Shown here: in pieces, positions 1-64,000 of the stretch
Position numbering within the stretch: the first letter of the stretch is position 1
Layout: every line of letters starts with the position of its first letter
NCBI GenBank assembly: GCA_902500125.1
Contig: GCA_902500125.1_4132.1
Reading direction: 5' to 3' (one strand)
DNA from: Escherichia coli
GTDB taxonomy: Bacteria; Pseudomonadota; Gammaproteobacteria; Enterobacterales; Enterobacteriaceae
Length of the DNA stretch: 64,000 nt
Notes under the pieces: model-generated
Databases searched by the model: none
Told to the model about the DNA's origin: nothing
Seen by the model: only the letters and a program-made list of their open reading frames with translations
Made by a program: the position numbers and the translations under genes

Positions 1-168
1 GGTTATAAGAAAGAAGTACAGAAGATTGATGTATTTGTTCGTGCATTAAGTCCAACACATGCACTATTTAAATTGTTTGATGAAGTAACTAAGTACAACA
101 CACCAAAAACACAACGCTATATTGAAACAGTACATAGTGTAATACTCACTGAATATGATGGAGAATGA
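1..168 (+). CDS. hypothetical protein, 3' end (partial)
   Basis: Open frame from window start to TGA at 166-168; next gene's RBS follows immediately. Confidence 0.5.
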   Translation, partial: GYKKEVQKIDVFVRALSPTHALFKLFDEVTKYNTPKTQRYIETVHSVILTEYDGE

Positions 169-171
169 CAA

Positions 172-390
172 ATGAATTTATATCTAGTTGAAGGGTCAGT
201 ACAAGTATCCAAGCAAGACGGAGAAGGGTATCGTTTTTCACATGTAGAATATTTTAAGTACGTAGTAAAGGCCGATGGTCAGTACGACGCAGAAATTCAG
301 GTTGAAGAATCATTCCGTAAGAAGAATGATATTGGTAAATTTGAATACCAAGACTTACAATTCACTGTATGGCCTAGCATTAATGACTAA
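172..390 (+). CDS. hypothetical protein (72 aa)
   Basis: ORF track; ATG preceded by GGAGAATGAC purine-rich stretch. Confidence 0.5.
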   Translation: MNLYLVEGSVQVSKQDGEGYRFSHVEYFKYVVKADGQYDAEIQVEESFRKKNDIGKFEYQDLQFTVWPSIND

Positions 391-595
391 GATGTGGTGG
401 TGTCATGGTGTCTACAATGTCTATGAATATGGTAGATTCAAAATGAGCAGCACCTATGCCAGACGTGTTAATGCGAAAAACCAAGTTGATGCTGCTTGTG
501 AGATTGTAGAGTGGTATGCAGAGTTCAATGCAATTGATTTTATGTACGAAATAGTTACAATAAATGTTGTACAAATTGACACGTCTTTGATATAA
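383..595 (+). CDS. hypothetical protein (~70 aa)
   Basis: Internal Met of ORF 275..595 just upstream of the preceding stop (overlapping); no clear SD. Confidence 0.35.
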   Translation: MTKMWWCHGVYNVYEYGRFKMSSTYARRVNAKNQVDAACEIVEWYAEFNAIDFMYEIVTINVVQIDTSLI

Positions 596-629
596 TAACT
601 GTATCAAAACAACCGCAACTGAGGATACT

Positions 630-1292
630 ATGTTAGTTAATCTTAATTTCATCACTTCTCCTGATTGGGCATTGCGTGGTGTTTCTTTGAACTTTAAAGA
701 AACTAATTTCGACTACATTGGTGATTGTACTTTAGTTAATGCTACATTTGATCCTCATCATCCTTTTTGGGCTGAAATTCATGATCCTAATGTAAACAAT
801 AGTACATCTGTTATGACTATTGTACAGACGAAACATACAGGTATCCTCGCAGGTTACAGACCAGGACATGCGATTGAACACTTCACTGATTATGATGTAG
901 TAGATGAGTATCCAATGATCCATGAAGATGGAAGTTTATACACGTCAGAAGACTTCCGTGCTATCTTTAATAGTACTGATGACATTCTACCAAGTGGTCG
1001 TCCACGCCCTGAGTCTTATCTTATGCACTCGTCTTATGGTGTAGCAGATACGCTTGAACAGATTTTGACGAAGTACAAGAACCTTATTGAAGGTCCTGAA
1101 GAAATTGTCATGTGCTATCATCCAGTACTGAAGTCTGACCAACCAGAGAGTGGTGGGTGGCGTTGGCATAAGAATGGTGAGTACATCGGTACTAAGCGTA
1201 GTAAAGAACGCTTTGAGTACTTGTATGATGAGCCAGATGTTGAGGTTGTTTTATGTTATAATTTTCTTAAGGTGAAAAAGAAATGTATCTAG
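630..1292 (+). CDS. hypothetical protein (220 aa)
   Basis: ORF track; RBS-like GAGGATACTATG. Confidence 0.6.
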   Translation: MLVNLNFITSPDWALRGVSLNFKETNFDYIGDCTLVNATFDPHHPFWAEIHDPNVNNSTSVMTIVQTKHTGILAGYRPGHAIEHFTDYDVVDEYPMIHEDGSLYTSEDFRAIFNSTDDILPSGRPRPESYLMHSSYGVADTLEQILTKYKNLIEGPEEIVMCYHPVLKSDQPESGGWRWHKNGEYIGTKRSKERFEYLYDEPDVEVVLCYNFLKVKKKCI

Positions 1293-1525
1293 TATTGAGT
1301 TTTGTAGTTGCATTATTGTTTATGTTCTACCCTACACTAGTAGCAGTAGCCACTAAACGAAAGCTGGTGGATATCACTACTGTATTCTTGCTAAACGTGG
1401 CACTCGTTCTAGTGTCTATTATCATTCCCGTGAGCTTTACGGTTATTGATATTATTTCGGTATTACTCTTCGTGTTAAGTTATCTTATGCTTATTGAAGA
1501 AACAAATGTTGACAAACGTTCGTAG
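1283..1525 (+). CDS. small membrane protein (80 aa, hydrophobic)
   Basis: ORF track; two or three hydrophobic helices. Confidence 0.5.
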   Translation: MYLVLSFVVALLFMFYPTLVAVATKRKLVDITTVFLLNVALVLVSIIIPVSFTVIDIISVLLFVLSYLMLIEETNVDKRS

Positions 1526-1582
1526 TACTGTATAATGGTTCCTGTAGTCTGAAACTTAACACTTAAACTTGAGGTAAAAAAT

Positions 1583-1909
1583 ATGCTATCAGTACTAATT
1601 TCAATTCCGTCTTTAATTCTGATTTGGCTTCTGGTTTACGAATGCTTTATTACTGATGATAATGATAAAAAAGAGTTCTCTGAGTTGTTTATGCTTGATT
1701 CACCGATTGTGCGTATTTTCTATACAGTCGTTGTGGTTTCAGTAATTGTATGGGTTTTGAGTTTTATCTTCCCACTCGGTGCAGTAGTTAAAACTTTGGA
1801 TTTAGTTGAGAACTTTGTTGCAATTATGTGGCTAATCAAAGCACTATTTGCAGGAAATGTTAAAATTTGGATTGATATTATCAAATTCAAGTTCACGAAT
1901 AAGATGTAA
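1583..1909 (+). CDS. membrane protein (108 aa)
   Basis: ORF track; RBS TGAGGTAAAAAATATG; hydrophobic segments. Confidence 0.6.
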   Translation: MLSVLISIPSLILIWLLVYECFITDDNDKKEFSELFMLDSPIVRIFYTVVVVSVIVWVLSFIFPLGAVVKTLDLVENFVAIMWLIKALFAGNVKIWIDIIKFKFTNKM

Positions 1910-1987
1910 CAGTGAAAATATCTCTATAGTATTAAATACTTCTGTACATATATATAGTACAGAAGTATTTCTCGTTAGAGGTTTGTT

Positions 1988-2347
1988 ATGAAGAGTTATA
2001 TAAAATTAATAGCACTTGTGTGTGCATTATTTTCATGTTTTAGTTATGGTGCAGCAGCAGAAACATATTGTCGTAGTACTAAGGGAACGTGGCATGTATT
2101 GACTAACGACCCTAGAAATGGTAAAAATATAGTTGTTGATGGTGTGATTTATCGTTTTAAAGTAGCAAGTATTATCGGTAATAAAAAAATCTCGACTTAT
2201 AGAGATGATTCTGGTACATTAGCAAACGTAATATTAATTGTAGACCCAAGAACTGGTAATGGTGATATCTATATAGTAATTTACTTGGACTCATCGGTAC
2301 GCCGTGACCTAGATATAGATAAATTGAACTTACACTGTGAAATATAG
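1988..2347 (+). CDS. secreted/periplasmic small protein (N-terminal signal peptide)
   Basis: MKSYIKLIALVCALFSCFSYGAAAE signal-like N-terminus; RBS GAGGTTTGTTATG. Confidence 0.6.
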   Translation: MKSYIKLIALVCALFSCFSYGAAAETYCRSTKGTWHVLTNDPRNGKNIVVDGVIYRFKVASIIGNKKISTYRDDSGTLANVILIVDPRTGNGDIYIVIYLDSSVRRDLDIDKLNLHCEI

Positions 2348-2358
2348 GACTTAAAAAA

Positions 2359-2736
2359 ATGGTAAACACTATTTTACTTTTGTTGTTGAATATTCCAATT
2401 ATTCTGTCTTTTTTAATTTCTATTTTTATGGCAGGATATTGTTTAGTTGCAGTAATTCATTTCATTTTAACAAACAAATATGTCCTAATTTCTAAGCTTG
2501 ATTCTATTTTTGCTTGCGATTCGATTGCTTATAACTTGTGGTTAATTTGTTCTTGCATTATGGGAGTAACTTTCCTTCTGTATGTATTTGATGTCCTTGA
2601 CCAAAAGTTCGTATATATCAGTACTGGATTGGCTCTTTATCCTGCTACGTGGTACTTGATTTACGTTGGTGATATATGGTATAGTACTTATAAAGAATAT
2701 CAGTACAAGAAATCACTTAACGTTGGAGGAAAATAA
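2359..2736 (+). CDS. membrane protein (125 aa)
   Basis: ORF track; multiple hydrophobic helices. Confidence 0.55.
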   Translation: MVNTILLLLLNIPIILSFLISIFMAGYCLVAVIHFILTNKYVLISKLDSIFACDSIAYNLWLICSCIMGVTFLLYVFDVLDQKFVYISTGLALYPATWYLIYVGDIWYSTYKEYQYKKSLNVGGK

Positions 2737-2738
2737 TC

Positions 2739-3089
2739 ATGAAAATTATTTTATTTTTTGTATGTATGTTAATGTGTGGATTGTCATATGCTGAACCATT
2801 GGAAGGTTTAGTTTGTACAGATGGTAATATTAAACATATCTATCAAGGTGATAGTGACGATCGAGATATTGTATATATTGATGGACAATCATATACGTTT
2901 GTTAAAGAGCATACAGTAGGCGACATTAGCTTCACTGAGTTTTCTAACGACACAGACCCTAACTTCTTAGCGTTTATTGAAGTAGATGTATATGAAGATA
3001 GTAATGGTACACAATATGCTAAATTAGTTATGATGCGTCGTGGTGCTAAAGAAACTAGTTTTGGTGGCTTGTGTAAATATAAGGATTGA
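2739..3089 (+). CDS. secreted small protein (signal peptide)
   Basis: MKIILFFVCMLMCGLSYAEP signal-like start; RBS GGAGGAAAATAATCATG. Confidence 0.6.
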   Translation: MKIILFFVCMLMCGLSYAEPLEGLVCTDGNIKHIYQGDSDDRDIVYIDGQSYTFVKEHTVGDISFTEFSNDTDPNFLAFIEVDVYEDSNGTQYAKLVMMRRGAKETSFGGLCKYKD

Positions 3090-3093
3090 TATT

Positions 3094-3285
3094 ATGTTGA
3101 TTTATCAAAGTGATAATATTCGTGTTATGCAGCATCCCTACTTACAAATCTTTGATGTGCAGCAGTATATGGAAGGTGATGACCCAAGAACCTATGGTCG
3201 TAAGTATGATTACTTCACTGTAAAGCAGTGTAATAATATTAACGAAGTACGACAATTAGTTCAAGAACTTCAAAACAAAGGTTGA
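3094..3285 (+). CDS. hypothetical protein (63 aa)
   Basis: Internal Met of ORF 3040..3285 with RBS AAGGATTGATATTATG. Confidence 0.5.
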   Translation: MLIYQSDNIRVMQHPYLQIFDVQQYMEGDDPRTYGRKYDYFTVKQCNNINEVRQLVQELQNKG

Positions 3286-3305
3286 CTTCGGTCAGCCTTT
3301 TTTGT
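3277..3305 (+). terminator. rho-independent terminator, class T1 (GGTTGAC-TTCG-GTCAGCC + T-tract); also carries promoter-like TTGACT..TATAAT
   Basis: Hairpin with UUCG loop followed by TTTTTTG; same element repeated five times in 3-14 kb. Confidence 0.7.
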
Positions 3306-3339
3306 TATAATTCTCTTAATAAATTAGAGGATTTTAATT

Positions 3340-3780
3340 ATGTATGTATATCGTTTTGAACTTAAATTTAGTTACATTGAACCTAACTTAGATCCTGCAC
3401 GAACTGTAGGTCCGTTTGCACGGTATTCAACCAGATACAGTACTAAAAATGGATTTGACCGTTTGCTTATGACTACACCTTCTCAATTCCAACCTGAACC
3501 AACTGAGGATGGGATCTATTCAATCAAAAGTGGATGGGTATTTGGCTGTCAAAGTTTGAAAGATTTGTTCAGATTCTTCACTATGGACTTAGGTAAATTG
3601 CATCGTGCTGGGTTTGCTATATCTGTATATGAAGTTCCAGACCACCATGTAGACATTGGTCGTAATCAGGTTCAGTACTATTGCGGTAGTGCTAAATTAG
3701 TTCGTATCATGTCAGTTAAGGAAGCAAAGGATGAGTTCCGACAAAGTAAAAGAGAAACACATGAGGTAATATATGGATAA
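3340..3780 (+). CDS. hypothetical protein (146 aa)
   Basis: ORF track; RBS AGAGGATTTTAATTATG. Confidence 0.6.
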   Translation: MYVYRFELKFSYIEPNLDPARTVGPFARYSTRYSTKNGFDRLLMTTPSQFQPEPTEDGIYSIKSGWVFGCQSLKDLFRFFTMDLGKLHRAGFAISVYEVPDHHVDIGRNQVQYYCGSAKLVRIMSVKEAKDEFRQSKRETHEVIYG

Positions 3781-4117
3781 AACTCAAATAGAATTAAAGA
3801 AATTTGTTTCATTCTATCTTCCTGATGACCCACGTAATTCACAAAAAGATATTGAATATTATAATATCCTATCTAAACAGTTAATGAGAAAGTTTCAACA
3901 GTGTTTAACTATATTCAATACAGATGGAAGACGTAGATACCGAATCGTTTCAATGAATGATGAAAACGCAAATTTCTTTGATTACGATGTAGTTTTTAGA
4001 GCATATAATGATGATCGTATAAAATTAAATTATGATCAAATTATACTTGACCTGAATGTTATATGTGTTATAATCACTCACGTAGCCGAACTTAATGGTT
4101 TTAAAGAATGGTATTGA
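3773..4117 (+). CDS. hypothetical protein (114 aa)
   Basis: ORF track; overlaps the upstream stop (coupled). Confidence 0.55.
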   Translation: MDKTQIELKKFVSFYLPDDPRNSQKDIEYYNILSKQLMRKFQQCLTIFNTDGRRRYRIVSMNDENANFFDYDVVFRAYNDDRIKLNYDQIILDLNVICVIITHVAELNGFKEWY

Positions 4118-4131
4118 ATAGAGGATAACAT

Positions 4132-4398
4132 ATGAAGCTTAAATTACAATATAATGGATTTACTTTACGTAATGATACTGAATTTATTAATCGTTCTCCT
4201 GGTGCTGAACTGTTTTTACGAGAGATGAACATTCCTTTCATCATTACTACAGTGGGCGACCGTGAAGTTCTACAATATGCAGAGCATCCGATTATTGATG
4301 TTCCTTGGTACTCTGAGCATATGTACATGGATATGGCACGTCGCTACAACTGTAAGTTCGTAGTTGAAGGTGATAAAATTACAGTCGAATTTAAATAA
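4132..4398 (+). CDS. hypothetical protein (88 aa)
   Basis: ORF track; RBS AGAGGATAACATATG. Confidence 0.55.
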   Translation: MKLKLQYNGFTLRNDTEFINRSPGAELFLREMNIPFIITTVGDREVLQYAEHPIIDVPWYSEHMYMDMARRYNCKFVVEGDKITVEFK

Positions 4399-4409
4399 GG
4401 TAAATTAAA

Positions 4410-4703
4410 ATGATCAGTACTTCAGTTAATGAAAGCATCGTCGCTGACGTAGAAATGGTTAAAGAATGTGCAGATGAAACTCTTCGTGATATGTACATTA
4501 ATGATTTAATTACTGAATACGGTAGTCGTGGTGTACACGAATTTATTCGTTTAAGTGGAGAGTTGATGAAAAATCGAATTCGTATGAAGCTTAACGTACA
4601 TCCAAAAGCATGGGCATTTACATTAAAATACGCAGAAGATATTGTGAATTTGCGTCGAACTGAAGTATATGAACGTTTACACAATGGTATGTTAGATAAA
4701 TGA
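4410..4703 (+). CDS. hypothetical protein (97 aa)
   Basis: ORF track; RBS AAGGTAAATTAAAATG. Confidence 0.55.
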   Translation: MISTSVNESIVADVEMVKECADETLRDMYINDLITEYGSRGVHEFIRLSGELMKNRIRMKLNVHPKAWAFTLKYAEDIVNLRRTEVYERLHNGMLDK

Positions 4704-4713
4704 TTGTAAAATA

Positions 4714-4740
4714 GGAATTCTTAAATGAATTCCTTTTTGT
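4714..4740 (+). terminator. rho-independent terminator (AGGAATTC-TTAAAT-GAATTCCT + TTTTT)
   Basis: Perfect 8-bp stem followed by a T5 run. Confidence 0.65.
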
Positions 4741-4755
4741 TTATAAGGTATAGTA

Positions 4756-4977
4756 ATGAAATATATAGTACTTGTACTGATATTATTCAGTACTGTTGTA
4801 AGTGCTAAACAAAAAGAATATATTAAATGTATAAATTATGAAGAGAAATATGTTGAAACATATAAAAAAAGTATAATTAAAAACGTTTCGATTACTAACA
4901 GAGCAACAATCATTGTACTTAAAAATGGGTTAATTATGCTATATAAACCACACGTTAAATGTGAAATTATTAATTGA
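4756..4977 (+). CDS. secreted small protein (signal peptide)
   Basis: MKYIVLVLILFSTVVSA signal-like N-terminus. Confidence 0.55.
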   Translation: MKYIVLVLILFSTVVSAKQKEYIKCINYEEKYVETYKKSIIKNVSITNRATIIVLKNGLIMLYKPHVKCEIIN

Positions 4978-4984
4978 GGAAATT

Positions 4985-5557
4985 ATGAATCGTAAAGGTC
5001 GTTTTAAAGTATCAAAAAAGAACAAAAGTTCTAGGTTTAAACCTATTGTTTTAACAGTTAAATCTAACAAAGATTTAACTGCACTTAGTAAAAAGATAAT
5101 TTCATCTAAGATTGAAGTATCATACGTAAATTCATTAAAATATATGAATGTCAAACCACTGGACCAACTCATTTCACTTATATTTGAACGTAATGATTTT
5201 GAGATATCAGTAGATGATTATAGAGCCTATAATGCTGGTTTCATTAATGTTACTTGTAATAAAAAACTAACTGAGTTGGAAAATTTGTCATGTATAATAA
5301 ATCTAGATAAAGGTGTTGTGAAGTACCATTTTGTACATTTCACTAATATCAATAATGGAATGGGTGTACAATCCAGACCTATAGTGCCTACGTGTGATGT
5401 TACTAAATTAGCAAAGCTCAATGATGAAGAATATTTTCAAGAAAGCATTGTAACTGAGCATTTAGATGATATAATAGCTACTTACAAAGAATGCATATGG
5501 GTGTTGAATGCTATAAAACCTAAATTGTGTTTAATGAATATTGTTCGTGATTTATGA
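4985..5557 (+). CDS. hypothetical protein; distant member of the EEYFQxS[LI] family (array 3)
   Basis: Internal Met with RBS TTGAGGAAATTATG; contains LNDEEYFQESIV motif shared with the 59-63.7 kb paralogs. Confidence 0.55.
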   Translation: MNRKGRFKVSKKNKSSRFKPIVLTVKSNKDLTALSKKIISSKIEVSYVNSLKYMNVKPLDQLISLIFERNDFEISVDDYRAYNAGFINVTCNKKLTELENLSCIINLDKGVVKYHFVHFTNINNGMGVQSRPIVPTCDVTKLAKLNDEEYFQESIVTEHLDDIIATYKECIWVLNAIKPKLCLMNIVRDL

Positions 5558-5570
5558 ATGGGGAATCGTA

Positions 5571-6014
5571 ATGAGTTGGGTAAATGTTAATAGTATTGAA
5601 CTTAACGAACAAGATATTTTTGCATTTGTAAATTTAACTAATAACACAGTACTAAAAGGGCGTTTGTTCAGTGCGAGTGATGGATATAAATGGATCTCTT
5701 TGATGGATGATAGTGGTGTGATTTATAATGTAATGCAATTACCCCAATGGGTATATAGTAACACTGCCGACGATGTTCTTGCCGCAGTTATGCGTGAGTT
5801 TGAAAAACTCCCAGGTGGTGATATCAAAAACAAAGTTTTTAATGCAGAACGGAAAAATTATACAGCACAGCAGTTGGAATCCCTTGCCATTGCTGCTTAT
5901 CAAGCTGCTATTAAGAAGCCAGAGTGCGTTATTCTTAAGTATGTACCAGACTTAAAACTTACGTTGGAAGACATGGATGCATTCATTTTTACATCTGAAC
6001 TTGATCAGTACTAA
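5571..6014 (+). CDS. hypothetical protein (~147 aa)
   Basis: Internal Met of ORF 5541..6014 with RBS GGGGAATCGTAATG. Confidence 0.5.
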   Translation: MSWVNVNSIELNEQDIFAFVNLTNNTVLKGRLFSASDGYKWISLMDDSGVIYNVMQLPQWVYSNTADDVLAAVMREFEKLPGGDIKNKVFNAERKNYTAQQLESLAIAAYQAAIKKPECVILKYVPDLKLTLEDMDAFIFTSELDQY

Positions 6015-6129
6015 TTTAACTTTGGGACAACCATTCTTATTATGATATAATGTTTTATGTCATTCGATATAAATGACAACGGAACTATAAATATTATAGT
6101 AAAATTTATCTCTTATAGGAGTTATAAAA

Positions 6130-6513
6130 ATGGTTGGTAAATGGAATAAGAAAGATCCATCACATGATGTTGATATTTCTGGTCTAGACAATGCACATAA
6201 GCACAAGTATCTAGATTCACTAGGTCTTCTAAAACCAGACCAAAGTCTTGCACATGATCGTCCATCCCGTGAAAAAGCATTTAGCCTAGAATCACTAGGC
6301 CATGAGCTTAATCGTGTGTTTGAGGATCACCCAATCTATGTACGTGATATTATCGAGAAACTTAAAGTAACTCCTAAAGAGCACTTTAAAGCAACTGTAC
6401 ACTCTGCATTCCGTGCATTACATGAATCTCTAAAGAAAACTCACAATCTTCGTAAAATTCATGATGAAATCGTGAATGCAATCGAAAGTGAAAAACATAA
6501 GTTCAAGAAGTAA
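6130..6513 (+). CDS. hypothetical protein (127 aa); N-terminus paralogous to 7859..9118
   Basis: RBS TAGGAGTTATAAAAATG; shares a KxKYLDSLGLL motif with the 419-aa gene. Confidence 0.6.
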   Translation: MVGKWNKKDPSHDVDISGLDNAHKHKYLDSLGLLKPDQSLAHDRPSREKAFSLESLGHELNRVFEDHPIYVRDIIEKLKVTPKEHFKATVHSAFRALHESLKKTHNLRKIHDEIVNAIESEKHKFKK

Positions 6514-6518
6514 TAAAA

Positions 6519-6545
6519 ATGGTTGACTAAGGTCAGCCCTTTGTT
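6519..6545 (+). terminator. rho-independent terminator, class T1 variant
   Basis: GGTTGAC-TAAG-GTCAGCC hairpin followed by CTTTGTTG. Confidence 0.55.
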
Positions 6546-6581
6546 GTATCATAACTTCTCAATATAACTGAGGTATCATAT

Positions 6582-6695
6582 ATGCAAGGTTTGAAATTTG
6601 TAGTTGCTGCCCTAATCGCTGCTGTTGTAGTGGGTACAGTATGTTATTCAATTGACACCTATATCAATACACCTAGTGTTGAACAAACCAAATAA
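6582..6695 (+). CDS. small hydrophobic peptide (37 aa)
   Basis: RBS ACTGAGGTATCATATATG; MQGLKFVVAALIAAVVVGTVCYSIDTYINTPSVEQTK; below the ORF-track cutoff. Confidence 0.3.
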   Translation: MQGLKFVVAALIAAVVVGTVCYSIDTYINTPSVEQTK

Positions 6696-6703
6696 GGGAT
6701 ATC

Positions 6704-6967
6704 ATGGCTGAAACATTATCACTATATGCGTTAGTACTGTTATTTGTCGGATTTCTTCCCGCACTCATTACAGCCATTCGTGTTGTTAAACATGAAGCTG
6801 CATTGATTGTATGTAGTATTGGGTCGAACATTCTATTGTATTTCTTTTTGACAAATACTATTGTACTGTTTGCTTTCTTTATCATGATTCTGTGGGTACT
6901 TGTAATTCTCGGATTCTTCATTTGGTCATTGGTTGATCCTAAGAAAAAATCAGGAGAAGTGAAATGA
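6704..6967 (+). CDS. membrane protein (87 aa)
   Basis: ORF track; RBS AAGGGATATCATG; hydrophobic. Confidence 0.55.
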   Translation: MAETLSLYALVLLFVGFLPALITAIRVVKHEAALIVCSIGSNILLYFFLTNTIVLFAFFIMILWVLVILGFFIWSLVDPKKKSGEVK

Positions 6968-7260
6968 AATTAATTATAGCAATGATAATGTGTTTGGCTT
7001 TCCCTGTACTGGCTACTCCTAATCTGGACTGCACACTGTTGCGTTCAGATGGTGACACACTTGAAATCAACACATATGAACTCTTTGGTCCAAGTGTAGT
7101 GGAGAATGAAACCACCTACAATTTCAAAGCTATTGACTTTGAAGGTAATGTTCCAGTACTAACTACAATGACTATTGACAAAACTACTTTACTCGGACGA
7201 ATCACCACACAACGCGGAGAAAGTAAAACATTCACAGCGAAAGCTGACTGTAACTACTAA
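6964..7260 (+). CDS. secreted small protein (signal peptide)
   Basis: MKLIIAMIMCLAFPVLATP signal-like start; ATGA overlap with the upstream gene. Confidence 0.6.
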   Translation: MKLIIAMIMCLAFPVLATPNLDCTLLRSDGDTLEINTYELFGPSVVENETTYNFKAIDFEGNVPVLTTMTIDKTTLLGRITTQRGESKTFTAKADCNY

Positions 7261-7282
7261 TGGTATAGTACAGTGAAAATAG

Positions 7283-7306
7283 GGTTGACTTCGGTCAACC
7301 TTTATA
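7283..7306 (+). terminator. rho-independent terminator, class T1
   Basis: GGGTTGAC-TTCG-GTCAACC followed by TTTAT. Confidence 0.6.
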
Positions 7307-7325
7307 TATAATGGAAGAAATAAAC

Positions 7326-7883
7326 ATGGAACGTTGGAAATTAATTCCTGATTATGACTATTCAATTTCTGATCATGGAAGAGTAAGAAACGAACAAACT
7401 GGATATATAAGTTGTGGATTTAAAAATAAAGATGGGTATGTGAAGGTCGATTTGTATCGCAATTCTGTGAAAAATAGAAAGGCGATTCATCGACTAGTAG
7501 CTGAAGCATTTTTACCACCACCCACACAGAAACAGTTACAGTGGGCGAGTAGAACAAAGAAAAAAGTTGTTCACATAAACCATAAAGATTGTAATAGAAG
7601 TAACAATCACTATTTGAATTTGGAATGGAACACAGCATCTGAAAACGTACTATATTCTTATTCACATGGTAACGCAACAACTAATCGTGGTGCTGCTGTG
7701 TTGACATGGGAAATTGTAAGAGAAATAAGAAAAGATTATAATGATAATTATAATGATGTGATAGAATATGCACGAGAAAATTGTAATAAATACCGTGTAT
7801 GTAAAAAAAACAATACGTCGTATTTTATACAATCAAACATGGATAGAGGATTAAAAATATGCCACAAGATAATGGGGATATGA
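7326..7883 (+). CDS. HNH homing endonuclease (NUMOD4 + HNH_3)
   Basis: MERWKLIPDYDYSISDHGRVRN (NUMOD4 motif) and HRLVAEAF...HINHKDCNRSNNHYLNLEWNTASEN (HNH motif). Confidence 0.85.
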   Translation: MERWKLIPDYDYSISDHGRVRNEQTGYISCGFKNKDGYVKVDLYRNSVKNRKAIHRLVAEAFLPPPTQKQLQWASRTKKKVVHINHKDCNRSNNHYLNLEWNTASENVLYSYSHGNATTNRGAAVLTWEIVREIRKDYNDNYNDVIEYARENCNKYRVCKKNNTSYFIQSNMDRGLKICHKIMGI

Positions 7884-9118
7884 AACATCGTAATGGTGGA
7901 CTAGTACAACACTCGGATAAATGGGCCGACCGAAATCGTCGCAAAAATAGTTATCAAGCAGGACAAGGTTCACGTGGTTCCAGAAACCAAGGAACGGGAC
8001 TTGCTGGTAAGGCAAACGCAGAAGCAGGTGAAGTTAAGAGTACTGAGAACATGACTGAGCTAGAAAAGCTACGTTATGTTAATTCATTGGGACTTCTTAA
8101 TGCTACACAAAAACAACGTCTAGCTGATATGGAACGTGAAGAAAAAGAAAAGTCTGCTCCTGCGAAAGAAGAACCAAAACAAGAAGCACCAAAGGCGGTT
8201 AACCCTGTCAAAGAACTGTCTGATAAGTTAGGTAAGATTTTTGCTAATAAACCACAACTTATCCAAGGTATTGTGAAAGAATTGCAATCTGTACCTAAAG
8301 AAGAATTAAAAGTCAAAGCACAAGCTGTACTTGATGCAATGAGTGGAAATACCAGTACTGAACCAACTGAAGTATTCAGTACTATAATGCGTGCACTTGA
8401 AGGTACGCAACAAGGTGATGTGCCTGCACAAGAGGAAGTAAGTCTTGAAAGCGTACTTAAAACATTTGATAGTATTGGTAAAGAAGACCGTGCTAATGCT
8501 CAACAAGTTAAGAATGTACTAGCTAAGTTAGAAAACCGTCTGGAAGGTAAAGACGATAAGATTAAATTAGTATCTGATGCAGTTAACGATGCACTTAAAT
8601 CTTATGTACAAGGTGAAAAGAGTCGTTTTGTAACTGCAATGGATGCTGCATTCAATACTATGAAAAAGTATGAAGCTGATCATGGTGAGAAGGTTACACG
8701 AGATGGTTATCTGATGCGTGATGATGAAGAAGGTGCAGTAGAACAGAATGATGTTCATTCAGACGAAGAAATTGATGACATGGAAGCTGAACTGTCACAA
8801 GACCGCCAAATGACTGAAAAATCCCATAACGAACTACAGAAATTAATGCAATGGGTTGCAGATGTTGGTGAAAAAGCTGGTGCTGATAAGAAGAGTATAA
8901 ACCGAAATCTTAGTTGGATTAAAGATAAAGTTGGTAACAACGCTCGTAAACTACAAAAAGCGTGGACTGATGTAGTGAATGGTGCTGTTGACATTGATGT
9001 TGAATCCGGTGAGGCATATGATTATGCATTGACTACACTTGATGACTCTTTCCGTGATTACGAAAATGGAAATGTAACTCCTTGGGAAAAGGATATCATG
9101 AGCAAATACGGTAAATGA
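7859..9118 (+). CDS. acidic, coiled-coil-rich protein (419 aa)
   Basis: ORF track; RBS AGGATTAAAAATATG; E/K/D-rich; N-terminal region paralogous to 6130..6513. Confidence 0.65.
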   Translation: MPQDNGDMKHRNGGLVQHSDKWADRNRRKNSYQAGQGSRGSRNQGTGLAGKANAEAGEVKSTENMTELEKLRYVNSLGLLNATQKQRLADMEREEKEKSAPAKEEPKQEAPKAVNPVKELSDKLGKIFANKPQLIQGIVKELQSVPKEELKVKAQAVLDAMSGNTSTEPTEVFSTIMRALEGTQQGDVPAQEEVSLESVLKTFDSIGKEDRANAQQVKNVLAKLENRLEGKDDKIKLVSDAVNDALKSYVQGEKSRFVTAMDAAFNTMKKYEADHGEKVTRDGYLMRDDEEGAVEQNDVHSDEEIDDMEAELSQDRQMTEKSHNELQKLMQWVADVGEKAGADKKSINRNLSWIKDKVGNNARKLQKAWTDVVNGAVDIDVESGEAYDYALTTLDDSFRDYENGNVTPWEKDIMSKYGK

Positions 9119-9127
9119 TAAAACAAA

Positions 9128-9152
9128 AGGTTGACTTCGGTCAGCCTTTTTT
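9128..9152 (+). terminator. rho-independent terminator, class T1
   Basis: AAGGTTGAC-TTCG-GTCAGCCTT followed by TTTTTG. Confidence 0.7.
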
Positions 9153-9188
9153 GTTATGATGTTGGTATTAACTACAGAGGATAAAGTA

Positions 9189-9830
9189 ATGACTAAGCAA
9201 GACATATTCAAAACTTTAATTGACATTTTGCGTCCATCAAAAACTCGTTGTGCGATGGAGTTTGATATTCCTTATGCTGAACGCGTAATCTTTCCACAAG
9301 TTAAAGCTGCTGGACTTACTTTGCTTGGAATGGGGATGTACTCTGTAGTAGTTGAACATAAAAACTATCCTGGACGTGCATTTAAAGTAACCACTTCACG
9401 CTGGGATGGTTTTCGTGCTTATGCAAAGTACTGCATTGAAAACGCAGGAACCAAGTTTCTTCCAGTGATCTACAGTGCCAACGAACAAGGAAACTTTGGA
9501 TGGTATGAGATGGACAAGTACTATCCTATAATTAAACAAAAAAATAATTATGATGACTTTGTTAGTACTAAAATTGGAGATTTATATTCTTATGCACATG
9601 CTGGTCAGTACGCTACTTCAGTGAATGATATGCGTGGAAATTCTGAAGAGATTGCTATTGCAACGGTCGCTGCTAACATCATGAAAGAGTTTCACGGGCG
9701 TTTTGTACCAGACATTCATTCAAGTAATGTGATGATGGATAAAGATGGCAATGTATTCATTACTGATCCTCTTTCGTGTGATGTACGTAGAGAAATACCA
9801 GTTACTGAAGAAGATCCAGTTTTTTATTGA
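9189..9830 (+). CDS. protein-kinase-like protein (atypical, ~213 aa)
   Basis: RBS GAGGATAAAGTAATG; G-loop-like LGMGMYSVV, AFKV (VAIK-like), catalytic-loop-like DIHSSNVMMDKDGNVFITD. Confidence 0.55.
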   Translation: MTKQDIFKTLIDILRPSKTRCAMEFDIPYAERVIFPQVKAAGLTLLGMGMYSVVVEHKNYPGRAFKVTTSRWDGFRAYAKYCIENAGTKFLPVIYSANEQGNFGWYEMDKYYPIIKQKNNYDDFVSTKIGDLYSYAHAGQYATSVNDMRGNSEEIAIATVAANIMKEFHGRFVPDIHSSNVMMDKDGNVFITDPLSCDVRREIPVTEEDPVFY

Positions 9831-9891
9831 CAGAACTGATGTTCTGGTGTATTCTTAATAAACCATAAAAATTGCGGTAAAGGATAAAATC

Positions 9892-10173
9892 ATGCGTTCA
9901 TTTGAAAACTTAATAGGTAAGCATCTTTTATCTGAAATTGATGCAGACGTTAAAGAATTATCCAAATCAAAAAGTTACATTCATTTGGATGAACTGTTTA
10001 TTAAGTACGGTGAGATTGGTTTTAAGTCATTATTTGTTTTTACTATGAAAGTACATAGTTTAAAGTACTTCGATTTGAGTTCTAAAGATGGTGAACCGAA
10101 TCTATATTACATGTATTACCTTAAGAACAAAGATGAAGCTAATACATTACTCTCTGAATATATATTGGGGTAA
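9892..10173 (+). CDS. hypothetical protein (93 aa)
   Basis: ORF track; RBS AAAGGATAAAATCATG. Confidence 0.55.
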   Translation: MRSFENLIGKHLLSEIDADVKELSKSKSYIHLDELFIKYGEIGFKSLFVFTMKVHSLKYFDLSSKDGEPNLYYMYYLKNKDEANTLLSEYILG

Positions 10174-10175
10174 AA

Positions 10176-10514
10176 ATGGAACAATATTTTGAATTAATAA
10201 ACAAAGTATCATTTTATGTAGTATCTTTGGTTTGGGTGTATTATATGTTTTGCTATATTATTGCATTCTTCCGATATACTACTTTATATGAACGTATCTA
10301 CTATGATGCCCCAATTTCATTCTTGATGTTTTGTGCATGTACGTGGGGAATATTAGAAGTACTGATATGTGGGTATAGTACTGATGAATTAAATCTGGTA
10401 TCGGTGTTGACTGGGTTTTCATTTGTTGTTATGATAGCTGCCGTTCCAGTATGGTTGTTCTTTGGACTAGTTCATCGCATTGATATATGGCGTTCTAATA
10501 TCCCTGAAAAGTAA
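10176..10514 (+). CDS. membrane protein, family M paralog (4 TM, C-terminal R-x-N-[ILM]-P-E)
   Basis: Hydrophobic; C-terminal WRSNIPEK tail shared with nine other paralogs. Confidence 0.6.
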   Translation: MEQYFELINKVSFYVVSLVWVYYMFCYIIAFFRYTTLYERIYYDAPISFLMFCACTWGILEVLICGYSTDELNLVSVLTGFSFVVMIAAVPVWLFFGLVHRIDIWRSNIPEK

Positions 10515-10517
10515 GGA

Positions 10518-10865
10518 TTGGAAATGATTTATTACACTAACATGTTTGCCTATGCTGTTGCTTGCATTTACATTGTTTACTTCTTATTCGGTGGAGTACT
10601 GTGCTTCTTTAAGTACAAAACGTTGTTCAACCGAATGTACCCAAATCATCCAATTGTAGTTGTACTTTTGATTCTTTCAGTTTCTCAAATAATCGTTGAA
10701 ACTACAATGGGTATCAGTAGTGTACATTATAGTTTTGGCACTATAGTAATTATTACTATGCTTATTGCATACATTTTAGTACTTGGATATGGTATCTTTG
10801 GTAATATTGGTATGAAAATGTATCATCGAATTAAAACATTACGTGATAATCTACCGGAGCGTTGA
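10518..10865 (+). CDS. membrane protein, family M paralog
   Basis: C-terminal LRDNLPER; RBS AAGGATTGGAAATG. Confidence 0.6.
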   Translation: MEMIYYTNMFAYAVACIYIVYFLFGGVLCFFKYKTLFNRMYPNHPIVVVLLILSVSQIIVETTMGISSVHYSFGTIVIITMLIAYILVLGYGIFGNIGMKMYHRIKTLRDNLPER

Positions 10866-10866
10866 T

Positions 10867-11211
10867 ATGTATAATTTGAACCTAATCTCATATATTATAA
10901 CAACACTGTTTACATTCTATGCCTTTGTTGGTATAATCCTACTGTACTTTAAATTTTATAAAGTGTTTAACCGTTTCTATCCTTCAATGGAGAATGAGTT
11001 TTTCTTTGTGTTGTACGTAGGTTACACATTAATGGCTACATGTTTCACTGTAGCCGATGGTGTCATCGGCATTAAAACTGATTCCCCAAATGGTAGTACG
11101 CTGGTTGCATTTATTCTTACTGGATTCCTTGCAACTTATATTGCCTTCATTACAACATGGTCAGTGGTTGAATTTCTCTTGCGACTACGAAAGAATATGC
11201 CGAATCGATAG
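10867..11211 (+). CDS. membrane protein, family M paralog
   Basis: Internal Met after the upstream stop; C-terminal LRKNMPNR. Confidence 0.55.
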   Translation: MYNLNLISYIITTLFTFYAFVGIILLYFKFYKVFNRFYPSMENEFFFVLYVGYTLMATCFTVADGVIGIKTDSPNGSTLVAFILTGFLATYIAFITTWSVVEFLLRLRKNMPNR

Positions 11212-11220
11212 GAGACATAT

Positions 11221-11475
11221 ATGTTTGCGTTGCGTAATAAAAACACTAAAGAATTATTATGTATTGATACCGTATGGGATTGTGCGGGATCAACTACAGT
11301 TCTTGAAGAAGGAACTGGATATTGCGTGTTTGTTGTTCATGATAGGAATGAACTCGAATTATTACTTGCTGAGTTCAATGCTGGTGGTAATCCTAACAGT
11401 ACTGAATACCCTGAGATTATCAATCCAGCACCACCAGGCTCTTATGAAATTCTACAACTGTGGGAGTTGAAGTAA
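11221..11475 (+). CDS. hypothetical protein (84 aa)
   Basis: RBS ATAGGAGACATATATG. Confidence 0.55.
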   Translation: MFALRNKNTKELLCIDTVWDCAGSTTVLEEGTGYCVFVVHDRNELELLLAEFNAGGNPNSTEYPEIINPAPPGSYEILQLWELK

Positions 11476-11855
11476 TGCGTCAAATGCACAAAGTAACCGA
11501 GCTAAACAAGCGTCTGGTTAAACAATCAATGTTCGAGGATAAAGAGTCTTATTATAACTTTAAACGTGCTGTAGAGGCTGCTATCCACATTCAGAAGCTT
11601 AAAGAACGTGGTTGTATTATTCTGGAAAATGGGTCGGAAGTTGTAACGGATGACTTTAGTGTAGCGTTTGATGTTTCACCTGACGGGACGCTATCAATGC
11701 CCCGCTTAGGAACTGGAAACATGACTGTTTGGGTTGGCTTCACTATGGGGAATGTACCTGGTACTGTGTACGTAGATGATGCGGAATTGAAAGACAGTTT
11801 CAAAAACTTATCTTATCTTGAACCACAATACGCACATGAAATGAATTTATTTTGA
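11475..11855 (+). CDS. hypothetical protein (~126 aa)
   Basis: Internal Met with RBS GGGAGTTGAAGTAATG overlapping the upstream stop. Confidence 0.5.
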   Translation: MRQMHKVTELNKRLVKQSMFEDKESYYNFKRAVEAAIHIQKLKERGCIILENGSEVVTDDFSVAFDVSPDGTLSMPRLGTGNMTVWVGFTMGNVPGTVYVDDAELKDSFKNLSYLEPQYAHEMNLF

Positions 11856-11860
11856 GTTGA

Positions 11861-11890
11861 CAAACACATTCAGTACTGTATAATGCTTAT
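11861..11890 (+). promoter_or_regulatory. sigma70-like promoter (TTGACA-N16-TGTATAAT)
   Basis: TTGACAAACACATTCAGTACTGTATAATG upstream of gene 11932. Confidence 0.6.
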
Positions 11891-11931
11891 CAAGGGGATG
11901 AACTTCTCATCCCTACAATCGAGGAACTACC

Positions 11932-12486
11932 ATGATTACTTTTAAGAAAACTGCTAACCACATCCATGAAATCTACATTAACGGTCACAAAGCTGGCCTT
12001 CTTCGTTTACTCGCCCATCATCCTGATGTTACCGTATCTGATAATGAACCTAAAGATTGGCGTGTATTTTTCTTTGGAAAGTACAGTGATTTTCAAGTAT
12101 CAAACCTGAAGAACATTCGTTCAGTATGCACGTTAACTGAAATTAAAGAAAAGTTAGAAAAAGCATTGAAAACTAATCCAGATGGTGTTCTTCCACCTGA
12201 TAACTTTGTAGAGAAAGGTTATGCATTAGCTCATTTCAAAGATGGTACTATTCAATCTATCAGTACTGAATATGAATATCAATGGACTGAGTACTTCACT
12301 TATGGATCGCGTAATACATTGATGGCTTCACGTAGTAAATTGGAAGAAGTACTGACTCGTATGAATGAACGCGAACGTCAATTTTATGACAAACCAGAAA
12401 TGTGGAGTTCAACTTACATTGACCGTATTGACTATGTTATTATGACTCCAATCTTTGACACTGCTTACTATGATTCTTTGAAATAA
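11932..12486 (+). CDS. hypothetical protein (184 aa)
   Basis: ORF track; RBS GAGGAACTACCATG. Confidence 0.65.
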   Translation: MITFKKTANHIHEIYINGHKAGLLRLLAHHPDVTVSDNEPKDWRVFFFGKYSDFQVSNLKNIRSVCTLTEIKEKLEKALKTNPDGVLPPDNFVEKGYALAHFKDGTIQSISTEYEYQWTEYFTYGSRNTLMASRSKLEEVLTRMNERERQFYDKPEMWSSTYIDRIDYVIMTPIFDTAYYDSLK

Positions 12487-12497
12487 GGATAACTTAT

Positions 12498-12674
12498 ATG
12501 AAACTACGTACTCGTAATCGACTGATGGATGCACTGTACCATGAACAGCTTTCACTGAATGAAGTGAAGCGACAGTTAATGTACACATATCTGTTACCCG
12601 ATCGCATTGCAAAACAACGTGCTAAAGAATTGCTGAAAGAAGCAATCGAGTACTGGGAATCTGATTCGTACTAA
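12498..12674 (+). CDS. small hypothetical protein (58 aa)
   Basis: RBS TAAGGATAACTTATATG; below the ORF-track cutoff. Confidence 0.4.
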   Translation: MKLRTRNRLMDALYHEQLSLNEVKRQLMYTYLLPDRIAKQRAKELLKEAIEYWESDSY

Positions 12675-12702
12675 TTGTCACGTTAATTAAGTGAGGCGAT
12701 AA

Positions 12703-12954
12703 ATGAAAATTTTATTAGTTCTAATACTACTAATTGTTTTACCATTTACGTTAGTATCCCCTGAACTTGCATGGAATGTGTTTGTGTACTTAGTATGTAC
12801 TATTGTAGTAAATGGTATCTTGTTCTTAGTTCTATTCATAAATGGAATAGGACACGGTGGAGGATGGACCAGTACTGCTGATATTGTACATAAAACCACT
12901 ATGTCTTTATTTGTAATGTGGAATTTATTCTGGACTTGGTTTGTGTTCTTCTAA
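12703..12954 (+). CDS. membrane protein (83 aa)
   Basis: RBS AGTGAGGCGATAAATG; hydrophobic. Confidence 0.55.
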   Translation: MKILLVLILLIVLPFTLVSPELAWNVFVYLVCTIVVNGILFLVLFINGIGHGGGWTSTADIVHKTTMSLFVMWNLFWTWFVFF

Positions 12955-12962
12955 TTAAAAAT

Positions 12963-13334
12963 ATGAATATAGATTTGAAAGGTGCAACCCGAACTGTCAT
13001 ACTCATTGGGGAATATGCTATCAAGATTCCAACCTTTAAAAGTTGGAAGCTATTCTTAACAGGGATGATAGCTAACCTCAATGAACGTTCGTGGATGCAG
13101 TACTCCAATCGTAGTGATAGTAGTATCTGTCCTACGTTGTGGTCATCATGTACTGGACTAGTAACTGTACAGAAACGTTGTAAGCCAGTGCAACATAGGG
13201 GTTTATTTTGGGTGGAGTTGTGTGCTTTAGCATTGAATTCAGAGTTAAGTACTGACTTCTTCTATTCAGATGCGAAGCCAGAAAACTTTGGGTATCTGTG
13301 TGGTAAGTTGGTTAAACTTGATTATGGAGATTAA
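12963..13334 (+). CDS. mini protein-kinase-like protein (~123 aa)
   Basis: ILIGEYAIKIP (G-loop/AIK-like), YSDAKPENFGYLCGKLVKLDYGD (D-x-K-P-E-N catalytic loop plus DYG). Start could instead be 12918. Confidence 0.5.
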   Translation: MNIDLKGATRTVILIGEYAIKIPTFKSWKLFLTGMIANLNERSWMQYSNRSDSSICPTLWSSCTGLVTVQKRCKPVQHRGLFWVELCALALNSELSTDFFYSDAKPENFGYLCGKLVKLDYGD

Positions 13335-13335
13335 T

Positions 13336-13605
13336 ATGTACGCATTGTATAATAAAGAAAAGAAACGATTTGCTAAGGTTGAAATTTCGATTGATACATT
13401 TGACATGTTGGAGTACTGTATTGTAACGGACTTATATGCTAACTTGTATTACGTTCTTGATGACGTATCAGTACTGCAACGATTGCTTGAGAATTCCAAA
13501 AGTCAATGCCAGGACATCCATGATGGTTCATCTTATGAAACACCTGAGTGTCCCCACGGGCAACTCGATGGGTATGAGATTGTTAAGTTGGGAATTGTTG
13601 AGTAA
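13336..13605 (+). CDS. hypothetical protein (~89 aa)
   Basis: Internal Met with RBS GGAGATTAATATG immediately after the upstream stop. Confidence 0.5.
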   Translation: MYALYNKEKKRFAKVEISIDTFDMLEYCIVTDLYANLYYVLDDVSVLQRLLENSKSQCQDIHDGSSYETPECPHGQLDGYEIVKLGIVE

Positions 13606-13610
13606 AAGGT

Positions 13611-13640
13611 ATTGACACCGTACTCATTTAACTGTATTAT
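13611..13640 (+). promoter_or_regulatory. sigma70-like promoter (TTGACA-N17-TATTAT)
   Basis: TTGACACCGTACTCATTTAACTGTATTATG upstream of gene 13671. Confidence 0.5.
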
Positions 13641-13670
13641 GTATGTACACCAACTAATGAGGAATCGGAA

Positions 13671-14030
13671 ATGGCATCTTTATCTGAAATCACTGAACTG
13701 AATCCACTGGTAATTAGTACTGTTCAACGCACCAAGACGTTTTACTTCCGTCCTGCTGATGGATGGAAACGTGGAATGAATGGTGACTATCGAGTACTGG
13801 AAGATTCGCTCATCGAGCGTATCAACTCTGAACTACAGAAGTATGAAGGTGTTAAAGTTGTCCGTTCAACTTCTCGTTATTTTGAGTACTACATTGAGTC
13901 TTCAACTGTAAATGAAAACTCATCATTCTCGGTGGATAACACTGATATTCTTCGCAATGCAGTTGGTTTGCTATGCAACATTGCAGAAGAAATGGGATTA
14001 ACTATCACCACAATGAGTGAGTTAGAATAG
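13671..14030 (+). CDS. hypothetical protein (119 aa)
   Basis: ORF track; RBS GAGGAATCGGAAATG. Confidence 0.6.
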   Translation: MASLSEITELNPLVISTVQRTKTFYFRPADGWKRGMNGDYRVLEDSLIERINSELQKYEGVKVVRSTSRYFEYYIESSTVNENSSFSVDNTDILRNAVGLLCNIAEEMGLTITTMSELE

Positions 14031-14040
14031 AATAAAAAAA

Positions 14041-14066
14041 GGGTTGACTTAGGTCGGCCCTTTTGC
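14041..14066 (+). terminator. rho-independent terminator (T1/T2-like) followed by TTGCTATTATATC
   Basis: GGGTTGAC-TTAG-GTCGGCCC followed by TTTTG. Confidence 0.6.
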
Positions 14067-14100
14067 TATTATATCTATATCGAAACGAAGGAGACAAACC

Positions 14101-14874
14101 ATGACCCGTCAAGAGAAAGCAATCCAAATCGAAAAAAACTTCAATAGCATGATGGCTGCACTGGAATGCCTTCTTGATACACAAGCTAACTCTATCAACT
14201 CTCTGATCGTATCAGGTAAAGGTGGTGTTGGTAAAACTTATAACGTTGACCAACGGTTGCAGAAAGCTGATGATAACTTTGAAATCGACTACAAGAAAAT
14301 CAGTGGTAAAGTAACTACTTTGGGTCTGTACGAAGCACTGTATCGTTCACGTCATGCCGCATCAGTACTGTTACTTGATGACGTTGATATCTTCTCTGAC
14401 GAGACTAATATTGATTTGCTTAAAGCTGTGTTGGATACGTCAGAGAAGCGTGTAGTTTCTTACGCGACTTCTGCTAAGTACCTGGAACAGCAGGGTATCC
14501 CTAAGCAGTTTGAATTCCGTGGTAAAGTAATCTTTCTGACTAACAAAAACCTGTCACAGATTGCTAAAGGTAAAAGCAGCTTAGCACCACACATCGATGC
14601 ACTGATCACTCGTAGTATCTTTGTTGACCTGCAACTGTTCACCAACGAAGAAGTGATGATTCACATTGAGAACATCATGAACAAAACTAACATCCTTGAA
14701 AACAATGGTGTTAACAAAAATGGTTGTAAAGCAATCCTGAATTGGATGCTGAACAACGAAGAACGTTTGCGTAGTCCATCACTGCGTATGCCAGTACTGA
14801 TCGCTGGTTTGTATAATAAATTCCCATACGATTGGGAATCAATGGCAGAGAATATGTTCCTTGAGAAAATTTAA
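14101..14874 (+). CDS. P-loop ATPase with deviant Walker A (ParA/MinD/Mrp-like)
   Basis: RBS AAGGAGACAAACCATG; VSGKGGVGKT Walker A and VLLLDDVD Walker B-like; 257 aa. Confidence 0.5.
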   Translation: MTRQEKAIQIEKNFNSMMAALECLLDTQANSINSLIVSGKGGVGKTYNVDQRLQKADDNFEIDYKKISGKVTTLGLYEALYRSRHAASVLLLDDVDIFSDETNIDLLKAVLDTSEKRVVSYATSAKYLEQQGIPKQFEFRGKVIFLTNKNLSQIAKGKSSLAPHIDALITRSIFVDLQLFTNEEVMIHIENIMNKTNILENNGVNKNGCKAILNWMLNNEERLRSPSLRMPVLIAGLYNKFPYDWESMAENMFLEKI

Positions 14875-14941
14875 TTACATGTATTGACAGTACTACACTA
14901 TGGTAGTACTATAACTTAATATTCACCACCGGAGATACGAT

Positions 14942-15280
14942 ATGCTTGAGTTTTTTAATTCAGATACAATGATTAGTATTACTTTGATTTATCTGTTTGG
15001 TTTTTTCTTTTATCATGCACTGGTTGTAGTACTGTGGTATTTTAAAAAGAAAATTGTTTTTAAACTGTATCCAGTAAGGAATTCATCACTAGTTCTTTAC
15101 ACACTAGTTCAAGGTTTGTTTGCAATTGTTGGTCTTATGGCACACTTAATTTATTGTGCCAATCCTCACTTGAACTCAATCTCACAATATATTGTATTCT
15201 TTGGGTTGTTCATTTGGTTAGTTGTATACTTAATCCATCTCATTATTCATGGTAGAGATAAAATTCGCGGAGACTTCTAA
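14942..15280 (+). CDS. membrane protein, family M paralog
   Basis: RBS CCGGAGATACGATATG; 3-4 TM helices. Confidence 0.55.
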   Translation: MLEFFNSDTMISITLIYLFGFFFYHALVVVLWYFKKKIVFKLYPVRNSSLVLYTLVQGLFAIVGLMAHLIYCANPHLNSISQYIVFFGLFIWLVVYLIHLIIHGRDKIRGDF

Positions 15281-15627
15281 TGTTTGAAGCTTATCTTGAG
15301 TTTTTAAGGAGTAGTTCAGTTGCACATTCACTTGCAGGGATTATTCTAACAACTTATGTATCATTTTGGGTAGTTATGTTTCTAGGATGGTATTTTAAAC
15401 GACAATTCTATAAACGTAATGGTGAAGATTTTATGAATTCTGCCATTAATCAATCGTTGTTTGCATCAACATTGATTGCATGTATTGTAGCAACACTCAC
15501 AGGAAAGGTACTACCAGCTTTTTCCGCAGTTTACGGCACACTTGGGATGATATGTTTAACTTTTATATTGACCATTAAAATTTGTTGTGTTATGATTGAA
15601 CTTCGAAATAAGATACCGGAGGAATGA
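15280..15627 (+). CDS. membrane protein, family M paralog
   Basis: C-terminal LRNKIPEE; ATGA-type coupling. Confidence 0.6.
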   Translation: MFEAYLEFLRSSSVAHSLAGIILTTYVSFWVVMFLGWYFKRQFYKRNGEDFMNSAINQSLFASTLIACIVATLTGKVLPAFSAVYGTLGMICLTFILTIKICCVMIELRNKIPEE

Positions 15628-15962
15628 TGGAGTACTTTATTGATTTACTGCCGTGGTATATGAAAGTTAGTACCATGTACTATATTATTAGTGCTGGATT
15701 CTACTTTCTGATGTGGTTCTTTAAACGACCAATTTCAGTATTCATCGCTGATAACATGCTGCAATTAAAATTACACGCATGGTTTGGTATGGCGATGATT
15801 ATGCCTATTATTCACTACTCAATGATTAGTAGAGGTTTCCGTTCTAATGGTGAACCAATTGTATTAGTATTCTATTGGGGTTCAACTATTGCATATGTAA
15901 GTTTGTTGTTGTTCCCAGTCGTTCATAAGTTACGTGCTAAAGTTCCTGATGCGAGGTACTAA
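15624..15962 (+). CDS. membrane protein, family M paralog
   Basis: C-terminal LRAKVPDARY; overlaps the upstream stop. Confidence 0.6.
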   Translation: MMEYFIDLLPWYMKVSTMYYIISAGFYFLMWFFKRPISVFIADNMLQLKLHAWFGMAMIMPIIHYSMISRGFRSNGEPIVLVFYWGSTIAYVSLLLFPVVHKLRAKVPDARY

Positions 15963-16276
15963 TGGATATAGTAACATTGATTTACACGTTGTATTCATTC
16001 TATTTCATTATGTGTTGGGTTGGATTTTTATTTGTACTCAAGATGTTTGATTATGTTGAAAAACAGATAAAAGAATTTTGTATTCCTTTTATCGGTTCAA
16101 CCATTATTAGTGTTTCTTGTGTGTATTTTTTGGTTTTTGATCCACCAGATAACACTGCAATGATTGACTTGATGTTACTACCAACAACTGTTACTTTTTT
16201 ATGTAGTCTGATGCCGCCGATTAGCCGTGGACTAACAGAATTTAGACGCAATCAAAAGCGTAAACGAGGGATGTAA
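15962..16276 (+). CDS. membrane protein, family M paralog
   Basis: Hydrophobic; C-terminal FRRNQKRKRGM; coupled. Confidence 0.55.
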   Translation: MDIVTLIYTLYSFYFIMCWVGFLFVLKMFDYVEKQIKEFCIPFIGSTIISVSCVYFLVFDPPDNTAMIDLMLLPTTVTFLCSLMPPISRGLTEFRRNQKRKRGM

Positions 16277-16644
16277 TGGAAATTGCTCTTATTATCTTAA
16301 CTGCTATGCTGTTTATTAGTACTGTGGTTATAATTGGTAAATTCTTTTGTGTATCATTTTTAGAAACGGTATACGATGAAATTGCTGATGATTATGAATT
16401 ACAAGCCGGATTTTTCATTACGTATTGGCTTAGTTTATTTTGTCTAGTCATTGCTTGGATTTTACATATCTTTAAATGGGGTATGGTAGACGGTGATCCT
16501 ATTATGGCAATTATTGTTCTAGTGTTTGGTATCCTTGGTGGTGCAGTGCATAATCTAATGGTTATCTGGCAAACTGTTCAATATGTTTTGGTTCCCTATT
16601 TCGAAAAGATGCACAGTACAATTAAAAAACGTAAACGAGGTTAG
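16276..16644 (+). CDS. membrane protein, family M paralog
   Basis: Hydrophobic; C-terminal KKRKRG; coupled. Confidence 0.6.
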   Translation: MEIALIILTAMLFISTVVIIGKFFCVSFLETVYDEIADDYELQAGFFITYWLSLFCLVIAWILHIFKWGMVDGDPIMAIIVLVFGILGGAVHNLMVIWQTVQYVLVPYFEKMHSTIKKRKRG

Positions 16645-16645
16645 T

Positions 16646-17008
16646 ATGAACGGGATAGAATTATCTTTCGTTGGTCAATTACTAGTAATGGCGTATACAT
16701 TTATCTTCTCACTGAATGCATTCGTGTGCATTGGGAAGTACTTCCATAAGCGACCATTATCAAATATATATGATGTAATCCAAAAGAGATATAGTCCAGC
16801 ATATACTGTGTTGGGTACAGTATTCAATTTTGGTTTTATTGTATTAATAATTGGACTGTTCACATCCTCTTTGAATACAATAACCTTCGGTCTTATGATA
16901 TGTTCATTGGTATTAGCCGTAATTATATGTTGTTTAGTACTGCACCTTGTGGTACTATTGTATATAAAGATCTCTGAAATCCACCAACGTTTGGGTATGA
17001 GGAAATAA
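16646..17008 (+). CDS. membrane protein, family M paralog
   Basis: Internal Met with RBS ACGAGGTTAGTATG directly after the upstream stop. Confidence 0.55.
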   Translation: MNGIELSFVGQLLVMAYTFIFSLNAFVCIGKYFHKRPLSNIYDVIQKRYSPAYTVLGTVFNFGFIVLIIGLFTSSLNTITFGLMICSLVLAVIICCLVLHLVVLLYIKISEIHQRLGMRK

Positions 17009-17009
17009 T

Positions 17010-17381
17010 ATGAGTTACCGTGAGATATTTTCCATTATTTCAATTATTATGTTCAGTACTGGAACACTGGTATGGTTATTATACTTCTTCTGTATTAATC
17101 CAGTGTATAATATGTTATGTAATATTAAATCAAGTGCCGGATATATCACTTTTATGGTCTTTATGGGATATTATTGTCTAAGCATTTTAGGTGTTGTTTT
17201 GGTTGTTATATTTGATGTGGGACCAAATAGTGATGGTATGGAAATACATGAATTAATAACCATGTTTGGATGTATGATACCAACAGCACTACTGTTTGTA
17301 GCTACTGGTAGTGGATTGATAAAATTATATAATTATTTAAAATCCATTCATAATTCCATTCATAATAAGCGTATGTCATAA
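17010..17381 (+). CDS. membrane protein, family M paralog
   Basis: RBS GAGGAAATAATATG; hydrophobic. Confidence 0.6.
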   Translation: MSYREIFSIISIIMFSTGTLVWLLYFFCINPVYNMLCNIKSSAGYITFMVFMGYYCLSILGVVLVVIFDVGPNSDGMEIHELITMFGCMIPTALLFVATGSGLIKLYNYLKSIHNSIHNKRMS

Positions 17382-17423
17382 TAAAAAATCCAGTACTATT
17401 AAGTACTGGATGTATAAGGAGTT

Positions 17424-18086
17424 ATGATGAAATCAAAATTAGGTTTGTTTTATAAAAACTATTTTGTTAAACAACGTAAATTTATAAAAAAATATTTCTC
17501 TGGCGAGAAGTCTAGTCCTATAATCTTTAAAAGACCAAGTTATAATACTTACTTAGCTGGTGCTAAACAGTCTAAGAAATTTATTACTCTTTTACATAAA
17601 AACAAAATTAAAGCTTCTTATGTTGAAACGAGAAGAAACTCATCAATAACTCCTGGTGATTTTATTGAGTACGGATGTTTCAATATTAAGTACAATGATA
17701 ATACATACTTTATGGATATTGATTGTAATACATCCAATCTTTTTAACATTGTAGTAAATCCATTAAAACAATATAATGTTTATGGTGATTCTATTATCAA
17801 ATTAATCAAAAACAAAGATAGCTTTGATTTTGAAATAAATGTTTTAGATGATAATTTTGACGAAGTACCAGTAAACCCTGAAATCTGTGATATTTTAAAC
17901 AGTTTAAAAGGTAGTACCTACACTATATCATCTGATTTAATGTTTCAGTACTCATTAATCCATAAAGATATTGAAAAGTATATTGAATGCTCCAAAATTT
18001 TGAATTATCTTTACGATGAATTTAAAAAGAGTTCTAAAATAACCGCATACACTTTGTACAATATTCCTAAAATGGTGAATCTTTGA
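17424..18086 (+). CDS. hypothetical protein (220 aa)
   Basis: RBS TAAGGAGTTATGATG; converges on the minus-strand array, with a 20-nt 3' overlap. Confidence 0.55.
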   Translation: MMKSKLGLFYKNYFVKQRKFIKKYFSGEKSSPIIFKRPSYNTYLAGAKQSKKFITLLHKNKIKASYVETRRNSSITPGDFIEYGCFNIKYNDNTYFMDIDCNTSNLFNIVVNPLKQYNVYGDSIIKLIKNKDSFDFEINVLDDNFDEVPVNPEICDILNSLKGSTYTISSDLMFQYSLIHKDIEKYIECSKILNYLYDEFKKSSKITAYTLYNIPKMVNL

Positions 18087-18490
18087 CAAATACAGTACTG
18101 GCAACTCCACCGTCTGTAACATATTGTCCAGTACTGTAAATTTGTATACCATCGGTTAAGTAAGTTCTGTATAAAGTTGCTGTAACATATACGTTATTCA
18201 TATTCATCTCTATTGGTAGTACACATTTGGTATAGGCTGAGACATCTGTTTGTGTACCTATACCTAATTGACCTGCGTTATCGCCTGTGTTATAACCAGT
18301 TGCGTAAACACCTAATGAAGTTATAATATGATTAGAAAAATATGAATAACCCAAACTCTTGAGATTCTCTACTGTACAACGTACCATCTGACATAAGGGC
18401 AAAAACTGTTGTATCAGATGAAGCTATTTTTGTTACAGAAGGTTGTATGTTCTGTTTTGATGATGTGATAATTCTTCGAAAGGGTAGCAT
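18067..18490 (-). pseudogene. truncated/frameshifted RCC1-like paralog (MLPFRRII... N-terminus, family-like C-terminus)
   Basis: GGAGGATACAATG then MLPFRRIITSS for 48 codons to a stop; ORF 18067..18402 in another frame ends ...STVFVKDSPF like paralog 26650. Confidence 0.4.
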
Positions 18491-27894: not shown

Positions 27895-27919
27895 AGAATG
27901 AATATAAGGAGAACTGCAC

Positions 27920-28147
27920 ATGACAAATACTTTTAAGTACTACCTCAATACTCTAAATGAACTAGAGTACGCGAAGTTTCTCGCGGATTGTTCGTGGCTA
28001 ATTGAGCTAAAAAAATATAACAGTACTGGATGTAACCTTATGCTGAACAATGCACTTGATACCCTTGTAGTGAGCATTTTACACAACAACATCTGCGGGG
28101 ATAGAAACAAACAATTATCAAAAATCTTAGTACTGCTATCTATATGA
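27920..28147 (+). CDS. array-1 small paralog (75 aa)
   Basis: RBS ATAAGGAGAACTGCACATG; YY...L motif. Confidence 0.55.
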   Translation: MTNTFKYYLNTLNELEYAKFLADCSWLIELKKYNSTGCNLMLNNALDTLVVSILHNNICGDRNKQLSKILVLLSI

Positions 28148-28347
28148 ATATCGAACAGTACTACATCGATGCACTACCAACAAAAGGTCTACGTGAAAGC
28201 CTACTGCATACACAAACTAATTTCAAACACCTCAAACGTAGCCCTAAACTCCTGAACTCGTACAGGAATAATAACATAAGAAATGCTTTACAAGGGGTAG
28301 AATGTATGCAATACTATTACATCCTTACCCTATTAATCGAGTACTAA
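28144..28347 (+). CDS. array-1 small paralog
   Basis: ATGA overlap; MNIEQYYIDALP. Confidence 0.55.
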   Translation: MNIEQYYIDALPTKGLRESLLHTQTNFKHLKRSPKLLNSYRNNNIRNALQGVECMQYYYILTLLIEY

Positions 28348-28348
28348 T

Positions 28349-28558
28349 ATGAATACTGAACATAAAGAATTCTACACCAAATACCTTAGCAACGAAGAAC
28401 AATTGTTTCTAAGGAGTGTATCACCTGTAAGTACCAATACTCAATTCGGTAGAGATTGCTTTAATAATTGTATACGTAGTACTCTAGAAGCAATCGAATG
28501 CAATAACAAAAATATTATGTACTCAGGTTTAATAGGACTAATATATTTCTATGAATAA
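28349..28558 (+). CDS. array-1 small paralog
   Basis: MNTEHKEFYTKYLS...; near-duplicate of 31333. Confidence 0.55.
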   Translation: MNTEHKEFYTKYLSNEEQLFLRSVSPVSTNTQFGRDCFNNCIRSTLEAIECNNKNIMYSGLIGLIYFYE

Positions 28559-28745
28559 TCATAAAGATTTCTATTGTAGTAAACTACCCAAACAAGAACA
28601 GCTATCATTCTCTTTAGCACCACCTATGAGAAAGGATAATCTGTATTATAATTACGATTTCAGGATGGTGACACGTTATGCAATAGAACATCAATTTCCT
28701 GAAACTAAGTACTTATCTATCATGAACATCATCTTTAAGTTCTAA
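28551..28745 (+). CDS. array-1 small paralog
   Basis: MNNHKDFYCSKLP; overlaps the upstream stop. Confidence 0.55.
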   Translation: MNNHKDFYCSKLPKQEQLSFSLAPPMRKDNLYYNYDFRMVTRYAIEHQFPETKYLSIMNIIFKF

Positions 28746-28756
28746 AAGAGTACTAT

Positions 28757-28969
28757 ATGAAAACTATGAACATTCATCAGTACTACTTGGATATTCTCCC
28801 TAAAGATGTACAGTTCATCCTTAAACAAGAATACAGTACTTTAAAAAACCTTAAAAGAACCGCACCGAATGTATTAATCCTGCACCAAGAAAATGTAGTT
28901 GATAATATTCTACAAGGTGTACCAGGAACCGAGTACTTTAACATAATAAGGCTAATTACATTACCATGA
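28757..28969 (+). CDS. array-1 small paralog
   Basis: MKTMNIHQYYLDILP. Confidence 0.55.
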   Translation: MKTMNIHQYYLDILPKDVQFILKQEYSTLKNLKRTAPNVLILHQENVVDNILQGVPGTEYFNIIRLITLP

Positions 28970-29151
28970 ATCATATATTATACTATTACCAAAATCTATC
29001 CGACAGGGACAAGTACACCCACAACTCCCATGTATGGTACTACAAACGCGGTAGTATAAGGGACAAACAACATTACTTCAGTACTGCTATAAAAGAAACA
29101 CTAACAACTAAGTACACGTACAGAGCAGTACTGAAACTTATTGATATGTAA
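28966..29151 (+). CDS. array-1 small paralog
   Basis: ATGA overlap; C-terminal YTYRAVLKLIDM. Confidence 0.55.
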   Translation: MNHILYYYQNLSDRDKYTHNSHVWYYKRGSIRDKQHYFSTAIKETLTTKYTYRAVLKLIDM

Positions 29152-29161
29152 AGAGAATACT

Positions 29162-29347
29162 ATGAATACATTTGAGTACTATACAAATAAACTATCTATG
29201 CCAGAAAGATCTCATCTCTATGTGTGGAGAAATGCGTATAAAAGCGGCAATAAACTTATACAAAGAAATTCCCTTACAGTGTGTACAAATTTAATTAAAG
29301 CAGAGTACCGCACATATATTGAAGTACTGAAACTAATCTCTATCTAA
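29162..29347 (+). CDS. array-1 small paralog
   Basis: Internal Met MNTFEYYTNKL; C-terminal EVLKLISI. Confidence 0.5.
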   Translation: MNTFEYYTNKLSMPERSHLYVWRNAYKSGNKLIQRNSLTVCTNLIKAEYRTYIEVLKLISI

Positions 29348-29355
29348 GGTACTCT

Positions 29356-29535
29356 ATGCAAGAATTCTATATCTATAAACTTCAGCACAAAGATAGATAC
29401 AACTATAATAAATTCCAAAGGTACTACACAGTCGGGAACAAAAGAGATAAAAAACGATACTTTCTATCATGTACAGTAGAAGCACAAAACGAAAAGTACA
29501 CGTACAGAGAAGTACTGAAACTCATCTCTATGTAA
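29356..29535 (+). CDS. array-1 small paralog (59 aa, below track cutoff)
   Basis: MQEFYIYKLQ...YTYREVLKLISM, paralogous to 28966. Confidence 0.45.
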   Translation: MQEFYIYKLQHKDRYNYNKFQRYYTVGNKRDKKRYFLSCTVEAQNEKYTYREVLKLISM

Positions 29536-29543
29536 GGAATAAT

Positions 29544-29723
29544 ATGCAAGAATACTATATAGAACACATAAACATTAAAGACCGTTTCATGTACGACACC
29601 TTCGTGAAGTACTACAACCTGGCAACTAACAGTACTAAAAATATTAATCTCAATAGCTGCATTCATCACGCACTAACAAAAGATAATCCCTTCAGGGAAA
29701 TCCTCGCACTAGCATCTGTATAA
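29544..29723 (+). CDS. array-1 small paralog (59 aa)
   Basis: Internal Met MQEYYIEHINIKDRF; family-like. Confidence 0.45.
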   Translation: MQEYYIEHINIKDRFMYDTFVKYYNLATNSTKNINLNSCIHHALTKDNPFREILALASV

Positions 29724-29733
29724 AGGAAACCAA

Positions 29734-30393
29734 ATGAAACTTAATGCACACAGCAAACAATACCTTAAGCACTTTAAGTACCTCAACAGTATTCAAGCAG
29801 AATCTATTACATCTGCATATACGTATCACCCTAATGTACTAAAGAAACGAAATAAAAAGAAAAAATCCAGAAATGTTCTCGTATCTAAGAACCTCAAATC
29901 GTACTTGAAGAAAAATAATATAGCTCTTGCTTTTATTAATATCTATCATACTGATTTAAAAGTATTGAGTACTAATACCAGCACAAAAGCACTAAAGAAT
30001 GCATCTATCTATATACACATGGATAATATCCCGTGCACTATAATTCTATCTTTCGGGAATGTATACTTCTTCGGGAATTGTAATAGCACCCATGATATCA
30101 GTACTGCACAATTCCAAATCGGCGATATGTACTGCATGGGTTCAGAAAAAATACACGATAACATGCACTTCTTCCAAAAGCAACGTACTAACGAAACTGA
30201 TACAGTACTGCAATTCCTCAAAGAACTACAAAACAAAGAATTAACACCAGAAGAAGAATTCATGTACAGTACTGTAATCGATAATCCAGAACTCTATAAA
30301 AACGCGTACAAACTAACAAAACATGTACAGGAACTTATCAGTACTGATAAGAAATTTCATAACCTCATTACGTATATTACAAACTATGTATAA
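29734..30393 (+). CDS. hypothetical protein (219 aa) embedded in array 1
   Basis: ORF track; RBS AAGGAAACCAAATG. Confidence 0.6.
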   Translation: MKLNAHSKQYLKHFKYLNSIQAESITSAYTYHPNVLKKRNKKKKSRNVLVSKNLKSYLKKNNIALAFINIYHTDLKVLSTNTSTKALKNASIYIHMDNIPCTIILSFGNVYFFGNCNSTHDISTAQFQIGDMYCMGSEKIHDNMHFFQKQRTNETDTVLQFLKELQNKELTPEEEFMYSTVIDNPELYKNAYKLTKHVQELISTDKKFHNLITYITNYV

Positions 30394-30571
30394 AGAATAC
30401 TACATAGAGAAACTCCCAATGTATCTCCAACACCTTCTACCAACAGAACCATTGGGTATAGAAAAAAACTACGAAAAAGACTACTTCATTCAGTGCACTA
30501 AATCCTCGATATATATTGAAGACTATAATCGAGTACTGTATCACATCCTTTTACTAATATATAGGTACTAA
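30386..30571 (+). CDS. array-1 small paralog
   Basis: Internal Met MYKEYYIEKLP...LLLIYRY. Confidence 0.5.
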   Translation: MYKEYYIEKLPMYLQHLLPTEPLGIEKNYEKDYFIQCTKSSIYIEDYNRVLYHILLLIYRY

Positions 30572-30572
30572 T

Positions 30573-30755
30573 ATGCACAAAGAATACTACACACAATTTC
30601 TCCCCAGCATTTTTGAACACTACGCCAGATACAAAGTCCCTATGGATAACGATTTGGCAGTACTGGGATTCAATAACTGCATAGAACGAAGTATAGAAAA
30701 TAGTAGTAGTTATGACCAGCTATATAACACTATCCTACTTATATTCAGGTACTAA
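30573..30755 (+). CDS. array-1 small paralog
   Basis: MHKEYYTQFLP...ILLIFRY. Confidence 0.55.
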   Translation: MHKEYYTQFLPSIFEHYARYKVPMDNDLAVLGFNNCIERSIENSSSYDQLYNTILLIFRY

Positions 30756-30756
30756 T

Positions 30757-30945
30757 ATGCATAAAGAATACTACACAAAATATTTCCCAATGTACCTCAG
30801 TACTAATCTATTAGATAAACCTCGCGGTATCAATGCACAAAACGATAAAGTGTACTTTACTATGTGCACTAAAGCATGTATACTAGATTTTGACAGCTAT
30901 CATCGAGTACTGTATCATACCCTGTACCTAGCTTTCGTATTCTAA
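30757..30945 (+). CDS. array-1 small paralog
   Basis: MHKEYYTKYFP...YLAFVF; starts directly after the upstream stop. Confidence 0.55.
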   Translation: MHKEYYTKYFPMYLSTNLLDKPRGINAQNDKVYFTMCTKACILDFDSYHRVLYHTLYLAFVF

Positions 30946-30954
30946 AAGAACAAT

Positions 30955-31140
30955 ATGCATAAAGAATTCTACTTAAGCCATCTCGATCTAAACTCCCAAA
31001 TGCTTATACCACTAATCCCAATAGATATCAAGGATAAGAAAAATACCGAACAATTCATTTACCATACACAGTGTGCGATCACCCCAAATTACATTCCATA
31101 TGAATTGTACTACATTATCGCCCTAATATATAGGTACTAA
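30955..31140 (+). CDS. array-1 small paralog
   Basis: MHKEFYLSHL...IALIYRY. Confidence 0.55.
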   Translation: MHKEFYLSHLDLNSQMLIPLIPIDIKDKKNTEQFIYHTQCAITPNYIPYELYYIIALIYRY

Positions 31141-31141
31141 T

Positions 31142-31327
31142 ATGCATAGAGAATACTACACACAATTTGTTAAAGGGAACTACAAACATGCCGTACCCAG
31201 AACCCCTTTAAATTCTCATGACCCAAGTACTATATTCTTGTTTAATGACGCAATACGTACAGTACTCAATACTAAAGATGAACAAGTGCAGTACGTATTC
31301 TTACTATTACTTATATACAGACACTAA
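31142..31327 (+). CDS. array-1 small paralog
   Basis: MHREYYTQFV...LLLIYRH. Confidence 0.55.
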   Translation: MHREYYTQFVKGNYKHAVPRTPLNSHDPSTIFLFNDAIRTVLNTKDEQVQYVFLLLLIYRH

Positions 31328-31332
31328 CTAAT

Positions 31333-31542
31333 ATGAATAAAGAACATAAAGAATACTACTCCAAACACCTCAGCCCCTCAGAACAAATGTTTCTAAGGAC
31401 TACTCCACCTTTAAGTACTAATACATTTTTCGGCAGAGTATGCTACAATAATTGTATTCAAATGACTTTAAACGCAAACGAAGATGGTAACAGTACTAAC
31501 CTGTACTCAGGTATCATAGGTATACTATTCCTGTATGAATAA
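31333..31542 (+). CDS. array-1 small paralog
   Basis: MNKEHKEYYSKHLS...; paralog of 28349. Confidence 0.55.
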   Translation: MNKEHKEYYSKHLSPSEQMFLRTTPPLSTNTFFGRVCYNNCIQMTLNANEDGNSTNLYSGIIGILFLYE

Positions 31543-31723
31543 TTACAAAGACTTCTATTTGAATACACTACCTACTGTACTTTCTCTAAGTGCTCAATGT
31601 AAAATCCCGCTGGATAATGCTTACGCCAGATATAGCTATTCCATAACTGTTAATCGATGTATAGAGAATCATTGCAGTACTAACCAGTACTATAACATAA
31701 TCCTACTTATATTCAGGTACTAA
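31535..31723 (+). CDS. array-1 small paralog
   Basis: MNNYKDFYLNTLP...ILLIFRY. Confidence 0.55.
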   Translation: MNNYKDFYLNTLPTVLSLSAQCKIPLDNAYARYSYSITVNRCIENHCSTNQYYNIILLIFRY

Positions 31724-31724
31724 T

Positions 31725-31907
31725 ATGAATAAAGAACATAAAGAATTCTATATACGAAAACTAACATTCGTCCCCGTAAGAATATATAAAGAATGCGACC
31801 CAAGATTATACCTATGGCACTTCAATGAGTGCATAAAAGATTCTATATACCATAAGAACTATAAAGAACAATTGTGCTCAGTACTAACACTAGTACTATC
31901 ATATTAA
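31725..31907 (+). CDS. array-1 small paralog
   Basis: MNKEHKEFYIRKL. Confidence 0.55.
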   Translation: MNKEHKEFYIRKLTFVPVRIYKECDPRLYLWHFNECIKDSIYHKNYKEQLCSVLTLVLSY

Positions 31908-31922
31908 TTAATAGAGAATACT

Positions 31923-32114
31923 ATGTATAAAAACTTCTATATAAGTAAACTAAAAGAAAATGAACAAGTATGGATTAGATCTATAATTCCACTGGCATTT
32001 AATAGATATGCATTTAACAGATGTACCGAGATTGCTATAGACCCTTATAATATTAAAGAGAATGTACAGTATAATCAGTACTACTATATCTTAATGCTTA
32101 TATATAGAAAGTAA
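31923..32114 (+). CDS. array-1 small paralog
   Basis: MYKNFYISKL...ILMLIYRK. Confidence 0.55.
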   Translation: MYKNFYISKLKENEQVWIRSIIPLAFNRYAFNRCTEIAIDPYNIKENVQYNQYYYILMLIYRK

Positions 32115-32290
32115 TTAAACACATAGAGACAGGGGAAGCTCCTAGTGAACAACCTTTATGTACAGGCGAATTGTTAAAATTCAGCCTGGACAAATGCGAT
32201 CACTAGGATTCTCCCCAGGCTAAACCCCGTAATCATAGGTAGTCATAAGTAATCATATATAAACATTTATATGAGCACCGTAGAATCACA

Positions 32291-32388
32291 GAATGATTAT
32301 ATATGATTCAGTACTGATTAGTATAGACAAGATTGCTCAAGAATGCACGGAAATGTGTGTGAATGATTATATATGATTCAGTACTGAT
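32291..32388. repeat. two direct copies of GAATGATTATATATGATTCAGTACTGAT (28 bp) 70 bp apart
   Basis: Exact duplicates at 32291-32318 and 32361-32388 in the non-coding zone. Confidence 0.7.
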
Positions 32389-32762
32389 ATGCCACTAAGT
32401 AGGCAGAGGAAGTCTGCCGTACTTTGTAGTTTCCAAGCTCCTTTTCCATTTTGCAAATTACATCAAATGTAATCAAAAGTAATCACACAATGATTAGTAC
32501 TGAATTATTACTTTCACCTTAATTACAATTACCCTTTTACCCTTCGGGGTAAAATTCCATTACCCCTTGAGGCTCCAGCAAAAAGTTGGTTAGTACTCCA
32601 TCCTAAATCTCGATCCTAAAAATTTTGGAGTACCTATGAAATAAAAGTTGGATCTTCGAAAGTTGAAATTTACGTTGGGACGTTTATGATTTGTGGGATA
32701 TAATGATGTTTGTAGTCGGGTAGTTCTCAAGAATATCAGTACTGAATAATGAAAGAAAGCTA

Positions 32763-32790
32763 TTGACATTATGATTCAGTACTGTATAAT
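32763..32790 (+). promoter_or_regulatory. orphan strong promoter (TTGACA-N16-TGTATAAT) with no downstream ORF
   Basis: TTGACATTATGATTCAGTACTGTATAATG followed by a cassette-like leader ACATAGAGAG and a T-rich stretch about 110 nt later. Confidence 0.5.
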
Positions 32791-33192
32791 GTTCTACATA
32801 GAGAGATGAGTTGCCGCAAACAATTCATTCACTCTACCTCCTGTCGTGAGACAGTACTGAAAGGATAGTTCCTCCTATGGGTGGTACATCTTTTTATAAC
32901 CTCTTTTTTCGTAATATAAACAGTACTGATATTAACAGAATGGTGTCAGTACTGATTTTAATCTAAAGCATTATGCCACCAGCTTGTGCTGGTGGATTCC
33001 CTCTAACAGTATTCAGTACTACATGATGGTCTTCATCCTCCTAGGGTAACATAGTGAGGGCTATGATGGCAGTACTGAATACTCCCTTTCAAAAGATAGA
33101 TCTATGGTATAGTACTGACGGATTTTGGGTGTAGTTACCCTGGGTGGATTTTGGACGTAGATATGTCTAGCCCTCCAGAAGTCTGGAAGTAA

Positions 33193-33332
33193 AGATGGCT
33201 ATCCATCTAGACGGCTAAACGGCTAGATTTCTGGATGGCTGGATGGCTAGATTTCTGGATGGCTGGATGGCTAGACGTTTGGACGGCTAAACGGCTAGAT
33301 GGTTACACGTCTGGAAGTATAGACGGCTAAAT
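33193..33332. repeat. iteron array of about 12 copies of an 8-bp unit GRWYGGCT (GGATGGCT/GACGGCTA/AACGGCTA)
   Basis: GACGGCTAAACGGCTAGATTTCTGGATGGCTGGATGGCTAG... tandem short repeats. Confidence 0.7.
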
Positions 33333-33949
33333 CAAAATTTTATTTTGTTTTTTCCAATAGTTCCCCTACCGCGTGGGGATAGTTTCCCCGCAGTATCTGG
33401 AGTTAGATTTTTCTGAATCTGGAATCATTATCTTATAAACTGGGGGCAATGTCAACGGCCTGGACGGATATTTTTAAAAATTTTTTCAGTACTGAATTTT
33501 GGGCGTAACTATGCACCCGGTGGGCTTGAGTCTTTCTCGACTTGATGGAACTATTATACAGTACTGAAAAAATAAAGCAATACCCTGGAAGCAAAAAAAT
33601 TTTAATTAATTTGCTTGCTATCCTGGGCCGGACTATGGTACTATATTTCAGTACTGAGAAAGTGCGTTTGCCTGCTAGGGTGCGGGAGTGTATCCTTTTT
33701 TTATATCTTGAATTTTGGGCGTAATTCCGCACCCCCTGGGGTTTCCGCTTTCTCGCGTCTATGTAGTAATTATACGCTTTTTCAGGATCAAGTCAATACC
33801 TAAAAACAAAATAATTGAAAATAATTTAACGCGTTTAAACGGCCCGTAAAGCCCTGGAATGATTAGAATGGTGCAAATGTATAGCTTAGGTGTATTAATG
33901 CGTTAGAATGCGTCTGAGGCCGTTTTACGGGGTATAGGGATGATTTAGT

Positions 33950-34104
33950 GGATTGATTCAGTACTGAATAATAGTACTCCTATATAGAAAGATAGTTCCC
34001 CTGGATTGATTCAGTACTGAATAATAGTACTCCTATATAGAAAGATAGTTCCCCTGGATGGTTGCAGTACTGAATGATAGTACTGAATAATAGTTCCCCT
34101 ATAT
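33950..34104. repeat. three tandem copies (~52 bp) of GGATTGATTCAGTACTGAATAATAGTACTCCTATATAGAAAGATAGTTCCCCT
   Basis: Copies 1 and 2 identical; copy 3 degenerate. Confidence 0.75.
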
Positions 34105-34142
34105 AGAAAGAAAACTATTTTAAAAGTATTTGTAGAAAGTAC

Positions 34143-34201
34143 TTGCAAACTAAGTTTAACGGCGTATAATGTTTTACATCGAGAGCGGGAACACTTCCCG
34201 C
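34143..34201 (+). promoter_or_regulatory. early-type cassette: A-tract/AGTACTTGCAA -35, TATAAT, 5' leader hairpin GCGGGAA-CAC-TTCCCGC
   Basis: AAAGTACTTGCAAACTAAGTTTAACGGCGTATAATGTTTTACATCGAGAGCGGGAACACTTCCCGC. Confidence 0.65.
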
Positions 34202-34225
34202 TACATATTACGAGAGATTAAAACG

Positions 34226-34588
34226 ATGGCGACTCAAATCACTAAAATTATTGCTAACCTGGTTAACTTTCGCGACGAGATGAAAGATCTTCCGGCAGAA
34301 ACGGTAAAAATTCACATTTCAGCTTATCGGGAACTTATTGCAATGTTACCGCTTAAGCGTGAACAATACGCCGCGACCGTGATGCTTGATGCGATGATCC
34401 ATAAGATGATCGCCAGTGATTTAACGATGGTTTATCAGTATATGGGCGAAAATTTCGCGGTGTATAGTAAACCAGTACCAGGAATGGAAAGTACAGAAGT
34501 ATTACACGGTTTAAATTTAAAACAAGATGCATGGGATAATATGCCTCGTTTCCTGGTATGGGCTGACAGTGGCAAGATTTACGAATAA
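34226..34588 (+). CDS. hypothetical early protein (120 aa)
   Basis: Start placed after the leader hairpin (MATQITKII); the ORF-track N-terminus would span the promoter. Confidence 0.55.
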   Translation: MATQITKIIANLVNFRDEMKDLPAETVKIHISAYRELIAMLPLKREQYAATVMLDAMIHKMIASDLTMVYQYMGENFAVYSKPVPGMESTEVLHGLNLKQDAWDNMPRFLVWADSGKIYE

Positions 34589-34602
34589 GTTTTAGAAAGT
34601 AC

Positions 34603-34659
34603 TTGCAAACTAAGTTTAAAAGCGTATAATGTTTTACATCAGGTGGGGAATAGTTCCCC
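34603..34659 (+). promoter_or_regulatory. early cassette promoter + leader hairpin GGGGAATAGTTCCCC
   Basis: TTGCAA-N16-TATAAT; hairpin 34645-34659. Confidence 0.65.
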
Positions 34660-34681
34660 ACTATATAAGAGGATTAAAAAA

Positions 34682-34921
34682 ATGGCTAAATCAAAAATGT
34701 TCTTAGGTCACAAAAACAAAACTCATTGGAATGTAAGCCTTTGGATTAATAACGATGAGTCATTGTACCGGTTGGCCCAGGACTTTATTAACGATAGCAC
34801 TAATCGCAATGATGCGGCCCGTCATATGATGTTATTTTTAGAACAGACTGGACAAGATAAAACACCGGACGGATTCAAATATAGCACTACTGCGATCCGT
34901 GCGGCTATGGTTGGAATGTAA
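34682..34921 (+). CDS. hypothetical early protein (79 aa); paralog of 36724..36963
   Basis: RBS AAGAGGATTAAAAAAATG; MAKSKMFLGHKNKTHWNVSLWINN shared with its paralog. Confidence 0.6.
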   Translation: MAKSKMFLGHKNKTHWNVSLWINNDESLYRLAQDFINDSTNRNDAARHMMLFLEQTGQDKTPDGFKYSTTAIRAAMVGM

Positions 34922-34947
34922 TAGAATAGAATTTATTTAAAGTACTA

Positions 34948-34972
34948 TTGCACGGGGATAGTACTTTATAAT
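34948..34972 (+). promoter_or_regulatory. putative weak promoter (TTGCAC ... TATAAT, short spacer)
   Basis: ATTGCACGGGGATAGTACTTTATAATAG; spacing is non-canonical. Confidence 0.3.
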
Positions 34973-35009
34973 AGTGTTTTATTCATACACCAACGATAAG
35001 GGCAACAGC

Positions 35010-35276
35010 ATGAATATTAAGTATTTTGCGACGCGTGAACAAGCTCGGATCGCCGCTCGCCAGGACGGGGCAACGTTTAAAGATATGGGCGTACAATCGG
35101 AACGTGGTAAACGTTGGGCCATTGTAAAGCGTAGTACAGCCAGATCATTACAGTACTGGTTAGCGGCGTTAAAAAGTCCCGATAGTGTATCGCGTCGAGT
35201 GGTAGAAATAAAGCTCGACCGAAAGGGCAACCGCGTGACCGTGTACCGTACTAAAAAGATTGCAGTACTTGAATAA
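35010..35276 (+). CDS. hypothetical early protein (88 aa); paralog of 46942..47337
   Basis: MNIKYFATREQARIAARQDGATFKDMG...DRKGNRVTVY shared with 46942. Confidence 0.55.
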   Translation: MNIKYFATREQARIAARQDGATFKDMGVQSERGKRWAIVKRSTARSLQYWLAALKSPDSVSRRVVEIKLDRKGNRVTVYRTKKIAVLE

Positions 35277-35284
35277 AAAGTACT

Positions 35285-35341
35285 TGCACCGTACTGATAA
35301 AAGCGTATAATGTTTTACATCGAGAGCGGGAACTCTTCCCG
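35285..35341 (+). promoter_or_regulatory. early cassette promoter + leader hairpin GCGGGAACTCTTCCCGC
   Basis: TTGCAC-N15-TATAAT; loop variant of cassette 1. Confidence 0.6.
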
Positions 35342-35363
35342 CCTATAACCTGGAGTAATGAAA

Positions 35364-35594
35364 ATGACTAATATGTATATGACTGAAGTTAAAACCGTAA
35401 AAGATACTACCACGAATAAAACTACTTACTTACAGCGGATCTGTGGTGTATGGCAACGTATCAGCAAATCAAAGTACTTTAAATTAACATCATATGCAAA
35501 CCGTTCGGATTCATTCAGTACTGAAATAAAAGGTAATAAAGTACACCAATACGGCACTTATTATTATTACAGCCTGGACGCGATTGCAGTATAA
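35364..35594 (+). CDS. hypothetical early protein (~76 aa)
   Basis: RBS CTGGAGTAATGAAAATG, second ATG chosen. Confidence 0.5.
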   Translation: MTNMYMTEVKTVKDTTTNKTTYLQRICGVWQRISKSKYFKLTSYANRSDSFSTEIKGNKVHQYGTYYYYSLDAIAV

Positions 35595-35624
35595 GCAGTT
35601 TACAAATCTTTACAATTGCCGGTA

Positions 35625-35653
35625 TTGACTTATTTTGTCAGTACTGGCATAAT
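35625..35653 (+). promoter_or_regulatory. promoter TTGACT-N17-CATAAT with no ORF for ~370 nt
   Basis: TTGACTTATTTTGTCAGTACTGGCATAATG; the transcript would cover intergenic elements A and B. Confidence 0.45.
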
Positions 35654-35843
35654 GTATTCATTGGCAGATAAGCCGTAGCCCATAGGGTGCGGGAGTGTAT
35701 CTATAGAAAAATTAGTTTAGTATAGTTACAATTGTGCACCCGGTGGGTTAGCTGTTGTCATGGGGTATATTATGCCAGTACTTGATAATGCTGTCAATAC
35801 TTTTTTTTAATATTCAGTACTGAAAACTATTTTTAAAAAGTAC

Positions 35844-35871
35844 TTGTAAACTATGTTTAAAGGCGTATAAT
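35844..35871 (+). promoter_or_regulatory. early promoter (TTGTAA-N16-TATAAT), upstream one of a tandem pair
   Basis: AAAAAGTACTTGTAAACTATGTTTAAAGGCGTATAATG. Confidence 0.6.
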
Positions 35872-35880
35872 GTTTTACAT

Positions 35881-35960
35881 CAGGACGGGGAACGAAATAA
35901 GTAACTTCCCGTTAAGTAGCCCAGGAGTAAGGCACACGAAAAACTCCCCTGATAAAATAG
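35881..35960 (+). ncRNA. ~80-nt structured leader/candidate small RNA between tandem promoters (copy 1)
   Basis: CAGGACGGGGAACGAAATAAGTAACTTCCCCGTTAAGTAGCCCAGGAGTAAGGCACACGAAAAACTCCCCTGAT; duplicated at 46021-46100 with stem-preserving changes. Confidence 0.35.
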
Positions 35961-35961
35961 T

Positions 35962-35989
35962 TTGACAATAGAAAGTAAAAGCGTATAAT
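35962..35989 (+). promoter_or_regulatory. promoter TTGACA-N16-TATAAT (downstream of the tandem pair)
   Basis: TTGACAATAGAAAGTAAAAGCGTATAATAC. Confidence 0.6.
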
Positions 35990-36021
35990 ACTTACATCAA
36001 CTACTGAATGAGGGTTACAAA

Positions 36022-36633
36022 ATGAAAACTATCACTACTACTACTTTTGTTATGGCTTTTTCTGAACTGAACGCAGAACAAAAAACGGCGGCTATCGAAC
36101 TGGTTCGGGATCGTGAGCGTTCATGTGAGGATAATTTCTTTGCTGAGGGCGTTATCGAGTACTATAAAGAAACAGTACTACCAGAATACGGCATAGATGA
36201 AGCTGAATTGCAATACAGTGGTTTTTGGTCGCAAGGTGACGGTGCATCAATCAGTACTAACCACGTTGACGCTGAGAAGTTTTTACGCAAGGTTAAGGCG
36301 TTAACGAAATATCGTTCAATCCGTCACCTGTTGAACGAGGATGATTTAGAAATGAGTGTAGAACGTTTCCAATCACGCTACGCACACGAAAACACGGTAG
36401 GCGGTTGCGTTGATACTCGCTACACTGATTTAACTGTAAAACAGGCGGCATTGGCTGAGGATCTGGAAAACTTACTGACTGATGCGATCCGTGAATTATC
36501 TCGTAAGTTGTACCGTGATTTAGAGAATGCATATGAGGATCAATTCACTACTGAAAACATTACTGCACTGATTGAGGGTAACGAATATCAATTCAATGTT
36601 ATTGATGGCGTAGTGGAATCAATCGAATATTAA
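36022..36633 (+). CDS. acidic hypothetical protein (203 aa)
   Basis: ORF track; RBS TGAGGGTTACAAAATG. Confidence 0.65.
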   Translation: MKTITTTTFVMAFSELNAEQKTAAIELVRDRERSCEDNFFAEGVIEYYKETVLPEYGIDEAELQYSGFWSQGDGASISTNHVDAEKFLRKVKALTKYRSIRHLLNEDDLEMSVERFQSRYAHENTVGGCVDTRYTDLTVKQAALAEDLENLLTDAIRELSRKLYRDLENAYEDQFTTENITALIEGNEYQFNVIDGVVESIEY

Positions 36634-36645
36634 TTTAAAAAGTAC

Positions 36646-36704
36646 TTGTAAACTAAGTTTAAAAGCGTATAATACTTTACATCAAGGCGGGGAGTGGTTC
36701 CCCG
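36646..36704 (+). promoter_or_regulatory. early cassette promoter + leader hairpin CGGGGAGTGGTTCCCCG
   Basis: TTGTAA-N16-TATAAT. Confidence 0.6.
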
Positions 36705-36723
36705 CTCAAACGAGGATTTAAAA

Positions 36724-36963
36724 ATGGCTAGTACTAAAACTTACAACGGACACAAAAACAAAACTCATTGGAATGTAAGCCTTTGGATTAATAACGGTGA
36801 GTCATTGTATCGGCTTGCTCAAAGTTGCATCGCACAAAGTAGAACTAAAGATATTGCTGCGGAATGTATGTACCGCAGATTAAAAGCCAACGGTACTACT
36901 ACAACGCCGGACGGCTTTAAGTATAGCACTACTGCGATCCGTGCTGCAATGGTTGGAATGTAA
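36724..36963 (+). CDS. hypothetical early protein (79 aa); paralog of 34682
   Basis: RBS ACGAGGATTTAAAAATG. Confidence 0.6.
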   Translation: MASTKTYNGHKNKTHWNVSLWINNGESLYRLAQSCIAQSRTKDIAAECMYRRLKANGTTTTPDGFKYSTTAIRAAMVGM

Positions 36964-37020
36964 TATTCAGTACTGAGATAATGGCGGGTAATAGTTCCCG
37001 CCTTTACTGAGGGTTATCTA

Positions 37021-37281
37021 ATGAGTAAAGTAATTAGCTATACAGCACTAAGCAAGTCATTATCTATTAGCCAGTGCACCGATGGTTATTGGCTTTATGA
37101 TGAAACGCGTGGAATGAATTTAGCTATGCGTGCAAAAACTGCTGAGGCGGCGTATCTTGAGGCACTGGAATACTACCAGGAACGTTTAACGGAAGTAGAA
37201 GAAGATTATAAAAGCCTCAAAGCGAAAGTAGATCATTTCGTCGGTCAATTCATCGAGGAAGACGACGATAAACAATACTGA
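37021..37281 (+). CDS. hypothetical protein (86 aa)
   Basis: Preceded by hairpin GGCGGGTAATAGTTCCCGCC and RBS TGAGGGTTATCTAATG. Confidence 0.55.
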   Translation: MSKVISYTALSKSLSISQCTDGYWLYDETRGMNLAMRAKTAEAAYLEALEYYQERLTEVEEDYKSLKAKVDHFVGQFIEEDDDKQY

Positions 37282-37291
37282 AAAAAAGTAC

Positions 37292-37350
37292 TTGCAATTA
37301 GTTTTCAGTACTGTATAATGGTTTACATCAAAGGGAGAAATGGTTCTCCC
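37292..37350 (+). promoter_or_regulatory. early cassette promoter + leader hairpin GGGAGAAATGGTTCTCCC
   Basis: TTGCAA-N16-TGTATAAT (extended -10). Confidence 0.65.
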
Positions 37351-37369
37351 TGGTAATGAGGAAAATAAA

Positions 37370-37591
37370 ATGGCTAATATCACTACTCTTTCCCAACTGG
37401 AAGCACTGGTGAAATCTATGCGGGAACATGCCGACAAAATCGGCGTACAAGATCCAGCCGTTTGCTTCTGCGACGAATTGAATGATGATACCCTGGTAAT
37501 AGCAGAAGTCCAGGACGTTTCTAACTATTCATCGCGTTACACTGGCGGCGTAGCAAATAAAGGCGACTTCTGTTTATACCTTACAAAATAA
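37370..37591 (+). CDS. hypothetical early protein (73 aa)
   Basis: RBS TGAGGAAAATAAAATG after the hairpin. Confidence 0.55.
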   Translation: MANITTLSQLEALVKSMREHADKIGVQDPAVCFCDELNDDTLVIAEVQDVSNYSSRYTGGVANKGDFCLYLTK

Positions 37592-37595
37592 CAAC

Positions 37596-37626
37596 GCGGG
37601 GAGATAATAACTCCCCGTTACTTTTT
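37596..37626 (+). terminator. rho-independent terminator (CGGGGAG-ATAATAA-CTCCCCG + T-tract)
   Basis: Hairpin followed by TTACTTTTT. Confidence 0.65.
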
Positions 37627-37768
37627 CAGTACTGAATCATTTAATAGACGGATCTCGGCACCCGGTGGGTTAGTGACTGTTTCGTCTTGATGTAGTAATT
37701 ATGCCAGTACTGGATGCACTTGTCAACAACTATTTTTCAAATACTTTTTATTAAAATACTTGCAATTA

Positions 37769-37825
37769 GTTTTTAAACGCGTATAATGTTTTGCATAGGG
37801 GGAGCGGTTCCCCCTGGTAACTAAG
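37769..37825 (+). promoter_or_regulatory. early cassette promoter + leader hairpin GGGGGAGCGGTTCCCCC
   Basis: TTGCAA-N16-TATAAT. Confidence 0.6.
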
Positions 37826-37835
37826 GAATAATAAA

Positions 37836-38072
37836 ATGCTTGAACAAATCAAATCAACGACTTCGAATGTAACGGGAACGGTAGCACACTTTACTAGTGA
37901 TGAATCGCGGGGCGTACCCTATTGTGCTGTACATGTAAACACTGATGGCAACTACTGGTTTACTGTTTACGGATCATATTCCTTTGGACGACCAGGGCAT
38001 CAAAAAATTCTGGATAAAGTACAGCCAACGGGTAAAAATATCACTGCTGAAATGTTTTATAAAAAATCATAA
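37836..38072 (+). CDS. hypothetical early protein (78 aa)
   Basis: RBS CTAAGGAATAATAAAATG. Confidence 0.6.
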   Translation: MLEQIKSTTSNVTGTVAHFTSDESRGVPYCAVHVNTDGNYWFTVYGSYSFGRPGHQKILDKVQPTGKNITAEMFYKKS

Positions 38073-38077
38073 AGTAC

Positions 38078-38136
38078 TTGATAATAGTTTTTAGTACTGT
38101 ATAATATTTTACATCGCAAGGGGGAGCGGTTCCCCC
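38078..38136 (+). promoter_or_regulatory. early cassette promoter (TTGATA-N16-TGTATAAT) + leader hairpin GGGGGAGCGGTTCCCCC
   Basis: Same hairpin sequence as the preceding cassette. Confidence 0.6.
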
Positions 38137-38156
38137 TGGTAACTAAGGATAATCAA

Positions 38157-38456
38157 ATGAAAATTGCAATCATCGCCCTGGCTTTATCTGTTTCCTCTTT
38201 CGCTGTTAATGCGTCATTAGATGTAAGTAGTGAAAAATTCATTCAGTGCACTGTTGCAATGACCGATGAAAGTACTGGCGAGATTGTATTAAAGGATCTG
38301 GAGATTCAGCCGGAAGCATTTAAAAACGGCCCGTTCCATGAAGAAGACGAAAACGGTAGCACGACAATTTATTATGATGCCAGTACTAAACGCGGTTCGG
38401 TCACTGTAATGGATACTGAGAAAGTAACGCATACCGGCGTTATTAATTGCCGTTGA
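38157..38456 (+). CDS. secreted early protein with signal peptide (99 aa)
   Basis: MKIAIIALALSVSSFAVNASLD; RBS CTAAGGATAATCAAATG. Confidence 0.6.
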   Translation: MKIAIIALALSVSSFAVNASLDVSSEKFIQCTVAMTDESTGEIVLKDLEIQPEAFKNGPFHEEDENGSTTIYYDASTKRGSVTVMDTEKVTHTGVINCR

Positions 38457-38477
38457 TAGATACTACGGGGTAACATC

Positions 38478-38708
38478 ATGACTAAGCGAATTGTTTTACT
38501 TAACGAAAGCAGTACTACACAACTACTTAACGCCGTGCATTATGATATTGAAACGAGCGTTAATCTTATCAGTACTGTAGTACTGTTGGACACTGGAAAG
38601 GTCGCCAATGATAAAGCGATTGCAGGTATATTAACGGATCTTGAGCCTGGTAGCAGTGCACCAATAACGTTAAATGGTAAAGTGTTTAATATTTTACTCA
38701 CTGATTAA
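38478..38708 (+). CDS. hypothetical protein (76 aa)
   Basis: ORF track; weak RBS; no promoter of its own. Confidence 0.5.
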   Translation: MTKRIVLLNESSTTQLLNAVHYDIETSVNLISTVVLLDTGKVANDKAIAGILTDLEPGSSAPITLNGKVFNILLTD

Positions 38709-38714
38709 GTACAT

Positions 38715-38737
38715 AGCCCACCTGGTGGGCTTTTTTG
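38715..38737 (+). terminator. rho-independent terminator (AGCCCACC-T-GGTGGGCT + T6)
   Basis: Perfect stem followed by TTTTTTG. Confidence 0.7.
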
Positions 38738-38790
38738 TTTTTGTAGTATCGTAGTACTGAGATACTTTGAAAATAGTTTTAAGAAAGTAG

Positions 38791-38819
38791 TTGACATTAC
38801 CGCAGAAAAGCGTAGAATG
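38791..38819 (+). promoter_or_regulatory. promoter TTGACA-N17-TAGAAT with ~110-nt structured leader
   Basis: Leader 38825-38925 is related to the 35881/46021 elements (ACGGGGA..AAGTAG..AGTAAG..ACGAAAAACT). Confidence 0.55.
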
Positions 38820-38941
38820 TATTACATCAAGACGGGGAGCACTAAGTAGACCGCCAGTAAGTCGAACGAAAAACTGGACACGTCGAGAAAACTTTGATAC
38901 ACTAATAAACGTAAACTAAACTTTAATTGAGGATTTATAAA

Positions 38942-39424
38942 ATGGCTAATGTAAAATCATTCATCAAAGCACTGGTAGCAAATGAAACTAACGTCGCGGC
39001 TGAGATCCTGGCTGAACTGGATAACGATACCATGAAAGCGGTACGCAATAATTTTAACATCGCGTACAGTACTGCGAAAGAACTACAAGCAAATAAAGCG
39101 GCAGAGATTGAAGCAGCGAAGGCGGCCCGTGAAGCAGAACTACAAGCAACAATTGAAAGTATCCAGGCGGCAGTAGTTGGGCTGGATCTGGAAGTAGTTA
39201 CCGAGATGGCACAAAAAGCCCTGGCGGTTAAGTACGGGGAAGATAAGCCGGAATCTAAGCCTAAAAAATGGATTCAAGAACGTGTAGCGGTAGTACTTGA
39301 TAACGGGGAAGAATATCTGATTCCGGTGCGTGGTAACTGCATTGCGGTAGTACTGGATGCTATCAAAGAAAGCGGATTGACTCGCGAGGAATGGATCGAA
39401 GCTCATCGCAAAGTTGAAGCATAA
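38942..39424 (+). CDS. Ala/Glu-rich coiled-coil early protein (161 aa)
   Basis: RBS ATTGAGGATTTATAAAATG. Confidence 0.6.
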   Translation: MANVKSFIKALVANETNVAAEILAELDNDTMKAVRNNFNIAYSTAKELQANKAAEIEAAKAAREAELQATIESIQAAVVGLDLEVVTEMAQKALAVKYGEDKPESKPKKWIQERVAVVLDNGEEYLIPVRGNCIAVVLDAIKESGLTREEWIEAHRKVEA

Positions 39425-39445
39425 CAATTAAAGTACTGAATCATT

Positions 39446-39472
39446 AGCCCACTTATACAGTGGGCTTTTTTG
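39446..39472 (+). terminator. rho-independent terminator (AGCCCACT-TATAC-AGTGGGCT + T6)
   Basis: Hairpin followed by TTTTTTG. Confidence 0.7.
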
Positions 39473-39625
39473 TGTTTATCGTTTACCAGGCCACCAGCAC
39501 CGCCTAGAAACGATTCTAACGTATTAAACTGTTTATCTGATGCATTGCCCTAGCTGGTGGCGTTAAAGTCGTTAGAATGCGATTGAGTGCGTTTAAAGTA
39601 TTTTGCAAAAAGTAATAAAAAGTAC

Positions 39626-39685
39626 TTGCACGATTAAGAGATTAGCGTATAATGTTTTACATCGAGAGGGGGAAACGGTTCTCCT
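39626..39685 (+). promoter_or_regulatory. early cassette promoter + leader hairpin GGGGGAAACGGTTCTCC
   Basis: TTGCAC-N16-TATAAT. Confidence 0.6.
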
Positions 39686-39708
39686 TCCAAATCAAAGGAA
39701 TCAAAACA

Positions 39709-39936
39709 ATGGCTATCGTAATCGCTTATGTAACTGGTACTACTGGCACTTCTTCTACTGTTGCTGTAATTACCAACAAGAAAGGTGCGGAATTACATTC
39801 TGCAATGGATACCTGGGCGGTAAATGAGTTCGGTCAGTGGGCAAGTGTAGCATATGTTGAAACCTATCAAGTGCCAACCATTAGCTTAACGGATCTCGGT
39901 GTAGATCGTATCCTTTGCCTGGATGAATTAAATTAA
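39709..39936 (+). CDS. hypothetical early protein (75 aa)
   Basis: MAIVIAYVTGTTGTSS; RBS AAAGGAATCAAAACAATG. Confidence 0.55.
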   Translation: MAIVIAYVTGTTGTSSTVAVITNKKGAELHSAMDTWAVNEFGQWASVAYVETYQVPTISLTDLGVDRILCLDELN

Positions 39937-39944
39937 AAAAGTAC

Positions 39945-40005
39945 TTGCAAAGTAAGTTGGATAAAGTATAATACATTACATCAAGGGGAGAAAATGGTTC
40001 TCCCC
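39945..40005 (+). promoter_or_regulatory. early cassette promoter + leader hairpin GGGGAGAAAATGGTTCTCCCC
   Basis: TTGCAA-N16-TATAAT. Confidence 0.6.
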
Positions 40006-40023
40006 ACTAAGAGGAAACTAAAA

Positions 40024-40167
40024 ATGAAAACTTGTCAATGTGGTAAAAAATCTATTACTGGTTTGAAACGGGGCGTTGCTCTTTGTCAGTATCACTATAA
40101 CGCTCAGGTATGGGGTAAAGAGTGGGCCGACCAGGTGGAAGCAGTAAAGAAAGCAAAAAGTAAGTAA
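40024..40167 (+). CDS. small Cys-rich protein (47 aa, CQCG...CQYH zinc-ribbon-like)
   Basis: RBS AAGAGGAAACTAAAAATG; the antisense ORF 40018..40227 was rejected. Confidence 0.45.
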   Translation: MKTCQCGKKSITGLKRGVALCQYHYNAQVWGKEWADQVEAVKKAKSK

Positions 40168-40186
40168 AATTATTATCACAGTACTA

Positions 40187-40215
40187 TTGACATAGATTGA
40201 TAGTACTGGCATAAT
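40187..40215 (+). promoter_or_regulatory. class-2 promoter AGTACTATTGACATAGATTGATAGTACTGGCATAAT (flanking inverted AGTACTAT/ATAGTACT)
   Basis: TTGACA-N17-CATAAT; same block at 40481, 43338 and 50987. Confidence 0.55.
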
Positions 40216-40248
40216 AGATTTTATCAAGACAACTAAGAGGAAACAATA

Positions 40249-40461
40249 ATGGCTATCATCACAAAAATCAAAGTAAACAAATCACTGGTTAAGCTGGAAG
40301 AAGTGAAAGAAGGTTATAAAGTATCGTGGTGCGGCATGTATCGGATTTTTACAGATGTTGACGATGCAATCAATTACTACACTGACACGGTAAAAAACTT
40401 TGTTCGTGCTGATGTGGTTATGGCAGTGGCAACACACAAAGCATCGAAAGAAAGTAAGTAA
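40249..40461 (+). CDS. hypothetical early protein (70 aa)
   Basis: RBS CTAAGAGGAAACAATAATG. Confidence 0.6.
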   Translation: MAIITKIKVNKSLVKLEEVKEGYKVSWCGMYRIFTDVDDAINYYTDTVKNFVRADVVMAVATHKASKESK

Positions 40462-40480
40462 AAATATTATCACAGTACTA

Positions 40481-40509
40481 TTGACATAGTTTGATAGTAC
40501 TGGCATAAT
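40481..40509 (+). promoter_or_regulatory. class-2 promoter (duplicate of 40187 block)
   Basis: About 80 bp duplicated almost exactly, including the downstream RBS region. Confidence 0.55.
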
Positions 40510-40542
40510 AGATTTTATCAAGACAACTAAGAGGAAATTAAA

Positions 40543-40887
40543 ATGGCTAATATCAACACTATCGCAAAACAAAATATCAACCTGTCTTCTGTTGAAGTTG
40601 TACATATTGCCGCTCGGCGTTGGTTCCAGGCTTCATATGGTAACACTTATTTCTCTTTAAGTGTAGACGTAGAAATTGATGGTAATTTTATTGAAGTAGT
40701 AAACGTGCCGTTCCAATATGGATACGGGGATCACTTTGACACTGTAGCAATGGAAGAATTTAGCAAGGTTATTAATATGGAAGATAAAGAGTTTTTACGC
40801 GGTTCTTATCTTTCCCGTTTTTGCCGTGACAATAATATCACTGTTTACAGTTCGGTAACTGATGTTAAACGCAAAAAAGATCTTTAA
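40543..40887 (+). CDS. hypothetical early protein (114 aa); paralog of 46523..46846
   Basis: Shared NTY..S and C-terminal VKRKKD[LM]. Confidence 0.6.
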   Translation: MANINTIAKQNINLSSVEVVHIAARRWFQASYGNTYFSLSVDVEIDGNFIEVVNVPFQYGYGDHFDTVAMEEFSKVINMEDKEFLRGSYLSRFCRDNNITVYSSVTDVKRKKDL

Positions 40888-40967
40888 TTAGCTTTACTTT
40901 ATGCAGATACTTTGATATAGTGTCTGCATAGGGGAAAGAAATTAAATTAACTTAAGAGGATCGTATA

Positions 40968-41237
40968 ATGAAAAATATCAGTACTTTAATCGATGCAGGT
41001 ACACATGTTCGGCGGTCTATGGTTGCAACCAGTACTACAAAACAAGTAGCGAGCGGTTATCTTGTATTTGTGCACGATGGTAAACTCCTGGAACGTTCAA
41101 TCAATTTTGATGTTAAAAACAATTGCCGTTTTATTATCTTTCGCCGTGAACAATATAAGATCGACATTCCAGCGAAGCCCATTAGCGGTGCGTACAATGT
41201 GCAATCATTGTTTGAGCGTCAACCATACACCTATTAA
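40968..41237 (+). CDS. hypothetical protein (89 aa)
   Basis: RBS TAAGAGGATCGTATAATG. Confidence 0.55.
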   Translation: MKNISTLIDAGTHVRRSMVATSTTKQVASGYLVFVHDGKLLERSINFDVKNNCRFIIFRREQYKIDIPAKPISGAYNVQSLFERQPYTY

Positions 41238-41288
41238 TCAAAACATCGTTAGCGGTCGATTCAGGCCGCTTATATTGGGGATTATACC

Positions 41289-41561
41289 ATGAACGTTAAT
41301 CAAGTACTGAATGAGATCGAAAGCATCATTAAACCGATGAAGCGTACTGATGCTATGTTAACACCGGAAGAATGCCGCCTTTATGAGCGTTACAGCGTCG
41401 AACAAGTCCAGGCAATGGCTATGGCTACCCCAGCCGTTAAACCGCCTGAGAATGCGTTACAGGACGTTACAGGGGATTATATCATCAATCCAGTACTAGG
41501 GAAGATGGCTGCAATCACCGAAGATCAACAAGACTACTTAAGCCAGTACTTAAAAGGTTAA
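41289..41561 (+). CDS. hypothetical protein (90 aa)
   Basis: ORF track; RBS TGGGGATTATACCATG. Confidence 0.55.
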   Translation: MNVNQVLNEIESIIKPMKRTDAMLTPEECRLYERYSVEQVQAMAMATPAVKPPENALQDVTGDYIINPVLGKMAAITEDQQDYLSQYLKG

Positions 41562-41566
41562 TTAAT

Positions 41567-41776
41567 ATGCTTACTGTACAGGATAAGATCGACATCTTAA
41601 AGGTTAATATGTATGTGATTGATGCCGTACCTGGTAAAGTATTTGCATACGATGACACTACTGTAAGCGATTTCTACTATAGCCAGGCCGTGGGGGATCT
41701 TTCTGTACAGTCGGTTATTGAAAACGTAGTTAATGCAGCGTATGAGCATTTACTTTCAAATAGTACTTGCAATTAG
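41567..41776 (+). CDS. hypothetical protein (69 aa)
   Basis: ORF track; its 3' end overlaps the next promoter. Confidence 0.5.
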   Translation: MLTVQDKIDILKVNMYVIDAVPGKVFAYDDTTVSDFYYSQAVGDLSVQSVIENVVNAAYEHLLSNSTCN

Positions 41777-41826
41777 TTTTTAAACGCGTATAATGTTTTA
41801 CATGAAGGGGAGAAATGATTCTCCCC
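41767..41826 (+). promoter_or_regulatory. early cassette promoter + leader hairpin GGGGAGAAATGATTCTCCCC
   Basis: TTGCAA-N16-TATAAT. Confidence 0.6.
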
Positions 41827-41845
41827 ACTAATTAAGGAATATGAA

Positions 41846-41992
41846 ATGAAAGCATCAAAAAAGAGTAATACTAAGAAAGCACGTTCACCTTTCGCTGGGG
41901 TATTCCCTTTACGTTTCGTTGATGAAGTAGTTTCCTACCCGCCGGGCCTTACTCCTGAGATGGTAGAAAGTTTGCGTAAATCTAAAAAATAG
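41846..41992 (+). CDS. small basic protein (48 aa)
   Basis: RBS TTAAGGAATATGAAATG; below the track cutoff. Confidence 0.4.
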   Translation: MKASKKSNTKKARSPFAGVFPLRFVDEVVSYPPGLTPEMVESLRKSKK

Positions 41993-41995
41993 TAC

Positions 41996-42055
41996 TTGCA
42001 ATTAGTTTTTAGTACTGTATAATAGTTTACATGAAGGGGAGAAATGATTCTCCCC
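41996..42055 (+). promoter_or_regulatory. early cassette promoter + leader hairpin GGGGAGAAATGATTCTCCCC
   Basis: TTGCAA-N16-TGTATAAT; hairpin identical to the previous cassette. Confidence 0.6.
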
Positions 42056-42073
42056 AATAACAGGAGAAACAAA

Positions 42074-42226
42074 ATGAAACAATACAACGCTCGGTTTGAT
42101 GTTACTATCGGTAACGGCAAAGGTCAATTCTCTTTCAGTACTCGCAAAAGTTATACAGAAAACTTCCTGCGTAATTGTGCACTGACCGCCGCTCAAATTA
42201 AACATTATTTTCAGGCTAAAAAATGA
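42074..42226 (+). CDS. small hypothetical protein (50 aa)
   Basis: RBS ACAGGAGAAACAAAATG. Confidence 0.5.
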   Translation: MKQYNARFDVTIGNGKGQFSFSTRKSYTENFLRNCALTAAQIKHYFQAKK

Positions 42227-42312
42227 AATCATTAGCTTATTACAGTTCAGCGGTGATCGGTGCATTGATCGCGGCATTGTTAGTAACCTATCTATTCTTT
42301 ATGGTGATTTAA
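42223..42312 (+). CDS. 29-aa hydrophobic peptide
   Basis: ATGA-coupled; MKSLAYYSSAVIGALIAALLVTYLFFMVI. Confidence 0.3.
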   Translation: MKSLAYYSSAVIGALIAALLVTYLFFMVI

Positions 42313-42453
42313 ATGAATCCTAACGGTTTAATTTACAGTACTCCTAAAACGAAAGCAGATAAAGCGAAAGCACGTAAAGCGAAAGTAAAGGAGTACATTA
42401 AGCAAGGCATGACGCGAAAGGCCGCACTACTCAGAGTAAAGGCTGAAAAATAA
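42313..42453 (+). CDS. 46-aa basic peptide
   Basis: Starts right after the upstream stop; K/R-rich. Confidence 0.3.
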   Translation: MNPNGLIYSTPKTKADKAKARKAKVKEYIKQGMTRKAALLRVKAEK

Positions 42454-42461
42454 TTGAAAAA

Positions 42462-42492
42462 AGGGTTGACTCCGGTCAGTCCCTTTGCTATT
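42462..42492 (+). terminator. class T2 terminator/promoter element (AGGGTTGAC-TCCG-GTCAGTCCCTTTGCTATTAT)
   Basis: Hairpin followed by TTTG; TTGACT within the stem lies 17 nt from TATTAT. Confidence 0.65.
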
Positions 42493-42588
42493 ATATATAC
42501 ATACCAGCGATACACTGGCGGCCCATAGGGTGCACAAATGTATCTATTATATAAGTATTGAGTACTGAAAACTATTTTTAAAAAGTAC

Positions 42589-42647
42589 TTGCAAACTATC
42601 TCAATAAGCGTATAATGTTTTACATCGAAAGGGGAAACGGTTTCCCC
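42589..42647 (+). promoter_or_regulatory. early cassette promoter + leader hairpin GGGGAAACGGTTTCCCC
   Basis: TTGCAA-N16-TATAAT; preceded by intergenic element A. Confidence 0.6.
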
Positions 42648-42667
42648 TGGTAATAAGGAAACAAATC

Positions 42668-43009
42668 ATGACTATCTCAATTGCTCAATCTAACTTTGAA
42701 AATGAAATCATCGCCCAGGCACTGCGTTTAAATGATGGTCGGGCCGAAATTAATTACGGTTTCAATTCAGGCGGTTGTGAAAAATATCAGTACTTTGTAA
42801 CGGCTGATGGCGGTGTCCTGGGTATCAATACAGTTATTGTAAACATCCAAAAAATTAATTTCAATGATCCAGACGATAGCCAGTTTTACATCACGGGCGT
42901 AGACGTGAACTATGAGGATGACTCACTAACTGATGACTACACTGGTGAAACGTTAGAAAGTGCATACTGTGAAGATGATTATCAGTCCGGTCCAGAAGAT
43001 TTCGAATAA
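42668..43009 (+). CDS. acidic hypothetical protein (113 aa)
   Basis: RBS TAAGGAAACAAATCATG. Confidence 0.6.
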   Translation: MTISIAQSNFENEIIAQALRLNDGRAEINYGFNSGGCEKYQYFVTADGGVLGINTVIVNIQKINFNDPDDSQFYITGVDVNYEDDSLTDDYTGETLESAYCEDDYQSGPEDFE

Positions 43010-43024
43010 TATAAAAAAATAGTT

Positions 43025-43084
43025 TGACAATAGATTATAGTACTGTATAATAGTTTACATCAAGGGGAGAAAAACTTCTCCCCA
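43025..43084 (+). promoter_or_regulatory. early cassette promoter (TTGACA-N16-TGTATAAT) + hairpin GGGGAGAAAAACTTCTCCCC
   Basis: Consensus-like promoter. Confidence 0.65.
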
Positions 43085-43105
43085 CTAACAGAGAGAGAAA
43101 ACAAA

Positions 43106-43318
43106 ATGGCTAATATCTGCACTGTACTGAAAAATGCAAAACAAGTTTTATTTTCTGATCACGATCATTTAAACAAGGATATTACTGGCGTTCGGAATAT
43201 CAAAGATGTAAAAAGTGTTATGGGTATCTATTGCAATATGAAACGTGTTGGAACGTTCGGCGACAAAGTACTATACCAGGCAGGGGATTACAATTTTACA
43301 CTGACTATCATTAACTAA
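43106..43318 (+). CDS. hypothetical early protein (70 aa)
   Basis: RBS AGAGAGAGAAAACAAAATG. Confidence 0.55.
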   Translation: MANICTVLKNAKQVLFSDHDHLNKDITGVRNIKDVKSVMGIYCNMKRVGTFGDKVLYQAGDYNFTLTIIN

Positions 43319-43337
43319 AAATATATTACCAGTACTA

Positions 43338-43365
43338 TTGACATAGTTTGATAGTACTGTATAAT
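43338..43365 (+). promoter_or_regulatory. class-2 promoter (AGTACTATTGACATAGTTTGATAGTACTGTATAAT)
   Basis: TTGACA-N16-TGTATAAT. Confidence 0.55.
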
Positions 43366-43409
43366 AAGTTTTATAAACAGTAGTTAACTTAACCTAAGAG
43401 AGAAATAAA

Positions 43410-43553
43410 ATGATCGCACTGGATTCATTCATCGACGCAGTACTGGCAAAAACTGGCGAGGATCTGACCGCAGAACAATACGCGATGATCGAGCAATGTC
43501 AGCAAGACGGTAAATCGGTGAAAGATACTGTTAAGATTATCCGCAAGATGTAA
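43410..43553 (+). CDS. small acidic protein (47 aa)
   Basis: RBS TAAGAGAGAAATAAAATG; below the track cutoff. Confidence 0.4.
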   Translation: MIALDSFIDAVLAKTGEDLTAEQYAMIEQCQQDGKSVKDTVKIIRKM

Positions 43554-43560
43554 TATTATA

Positions 43561-43590
43561 GCCCACTGGTCAACGCTGGTGGGCTTTAAT
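43561..43590 (+). terminator. terminator-like hairpin AGCCCACTGG-TCAACG-CTGGTGGGCT
   Basis: 10-bp stem; weak T-tract (TTTAATCC). Confidence 0.45.
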
Positions 43591-43652
43591 CCTTTACCCT
43601 ATACAATGCCAGTACTAAACCGTTTATCTCGTTAGAATGCGTTACAGGACGT

Positions 43653-43856
43653 TTGACAATGATTAGCATGAAATCAGTACAAAAACAAATAGAAACATTA
43701 TCAAAAATTAAACGTAAACAGTACTCGTTAGAATATACAATCAATGGTAACTATCATCTAATGAAAGAGAATAATTTTATTGTCATTGATGAATCATTGC
43801 AAATCATTAGTATAGTACTGAAAGCATTAATCAATGACAGAAAAAAATTAAAATAA
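43653..43856 (+). CDS. hypothetical protein (67 aa)
   Basis: ORF track; weak RBS; AT-rich. Confidence 0.35.
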   Translation: MTMISMKSVQKQIETLSKIKRKQYSLEYTINGNYHLMKENNFIVIDESLQIISIVLKALINDRKKLK

Positions 43857-43860
43857 TCTA

Positions 43861-43889
43861 TTGACAATATCATCCAGTACTGGCATAAT
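43861..43889 (+). promoter_or_regulatory. promoter TTGACA-N17-CATAAT with ~295-nt leader
   Basis: TTGACAATATCATCCAGTACTGGCATAAT; the leader holds element A and a cluster of GATCAA/TGATCA motifs. Confidence 0.55.
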
Positions 43890-44185
43890 ACTTACATCAA
43901 GACGAGAACGTCACTAACCCATAGGGTGCACAAATGTAACTATATAATATCGATCAATAAATGATCAAAAAAGTACTGGATCAATTTAACATAAGGAGTA
44001 TAATTCTGATCAATTCTTGATCAAAGGCAATATACGCAGTTGAATTTATATAGACATTACAAAGGCGTTACTATCCGTGGTAATGCTGGTGGATATGTAG
44101 TATCATATGGTTTGAATAAGATTAGCACTAGTAGTATTATTGTAGCATTACAGTACTATAGTATTTTTATAATGAGGTTAAAATA

Positions 44186-44443
44186 ATGGCAGTAGGATAC
44201 GCGAAAGACGGGGCCGAACAAGACGAGATTCACGCAGTGATTCAGGCCGCCGTTAACCACGCTAGAAAGCAAATTAACGCACAAAGAGAATCACTGGTAC
44301 ATTGCCTCGACTGCGGCGATAAAATCCCTGAGAATCGACGCCAGGCCGTTATAGGGTGCATGTATTGTATTACTTGCCAGGAGGATCATGATAGTACTTT
44401 TAAAAGAGATCCGCGTAATTGTTGGCATAGATCTATGAGATAA
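44186..44443 (+). CDS. DksA/TraR-family C4 zinc-finger protein
   Basis: HCLDCGDKIPENRRQAVIGCMYCITCQ (C-x2-C...C-x2-C with a P-x-x-RR motif); RBS TGAGGTTAAAATAATG. Confidence 0.75.
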   Translation: MAVGYAKDGAEQDEIHAVIQAAVNHARKQINAQRESLVHCLDCGDKIPENRRQAVIGCMYCITCQEDHDSTFKRDPRNCWHRSMR

Positions 44444-44450
44444 AAAGTAA

Positions 44451-44478
44451 TTGACAGTACTGAAAGATAGTGTATAAT
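44451..44478 (+). promoter_or_regulatory. promoter TTGACA-N16-TGTATAAT
   Basis: TTGACAGTACTGAAAGATAGTGTATAATG. Confidence 0.6.
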
Positions 44479-44507
44479 GTTTTATATCTTAACTGAGGAT
44501 AGTAATC

Positions 44508-44864
44508 ATGGGAATACAACATATCACGCGTACTACTGACAATGGAGAGATCACTGGTTATCAGGTACAGGGCAAAGTAGCACAATTGCAGTACTGGTTT
44601 GTTAAACGTGGAATCATTGCACCGGATCTTGATTATGACCGTGTAGCGTTTATTGATTCTCTTTATGTTGATCCTGATAGTCGGGGCAATGGTGAAGGTA
44701 ACGAATTAATGAATGCCTTTATCGATGCCGCCGATGATTCAGATTGTATCATCTTAGAATGCGATACGGGAGAAGATAACGCCTTTAATCTTAAAGAATG
44801 GTACGAAGGTTTCGGATTCGAGGTATTGATAGATAGTGAATATCCTATCATGATTTTATCATAG
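44508..44864 (+). CDS. small GNAT-family acetyltransferase-like protein (118 aa)
   Basis: VDPDSRGNGEGNELMNAF (acetyl-CoA motif A-like R/Q-x-x-G-x-G) and ...KEWYEGFGFE; RBS TGAGGATAGTAATCATG. Confidence 0.5.
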   Translation: MGIQHITRTTDNGEITGYQVQGKVAQLQYWFVKRGIIAPDLDYDRVAFIDSLYVDPDSRGNGEGNELMNAFIDAADDSDCIILECDTGEDNAFNLKEWYEGFGFEVLIDSEYPIMILS

Positions 44865-44867
44865 TAC

Positions 44868-44924
44868 TTGCATTTAGTTTTCAGTACTGTTATAGTACTT
44901 GCATCAAGGGGAAACATCTTCCCC
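44868..44924 (+). promoter_or_regulatory. early cassette promoter (TTGCAT...TATAGT) + hairpin GGGGAAACATCTTCCCC
   Basis: -10 non-consensus. Confidence 0.45.
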
Positions 44925-44942
44925 TACTAAGAGGAAATAAAA

Positions 44943-45131
44943 ATGGAAAACTTATCAAGTATTTTAGTACAAGATGATTTCGGTAATCCTGGAAGTGCTA
45001 TCATTGTTCGGGGCAATAAAGCAACGTTTGTTATTGCTGGTGGACCCGTACAGCGTAGCATTAAAAATAATGCTGTTACCATTAATAATGTACGCTATCG
45101 CTTAGATAAAGAATTAATTCATAAACTGTAA
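44943..45131 (+). CDS. hypothetical early protein (62 aa)
   Basis: RBS TAAGAGGAAATAAAAATG. Confidence 0.55.
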   Translation: MENLSSILVQDDFGNPGSAIIVRGNKATFVIAGGPVQRSIKNNAVTINNVRYRLDKELIHKL

Positions 45132-45138
45132 AAAAGTA

Positions 45139-45200
45139 CTGGATAATAGATTATAGTACTGTATAATAGTTTACATGAAGGGGAGAAATGATTCTCCCCA
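45139..45200 (+). promoter_or_regulatory. early cassette promoter (weak -35, TGTATAAT) + hairpin GGGGAGAAATGATTCTCCCC
   Basis: Extended -10; third occurrence of this hairpin sequence. Confidence 0.5.
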
Positions 45201-45216
45201 CTAAGAGGAAAGAAAA

Positions 45217-45429
45217 ATGCAAGGTCAACTAATCGTTCGTAAATGGTCTGATACTAACGAAAAACCGTGGGATGTACAATACATCGCCCCCAATGGTGAA
45301 TCCAGATATCAACCAGGTGTAACGCATAGTACTGAGCAATTCGCCGCCGCTCATCGCGAACGTCTGTTACAATCAATGCAGCAAGGTTTCGGTGAAAAAT
45401 TCATTCAGGATCATTGGCTGAAAGATTAA
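45217..45429 (+). CDS. hypothetical early protein (70 aa)
   Basis: RBS TAAGAGGAAAGAAAAATG. Confidence 0.55.
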   Translation: MQGQLIVRKWSDTNEKPWDVQYIAPNGESRYQPGVTHSTEQFAAAHRERLLQSMQQGFGEKFIQDHWLKD

Positions 45430-45436
45430 AAAGTAC

Positions 45437-45494
45437 TTGCACTGTACTGAATAAAGTGTATAATGTTTTATATCGGAAGGGGAATAGTTCCCCT
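45437..45494 (+). promoter_or_regulatory. early cassette promoter + hairpin GGGGAATAGTTCCCC
   Basis: TTGCAC-N16-TGTATAAT. Confidence 0.6.
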
Positions 45495-45515
45495 CCTAAC
45501 AAAGAGGAAAGTATA

Positions 45516-45689
45516 ATGGTCCAGGTAGAATTAACAGTACTGAAAGATCTGTTTTATCGGATTGGTACTACTGGCGAATATCCGAAGGGTGATAATGCAA
45601 AACTTTACGTATCACTCGACTTATGGCAACGCGAACAATTAGCAACGGCCTGGCGTAAAGGCAAAGCAGATAGCGAGGTGAAAGCATGA
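45516..45689 (+). CDS. small hypothetical protein (57 aa)
   Basis: RBS AAAGAGGAAAGTATAATG after the hairpin. Confidence 0.5.
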   Translation: MVQVELTVLKDLFYRIGTTGEYPKGDNAKLYVSLDLWQREQLATAWRKGKADSEVKA

Positions 45690-45835
45690 AAGAATTCTTA
45701 TTTGAAGTAGTGTTTCAAGGTGTCGGTAGTAACCAACTGATTCGCTCAAGTGGTTATAATGTTAACCAGGCATGGAATAACATTAAACAAATGTACCCGA
45801 ACGCTATCACCTATCGCAACCCGAAAGAAGTTTAA
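45686..45835 (+). CDS. small hypothetical protein (49 aa)
   Basis: ATGA-coupled ORF MKEFLFEVVFQG...; below the track cutoff. Confidence 0.35.
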   Translation: MKEFLFEVVFQGVGSNQLIRSSGYNVNQAWNNIKQMYPNAITYRNPKEV

Positions 45836-45848
45836 AAATAATTGAAAA

Positions 45849-45880
45849 AGGGATTGACTCCGGTCAGTCCCTTTGCTATT
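45849..45880 (+). terminator. class T2 terminator/promoter element
   Basis: AAAAAGGGATTGACTCCGGTCAGTCCCTTTGCTATTATATACGCATAG. Confidence 0.65.
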
Positions 45881-45982
45881 ATATACGCATAGAAACAAAT
45901 TAGCCCACCGGGTGCATAAATGTATCTATTGTTTGCTGGTGGCTAGTACTATCAAGTACTGAAAACTATTTTTAAAAAGTAC

Positions 45983-46010
45983 TTGCATTGTAATTAGAAT
46001 CAAGTATAAT
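45983..46010 (+). promoter_or_regulatory. early promoter (TTGCAT-N16-TATAAT), upstream of tandem pair
   Basis: Part of a ~170-bp block duplicated from 35823-35990. Confidence 0.6.
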
Positions 46011-46020
46011 GTTTTACATC

Positions 46021-46100
46021 AGGACGGGGAACGAAACAAGTAACCCCGTTAAGTAGTCCAGGAGTAAGACATACGAAAAACTCCCCTGATAAAATAGTTT
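46021..46100 (+). ncRNA. structured leader/candidate small RNA (copy 2)
   Basis: Copy of 35881-35960 with stem-compatible substitutions (ACGGGGAACGAAACAAGTAACCCCGTT). Confidence 0.35.
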
Positions 46101-46126
46101 GACAATAGAAAGTAAACGAGTATAAT
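46099..46126 (+). promoter_or_regulatory. promoter TTGACA-N16-TATAAT (downstream of pair)
   Basis: TTGACAATAGAAAGTAAACGAGTATAATAC. Confidence 0.6.
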
Positions 46127-46159
46127 ACTTACATCAACCACTGATAAGGAAACATTAAA

Positions 46160-46435
46160 ATGCGGATTCTACTGACAGCTAACGAAATCGAACAAGTACT
46201 GACTACTAACCTGGAACAATGGAAACGTGATGCAGATATCCAGGCGGTTCAATGGCTTAACGATAAGTTAACGCCGGATGACTTAAGCAAGATTGTAGAT
46301 CCTCAATTCTACGAAGATATTCACGACACGGCTTTAAGCGTCGAGGATGTACTTGATAAGCATTACATTAATACCGATTTACAGGTTTACGGGCGTAAAA
46401 ACTTTATCACTATTCACGACATTTACAATACTTAA
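46160..46435 (+). CDS. hypothetical early protein (91 aa)
   Basis: RBS TAAGGAAACATTAAAATG. Confidence 0.6.
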   Translation: MRILLTANEIEQVLTTNLEQWKRDADIQAVQWLNDKLTPDDLSKIVDPQFYEDIHDTALSVEDVLDKHYINTDLQVYGRKNFITIHDIYNT

Positions 46436-46438
46436 GTA

Positions 46439-46497
46439 TTGACAAAGTATCTTAGTACTGTATAATAGTTTACATCAAGGCGGGGAAATGGTTCCCC
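46439..46497 (+). promoter_or_regulatory. early cassette promoter (TTGACA-N16-TGTATAAT) + hairpin CGGGGAAATGGTTCCCCT
   Basis: Consensus promoter. Confidence 0.65.
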
Positions 46498-46522
46498 TCC
46501 TAACAAAGAGAGAGAAATAAAA

Positions 46523-46846
46523 ATGGCTATGATCCTTACCCAGAAAGTGGAATTGAAAATTGTAACCTCCTTTGACATTAAAGTTAATCGCTGGACTGAT
46601 CGGAACGGCAATACTTACCACTCTTGCTACGTGTCTGCGTTAATTGGCGACCGCTGGGAAGACCTGGGACACGAAACCTTTACATACGGTTACGGTACGC
46701 AAGGCGAATACACTGGTTTGGAGATCATTAAAGAAACCGTTATAGGTTTCAACCCGAAAGAAAAAGTTATGCACCGCATCGAAAAAGAGATTAACAAAGA
46801 AATAACAGTTCGCTACTACGATGTAAAACGTAAGAAAGACATGTAA
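46523..46846 (+). CDS. hypothetical early protein (107 aa); paralog of 40543
   Basis: RBS AGAGAGAGAAATAAAAATG. Confidence 0.6.
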   Translation: MAMILTQKVELKIVTSFDIKVNRWTDRNGNTYHSCYVSALIGDRWEDLGHETFTYGYGTQGEYTGLEIIKETVIGFNPKEKVMHRIEKEINKEITVRYYDVKRKKDM

Positions 46847-46868
46847 TAGAATCCATTTAAAGTACTAT

Positions 46869-46897
46869 TTGACATTGCCCAGATAGTACTTTATAAT
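46869..46897 (+). promoter_or_regulatory. promoter TTGACA-N17-TATAAT
   Basis: TTGACATTGCCCAGATAGTACTTTATAAT. Confidence 0.6.
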
Positions 46898-46941
46898 AGA
46901 CTCTAACTTGTAGTACTAACTCAACTAATAGGATGTATACC

Positions 46942-47337
46942 ATGATTACTAAATTCTACGCTACCCGTGAAGCTGCCCGTATTGTTGCACGCGAGGAAGG
47001 AGCAGCATTTAAAGACATGGGAACGACAGCACCGAAAGGTCAACGCTGGGCCGTACAGTTCAAAGAAATCTCTGATATTGTGAATTCACCTGAGCCAGTA
47101 CTAACAGCAGCAGAACTAAAACGAGCGGATATGCTGGCGGCAATACTTGACGCACAAGATGAGTTTATCGCTGATTCTGATATCAAAGTACAGGTAAACC
47201 ACACCGCATGGACTCACGCGGATCACCTGGCAAACCTTAAGCGTCCAAGTGAACTGATTCGCAACCAGAAAGAGATCCGACATGATCGTAAGGGTAATCG
47301 TGTAACAGTATACAGTAAACGCCGCCAGGTTATCTAA
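46942..47337 (+). CDS. hypothetical protein (~131 aa); paralog of 35010
   Basis: MITKFYATREAARIVAREEGAAFKDMG...DRKGNRVTVY; RBS TAGGATGTATACCATG. Confidence 0.55.
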   Translation: MITKFYATREAARIVAREEGAAFKDMGTTAPKGQRWAVQFKEISDIVNSPEPVLTAAELKRADMLAAILDAQDEFIADSDIKVQVNHTAWTHADHLANLKRPSELIRNQKEIRHDRKGNRVTVYSKRRQVI

Positions 47338-47359
47338 TAACTTGCAGTACTAACAACAC

Positions 47360-47385
47360 GGCGGGATCAGTTCCCGCCTTTTTTA
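47360..47385 (+). terminator. rho-independent terminator (GGCGGGA-TCAG-TTCCCGCC + T6)
   Basis: Hairpin followed by TTTTTTA. Confidence 0.7.
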
Positions 47386-47398
47386 TAGGACAAACAAA

Positions 47399-47653
47399 AT
47401 GATTAAGGTTCAACTATATAAAGATAACATCTTACGGGTACACTATAAAGCACCGAAGAGAATCATCACAAAGGCCGTACAGCTTGCTAATGAGTTTATT
47501 AATGGTAACCTATTACCAAGGAAGTTAAGCAACGGGAAACTGCGTGTAATCGACGTGGACACTAACAACAGGATAGTAATCGAGAACACAGGAAAAATAA
47601 ACCTTTATGAGCATCAACAATACAATAAGAAAATAAAACTAATATCACGTTGA
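47399..47653 (+). CDS. hypothetical protein (84 aa)
   Basis: RBS ATAGGACAAACAAAATG. Confidence 0.55.
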   Translation: MIKVQLYKDNILRVHYKAPKRIITKAVQLANEFINGNLLPRKLSNGKLRVIDVDTNNRIVIENTGKINLYEHQQYNKKIKLISR

Positions 47654-47679
47654 CAGTACTCAAATGTTTTAGTATTATG
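47650..47679 (+). promoter_or_regulatory. promoter TTGACA-N18-TATTAT (duplicated block, copy 1)
   Basis: TTGACAGTACTCAAATGTTTTAGTATTATG. Confidence 0.5.
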
Positions 47680-47706
47680 TACACATACCAACACGGGAGA
47701 AACAAA

Positions 47707-47925
47707 ATGAAATTATCTAAAATCGAAAAGAAAACTATTGATGAAGCAGTTAAGCACGGTTATACCTTTCGTAATGATTCACATTTTACCAATTTTCAAC
47801 AGGGGTATCGTACTATTAAAAAACTAATTGACAAAGGTTTATTAGTTGAAGTCAATAATGGGAACGGTATCGAGTATCAGCCAACCCAAGACGCATTATC
47901 TTTAAAGAAATATAATATTATCTAA
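47707..47925 (+). CDS. hypothetical protein (72 aa)
   Basis: RBS ACGGGAGAAACAAAATG. Confidence 0.55.
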   Translation: MKLSKIEKKTIDEAVKHGYTFRNDSHFTNFQQGYRTIKKLIDKGLLVEVNNGNGIEYQPTQDALSLKKYNII

Positions 47926-47953
47926 TTGACAGTACTCAAATGTTTTAGTACTA
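47926..47953 (+). promoter_or_regulatory. promoter (duplicated block, copy 2)
   Basis: TTGACAGTACTCAAATGTTTTAGTACTAT. Confidence 0.45.
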
Positions 47954-47983
47954 TATGTACATACCAACACGGGGAAAAACAAA

Positions 47984-48226
47984 ATGATTACTTTAGAAAA
48001 ACGTATCAAAGAAACTACATCGCTGGTGGAATTGTTAACAGTACTCAAATGTAAAACAACACCATTCAGCACGCCGGACTTTATTAATATGGTTGATGTT
48101 AATGGTCGCTATCGTATCACGGTCGAACAAGGAGCGGCGAAAGTATTCAGTACTAAAAACACGAAGGAAGTGATCCACGCCGTTAATGTTAAAAAAGTAG
48201 TTGCCATTGATAGTAAAGTACTGTAA
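47984..48226 (+). CDS. hypothetical protein (80 aa)
   Basis: RBS ACGGGGAAAAACAAAATG. Confidence 0.55.
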   Translation: MITLEKRIKETTSLVELLTVLKCKTTPFSTPDFINMVDVNGRYRITVEQGAAKVFSTKNTKEVIHAVNVKKVVAIDSKVL

Positions 48227-48257
48227 TATAGTTTCATTAACTCAAGGAGAACATGCA

Positions 48258-48842
48258 ATGCGTAATTATACTAAATTCATCCGTACACTGTCAGAAATGG
48301 AAACCAACAAAGAGATCCTTTCAGCTTGTCGGTTAGCTGGCCTGGAGATCATCGGTGCTGGTTCTTCCCGTATAGTTTTCGCTTTAAATGATCGGTTAGT
48401 GATTAAGGTCGCGAATTGTGATGCGGGTGTAGAACAAAATGAAACTGAATGTAAGGTATGGAATTTTTTAGACTATGACCGCCCTCAGTTGAAACAGTAC
48501 TTTGCAAAGGTGCATATGCATTTATGCGATCCTGATAATATGTTTATCGTTATGGATCGGTTGAGTACTGCAAGCAAAGGTAGTGTGAAGCACGTAAACG
48601 CGTGCAATGAATTAAAGTACAATATTAAACGTAATGCAATCGAACGCCAGCACCGCTTTGCTGATGCACTACAACACGTCGATGATACATTATCAACACT
48701 AACGATAAGAGATATCAGAAAACAGAATATCGGCCAGGATCGTAATGGCCTTATTAAAGTACTTGATTACGGTTTAACCTGCAATATCTGGAATCAGTAC
48801 TATAAAAAGCGTGATGTGGCAGCAAGTAAGGTAACACGATAA
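48258..48842 (+). CDS. small protein-kinase-like protein (~194 aa)
   Basis: RBS AAGGAGAACATGCAATG; IIGAGSSRIVF (G-loop), VIKVA, IRDIRKQNIG (catalytic-loop-like), KVLDYG (DFG-like). Confidence 0.6.
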   Translation: MRNYTKFIRTLSEMETNKEILSACRLAGLEIIGAGSSRIVFALNDRLVIKVANCDAGVEQNETECKVWNFLDYDRPQLKQYFAKVHMHLCDPDNMFIVMDRLSTASKGSVKHVNACNELKYNIKRNAIERQHRFADALQHVDDTLSTLTIRDIRKQNIGQDRNGLIKVLDYGLTCNIWNQYYKKRDVAASKVTR

Positions 48843-48855
48843 AAAAGATTAAAAA

Positions 48856-48890
48856 AGGGATTGACTCCGGTCAGTCCCTTTGCTATTATA
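48856..48890 (+). terminator. class T2 terminator/promoter element
   Basis: AAAAAAGGGATTGACTCCGGTCAGTCCCTTTGCTATTATATA. Confidence 0.65.
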
Positions 48891-48983
48891 TATCCATTGA
48901 GAGATAACTCACTGACCCATAGGGTGCGGAAGTGTATCTATTATATAAGTATTCAGTACTGAAAACTATTTTTTAAAAAGTAC

Positions 48984-49046
48984 TTGCATTGTACTTAGAA
49001 TCAAGTATAATGTTTTATATCGAGAGGGGGAAATGGTTCTCCCTGG
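48984..49046 (+). promoter_or_regulatory. early cassette promoter + hairpin GGGGGAAATGGTTCTCCC
   Basis: TTGCAT-N16-TATAAT; preceded by element A. Confidence 0.6.
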
Positions 49047-49065
49047 TATATTAAGGAATAAAATC

Positions 49066-49287
49066 ATGACTACAATGACTTGCATTTACGCTTCCAATCG
49101 TCTGAATGATGCGGCCTTTAATGTTGATTCAGAATATCAATGTTATCGGGATGAAAATAAAAAAGTTTTTGTAGTTGATAATAATGGTTTCCATATTGAA
49201 TTACAATCCGGCTTCACTGGTGTTGATGGTAAATCAGTATGGGGCGTACAGGATGATAAAGGTACATATCATTTTAAACGTAATTAA
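49066..49287 (+). CDS. hypothetical early protein (73 aa)
   Basis: RBS TTAAGGAATAAAATCATG. Confidence 0.55.
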   Translation: MTTMTCIYASNRLNDAAFNVDSEYQCYRDENKKVFVVDNNGFHIELQSGFTGVDGKSVWGVQDDKGTYHFKRN

Positions 49288-49291
49288 GTAT

Positions 49292-49353
49292 TTGACAAAG
49301 TATCTTAGTACTGTATAATAGTTTACATCAAGGGGAGAATAGTTCTCCCCGAT
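49292..49353 (+). promoter_or_regulatory. early cassette promoter (TTGACA-N16-TGTATAAT) + hairpin GGGGAGAATAGTTCTCCCC
   Basis: Consensus promoter. Confidence 0.65.
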
Positions 49354-49371
49354 ACTAAAAGGAATAAAATC

Positions 49372-49776
49372 ATGACTACTACTAATCTTGCTCGGAATAT
49401 CGCCAACGATAAAAATCATGCTGCAATGGTCGCTGGTTACATTGAAGCTATGCAATTCAGTACTGTACATAATGATAACGGCGATTACCTGGAAGATTAT
49501 GAGTTATCTGATGAAGCACGTCAAGCGGCGGTGATTGCATGTTCTCGCTTCATTGAGAAACACGGTAATGATCTGGAAGTAGTTCGCGGTATGTTTATTG
49601 ATTACGGTTATGAGCAAGCTGGTCATGATCTGTTCCTTACCCGCGAAGGTCACGGAACTGGTTTTTGGGATCGTGGTTTAGGTCACTATGGCGATGTATT
49701 CACGAAGTACTGCGAAGAAATCAACGTTTGCGATCCCTATGTAGGCGATGATAACTTAATCTATATGGGCGAATAA
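49372..49776 (+). CDS. hypothetical early protein (134 aa)
   Basis: RBS AAAAGGAATAAAATCATG. Confidence 0.6.
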   Translation: MTTTNLARNIANDKNHAAMVAGYIEAMQFSTVHNDNGDYLEDYELSDEARQAAVIACSRFIEKHGNDLEVVRGMFIDYGYEQAGHDLFLTREGHGTGFWDRGLGHYGDVFTKYCEEINVCDPYVGDDNLIYMGE

Positions 49777-49782
49777 AAGTAT

Positions 49783-49843
49783 TTGACAAAGTATATCAGT
49801 ACTGTATAATAGTTTACATCAAGGGGAGAATAGTTCTCCCCAA
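49783..49843 (+). promoter_or_regulatory. early cassette promoter (TTGACA-N16-TGTATAAT) + hairpin GGGGAGAATAGTTCTCCCC
   Basis: Near-duplicate of the 49292 cassette. Confidence 0.65.
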
Positions 49844-49863
49844 TACTAAAAGGAAACAAAATT

Positions 49864-50136
49864 ATGTCCAGCTACTCCGCTACTATGATCATTAAAGATA
49901 TGAACGGTAATCCTACTTCTGCTGGTGGATCATTTGGAAATATTAACTTAGATGGGCGGTTATCCATGCAATCAGCCATCGATGCAGCGAAAGAAGTTTT
50001 TAAGAATGAATGTACTGTTAGTAAGCTGGATTATATGGGTTTCGCTATCGAGAAAACTACTCGTTTTGTGAACTACAAAAATCCACTGATGATTGATACT
50101 AACCTGAAAGCTAACGAAGTGGGGTACTTATTATGA
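49864..50136 (+). CDS. hypothetical early protein (90 aa)
   Basis: RBS AAAAGGAAACAAAATTATG. Confidence 0.6.
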   Translation: MSSYSATMIIKDMNGNPTSAGGSFGNINLDGRLSMQSAIDAAKEVFKNECTVSKLDYMGFAIEKTTRFVNYKNPLMIDTNLKANEVGYLL

Positions 50137-50324
50137 CAGTAGAAGAAGTAAAAAAAGTACTGGCAGTACTACGATATCATAATCATTGCAAGGTGAAGAA
50201 TGATCCTGATTATCTTGATTCATCCCTGGAGGAAGACACCTTGAACGCTATAAGCCATATGCAGACATTAGCAAAGCGTATGACTGAAAAGAACATGCCG
50301 GACTATATCGGAAATAAAATTTAA
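50133..50324 (+). CDS. hypothetical protein (63 aa)
   Basis: ATGA-coupled. Confidence 0.5.
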   Translation: MTVEEVKKVLAVLRYHNHCKVKNDPDYLDSSLEEDTLNAISHMQTLAKRMTEKNMPDYIGNKI

Positions 50325-50331
50325 AAAGTAC

Positions 50332-50393
50332 TTGCATTGTAGTTAGATTAACGTATAATGTTTTATATCGAGAGGGGGAAATGGTTTCCCCTC
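50332..50393 (+). promoter_or_regulatory. early cassette promoter + hairpin GGGGGAAATGGTTTCCCC
   Basis: TTGCAT-N16-TATAAT. Confidence 0.6.
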
Positions 50394-50411
50394 AAGTCCA
50401 GGAGATACACA

Positions 50412-50675
50412 ATGAACACTATCGAAATCACTATCAATGCACACGTATACGACAACGTAGTACTGCAAACTACTATGACCGCTAATGATACCAGTACTTT
50501 GCGGAATACTGTTATTAGTGCCGTATGTGCTGCAATCGGTGATGTATCCCTGGAAAATGCAGAACATATCAACAACGGTTTCACTATGTGCAAGCGTGAT
50601 AACGCAAAACATATCATCGTGGAAGGTTACGGCGGTGTAGAATTTAATGTTTATATGAAAAAAGTACTTGCATAA
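50412..50675 (+). CDS. hypothetical early protein (87 aa)
   Basis: RBS CCAGGAGATACACAATG. Confidence 0.55.
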   Translation: MNTIEITINAHVYDNVVLQTTMTANDTSTLRNTVISAVCAAIGDVSLENAEHINNGFTMCKRDNAKHIIVEGYGGVEFNVYMKKVLA

Positions 50676-50724
50676 TAACTAAAACAAAGTATAATGTTTT
50701 GCATAGGGGGAGATATCCTCCCCC
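50668..50724 (+). promoter_or_regulatory. early cassette promoter + hairpin GGGGGAGATATCCTCCCCC
   Basis: TTGCAT-N16-TATAAT; overlaps the 3' end of the upstream gene. Confidence 0.55.
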
Positions 50725-50742
50725 ACTAAAAGGAGTAATAAA

Positions 50743-50967
50743 ATGGCTAACTTTGATGAACTGATGCGGGAAGTAGCTAACCTGGCAGAAGAGAAGAAAT
50801 CATTCGATTCTATCTATAACACCGCTCACCGTGATTCAGTACTGGCATGTAACCAGGATCAAAAAGATGAACTAATCGCCACCTATCATGAAGCATGGAA
50901 GTACTACCGACAATGGGAGAAAGAAGAAAGTGAGTCTACCATTGACGGCCTCAATAATCTAATCTAA
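50743..50967 (+). CDS. hypothetical early protein (74 aa)
   Basis: RBS AAAGGAGTAATAAAATG. Confidence 0.6.
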   Translation: MANFDELMREVANLAEEKKSFDSIYNTAHRDSVLACNQDQKDELIATYHEAWKYYRQWEKEESESTIDGLNNLI

Positions 50968-50986
50968 AAGTTTTATTTCAGTACTA

Positions 50987-51016
50987 TTGACATAGCTTGA
51001 TAGTACTGATGTAATA
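50987..51016 (+). promoter_or_regulatory. class-2 promoter (AGTACTATTGACATAGCTTGATAGTACTGATGTAAT)
   Basis: TTGACA-N17-TGTAAT. Confidence 0.5.
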
Positions 51017-51043
51017 ACTTTACTAACTACAAGGGGAAACATA

Positions 51044-51301
51044 ATGGATCAGTTCACACAATATCGGGTAAATCCTCAAGCTATGGCCTACGTAGAAGAC
51101 CATAAAACGTTACCAGTACTGCAACCAGTTAAAGGCCATATCTATCGTGCAATGTCGTGGTGTGCGGCCCAGGATGGCTATAAAACCGTAGCCGTTGGTA
51201 TGTACTGCGGTAATGGTGAATGGTTTGATCCAAATAATCCGGTATCCATTGACAGTACTGAAAAAATGAAATGGGCCGACTACATCGAAGATATTTCATA
51301 A
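51044..51301 (+). CDS. hypothetical protein (85 aa)
   Basis: RBS AAGGGGAAACATAATG. Confidence 0.55.
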   Translation: MDQFTQYRVNPQAMAYVEDHKTLPVLQPVKGHIYRAMSWCAAQDGYKTVAVGMYCGNGEWFDPNNPVSIDSTEKMKWADYIEDIS

Positions 51302-51308
51302 AAACTAT

Positions 51309-51370
51309 TTGACAGTACTAACCAGTAATGTATAATGTTTTACATAGAGCGGGGGAATAGTTCTCCCGCC
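51309..51370 (+). promoter_or_regulatory. early cassette promoter (TTGACA-N16-TATAAT) + hairpin GCGGGGGAATAGTTCTCCCGCC
   Basis: Consensus promoter. Confidence 0.65.
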
Positions 51371-51391
51371 AATAGTTTGGAGTAAAACATT

Positions 51392-51592
51392 ATGTCTATC
51401 GCTATCGCCCTGGTTGAAGTACTGAAAGAAGCTAAAGCCAACCAGATCGACGTAAAGATCCAGGAACTACAAAACGGCTTAATCGGCTGTACTTGTACCG
51501 CTGGTGGAGCGGCAGACTATCGAGAACACGAATCACTCGAATCACTGGTTCGGTATCTTACCATGATCGTTGATGATTGGAGAATCATCTAA
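51392..51592 (+). CDS. hypothetical early protein (66 aa)
   Basis: RBS TTGGAGTAAAACATTATG. Confidence 0.55.
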   Translation: MSIAIALVEVLKEAKANQIDVKIQELQNGLIGCTCTAGGAADYREHESLESLVRYLTMIVDDWRII

Positions 51593-51608
51593 CAAAAAAG
51601 AATAAAAA

Positions 51609-51640
51609 AGGGATTGACTCCGGTCAGTCCCTTTGCTATT
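51609..51640 (+). terminator. class T2 terminator/promoter element
   Basis: AAAAAGGGATTGACTCCGGTCAGTCCCTTTGCTATTATATACGCATAG. Confidence 0.65.
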
Positions 51641-51754
51641 ATATACGCATAGACAAAAACTAGCCCACAGGGTGCATAGGTGTATCCAAAATATATAGTT
51701 AATAACGGTGAGTAACTATCTGCTGGTGGAACTAAAACTATTAATAAAAAAGTA

Positions 51755-51783
51755 TTGACAAAGTATATCAGTACTGCAATAAT
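51755..51783 (+). promoter_or_regulatory. promoter TTGACA-N16-CAATAAT
   Basis: AAAAAGTATTGACAAAGTATATCAGTACTGCAATAATG. Confidence 0.45.
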
Positions 51784-51836
51784 GTATCTCGTAGGGCGGC
51801 AATGGTGCGACGGCCCACAAAGTTAGGAGATTCAAA

Positions 51837-52169
51837 ATGACTACTTCAATCGCTATCGTTAAAGCTTTCATCCGTACTAATGTTTCCTCTGTATTCATCG
51901 ACGGCCTCGACCGTAACGTAGAATACTCAATCATTATCGCACAAACGGCAAACGGTTCTCGGTACATCCTGAATGATAGTGAAGCAAATCACTACTACTT
52001 CACTAAAGCCACTGGCTTTAAACGCATCGATGCTGATGTAGTATACGCTAAGATGAATAAGCTGGTAGACAAGATTAACGCGAAAGGTACTATCGATTTA
52101 CAGTACTGGACCGAAACCGATCCAGAATATGGATCTCACCGCTACCTGAATCCAGGTATTAAAATGTAA
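51837..52169 (+). CDS. hypothetical protein (110 aa)
   Basis: RBS TTAGGAGATTCAAAATG. Confidence 0.6.
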   Translation: MTTSIAIVKAFIRTNVSSVFIDGLDRNVEYSIIIAQTANGSRYILNDSEANHYYFTKATGFKRIDADVVYAKMNKLVDKINAKGTIDLQYWTETDPEYGSHRYLNPGIKM

Positions 52170-52176
52170 AAAGTAC

Positions 52177-52236
52177 TTGCATAGTACTTAGAATCAAGTA
52201 TAATGTTTTACATAGAGAGGGGGAAATGGTTCTCCC
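52177..52236 (+). promoter_or_regulatory. early cassette promoter + hairpin GAGGGGGAAATGGTTCTCCCTC
   Basis: TTGCAT-N16-TATAAT. Confidence 0.6.
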
Positions 52237-52258
52237 TCCTAAATTAAGGAGTTTTATC

Positions 52259-52660
52259 ATGACCTTCTCAATCAATTCCTTCGCTGACGTTTTAGTACTG
52301 GCCCGGACTTTTGGTAAAGCTGGCCTTGAACACGCTGTAAGTAATGGTCATATGCACCCTGAATATTGCCGCATCATTGGAAGCTGTAAACGTTGGGCCG
52401 TGTCCCGTAACATTGAGATTGAAAACTTCAATGACGGTAACAACGAATATACAGTTGATGCAGTATTCGAATCCGTTGATCTCGGCGGTATCTATAACAC
52501 TAACCTGAATGATGTGCGTATCGTTCGCACGGGGTTCGGTGCTTATGATGTATCTATCCGTGAAGCTATGGACAAGGGATACATTAGCAAGGACCAGTTA
52601 GCTTACATCATGCAGCAAACTAAGGAACGTAACGAAGCACGTACTATCTTAGGGCTGTAA
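52259..52660 (+). CDS. hypothetical early protein (133 aa)
   Basis: RBS TTAAGGAGTTTTATCATG. Confidence 0.6.
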   Translation: MTFSINSFADVLVLARTFGKAGLEHAVSNGHMHPEYCRIIGSCKRWAVSRNIEIENFNDGNNEYTVDAVFESVDLGGIYNTNLNDVRIVRTGFGAYDVSIREAMDKGYISKDQLAYIMQQTKERNEARTILGL

Positions 52661-52685
52661 GCAATACACATCACCAAACATCATA

Positions 52686-52708
52686 GGCCGCTCTCTAGCG
52701 GCCTTAAC
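52686..52708 (+). terminator. terminator-like palindrome AGGCCGCTCTCTAGCGGCCT
   Basis: 8-bp stem; weak T-tract. Confidence 0.35.
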
Positions 52709-52728
52709 TATATCAGGAGGGCATACAT

Positions 52729-52938
52729 ATGTTCTATACAGTATACAGCGTTCTAGGCACTATTGCAGGCGTACATGATAACGTCGATAGTGCTATGCGT
52801 ACAGTACTGCAACAGGTTCCACTAAAGCCTAAGACCATTAAGCAGATGACAGCACGACTAACCAGGGCGACGGCTGGCGTGGAAGTATGGCAGGACTATG
52901 GGGATACACAGATAATCGTAAGCGTAACGAAGGATTAA
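52729..52938 (+). CDS. hypothetical protein (69 aa)
   Basis: RBS TCAGGAGGGCATACATATG. Confidence 0.55.
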   Translation: MFYTVYSVLGTIAGVHDNVDSAMRTVLQQVPLKPKTIKQMTARLTRATAGVEVWQDYGDTQIIVSVTKD

Positions 52939-53129
52939 TGCGTAAAAGGATTTAGTACTGAATCATAAAAAAGTCAAGGCATTTTTAAAAATCAGCGTTA
53001 AAAAAATGCATAGGTAATCCCTTGACTTTTATGAATAAAAAGGGATTGGACTATGGCAAAATGCGTAGGGGGCTTAACTGCGGGTAACCTTAGCGACTTC
53101 GATAAAGGGGTATTACTAATAAAATGTTA

Positions 53130-53158
53130 TTGACTTTTTATACGAATCGTATATTATA
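53130..53158 (+). promoter_or_regulatory. promoter TTGACT-N17-TATTAT for array 2
   Basis: TTGACTTTTTATACGAATCGTATATTATAGG about 30 nt before the first array gene. Confidence 0.5.
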
Positions 53159-53187
53159 GGATTGATATTATTTTTAATGGAGTCCCT

Positions 53188-53385
53188 ATGCGTATTTTAA
53201 CTCAAGCAGAACATCACGAAAGACTTATCAATAACATGGCATATATCCTACATATGTCACATATCCGTGGTATTGCATATAAGCGTGAATTGGTTATGGC
53301 ACTATTCATTGGAACTAACTTTCAGGAAAGGTATGTCAAGGATTGGATTTCATATTTAATTGAAGATATAACGGGTAAACTATGA
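53188..53385 (+). CDS. array-2 small paralog (LGTN[YF]QE motif)
   Basis: RBS-like GGAGTCCCTATG; ...FIGTNFQERYVKDWISYLIEDITGKL. Confidence 0.55.
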   Translation: MRILTQAEHHERLINNMAYILHMSHIRGIAYKRELVMALFIGTNFQERYVKDWISYLIEDITGKL

Positions 53386-53589
53386 AAATTATCACACAAT
53401 TTCAACTATATAATCTTATGATCGAATATAGAAAGAATATATATATATACCAGATGAGTTATCTAGGGATGAAAAAAAGTTTATTCTATCGGAGTGGTGG
53501 ATGATGGCTGGACTGGGAACCAACTTCCAAGAAAGTTTTGTTAATGATTGGATTTTACATTTAATAAAAGATATAAAGAGTAAACAATG
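53382..53589 (+). pseudogene. array-2 paralog with frameshift at a (TA)n tract
   Basis: MKIITQF... then AATATATATATATAC run (~53438-53449); the C-terminal family motif WWMMAGLGTNFQESFVNDWILHLIKDIKSKQ is in another frame. Confidence 0.45.
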
Positions 53590-53796
53590 AAAACTATAAC
53601 ACGAACCCAATCATTAGGTCTTATCTTGAAATACATGGACTTAATGTTGGATATCAGCAAAGACCTTCCTAAAACTGAAATCCAAGTTGCAAGAGCAGAG
53701 ATCCGCATGTTGGCTGTACTGAACACAAACCATCAGGAAGATTATGTTGAAGAATGGATTCGATTTTTAATAGAAGATATAAAGAGTAAATTATGA
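53587..53796 (+). CDS. array-2 small paralog
   Basis: ATGA overlap; LNTNHQEDYVEEWIRFLIEDIKSKL. Confidence 0.6.
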   Translation: MKTITRTQSLGLILKYMDLMLDISKDLPKTEIQVARAEIRMLAVLNTNHQEDYVEEWIRFLIEDIKSKL

Positions 53797-54008
53797 TTAT
53801 TATAGAAAACTCATATCAATATACTGAACGCATCGCTGCCAGACAACTTGAAATCCTCATAATATACGAAGAGACTTCTGATTTAAACTTAGCCGAGGTA
53901 TTGGAAAATGATATACTATTGGGTGCATTCTTAGGAACAGACTATCAGAAGTATTATGAGGAAAAGTATTTGTCATCTCTTGAGAAATATATCAGGAGCA
54001 AATTATGA
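53793..54008 (+). CDS. array-2 small paralog
   Basis: ATGA overlap; FLGTDYQKYYEEKY. Confidence 0.6.
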   Translation: MIIIENSYQYTERIAARQLEILIIYEETSDLNLAEVLENDILLGAFLGTDYQKYYEEKYLSSLEKYIRSKL

Positions 54009-54217
54009 TTTTTTTAACACCAGAAGAATATAAGAAACGTTTCAATTCCGCACAGGGTGAAATCTTACTTATATACCTTTCAAATGCAGACCTTAACTTA
54101 TCAAGGGTATTAGAAAAAGATTTACTTATGGGTGCATTCCTTGATACAGACTTTCAGGTGTATTATGTAGGGGAATACTTAATTGCACTTCAGAATTATA
54201 TCAGGAGTAAACTATGA
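54005..54217 (+). CDS. array-2 small paralog
   Basis: ATGA overlap; FLDTDFQVYYVGEY. Confidence 0.6.
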   Translation: MIFLTPEEYKKRFNSAQGEILLIYLSNADLNLSRVLEKDLLMGAFLDTDFQVYYVGEYLIALQNYIRSKL

Positions 54218-54441
54218 AACATTTAAGTAATTCCGAGAAGAATAAAATTATCATTGCTGCAATAAACAAATATTTTACACTTCCTCACAAAGAAGGTTTA
54301 TGTATAAGAGAACACAGGATAAACACCACCGATATACGCATGATGGCTGTACTGGGGACGAACTTCCAGGAAGAGTATGTTATTGCACACATAGTTGCAC
54401 TCAAGAATTACATTATGGACAAATGTAATGAACATCATTAA
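54214..54441 (+). CDS. array-2 small paralog
   Basis: ATGA overlap; VLGTNFQEEYVIAH. Confidence 0.6.
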   Translation: MKHLSNSEKNKIIIAAINKYFTLPHKEGLCIREHRINTTDIRMMAVLGTNFQEEYVIAHIVALKNYIMDKCNEHH

Positions 54442-54652
54442 TAACTTTGAATACGAGGCCCGTGCTAAGAGTGCCAGAAAAAAAGAGAACACCATTTACT
54501 TCACTATGATGTACTTACAATGGACTGAAATTGAAGAAAAGGTTGCTGAAGTATGGATGTTGGAATTCATGGGGACGCAGTATCAGAATAGGTTTGCGGG
54601 TGAGTATATCAATGTTCTTATGAAACAAATAGAAAGAAAGGAAAAGAACTAA
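54428..54652 (+). CDS. array-2 small paralog
   Basis: Internal Met; FMGTQYQNRFAGEY. Confidence 0.5.
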   Translation: MNIINNFEYEARAKSARKKENTIYFTMMYLQWTEIEEKVAEVWMLEFMGTQYQNRFAGEYINVLMKQIERKEKN

Positions 54653-54810
54653 TGGTTTTCATTAACATATCTGACCAACTCGATACTAAACTAGAAGTCG
54701 AGCAGAGTGAGGGATGGATGTTGTACTTTCTTGGAACTTCTCATCAGAATTTTTATATCCATGAACACATAGTTGCACTCACAAATCTAATAAGGGATAA
54801 ATGTAAATGA
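54652..54810 (+). CDS. array-2 short paralog (52 aa)
   Basis: TAATG overlap; FLGTSHQNFYIHEHIVAL; below the track cutoff. Confidence 0.4.
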   Translation: MVFINISDQLDTKLEVEQSEGWMLYFLGTSHQNFYIHEHIVALTNLIRDKCK

Positions 54811-55064
54811 AACACTTGACGAACGATGAATATTCACTTAGAATTCGAAAGCTCACCCCAGAAGCAAGAGTAATCTACGATGACGATGCACTTTCATGGA
54901 ACGAGATGAAAGTTAAAGTTCATGAGCTATGGTTGCTGTACTTTGTGGGAACCCAATATCAAGAGAAATATTGTACCGATTATCTTGAACAACTAATGGA
55001 TCTTATACAGATAAAACTAAATGAACGAATTGTGGAAAAATATGAAAACTTTATCAAGCACTGA
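54807..55064 (+). CDS. array-2 small paralog
   Basis: ATGA overlap; FVGTQYQEKYCTDY. Confidence 0.6.
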   Translation: MKHLTNDEYSLRIRKLTPEARVIYDDDALSWNEMKVKVHELWLLYFVGTQYQEKYCTDYLEQLMDLIQIKLNERIVEKYENFIKH

Positions 55065-55293
55065 GTATCAAACTGCCCTCTTCTCCCTTCTAAACACCCT
55101 CCGCACGAACAATAAACTTTATAATTCCCGTGAAGCTGATATCGTCAACGCTGATGTATATCTTAATAAATTCATAGGGACTAACTATCAAGAACTGTTC
55201 ACTCTACGATATATCGCTGCATTGAGAAACGAAATATCAGATAAAACCCGTCAAGCCAGAAGAGAATGGAATAAACAATGCGACAAAGACTAA
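55042..55293 (+). CDS. array-2 small paralog
   Basis: FIGTNYQELFTLRY; start ambiguous (55021 or 55042). Confidence 0.5.
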   Translation: MKTLSSTEYQTALFSLLNTLRTNNKLYNSREADIVNADVYLNKFIGTNYQELFTLRYIAALRNEISDKTRQARREWNKQCDKD

Positions 55294-55514
55294 ATCACAA
55301 AATGTATTGTAAACTATTGCAGACACTGGCACAGAAACACTATGACACTGTATCTGAAATATTACCCTATGATATCATGCGTTTAATTCATAGTGAGGCA
55401 GAGATGCTTGTACTGATGACAGGCACTGATAAAAAAGCAATTGCCAAATCAATAGATATGTTCATCGAAGCACAATGTCAACACATTAGAACCGAGATAT
55501 GGAGACGAGAATGA
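55278..55514 (+). CDS. array-2 small paralog (divergent)
   Basis: LMTGTDKKAIAKSIDMFIEAQCQHI. Confidence 0.5.
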   Translation: MRQRLNHKMYCKLLQTLAQKHYDTVSEILPYDIMRLIHSEAEMLVLMTGTDKKAIAKSIDMFIEAQCQHIRTEIWRRE

Positions 55515-55726
55515 TAACACTAAATGAGTTTCAGTATCATTGGAGGTTACAAACTATCAAATCAAAAGTGTATAGTATTGTGTTAAACAAATCTATTGCA
55601 CAAGAGGACAAATGTGTTATAATAGCTGAAATGAAGTTGGGTGCTTTCGTAGGGACAAACTATCAAAACATCTACACTGACGTATTGTTAAGTGCCTTAC
55701 GTAACAAGGTGGTATCCAAAATATGA
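55511..55726 (+). CDS. array-2 small paralog
   Basis: ATGA overlap; FVGTNYQNIYTDVL. Confidence 0.6.
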   Translation: MITLNEFQYHWRLQTIKSKVYSIVLNKSIAQEDKCVIIAEMKLGAFVGTNYQNIYTDVLLSALRNKVVSKI

Positions 55727-55941
55727 GAAATTTACAAGGCTTTGAATACATCAGACTCCTGAAAACATGCACCAGCAGAAGGAAAATCTTATCAAGCGAT
55801 AAGAGCATCCAAGCTAACCTTAAGCACGCACTAGTAACTGAACTCTATGTAGGTGCACTCTTAGGCACAAACTATCAACAAATGTATGTGGATCTATGGA
55901 TTGACGCTCTACAGAAAGAGGTTAAAAGTAAATGCAAATGA
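55723..55941 (+). CDS. array-2 small paralog
   Basis: ATGA overlap; LLGTNYQQMYVDLW. Confidence 0.6.
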   Translation: MRNLQGFEYIRLLKTCTSRRKILSSDKSIQANLKHALVTELYVGALLGTNYQQMYVDLWIDALQKEVKSKCK

Positions 55942-56150
55942 TTAATTTAAGTAAAGATGAATATTATGAACGTCTTGCAAAAACTTATCCAGCACGTAAG
56001 GCCGTTTATGATAGTCACATTATTGAACGCTCAAAGAAGTTGATTGTAGTAAATGAGATTAAGATGCTTTCAGTCTTAGGAACAAACTATCAAGAGAATG
56101 CTGTACTGTTGTTAATTGATGCCCTCCAGAGAGAGATACAAAGTAAATGA
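55938..56150 (+). CDS. array-2 small paralog
   Basis: ATGA overlap; VLGTNYQENAVLLL. Confidence 0.6.
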   Translation: MINLSKDEYYERLAKTYPARKAVYDSHIIERSKKLIVVNEIKMLSVLGTNYQENAVLLLIDALQREIQSK

Positions 56151-56395
56151 TTCATTTATCTTACCATGATTATCAAAAACGTTTAAATGCATCAAGGGAT
56201 ATAAGGATTCAAATCTTCAATAACAAAAAATTGAAACCTGACACCAGAAGAATCAAAATGATAGAAGCAGAGTTATGCAACTTCCTGGGGACGAACTATC
56301 AGGCAGGTAAGGTAAAAAACTATCTTAGAGAACTAATGATTTGTATCGAAAATAAATGTGAGGTTGATGAACATGCAAATGATCAATTTAAGTAA
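56147..56395 (+). CDS. array-2 small paralog
   Basis: ATGA overlap; FLGTNYQAGKVKNY. Confidence 0.6.
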   Translation: MIHLSYHDYQKRLNASRDIRIQIFNNKKLKPDTRRIKMIEAELCNFLGTNYQAGKVKNYLRELMICIENKCEVDEHANDQFK

Positions 56396-56636
56396 AGATG
56401 AATATACCGAGCGTATGACAAAAATTACGCACAAACGTAATACAATCTATCACAACCCAGAAATTCAACACAGTAAGAAAATGATTATGATGCGTGAGTT
56501 AAAGATGGGTGTATTCTTGGGAACAAACTATCAAGAGCCAGAAGTAAATCGATTAATTGCTGAGTTACTATTGGAAATCAAAGGTAAGCTGTACTTTCAT
56601 CAAATGACCCAGCCACTGAGGTGTACTGATCGATGA
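56379..56636 (+). CDS. array-2 small paralog
   Basis: MINLSKDEY start by analogy with 55938; FLGTNYQEPEVNRL. Confidence 0.5.
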   Translation: MINLSKDEYTERMTKITHKRNTIYHNPEIQHSKKMIMMRELKMGVFLGTNYQEPEVNRLIAELLLEIKGKLYFHQMTQPLRCTDR

Positions 56637-56884
56637 ATGCGATGAATATTGTGAATAACATCAGATTAGCAGAAAGATTTGATAGAATTGGGGAAGCACT
56701 GAGAAGATACGATAAAGAATATGGTCATTTGAGCTTTTCTATAGAAAAGAGATATGAACTTGAAGCAGAGTTTAAAATGCAGAGTCTCTTAGGCACACAG
56801 TATCAAAACCAATATATTCAAACTTGGATTGATTGTTTAATCCAGACAATTTACGTAAGAAACATTAAATGCAAAATGAAATGA
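56633..56884 (+). CDS. array-2 small paralog
   Basis: ATGA overlap; LLGTQYQNQYIQTW. Confidence 0.55.
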   Translation: MNAMNIVNNIRLAERFDRIGEALRRYDKEYGHLSFSIEKRYELEAEFKMQSLLGTQYQNQYIQTWIDCLIQTIYVRNIKCKMK

Positions 56885-57129
56885 TATACTTAACCTATAA
56901 TGAATACGTCGAGAGATTAGTTCGTGCCAAGAGATATACCAATAAACGTCCAATTGACCTAAACCAAACCCCAGCAGAAAGGAGTGCAGAAGTATTATTC
57001 CAATCACTACCATATCTTCTGGGAACTGATAGACAAGAGGAATATGTTGCACGTATGATTAGATATCTTAAAATCACTATTAAGGAAAAAGTAAATGCAA
57101 ATGCAAATGAAATACTTAACAGACGATGA
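56881..57129 (+). CDS. array-2 small paralog (divergent, LGTDRQEEY)
   Basis: ATGA overlap; paralog of 57107. Confidence 0.5.
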   Translation: MIYLTYNEYVERLVRAKRYTNKRPIDLNQTPAERSAEVLFQSLPYLLGTDRQEEYVARMIRYLKITIKEKVNANANEILNRR

Positions 57130-57352
57130 GTTAAAAGAACGACTAATTAAATCCAGAAAACTTACAAATCAACTTCCAAACGACACAAACAAGTCACATG
57201 CCGAAAGGAGTGCAGAAGTTTTATACATTCAACTCATGTACTTTCTTGGTACTGACAGACAAGAGTATTACATTGAAAGTATGCTTCGATATCTTAAATT
57301 CTCTATAAAGGAAAAGATACATGCTCAAGAATTTAAAAATCCTAACAGTTAA
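57107..57352 (+). CDS. array-2 small paralog (LGTDRQEYY)
   Basis: MKYLTDDEL; near-duplicate of 56881. Confidence 0.5.
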   Translation: MKYLTDDELKERLIKSRKLTNQLPNDTNKSHAERSAEVLYIQLMYFLGTDRQEYYIESMLRYLKFSIKEKIHAQEFKNPNS

Positions 57353-57563
57353 TGAATATCATAAGATTGTAATGAAAACTAATAGTGAAATTTCTAAAAA
57401 ATCAAACCCAAAGTACATACTGGAACACACATTCGAAGAACGTCAATTAGCTCTAGTTGAAGCAAAACTTCTTGCACTCCTAGGGACTAACTATCAAGAA
57501 GAATACATCAGAAAACTAATATACCTTTTAACTAAACATATAAGAAAAAGAAAAAATGCATGA
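57321..57563 (+). CDS. array-2 small paralog
   Basis: LLGTNYQEEYIRKL. Confidence 0.55.
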   Translation: MLKNLKILTVNEYHKIVMKTNSEISKKSNPKYILEHTFEERQLALVEAKLLALLGTNYQEEYIRKLIYLLTKHIRKRKNA

Positions 57564-57790
57564 AACACTTGACAGATGATGAACATGGGCTTATAGTAAT
57601 GGATGTAATCAACATCGAATACAAAAAGTTGATACGCTACCGTTGTTATGAAGATAAGCAACTCGTTCTAGCAGAACAGAAGTTGTTTCGACTCTTAAAC
57701 ACAAACTTCCAAGCACAATACGAAGAATCGTATATGTACCTTTTGGCGAGGAAAGCAAAAAGAGATTATGAAAATTTTAAGCAAAGGTGA
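57560..57790 (+). CDS. array-2 small paralog
   Basis: ATGA overlap; LLNTNFQAQYEESY. Confidence 0.55.
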   Translation: MKHLTDDEHGLIVMDVINIEYKKLIRYRCYEDKQLVLAEQKLFRLLNTNFQAQYEESYMYLLARKAKRDYENFKQR

Positions 57791-57983
57791 TTCAGTAATA
57801 TTACTTATAGAGAGTTCAAGTAAATTCTTAAACATAACACTGTCTGATATAGATGAAGATGACAAAGAAGTACTGAGAGCAGATTTAAGAGTACTGTTAC
57901 ATATCGGAACAAACCTACAAGAAGAATATGTAGAGTGCTACATCAATGAACTTAAAGAATTAGTACTGAGAAAATGCAAATGA
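57768..57983 (+). CDS. array-2 small paralog
   Basis: HIGTNLQEEYVECY. Confidence 0.55.
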   Translation: MKILSKGDSVILLIESSSKFLNITLSDIDEDDKEVLRADLRVLLHIGTNLQEEYVECYINELKELVLRKCK

Positions 57984-58201
57984 AAATCATTACCGATGCA
58001 GAATACCTAACAATCATAAATGGACTGTTTTTGAAGCTCTTCGTCATTAACACATCAGATATACCAGATATGGATAAAATTATTAAGAGAAATGAAGTCT
58101 ATGTTCTAGCTACCCTTGGAACGAACTATCAAGAACACGACATTAAAGATTATATTAATACACTTAAACGAGCGATTGAACTAAAATGCCAAAACCACTA
58201 G
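57980..58201 (+). CDS. array-2 small paralog
   Basis: ATGA overlap; TLGTNYQEHDIKDY. Confidence 0.55.
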   Translation: MKIITDAEYLTIINGLFLKLFVINTSDIPDMDKIIKRNEVYVLATLGTNYQEHDIKDYINTLKRAIELKCQNH

Positions 58202-58401
58202 GAACAGCAGAATACATTGAACTAATGGGATTACACTTCTCATCCTTTCAGAAACTTATGCGAGAATCAAAGAATGATTTAGAATATACCATCAGAGGTT
58301 CCGATTTAAGAATGCTTCTCACCCTAGACACAGATTCCCAAGAGCGATTTGTCAATGAGCATATTAGAGCACTTTTAATGGAAATTCAAAGTAAACTATG
58401 A
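58186..58401 (+). CDS. array-2 small paralog
   Basis: TLDTDSQERFVNEH. Confidence 0.55.
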   Translation: MPKPLGTAEYIELMGLHFSSFQKLMRESKNDLEYTIRGSDLRMLLTLDTDSQERFVNEHIRALLMEIQSKL

Positions 58402-58613
58402 AGGTAATATCAAATCAAGAGTACTTGGCACTATTCAGGAAGAATAATCACAAATATATGGCACTTGATTCAAGAACTGATATAAGTGAACTTGAAAAAA
58501 ATCTTTTGCGTTCAGATATGATAGTACTGACACTCTTAGGAACACAGCATCAAGAGAGAACTGTTAATTCACACATAGGGATTCTAATGCAGATAGTACA
58601 GGAAAAGATATGA
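58398..58613 (+). CDS. array-2 small paralog
   Basis: ATGA overlap; LLGTQHQERTVNSH. Confidence 0.55.
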   Translation: MKVISNQEYLALFRKNNHKYMALDSRTDISELEKNLLRSDMIVLTLLGTQHQERTVNSHIGILMQIVQEKI

Positions 58614-58831
58614 GAATCATAACACAACAAGATATTCTTAAGTTCACAAGGGTTCATGCATCTGAATTTGATGCTATATTATCAAAAAGTTACAACAACC
58701 CTTATACAGAAGATGTACACTACAATGAATTATGGGTGTATATACTTTTAGGTACAGATCATCAAGAGCAAGCAGTACAGAAGTATTTGTTAGCTTTACG
58801 TGATGCTACTGCTAATGGAGTACGTGTTTAA
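58610..58831 (+). CDS. array-2 small paralog
   Basis: ATGA overlap; LLGTDHQEQAVQKY. Confidence 0.55.
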   Translation: MRIITQQDILKFTRVHASEFDAILSKSYNNPYTEDVHYNELWVYILLGTDHQEQAVQKYLLALRDATANGVRV

Positions 58832-58832
58832 T

Positions 58833-59075
58833 ATGAAAGTACTGACAGAACTAGAAATGTATCATAGATTTAATAAGTACTATCATTTACTTAAGCCTAT
58901 ACAGAGGATTAAATGTCCATTTGAAGAGAAACAGGTATTAATTTATGAGCATAAGTTATTTGTATCATTAGGTACAGATCAACAAGAGTACTATTTGACG
59001 TTGTACTTGATTACATTAATAGATTTAATTTACTATAAAACCAAACAAGCTAATAAAGAGAAATATGAAAACTAA
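58833..59075 (+). CDS. array-2 small paralog
   Basis: Internal Met MKVLTELEMY; SLGTDQQEYYLTLY. Confidence 0.5.
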   Translation: MKVLTELEMYHRFNKYYHLLKPIQRIKCPFEEKQVLIYEHKLFVSLGTDQQEYYLTLYLITLIDLIYYKTKQANKEKYEN

Positions 59076-59409
59076 TATACAACTCAAGGTATATAAATCA
59101 TTTGAACATACATATATCAAAAGTAGTCTATGTAGAGATGTAATGGATTACAAGGGTAAGCCATTCACAATTACTTATGATTCTTATGTTGATGATTTAT
59201 ATATATCATTTGTTAATTACGAAAATAAAATATACAAGCACGTTGATATTAAAGATTTAAGTACTTTATCACCAGAGGAATACTTCCAGGAATCATTAGT
59301 ATGGGATTTAGAGTTCCCTATGCCATTAGTACATAAGATGATAGTACTAATGAAAGAATCTAAACAGGAGCCTAATAGTGCTTATGAAGAACACATTATT
59401 GAGTATTAA
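59065..59409 (+). CDS. array-3 paralog (EEYFQxSL family, 114 aa)
   Basis: LSPEEYFQESLVWDLEFPMPLVHKMIVLMKE. Confidence 0.55.
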   Translation: MKTNIQLKVYKSFEHTYIKSSLCRDVMDYKGKPFTITYDSYVDDLYISFVNYENKIYKHVDIKDLSTLSPEEYFQESLVWDLEFPMPLVHKMIVLMKESKQEPNSAYEEHIIEY

Positions 59410-59779
59410 GAGTACTGATAATATTAAGAGTTATACAAGCTCAAGTACTGTGACAATCGAAGTGAATTCTATTAATGCTGGTAATGCAGTAGATAAGTTC
59501 TTTATTGCTCAAGGGTACAGGAAAGATATTCATCAATATTGTTCAGTATATGGGGAGTACAATAGTACTGAAGATATAATTTATTGGTCAACACATCAAG
59601 ATTATCTAACTAAAATTGGAGTCCCAGATGTTAGTACTTTATCTGAAGAAGAATACTTTCAGTACAGCTTAATATGTGATGTACCTATACCTTTAGGGTT
59701 AATCAAGGGTATACAGGAAGAGGTTCATAAGCTTAAATCCATGAGTAAAGGTACTTTCATTAGAACAGTGCAATACTAG
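59378..59779 (+). CDS. array-3 paralog (133 aa)
   Basis: LSEEEYFQYSLICDVPIPLGLIKGIQEEVHKL. Confidence 0.55.
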   Translation: MLMKNTLLSIKSTDNIKSYTSSSTVTIEVNSINAGNAVDKFFIAQGYRKDIHQYCSVYGEYNSTEDIIYWSTHQDYLTKIGVPDVSTLSEEEYFQYSLICDVPIPLGLIKGIQEEVHKLKSMSKGTFIRTVQY

Positions 59780-59838
59780 CTTGACAGTACTTTTCATTAC
59801 TGATATAGTACACTAACGTTAATCATAGGGTAAAAATT

Positions 59839-60084
59839 ATGTTAAATTTTTTAAATTTCCTTATCGTTTTGTGTATTGTTCTTGGGATTGCACCATTTGT
59901 ATTGTATTTCATGGATTCAGATGAAATGCAGAAGATGAATTGTACAAGGACAGGACAGAGTAGAGAAGAGACGATTCTTATGCCTGTTACGGTTATTGTT
60001 AACAACATGCCCATTACAAACATGGTCCCTACCCTAACGACAACGTACCAGTACTCTTGTGCTGACGGAGAGAGGTGGAGATGA
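59839..60084 (+). CDS. small membrane/Cys-containing protein (81 aa)
   Basis: RBS ATAGGGTAAAAATTATG; hydrophobic N-terminus. Confidence 0.5.
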   Translation: MLNFLNFLIVLCIVLGIAPFVLYFMDSDEMQKMNCTRTGQSREETILMPVTVIVNNMPITNMVPTLTTTYQYSCADGERWR

Positions 60085-60401
60085 AATTTAATATAGCAAA
60101 AACATCGAGTATATGTATTTTTGGTTATGCAGAAGAGTTAGGTGATATTGACATTCTTTTGTACAAAAAGGATGGTGTTATGCATTTCAAGTACCAGGAT
60201 GAAGAGGCAGACAATTATCTTTTACCTAATTTAGTACAAATGCAGGAAGAGGAATTATTCCAGTACAGCTTAGTATACGACATTGATATTTGCACGATGC
60301 CAGTACTAATTAGTATTCAAAAAGTGATGCTCGATATGTATGATAAGCTAATACAAGGTACATCAGGGAGAATCATTGAAATCGATATACAAGACAATTA
60401 A
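60075..60401 (+). CDS. array-3 paralog (108 aa)
   Basis: MQEEELFQYSLVYDIDICTMPVLISIQKVMLDMYDKL. Confidence 0.55.
   Translation: MEMKFNIAKTSSICIFGYAEELGDIDILLYKKDGVMHFKYQDEEADNYLLPNLVQMQEEELFQYSLVYDIDICTMPVLISIQKVMLDMYDKLIQGTSGRIIEIDIQDN

Positions 60402-64000: not shown

Follow-up and report, generated by a model that had tools for sequence, protein, structure and literature searches.

The window analysed here, a stretch of DNA of 64,000 nucleotides, contains two short neighbouring genes that a sequence-only reading had assigned to a TraR/DksA-like zinc-finger protein and a mini-GNAT acetyltransferase. If these assignments are right, the locus raises the question of what the two proteins do to the host and whether they do it together. 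Both ORFs are present as described, 64 bp apart (Table 1). Our preferred answer, given with moderate confidence, is that each is an accessory gene of an Asteriusvirus, independent of the other, with its own sigma-70 promoter and probably expressed early, the TraR-like protein being directed at RNA polymerase and the GNAT at a host protein. The annotation of both genes is correct but routine, as GenBank already lists identical proteins under these names.

Table 1. Features of the locus and its surroundings, in window coordinates
Feature	Position	Strand	Basis or remark
Equivalent of the ~21 kb direct terminal repeat (DTR) of Asteriusvirus genomes	32398..53090	+	blastn
Sigma-70-like promoter, TTGACA-17-CATAAT, 11/12 positions	43861..43889	+	promoter scan
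Five GATCAA (GATC/Dam) sites, clustered in the leader upstream of ORF 44040	43952..44024	.	
ORF 44040, 48 aa, TTG start	44040..44186	+	ORF list; stop overlaps the TraR-like start codon (TAATG)
TraR/DksA-family C4 zinc-finger protein, YbiI-like clade, 85 aa	44186..44443	+	Pfam, PHROG, PDB, fold search
Perfect sigma-70 promoter, TTGACA-16-TATAAT, AT-rich discriminator (GTTTTATA)	44451..44478	+	promoter scan; directly upstream of the GNAT gene
Minimal GNAT acetyltransferase, 118 aa	44508..44864	+	Pfam, AlphaFold2, Foldseek

Phage identity and the terminal repeat

The source of the window is an Asteriusvirus, a 121Q-like jumbo phage of E. coli. Its top match is Escherichia phage WPEC5 (97.5% over 3.5 kb), and 84 Asteriusvirus-type records match the window. 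The near relatives are all phages of E. coli, Salmonella or Shigella, which agrees with the Gram-negative host that had been surmised from the zinc finger. A DTR of 20,993 bp has been confirmed by restriction digests (PMC13070987). When bases 1-22500 of phage fEgEco12 were compared with the window by blastn, the left physical terminus of that genome aligned at the start of the repeat-equivalent stretch; the annotation of vB_Ec-M-J gives a DTR at 1-21525 that spans both the TraR-like and GNAT genes. The two genes thus lie about 12 kb into the repeat of about 21 kb, and the GNAT gene is present in two copies in records of 366-384 kb and in one copy in records of 347-361 kb. Their surroundings in the repeat are an array of many unrelated small ORFs on the plus strand.

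Phage T5 carries its pre-early genes, a small host-takeover gene array, in a long direct terminal repeat under strong host-type promoters. The Asteriusvirus repeat array, with its small genes, long direct repeat and host-type promoters, presumably resembles this arrangement. We know of no two-step DNA injection, as seen in T5, for the Asteriusviruses.

Promoters, leader and expression

A promoter scan of the window found 13 perfect TTGACA-N16/17-TATAAT sites, all on the plus strand, where 0.05 would be expected. Eleven of these fall within the repeat-equivalent stretch, and the discriminators of these eleven are AT-rich (12-38% GC). One of the perfect promoters occupies the spacer between the TraR-like and GNAT genes. 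The sigma-70-like promoter farther upstream is likely to drive a two-gene unit composed of ORF 44040 and the TraR-like gene; three Asteriusviruses agree fully in its hexamers, in an AGTACTG element and in the downstream leader, and differ in part of its spacer. The consensus sigma-70 promoters and the position in the terminal repeat are consistent with early expression, and on these two grounds we regard early expression of both genes as plausible. The literature on a T4-like Yersinia phage that carries a TraR-like homologue yielded no usable transcriptome data.

ORF 44040 is probably a genuine gene whose translation is coupled to that of the TraR-like gene. Many of the differences in its relatives are synonymous third-position changes, Salmonella phage SD-15_S21 encodes a similar but diverged protein, and the annotation of 121Q lists the ORF as gp293. 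Family matches were sought in NCBIfam and PADLOC, and none was found. Conservation of the ORF is within the Asteriusviruses, and the idea that it is a partner kept upstream of TraR-like genes in general was rejected, since the ORF that overlaps at this position in T4-like phage CUA3 (60 aa) is unrelated to it.

Apart from the GATCAA cluster in the leader, no part of the 64 kb window reaches four GATC per 100 bp, and GATC is under-represented in the rest of the window. Phages 121Q and vB_Ec-M-J carry the cluster unchanged, and SD-15_S21 retains four GATC in a diverged arrangement. The cluster could couple expression of the TraR-like operon to the Dam-methylation state of the entering phage DNA. 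Rfam searches, at gathering thresholds and at E up to 1, detected no structured RNA in the long leader or in the whole window.

A TraR/DksA-family protein of the YbiI-like clade

The earlier assignments depended on support from homology searches, and such searches back both of them, with scores well outside the range of chance. The zinc-finger protein matches Pfam PF01258 (zf-dskA_traR; 3.7e-9, 36.9 bits against a cutoff of 24.9), which makes it a member of the superfamily, and PHROG 54, "DksA-like zinc-finger protein" (8e-19). Matches to PDB sequences include YbiI (2kgo; 2.4e-11 over residues 1-69) and TraR in its RNA polymerase complexes (6n57/5w1s; 5e-6). Alignment with TraR by hhalign gave a probability of 98.6%, and the top Foldseek matches are YbiI, TraR, Chlamydia DksA and E. 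coli DksA. The best-scoring NCBIfam model is the YbiI family (NF008243 / PRK11019, "DksA/TraR family C4-type zinc finger protein", an equivalog), at 78.6 bits and below its cutoff of 96; TIGR02419 (49.1, cutoff 59.7) and TraR (PRK13715; 31.6, cutoff 108) also score below cutoff. In PADLOC the zinc finger gave one partial match only (0.0017).

The zinc-finger signature read from the sequence is present as C40-L-D-C43, P48-E-N-R51-R52 and C61-I-T-C64-Q65, with the spacing CxxC-x17-CxxC. All 47 homologues compared keep the zinc ligands C40, C43, C61 and C64, and also I47, P48, R51, R52, G57 and Q65. A second zinc site formed by extra cysteines was considered and rejected, C58 and H68 not being conserved; C79 and H81 are invariant in the phage clade only. 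A Gre-like DxxExA tip was also rejected, since Q-D and not x-A comes after D8-x-x-E11, and the bacterial clade has Val in place of E11.

YbiI is the best solved relative. The two proteins are of similar length (85 aa in the phage, 88 aa in YbiI) and have in common the N-terminal motif MAxG[FWY]A(K/N)D(G/D)A, the zinc ribbon CxxC-x17-CxxCQ and IPxxRR. They differ in the loop before the zinc ribbon, which is one residue longer in the phage protein, and in the tail, which is FKRxPRNCWHRSMR in the phage protein and GYNRRGSKDSQLR in the other; moreover, the phage protein is encoded by lytic phages whereas YbiI is encoded by a bacterial chromosome. The N-terminal motif of the window protein is MAVGYAKDGAEQ and its C-terminal tail FKRDPRNCWHRSMR. 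Phage YbiI-like proteins, from Asteriusviruses and T4-like phages alike, share the invariant N-terminus MAVGFAKDGAEQ and the invariant tail PRNCWHRSMR, and the tail of the bacterial clade is equally conserved. A tail that is invariant among the phages but unlike the conserved bacterial one suggests clade-specific partners.

F TraR and lambda Orf73, of the phage and plasmid family whose members bind in the RNA polymerase secondary channel, resemble the window protein in being small, in combining an N-terminal helix with a C4 zinc ribbon and a C-terminal segment, and in being carried by a proteobacterial mobile element or phage that depends on the host RNA polymerase. Identity is about 26%. We compared the protein with the features of functional TraR, namely a DxxDxA tip, an Arg-Arg pair and a C-terminal helix at residues 58-73 (PMC9239242). 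Functional members of that family also bind RNA polymerase, regulate promoters of rRNA and r-protein genes and complement a dksA-null strain. The Arg-Arg pair is present, R51/R52 aligning with TraR R48/R49, which contact the beta-prime rim helices and Si3 (PMC9239242). The strict tip is absent: the phage sequence reads Y5-A-K-D8-G-A10, with D-x-A alone kept, and the consensus of its family is G-[FWY]-A-K-D-G-A. The N-terminal segment is 3 residues longer than in TraR, and D8 is shifted by one residue relative to TraR D6 in the ungapped register (offset +3), a register that is itself ambiguous by one residue. The C-terminal helix, which in TraR comprises 16 residues and contacts beta Si1, is predicted to comprise about 7 in the phage protein (residues 62-68) and is followed by a low-confidence tail (mean pLDDT 64 at residues 71-80 and 51 at residues 81-85).

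These differences could be taken to indicate that the protein is of YbiI type and does not control RNA polymerase by way of the secondary channel, its conserved N-terminus MAxGFAKDGA and its tail PRNCWHRSMR acting elsewhere. We consider this rather unlikely, although with an appreciable chance of being right. In its favour, the nearest relative is YbiI and not TraR, the protein has no strict tip, only a short C-terminal helix and a disordered tail, and the Cys/His/Arg-rich phage tail departs from the bacterial one. Certain other C4 zinc-finger proteins of the TraR/DksA superfamily do not behave like DksA, and YbiI has no established function, a tie to iron metabolism having been favoured by the authors who studied it (PMC2613031). 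Against this, the Arg-Arg pair that contacts the polymerase is invariant together with P48, G57 and Q65, and the N-terminal helix is of fitting length, with one invariant Asp followed by x-Ala. Furthermore, overexpression of YbiI is reported to relieve dksA auxotrophy (PMC2613031, data not shown there), and all 5 phage TraR homologues tested bind RNA polymerase, including those with an imperfect DxxDxA, which are still active, though weaker (PMC9239242). Because the phage protein is closer to YbiI than to TraR and has neither the strict tip nor the long C-terminal helix, it is likely, though not certain, that it acts on RNA polymerase as TraR does.

A minimal GNAT acetyltransferase

The second protein is a member of the GNAT superfamily, with matches above cutoff to Pfam Acetyltransf_1 (4.1e-9, 37.2 bits against 20.7), Acetyltransf_7 (33.5 against 27) and Acetyltransf_10 (26.3 against 23.6). 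The motif from which it had been recognized is present as R59-G-N-G-E-G-N-E-L-M68, and the P-loop R59-G-N-G62-E-G64 fits the consensus Q/R-x-x-G-x-G/A (PMC4964394) that binds the acetyl-CoA pyrophosphate before alpha3. The AlphaFold2 model (pLDDT 93, pTM 0.86) has the core fold beta4-alpha3-beta5-alpha4-beta6, with beta4 predicted at residues 45-54, alpha3 at 63-74, beta5 at 80-84, beta6 at 105-108 and beta7 at 114-117. The full N-terminal arm beta1-alpha1-alpha2-beta2-beta3 is replaced in the model by one hairpin (residues 3-21) and one helix (25-33). The segment ahead of beta4 has only 41 residues, and the canonical Pfam profiles match the C-terminal half of the protein only, from profile position 53 on. 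The label "mini-GNAT" is therefore apt, given the reduced arm and the partial profile match; AcrVA5 and YjdJ are precedents for truncated GNATs of this kind.

Residues R59, G62, G64, D86, E89, W98 and Y99 are invariant or nearly so in 36 family members. D86 and E89 belong to a family loop, D86-T-G-E89-D-N, and alpha4 carries W98-Y99-E100. Y99 lies in WYEGFGF and is matched in alignment by the tyrosine of the puromycin N-acetyltransferase sequence "FYERLGF"; we take it to correspond to the general-acid tyrosine of RimI. The family, which is unnamed, is one of 117-140-aa enzymes, with about 290 cluster representatives. It was found by exhaustive HMMER search; a word-index protein search gave only 2, and later 9, relatives. 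Some relatives are domains of large proteins that also contain PARP and ParB_N domains or an amidoligase domain. Injected phage polyvalent proteins that carry ART and GNAT domains have been described by Iyer et al., and in our reading the multidomain relatives appear to resemble them.

Among small proteins, the nearest in structure is AcrVA5 (PDB 6iuf, 92 aa), a protein-lysine acetyltransferase and minimal GNAT from a mobile element that acetylates Cas12a. The likeness is structural only (Foldseek TM-score 0.75, normalised to the target); identity is 16-22%, the window GNAT is 26 residues longer, and AcrVA5 was absent from PDB sequence and profile searches made with the window protein. AcrVA5-type membership would entail sequence homology and a Cas12a-bearing host, and the host here is E. 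coli; since E. coli lacks Cas12a, the target of AcrVA5 cannot be the target of the window GNAT. The similarity between the two proteins may simply reflect their common small size, and the structural neighbours as a whole include enzymes that act on small molecules as well as on proteins. AcrVA5 as closest small neighbour, together with the missing arm, nevertheless points to a host protein as the most likely acceptor.

A more specific proposal is that the GNAT is an AcrVA5-like anti-defence enzyme that acetylates a key lysine of an immune effector, or else that it acts on a small molecule or an aminoacyl-tRNA. We regard this as doubtful, though far from negligible. AcrVA5 is reported to inactivate Cas12a through acetylation (10.1101/2021.11.16.468554), and the fusion of GNAT relatives to PARP and ParB_N recalls the ART and GNAT domains of the injected polyvalent proteins. 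The gene is moreover accessory and patchy, as counter-defence genes often are, and GNAT toxins (7byy, 6ajm) and aminoglycoside/streptothricin acetyltransferases are among the matches. Conversely, identity to AcrVA5 is low and the best-scoring neighbours are merely the smallest GNATs, searches of PADLOC and of defence-related families gave no match to the GNAT, and no target can be identified. The proposal also overlaps our preferred interpretation, the acceptor being a host protein in both.

Adjacency of the two genes

The adjacency that the sequence-only reading noted is a property of the genus. The two genes adjoin in every Asteriusvirus that has both, and the pairing is restricted to Asteriusvirus. 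The GNAT occurs in 25 phage records and the TraR-like protein in 954. Salmonella Asteriusvirus SD-15_S21 has the TraR-like gene and lacks the GNAT, and T4-like phages whose TraR-like proteins are 62-72% identical have no such GNAT. None of 14 non-Asteriusvirus loci with GNAT homologues has a TraR-like ORF within about 5 kb. A pairing limited to one genus, with one Asteriusvirus that carries the TraR-like gene but not the GNAT, gives no evidence of joint work, and the adjacency carries no detectable functional meaning. Functional coupling was rejected on these absences and on the separate promoters.

A phage GNAT that acts on RNA polymerase is known. [quoted passage not shown] Rac belongs to a different host and phage type, however, and the phages that encode it own an RNA polymerase, whereas Asteriusviruses are reported to encode an RNA polymerase sigma factor; as we read them, the functional annotations quoted in the Asteriusvirus papers mention no phage RNA polymerase. 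It is very improbable that the two window genes are a functional pair, with the TraR-like protein docked in the secondary channel and the GNAT acetylating a polymerase subunit in the manner of Rac, since the constant adjacency within the genus, the precedent of Rac and the survey predictions are set against the perfect promoter between the genes, the phages and loci that have one gene without the other, and a neighbourhood of many unrelated small ORFs.

Proposed roles and implications

We therefore return to two independent accessory genes as the preferred interpretation. Family membership, fold, the conserved cofactor and zinc ligands, the promoters, the place in the repeat and the absence of conserved linkage are shown by the analysis, and binding to RNA polymerase, the direction of regulation, early timing and the acetylation target are inferred. 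Each gene would have a promoter of its own, read by the host sigma-70 RNA polymerase, probably at an early stage of infection. The TraR-like protein would most likely bind the host RNA polymerase directly, its N-terminal helix entering the secondary channel and its Arg-Arg pair sitting on the beta-prime rim helices and Si3. As to the direction of regulation, the phage consensus promoters, with their AT-rich discriminators, would be spared by the protein. The GNAT would be a catalytically competent though minimal enzyme that moves the acetyl group from acetyl-CoA; it lacks the alpha1-alpha2 arm with which ordinary GNATs close the acceptor site. The acceptor would most likely be a host protein, either a component of transcription or translation or a defence protein.

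A bolder combination of ideas, which we consider improbable when taken jointly, is that the phage YbiI-like proteins form a separate effector class, that the mini-GNATs are an undescribed family of AcrVA5-like inhibitors, and that the GATC cluster provides Dam-linked control. In such a class the single-Asp tip and the Cys/His/Arg tail could give an output unlike that of TraR, on the polymerase channel or on some other target, and the mini-GNATs could inactivate a host protein through acetylation of a single lysine.

If our preferred interpretation of the TraR-like protein is true, large lytic phages that depend on the host RNA polymerase would use the ppGpp-independent trick of lambda Orf73 to divert transcription, and this trick would extend to the Asteriusviruses and to several T4-like genera with closely similar proteins. 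The YbiI-type tip would then show how much of DxxDxA is dispensable. Members of the mini-GNAT family, for their part, could be single-enzyme inactivators of host or defence functions, like AcrVA5.

Family assignment of the two genes

The sequence-only reading had proposed a DksA/TraR C4 zinc-finger gene at 44186 and, next to it, a gene carrying GNAT motif A. Both motifs are present as it quoted them (C40-x2-C43, P48-x-x-R51-R52 and C61-x2-C64-Q65 in the TraR-like protein; R59-GNGEGNELM-68 in the GNAT protein), and homology searches, which could have spoken against either label, back both. The zinc-finger protein scores 36.9 bits against a Pfam zf-dskA_traR threshold of 24.9 (E 3.7e-9) and is a "DksA-like zinc-finger protein" in PHROGs (8e-19). 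The GNAT protein exceeds the Pfam thresholds of three GNAT models (Acetyltransf_1, 37.2 bits vs 20.7) and is a PHROGs "acetyltransferase" (9e-10). At these profile scores, chance resemblance is excluded for both predicted assignments.

BLAST matched the 3.5 kb surrounding the two genes, at 90-97.5% identity, to Escherichia phages in the genus Asteriusvirus (121Q and PBECO4-like jumbo phages of 347-386 kb). Some Asteriusvirus records hold both protein sequences in identical form, and existing annotation names the first gene "DksA-like zinc-finger protein" or "C-4 type zinc finger protein" and the second "GNAT family N-acetyltransferase". Neither gene is discussed in the Asteriusvirus literature examined. 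Both are uncharacterised members of two known kinds, under labels already in public records.

Terminal repeat, promoters and operon

Base 1 of phage fEgEco12, an experimentally supported left terminus, aligns at 32398. The direct terminal repeat of that phage is 20,993 bp long (PMC13070987), and the repeat-equivalent stretch of the window therefore runs from 32398 to ~53090. The fEgEco12 counterparts of the two genes, g030 and g031, lie ~11.5-12.2 kb from the end; in vB_Ec-M-J both genes are inside the annotated repeat, and records holding both repeat copies contain the GNAT gene twice. Both boundaries of the stretch fall within the window, so the source record is either permuted or has its repeat collapsed. 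There is no annotated gene in the first ~1.7 kb past the fEgEco12 terminus. Just before the repeat-equivalent stretch lies the only sizeable minus-strand coding region of the window, a block at 18562-27816 of seven or eight large ORFs (245-411 aa).

The two genes sit in an array of small plus-strand genes. The window contains 13 perfect TTGACA-N16/17-TATAAT sites, every one of them on the plus strand, where shuffled sequence would be expected to give 0.05. Of the 13, eleven are inside the repeat-equivalent stretch and have AT-rich discriminators; in most of the 13, AGTACTG abuts the -10 hexamer. Hairpins of the 5' UTR ("ACATCAAGGGGAGA...TCTCCCC") often follow downstream of this cassette, and its repetition is probably why BLAST reported 4-12 matching "places" per phage record. 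These promoters, together with the repeat position, fit early transcription of both genes by the host polymerase; the earlier description of them as early genes stands to that extent, and their timing we infer from these features.

Features of the region around the TraR-like and GNAT genes
Feature	Position	Strand	Remarks
TraR-like ORF	44186..44443	+	85 aa; ORF list
GNAT ORF	44508..44864	+	118 aa; ORF list
Repeated promoter cassette	1509-51336 (13 sites, e.g. 43024, 43338, 44451, 46099, 46439)	+	16-bp spacer, 17 bp in one
Perfect promoter	44451-44478	+	between the two genes; serves GNAT
Near-consensus promoter	43861-43889	+	upstream of the ORF 44040 and TraR-like pair
GATCAA (Dam/GATC) cluster	43952-44024		five sites in 73 bp; between promoter-like 43861-43889 and ORF 44040
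ORF 44040	44040-44186	+	48 aa; TTG start; no obvious Shine-Dalgarno

Through an overlap of its ATG with the stop codon of ORF 44040 (TAATG), the TraR-like gene is predicted to be coupled to that ORF, unlike the GNAT gene with its own promoter. ORF 44040 appears to be a real gene, because its relatives show many synonymous third-position changes and Salmonella phage SD-15_S21 encodes a diverged but similar protein. Its last ~55 bp are invariant in DNA among the relatives compared, and NCBIfam and PADLOC searches gave no family match for its protein. In a T4-like phage, the corresponding overlapping position is occupied by an unrelated ORF of 60 aa.

The GATC cluster in the leader of this operon stands alone: nowhere else in the 64 kb does the density reach four GATC per 100 bp, and GATC is under-represented window-wide (138 vs about 209 expected). 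It includes two site pairs at 11 bp spacing and is invariant in 121Q and vB_Ec-M-J; SD-15_S21 keeps four GATC in a diverged arrangement. The cluster may place the TraR-like operon under methylation-sensitive or SeqA-type control. This conserved cluster and the repeated promoter cassette are the only mildly unusual by-products of the analysis.

The zinc-finger protein

The closest solved relative of the TraR-like protein is E. coli YbiI (2kgo; E 2.4e-11, residues 1 to 69 aligned), followed by RNA polymerase-bound F-plasmid TraR (6n57, 5w1s; E about 5e-6). Among NCBIfam models the YbiI family scores best, ahead of the phage/plasmid TraR subfamily and, in third place, TraR itself; all three scores fall short of the curated cutoffs. 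A profile of 47 homologues aligned to TraR with 98.6% probability. AlphaFold predicts, with moderate confidence (pLDDT 71), a helix spanning residues 7-28, then the zinc ribbon, a second, short helix (62-68) and an ill-defined tail; a fold search with this model gave meaningful matches only to YbiI, TraR and DksA proteins.

The homologues fall into three clades: Asteriusvirus proteins (88-96% identity), proteins of T4-like phages (Citrobacter phage Moon, Escherichia phage RZ, Yersinia phages MHG19 and fHe-Yen9-01; 62-72%), and 88-aa YbiI-type proteins from bacteria (43-57%), which have a different conserved tail, GYNRRGSKDSQLR. The first two share an invariant tail, FKRxPRNCWHRSMR. All three have the four cysteines, Q65, I47-P48, R51-R52 and G57 invariant, and a near-invariant N-terminus, M-A-x-G-[FWY]-A-K-D-G-A-x-Q. 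The protein is a member of the YbiI-like branch, which is the less understood one, and its tip motif is incomplete.

Work from the Gourse laboratory defines functional TraR homologues by a DxxDxA motif at the N-terminal helix tip, which reaches the active site; by R48 and R49, which touch the rim helices and beta-prime Si3; and by the C-terminal helix 58-73, which touches beta Si1 (PMC9239242). The Arg-Arg pair is present in the TraR-like protein. Its tip, Y5-A-K-D8-G-A10, departs from strict DxxDxA, having a single acidic residue followed by x-Ala and an aromatic in place of the first Asp; the register of D8 with TraR D6 hinges on the placement of one extra residue in the profile alignment. 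The C-terminal helix is short in the AlphaFold model.

A TraR-like function is favoured by the homologues P2 Orf82 and X. bovienii Gp34, which with imperfect tips keep weaker polymerase binding and dksA complementation (PMC9239242), and by the rescue of dksA auxotrophy reported, with data not shown, for overexpressed YbiI (PMC2613031). It is also favoured by an apparent dependence on the host polymerase: a sigma factor is reported for Asteriusviruses and a phage RNA polymerase goes unmentioned in the papers examined (including PMC13070987), and we therefore take these phages to use the host enzyme. Against it, other C4 proteins of the superfamily do not behave like DksA, and YbiI, the closest solved relative, is itself an uncharacterised protein. 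We consider the odds slightly in favour of TraR-like binding of the secondary channel by the 85-aa protein.

The mini-GNAT

A word-indexed search with the GNAT protein found almost no relatives outside the genus; when 1.84 billion cluster representatives were scanned exhaustively with HMMER, 290 relatives emerged, 44 of them below 1e-10. The majority are stand-alone proteins (117-140 aa) matched over their full length, and some form a C-terminal or internal domain within large multidomain proteins. Among P0064, P0116, P0076 and P0111, the domain is combined with PARP-like and ParB_N domains (436 aa), with Amidoligase_2 (984 aa) or with DUF5661 (262 aa), or is part of a 2284-aa protein. These large architectures resemble the polyvalent proteins of phages and conjugative elements; GNAT and ADP-ribosyltransferase domains were noted earlier in polyvalent phage proteins (Iyer et al.).

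The family alignment conserves G17-Y18, R59, G62, G64, D86, E89, F93, L95, W98-Y99, F104, P113 and M115, and an AlphaFold model built with it is confident (pLDDT 93, pTM 0.86). The model comprises a hairpin (3-21), a helix (25-33), beta4 (45-54), alpha3 (63-74), beta5 (80-84) and alpha4 (95-100), then beta6 and beta7. Since the core elements beta4-beta7 are all there, the modelled acetyl-CoA-binding core is complete, including the P-loop R-x-x-G-x-G (consensus, PMC4964394) and the alpha4 tyrosine. The beta1-alpha1-alpha2 arm, the usual shaper of the acceptor pocket, is absent, which accounts for the Pfam profile matches starting only at position 53. From the open acceptor site and the structural neighbours of the model, the substrate is most likely a protein.

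Adjacency and possible roles

The two genes are adjacent on the plus strand, as first described. In the locus of SD-15_S21, itself a Salmonella Asteriusvirus (L019, 1501-2028), ORF 44040 and the TraR-like gene both have counterparts, the GNAT gene is missing, and a homologue of window ORF 44943-45131 follows the TraR-like gene directly. T4-like phages have neighbours of the TraR-like gene that differ from those in Asteriusvirus, no TraR-like ORF was present within about 5 kb of the GNAT relative at any of 14 non-Asteriusvirus loci, and tblastn matched the TraR-like protein in 954 phage records vs 25, nearly all Asteriusvirus, for GNAT. On these grounds a meaningful pairing was rejected; there is no evidence that the two genes are linked.

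It is reasonable to extrapolate the proposed roles in host transcription and host acetylation from relatives that have been characterised, namely TraR and lambda Orf73 in the case of the zinc finger and Rac and AcrVA5 in that of the GNAT. A TraR-like factor would inhibit rRNA promoters while sparing phage promoters with AT-rich discriminators.

Follow-up and report, generated by a model that had tools for sequence, protein, structure and literature searches.

A predicted protein-kinase-like core that stops after its DFG-type motif, encoded in the terminal repeat of an Asteriusvirus jumbo phage

Does a 194-codon open reading frame (ORF) near 48 kb in a 64,000-nucleotide stretch of DNA (the window, here and below) encode a working kinase, and on what would such a small enzyme act? 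That the product is kinase-like is not new, since GenBank, UniProt, and a genome paper already label its orthologues as kinases. GenBank records carry the names “protein kinase”, “putative protein kinase”, “serine/threonine-protein kinase PRP4”, and “PknA”, the UniProt entry for the PBECO4 copy reads “Protein kinase domain-containing protein”, and the paper on the Sharanji genome lists the orthologue WNN14351.1 as “another protein kinase” of unknown function. The literature that we searched holds no description of the family, of its systematic truncation, of its 120-residue sister family, or of an activity.

The question has gained weight because T7 kinase work recently showed that phage kinases are broad counter-defence weapons (PMC13645617). 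Besides a homologue of the T7 kinase (T7K), the phage in the window encodes two proteins of a different, far more reduced kinase lineage. Both genes stand among small plus-strand ORFs that resemble early genes, and one lies in the terminal repeat. If active, these proteins would define a lower size limit for a working kinase fold, raise the question of how substrates are recognized without a C-lobe, and provide new host-takeover or anti-defence candidates in therapeutic jumbo coliphages; if inactive, they would represent a widespread phage pseudokinase family.

A conserved phage gene with a protein-kinase-like core

The ORF starts with ATG behind a Shine–Dalgarno sequence (Table 1). Between 47 and 50 kb, the window is 95–98% identical to Asteriusvirus E. 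coli jumbo phages with genomes of ∼350–385 kb, namely fEgEco12, ph0011, G17, Sharanji, vB_Ec-M-J, PBECO4, and 121Q. For seven Asteriusvirus orthologues compared in pairs, dN/dS is 0.03–0.18, and the ORF is thus a real gene under purifying selection. Its stop codon position is kept among the intact orthologues read, and no frameshift or read-through into an ORF encoding a C-lobe was found in the orthologues, with the exception of the UNVERIFIED CMSTMSU record. Using tblastn, homologues were detected in 60 phage records, including Klebsiella phages RaK2, K64-1, and Muenster, Salmonella phages Munch, 7t3, and SE_PL, Erwinia and Xanthomonas jumbo phages, Yersinia phage fHe-Yen9-04, and Pectobacterium phage CBB. 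Conservation of the gene spans Asteriusvirus, RaK2-, Munch-, and CBB-type jumbo phages. When IMG/VR was scanned with a profile of the close alignment, phage 121Q was the only match.

Table 1. Features discussed in the text, given as positions in the window
Feature	Coordinates	Strand	Basis or remark
T7 gp0.7-type kinase, 224 aa	9156..9830	+	phrog_15752 E 2.5e-97; phrog_2828 E 8.8e-17
Distant paralog, 123-aa “micro-kinase”	12963..13334	+	phrog_4301 E 1.5e-43; hhalign 95.4%
Equivalent of the vB_Ec-M-J direct terminal repeat	32398..53090	+	blastn mapping; kinase gene ∼15.9 kb in
ParE-like toxin-domain gene	47399..47653		two genes upstream of the kinase gene
Candidate own promoter, TTGCCA-17-TAATAT	48201..48229	+	consensus scan, 9/12 matches
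Shine–Dalgarno sequence, AAGGAG	48244..48249	+	8 nt 5′ of ATG; direct sequence reading
Predicted kinase-like CDS, 194 aa + stop	48258..48842	+	ATG-initiated ORF
Gly-rich (ATP phosphate-binding) loop GAGSSRIV, residues 33–40	48354..48377	+	conservation in family alignments
K50 codon, equivalent of the β3 “VAIK” Lys (VIKV)	48405..48407	+	invariant; MAP2K7 N-lobe alignment
E64 codon, equivalent of the helix C Glu (QNETE)	48447..48449	+	invariant; model helix 55–73
Catalytic loop R151-D152-I-R-K-Q-N157-I-G159	48708..48734	+	aligned to HRDxKxxN of MAP2K4 and PknB-type kinases
D170-Y-G172, DFG (Mg-binding) equivalent	48765..48773	+	aligned to DFG of MAP2K4/7 and BTK
Imperfect 12-bp hairpin just past the stop	48854..48881	+	consensus scan; without a proper T-run

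Both strings that the initial annotation had picked out, RDIRKQNIG and DYG, are present in the protein, at residues 151–159 and 170–172. In the Gly-rich loop, G33 and G35 are conserved and the third Gly is replaced by R38, an Arg that is invariant family-wide, giving a variant form of the loop. K50 and E64 are invariant in the close-homologue alignment and in two wider alignments of 49 and 41 sequences; the structural model places K50 in a strand (residues 47–52) and E64, which sits within a family motif G57-x2-Q60-N61-x2-E64, in a helix (55–73). D152 is invariant among close homologues and nearly so in the wider alignments, and D170 and G172 are invariant in the close-homologue and 49-sequence alignments and nearly so in the 41-sequence alignment. 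The close RaK2-type subfamily retains N157 almost without exception, whereas the wider family (49-sequence alignment) does not conserve it. Among the 49 diverse members, R38, K50, G57, E64, D170, and G172 are invariant and S36, V40, Q60, N61, D152, and G159 nearly invariant, in agreement with the 41-sequence set.

The distances between these residues are also those of a kinase: D152 and N157 are 5 residues apart and D152 and D170 18 residues apart, the same spacing as D166, N171, and D184 of PKA. Translating the window in six frames gives a single match to a composite pattern of Gly-loop, K, E, D-x4-N, and D[FY]G, and none of 100 shuffles contains one; its core, D-x4-N followed by D[FY]G, occurs twice in the window (in this gene and in the ORF at ∼12.9 kb) and is likewise missing from the shuffles. 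The catalytic loop had been described as the clearest HRD-like loop of three candidates, which is not what the alignments show: the His position is occupied by Ile150, Arg151 gives way to I, Q, A, G, N, or T in homologues, and the D-A-K-P-E-N loop of the 123-aa relative is more canonical.

Searched as a single sequence, the protein matched Pfam Pkinase at E 0.0035 and 17.2 bits, below the curated cut-off (gathering threshold 31.7), with no match to the RIO1, Kdo, APH, or choline-kinase families at E ≤ 10, and its best PDB match by phmmer was MAP2K4 (E 0.009). Profile E-values fell with alignment depth, from 2e-4 to 4e-6. A 12-sequence profile matched the solved structures of MAP2K4 and MAP2K7 at E 2–4e-4, the MAP2K7 alignment covering the Gly-loop to DFG, and a 49-sequence profile matched MAP2K4 best, at E 4.2e-6; the best 60 of its 629 matches at E ≤ 1 were protein kinases throughout.

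AF2 modelling with 12 close sequences was poor (pLDDT 48.5), and with 41 sequences it returned a confident model (pLDDT 93.3, pTM 0.89). The predicted structure is a bilobal kinase fold, with two N-terminal helices, strands at 30–34, 38–42, and 47–52, a helix at 55–73, a strand at 96–100, helices at 109–120 and 130–145, short strands at ∼158–168, and a last helix at 175–182. In kinase terms, the N-lobe comprises five strands and helix C; the hinge is followed by helices D and E, the catalytic loop, and the DFG-type motif, with one short C-terminal helix as a cap. Foldseek TM-scores to any solved structure reached ∼0.4 at most, and structural similarity was as good to aminoglycoside phosphotransferases (APH) and to the tRNA kinase ArkI. 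Given the confident model and these TM-scores, the predicted kinase fold is secure yet has no close structural relative. Profiles, structure alignments, and the AF2 model agree with the initial reading of a mini-kinase with a catalytic Asp and a DFG-type motif, and they support the interpretation of the protein as a protein-kinase-like core.

The sub-threshold Pfam match, the phmmer E-value against the PDB, and the low pLDDT from the shallow alignment could also suggest a chance motif resemblance in a small ORF, or a degenerate remnant left from a longer kinase gene. We reject this reading as very improbable: the composite motif is absent from shuffled sequence, profile E-values improve with depth, the deeper alignment yields a confident model, the gene is under purifying selection with a conserved stop, and its relatives share its length and end point, as described below.

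Truncation, family, and relatives in the window

In protein kinases, binding of peptide substrates and anchoring of the hydrophobic spines fall to the part made up of activation segment, APE motif, and helices F–I. The 194-aa protein contains subdomains I–VII only: it lacks the activation segment, APE, the P+1 loop, the helix F Asp, and helices F–I, and ends 22 residues past G172 in a tail that holds the single helix 175–182. With eukaryotic-type protein kinases (ePKs; PF00069, e.g. MAP2K4/7 and PknB) it shares the Gly-loop, Lys, Glu, Asp-x4-Asn, a DFG-type motif, and the Asp-to-Asp spacing, but unlike them it stops shortly after DFG, has Arg for the third Gly, and does not conserve the His-Arg of HRD. 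The early stop means that the usual substrate-binding half is missing, and because the missing elements are those that bind peptides, protein substrates are not implied by the fold alone. Truncation is the family norm and not peculiar to one phage, as 147 single-domain relatives end at a similar point, with a tail after DxG of median 22 residues (≤30 in 71%).

These relatives belong to PHROG 4301 (“unknown function”), which the protein matches at E 4.3e-41, residues 3–188 aligning to profile positions 13–185 of 225. An exhaustive profile search returned 2,075 cluster representatives at E ≤ 1e-3, including 249 at E ≤ 1e-10, for a family of ∼2,000 clusters at 50% identity. NCBIfam has no family for the protein and Pfam no dedicated model; 5 of 49 family members match Pkinase (best 5.7e-6), and Pfam gave family members no matches beyond weak ones to Pkinase or ABC1.

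Domain arrangements in the family are varied. Kinase-like domains occur in tandem, with 3–5 copies in one polypeptide (P0021 and P0023), two copies are embedded in a protein of 3,248 residues that has a phage minor-tail/tape-measure domain, and in a single case (P0116) the fusion partners are GNAT, 2H RNA-ligase-type, and CCA/poly(A)-polymerase domains. Two distant members are found on jumbo-phage-like contigs of 240 and 291 kb that carry genes of phage type, for homing endonucleases, a T4 endonuclease V-type enzyme, and RtcB. One homologue lies ∼4 kb from RtcB and adjoins a P-loop kinase. A search for tandem paralogs beside the distant homologues found none.

Within the window, the gene had been placed 35 kb from two other mini-kinases and called a paralog of both. 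The measured distances are 35 kb (from 12918) and 39 kb (from 9156), and the paralogy stands for the former and not for the latter. For the ORF 12918..13334, the ATG at 12963 is the most likely start and yields the 123-aa protein annotated in G17, with a G-A-T-R loop, K, N..E, D-A-K-P-E-N, and DYG, and an end one residue past DYG. Its own family, of 118–127 residues, always ends one residue after DYG and conserves G-x-T-R, K, N-x2-E, D-x-K-P-E-N, and DYG. Neither phmmer nor an HMM built without the paralog gave a significant match in the window, and the relationship is visible only through PHROG 4301 and profile–profile alignment: hhalign of the 194-aa family (41 sequences) against the 123-aa family gave a probability of 95.4% and an E-value of 1.9e-8 across 104 columns that extend from Gly-loop to DYG. 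On these two grounds of shared PHROG and profile similarity, we regard the 123-aa protein as a true paralog that has diverged very far and reduces the same core even further.

A more far-reaching reading, which we hold to be less likely than not, takes the family as essentially phage-restricted “half-kinases” (subdomains I–VII) that include a sister family of ∼120 residues ending at DFG. They would be the smallest kinase-fold enzymes with catalytic competence, delivered at the very onset of infection either as terminal-repeat early genes or embedded in tape-measure proteins, and would act on host targets, possibly RNA or nucleotides and not proteins, by a form of substrate recognition without parallel among characterized protein kinases.

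The protein encoded at 9156..9830 has D-P in place of DFG and shows no significant profile similarity to the 194-aa family. A Foldseek comparison of the 194-aa protein with T7-like phage kinases gave E ∼1e-5 and TM ∼0.55, and the two are different families, related at the fold level only. The 9156..9830 protein corresponds to the jumbophage T7K homologues that the 2026 T7 kinase paper reported in G17 and Munch with the PHROG 2828 profile (PMC13645617); the same phage therefore carries a true T7K homologue besides the 194-aa protein. The latter has no match to PHROG 2828 or 15752 at E ≤ 1 and no significant sequence or profile similarity to T7K. Both T7K and the 194-aa protein are phage-encoded, small, and without a canonical regulated activation loop, and both would be early. 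Where T7K carries DPV, the 194-aa protein has a canonical DYG; it is also shorter, since in the T7K kinase domain the DPV motif already sits at residues 213–215, and it has neither a shut-off nor a DNA-binding C-terminal domain.

Setting in the direct terminal repeat

In vB_Ec-M-J, the orthologue (16690–17274) lies inside the annotated direct terminal repeat (1–21525; 21,525 bp), whose equivalent in the window encloses our gene (Table 1). A terminal repeat of ∼21 kb has been confirmed by restriction digests in fEgEco12 (PMC13070987). Its position inside the repeat gives the gene two copies per packaged genome. The repeat is filled with small plus-strand ORFs, and among the annotated neighbours are genes for a DksA-like protein and a GNAT acetyltransferase. 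Thirteen perfect sigma-70 promoters (TTGACA-N16-18-TATAAT) were found in the window, all 13 on the plus strand and 11 of them at 32.7–51.3 kb, within the repeat; most carry AGTACTGTATAAT.

Inside the 3′ end of the upstream ORF, the kinase gene has a candidate promoter of its own, of the AGTACTGTATAAT type but weaker. Just past the stop codon, the imperfect hairpin overlaps the next promoter (TTGACT-17-TATTAT, 48861-48889) and is possibly a weak terminator.

The terminal repeat, its small same-strand ORFs, and the perfect sigma-70 promoters fit early expression, and the placement of the gene in an early region by the initial annotation is supported by this setting. In phage CBB, regions with RpoD-type promoters and short ORFs were read as early host-takeover genes extending into the terminal repeat (PMC5259590). 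It is reasonable to infer that the 194-aa gene is likewise expressed early and in dependence on host RNA polymerase.

The ParE-like toxin-domain gene upstream suggested a toxin–antitoxin-like pairing. In a relative with 52% identity, the ParE-like gene directly adjoins the kinase gene. We rejected the pairing, as the two genes are adjacent in one relative and two genes apart here, with no further support.

Predicted activity and candidate substrates

We favour, with moderate confidence, an early, constitutively active minimal phosphotransferase that most likely acts on host proteins. Mg-ATP would be bound through the G33/G35/R38 loop, the K50–E64 pair, N157, and D170, with K50 and E64 positioning the phosphates and N157 and D170 binding the metals, and D152 would be the catalytic base. 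Because an activation segment is absent, activity would be constitutive, with no switch by loop phosphorylation. Host RNA polymerase would transcribe the gene early from the direct terminal repeat, and host proteins, possibly also phage proteins, would be phosphorylated in host takeover or counter-defence, as for the unrelated T7 kinase. T7K is an anti-defence, hyperpromiscuous kinase that disarms defences by phosphorylation (PMC13645617).

Protein substrates appear most likely because the sequence affinity of the protein is to Ser/Thr/Tyr kinases only and its paralog has a D-x-K-P-E-N loop, as is typical for protein kinases of the Ser/Thr type, and because of the precedents of T7K and HopBF1 and an effector-like distribution of the family, including its embedding in a tape-measure-like protein. 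HopBF1 is an active minimal kinase that phosphorylates a specific protein, HSP90 (PMC9950578). The HopBF1 family comprises stand-alone kinases of ∼200 residues, termed “minimal and atypical”, that a parasite uses against its host; HopBF1 is a bacterial type III secreted effector acting in eukaryotic cells, whereas the 194-aa protein is phage-encoded.

A serious rival, which we nevertheless hold to be rather unlikely, is an active kinase-fold phosphotransferase with a non-protein substrate, such as RNA or tRNA, a nucleotide, or a signalling or other small molecule, for example in RNA repair or modification or in neutralizing a host defence signal. It is serious because the protein lacks the entire half of the C-lobe that binds peptides, because structural similarity to APH enzymes and ArkI is equally good, and because of the one RNA-repair-type fusion, that of P0116. 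ArkI, a member of the ePK superfamily with missing subdomains, phosphorylates tRNA (PMC9095486). The homologue close to RtcB and beside a P-loop kinase, and the family-invariant S36, R38, Q60, and N61, which have no counterpart in protein kinases, point in the same direction. Against a non-protein substrate, sequence profiles match Pkinase-type proteins only (among the best 60 of 629 matches), as does Pfam, the paralog loop is of the Ser/Thr protein kinase type, the RNA-domain fusion is a single case, and the 64-kb window contains no tRNA genes. The tape-measure embedding suggests an injected effector and says nothing for RNA. ArkI/Ark1 itself is a tRNA 2′-kinase of archaeal or thermophile setting that retains subdomains IX and XI (helix F region), both missing from the 194-aa protein, and no sequence similarity to ArkI was detected.

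Phosphotransfer might also be dispensable, the protein being mainly an ATPase switch or else a pseudokinase-like, non-catalytic ATP binder that sequesters or remodels a host factor in the manner of RIO and Bud32. Those two proteins act chiefly by ATP hydrolysis within complexes; like APH, they keep a larger helical C-lobe, which the 194-aa protein lacks. The loss of the N157-equivalent Asn across much of the wider family would be in keeping with such a role, but conservation of the catalytic Asp makes it less likely, and we consider it improbable: D152, needed for phosphotransfer and not for binding, is invariant in close homologues and nearly so family-wide, and all five catalytic positions are kept in close relatives under strong purifying selection. 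Nor is any partner gene consistently linked, the ParE-like gene being the only one nearby, in two lineages.

The composition of neighbouring proteins does not hint at selection against a promiscuous kinase through depletion of its potential targets. The Ser/Thr/Tyr fraction is 0.17 in the neighbouring small proteins versus 0.26 in the large minus-strand genes, a comparison that is uninformative because the latter set resembles S/T-rich structural proteins. PADLOC returned only weak matches of the 194-aa protein, to PD-T4-6 defence kinases, explained by the kinase core common to both.

Kinase genes upstream of the mini-kinase

The distant paralog of the 194-aa mini-kinase belongs to a 'micro-kinase' family whose members are 118–127 aa long. 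In all 14 diverse members, the motifs G-x-T-R, K, N-x2-E and D-x-K-P-E-N are kept and the C-terminus lies one residue past DYG. If these proteins do fold and are active, the family would represent a remarkably small kinase core. The stop codon of the paralog in the window is overlapped by the start of the downstream ORF.

The other upstream kinase gene is of the T7 gp0.7 type and corresponds to the jumbophage T7K homologues of the 2026 T7 kinase paper (PMC13645617). Its product is without the shut-off domain, and D-P occupies the DFG position. The four hydrophobic ORFs around these two genes are apparently paralogous to one another: three are in tandem and end alike (…NIPEK, …NLPER and …NMPNR), and the fourth ends in …KIRGDF.

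Features of the window
Feature	Position	Strand	Details
T7 gp0.7-type kinase	9156..9830	+	phrog_15752 (E 2.5e-97); phrog_2828 (E 8.8e-17)
Four small hydrophobic ORFs, 112–122 aa	10176..11211 and 14942..15280	+	first stretch between the two upstream kinase genes, second beyond both
'Micro-kinase' paralog ORF	12963..13334	+	reading frame open from 12918
Small gene, ParE-like toxin domain	47399..47653	+	PF24732 (E 4.6e-11)
Imperfect hairpin and next promoter	48854..48889		TTGACT-17-TATTAT; directly 3' of kinase stop codon

Relatives and records of the mini-kinase

Unusual arrangements of the mini-kinase domain were seen in the metagenome proteins P0136, P0116, P0021 and P0023. These include a tape-measure-like protein of 3,248 aa with two copies inside, a 2,130-aa protein in which the domain is fused to GNAT, 2H RNA-ligase-type and CCA/poly(A)-polymerase domains, and single polypeptides with 3–5 tandem copies.

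In the PBECO4 record (KC295538.1), the annotated mini-kinase gene begins at an internal Met, so that its 147-aa product lacks the Gly-loop, and in CMSTMSU (MH494197.1, UNVERIFIED) the gene is broken by frameshifts; both are probably annotation or sequencing artefacts.

In the window, the ParE-like gene is the second gene upstream of the kinase, and in the 52%-identical relative, L004, it is the kinase's immediate upstream neighbour (5745..5996); no antitoxin was identified.

Promoters and gene layout

Thirteen perfect TTGACA-N16-18-TATAAT promoters were found in the window, all on the plus strand (1509..51309; none on the minus strand), and 11 fall inside the stretch equivalent to the vB_Ec-M-J terminal repeat (32398..53090). 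Most share an extended AGTACTGTATAAT element, and by sequence the 13 form a strikingly uniform family of predicted early promoters. Beyond the kinase, the hairpin and the promoter that follows have sequence in common, namely the 3' arm of the one and the −35 region of the other. This terminator/promoter-like junction is compact and has no T-run.

Genes within the repeat are promoted individually, whereas just past it (53.1–64 kb, plus strand; counterpart at 21.6–30 kb in vB_Ec-M-J) a long run of ORFs of about 70–85 aa follows, with overlapping start and stop codons.
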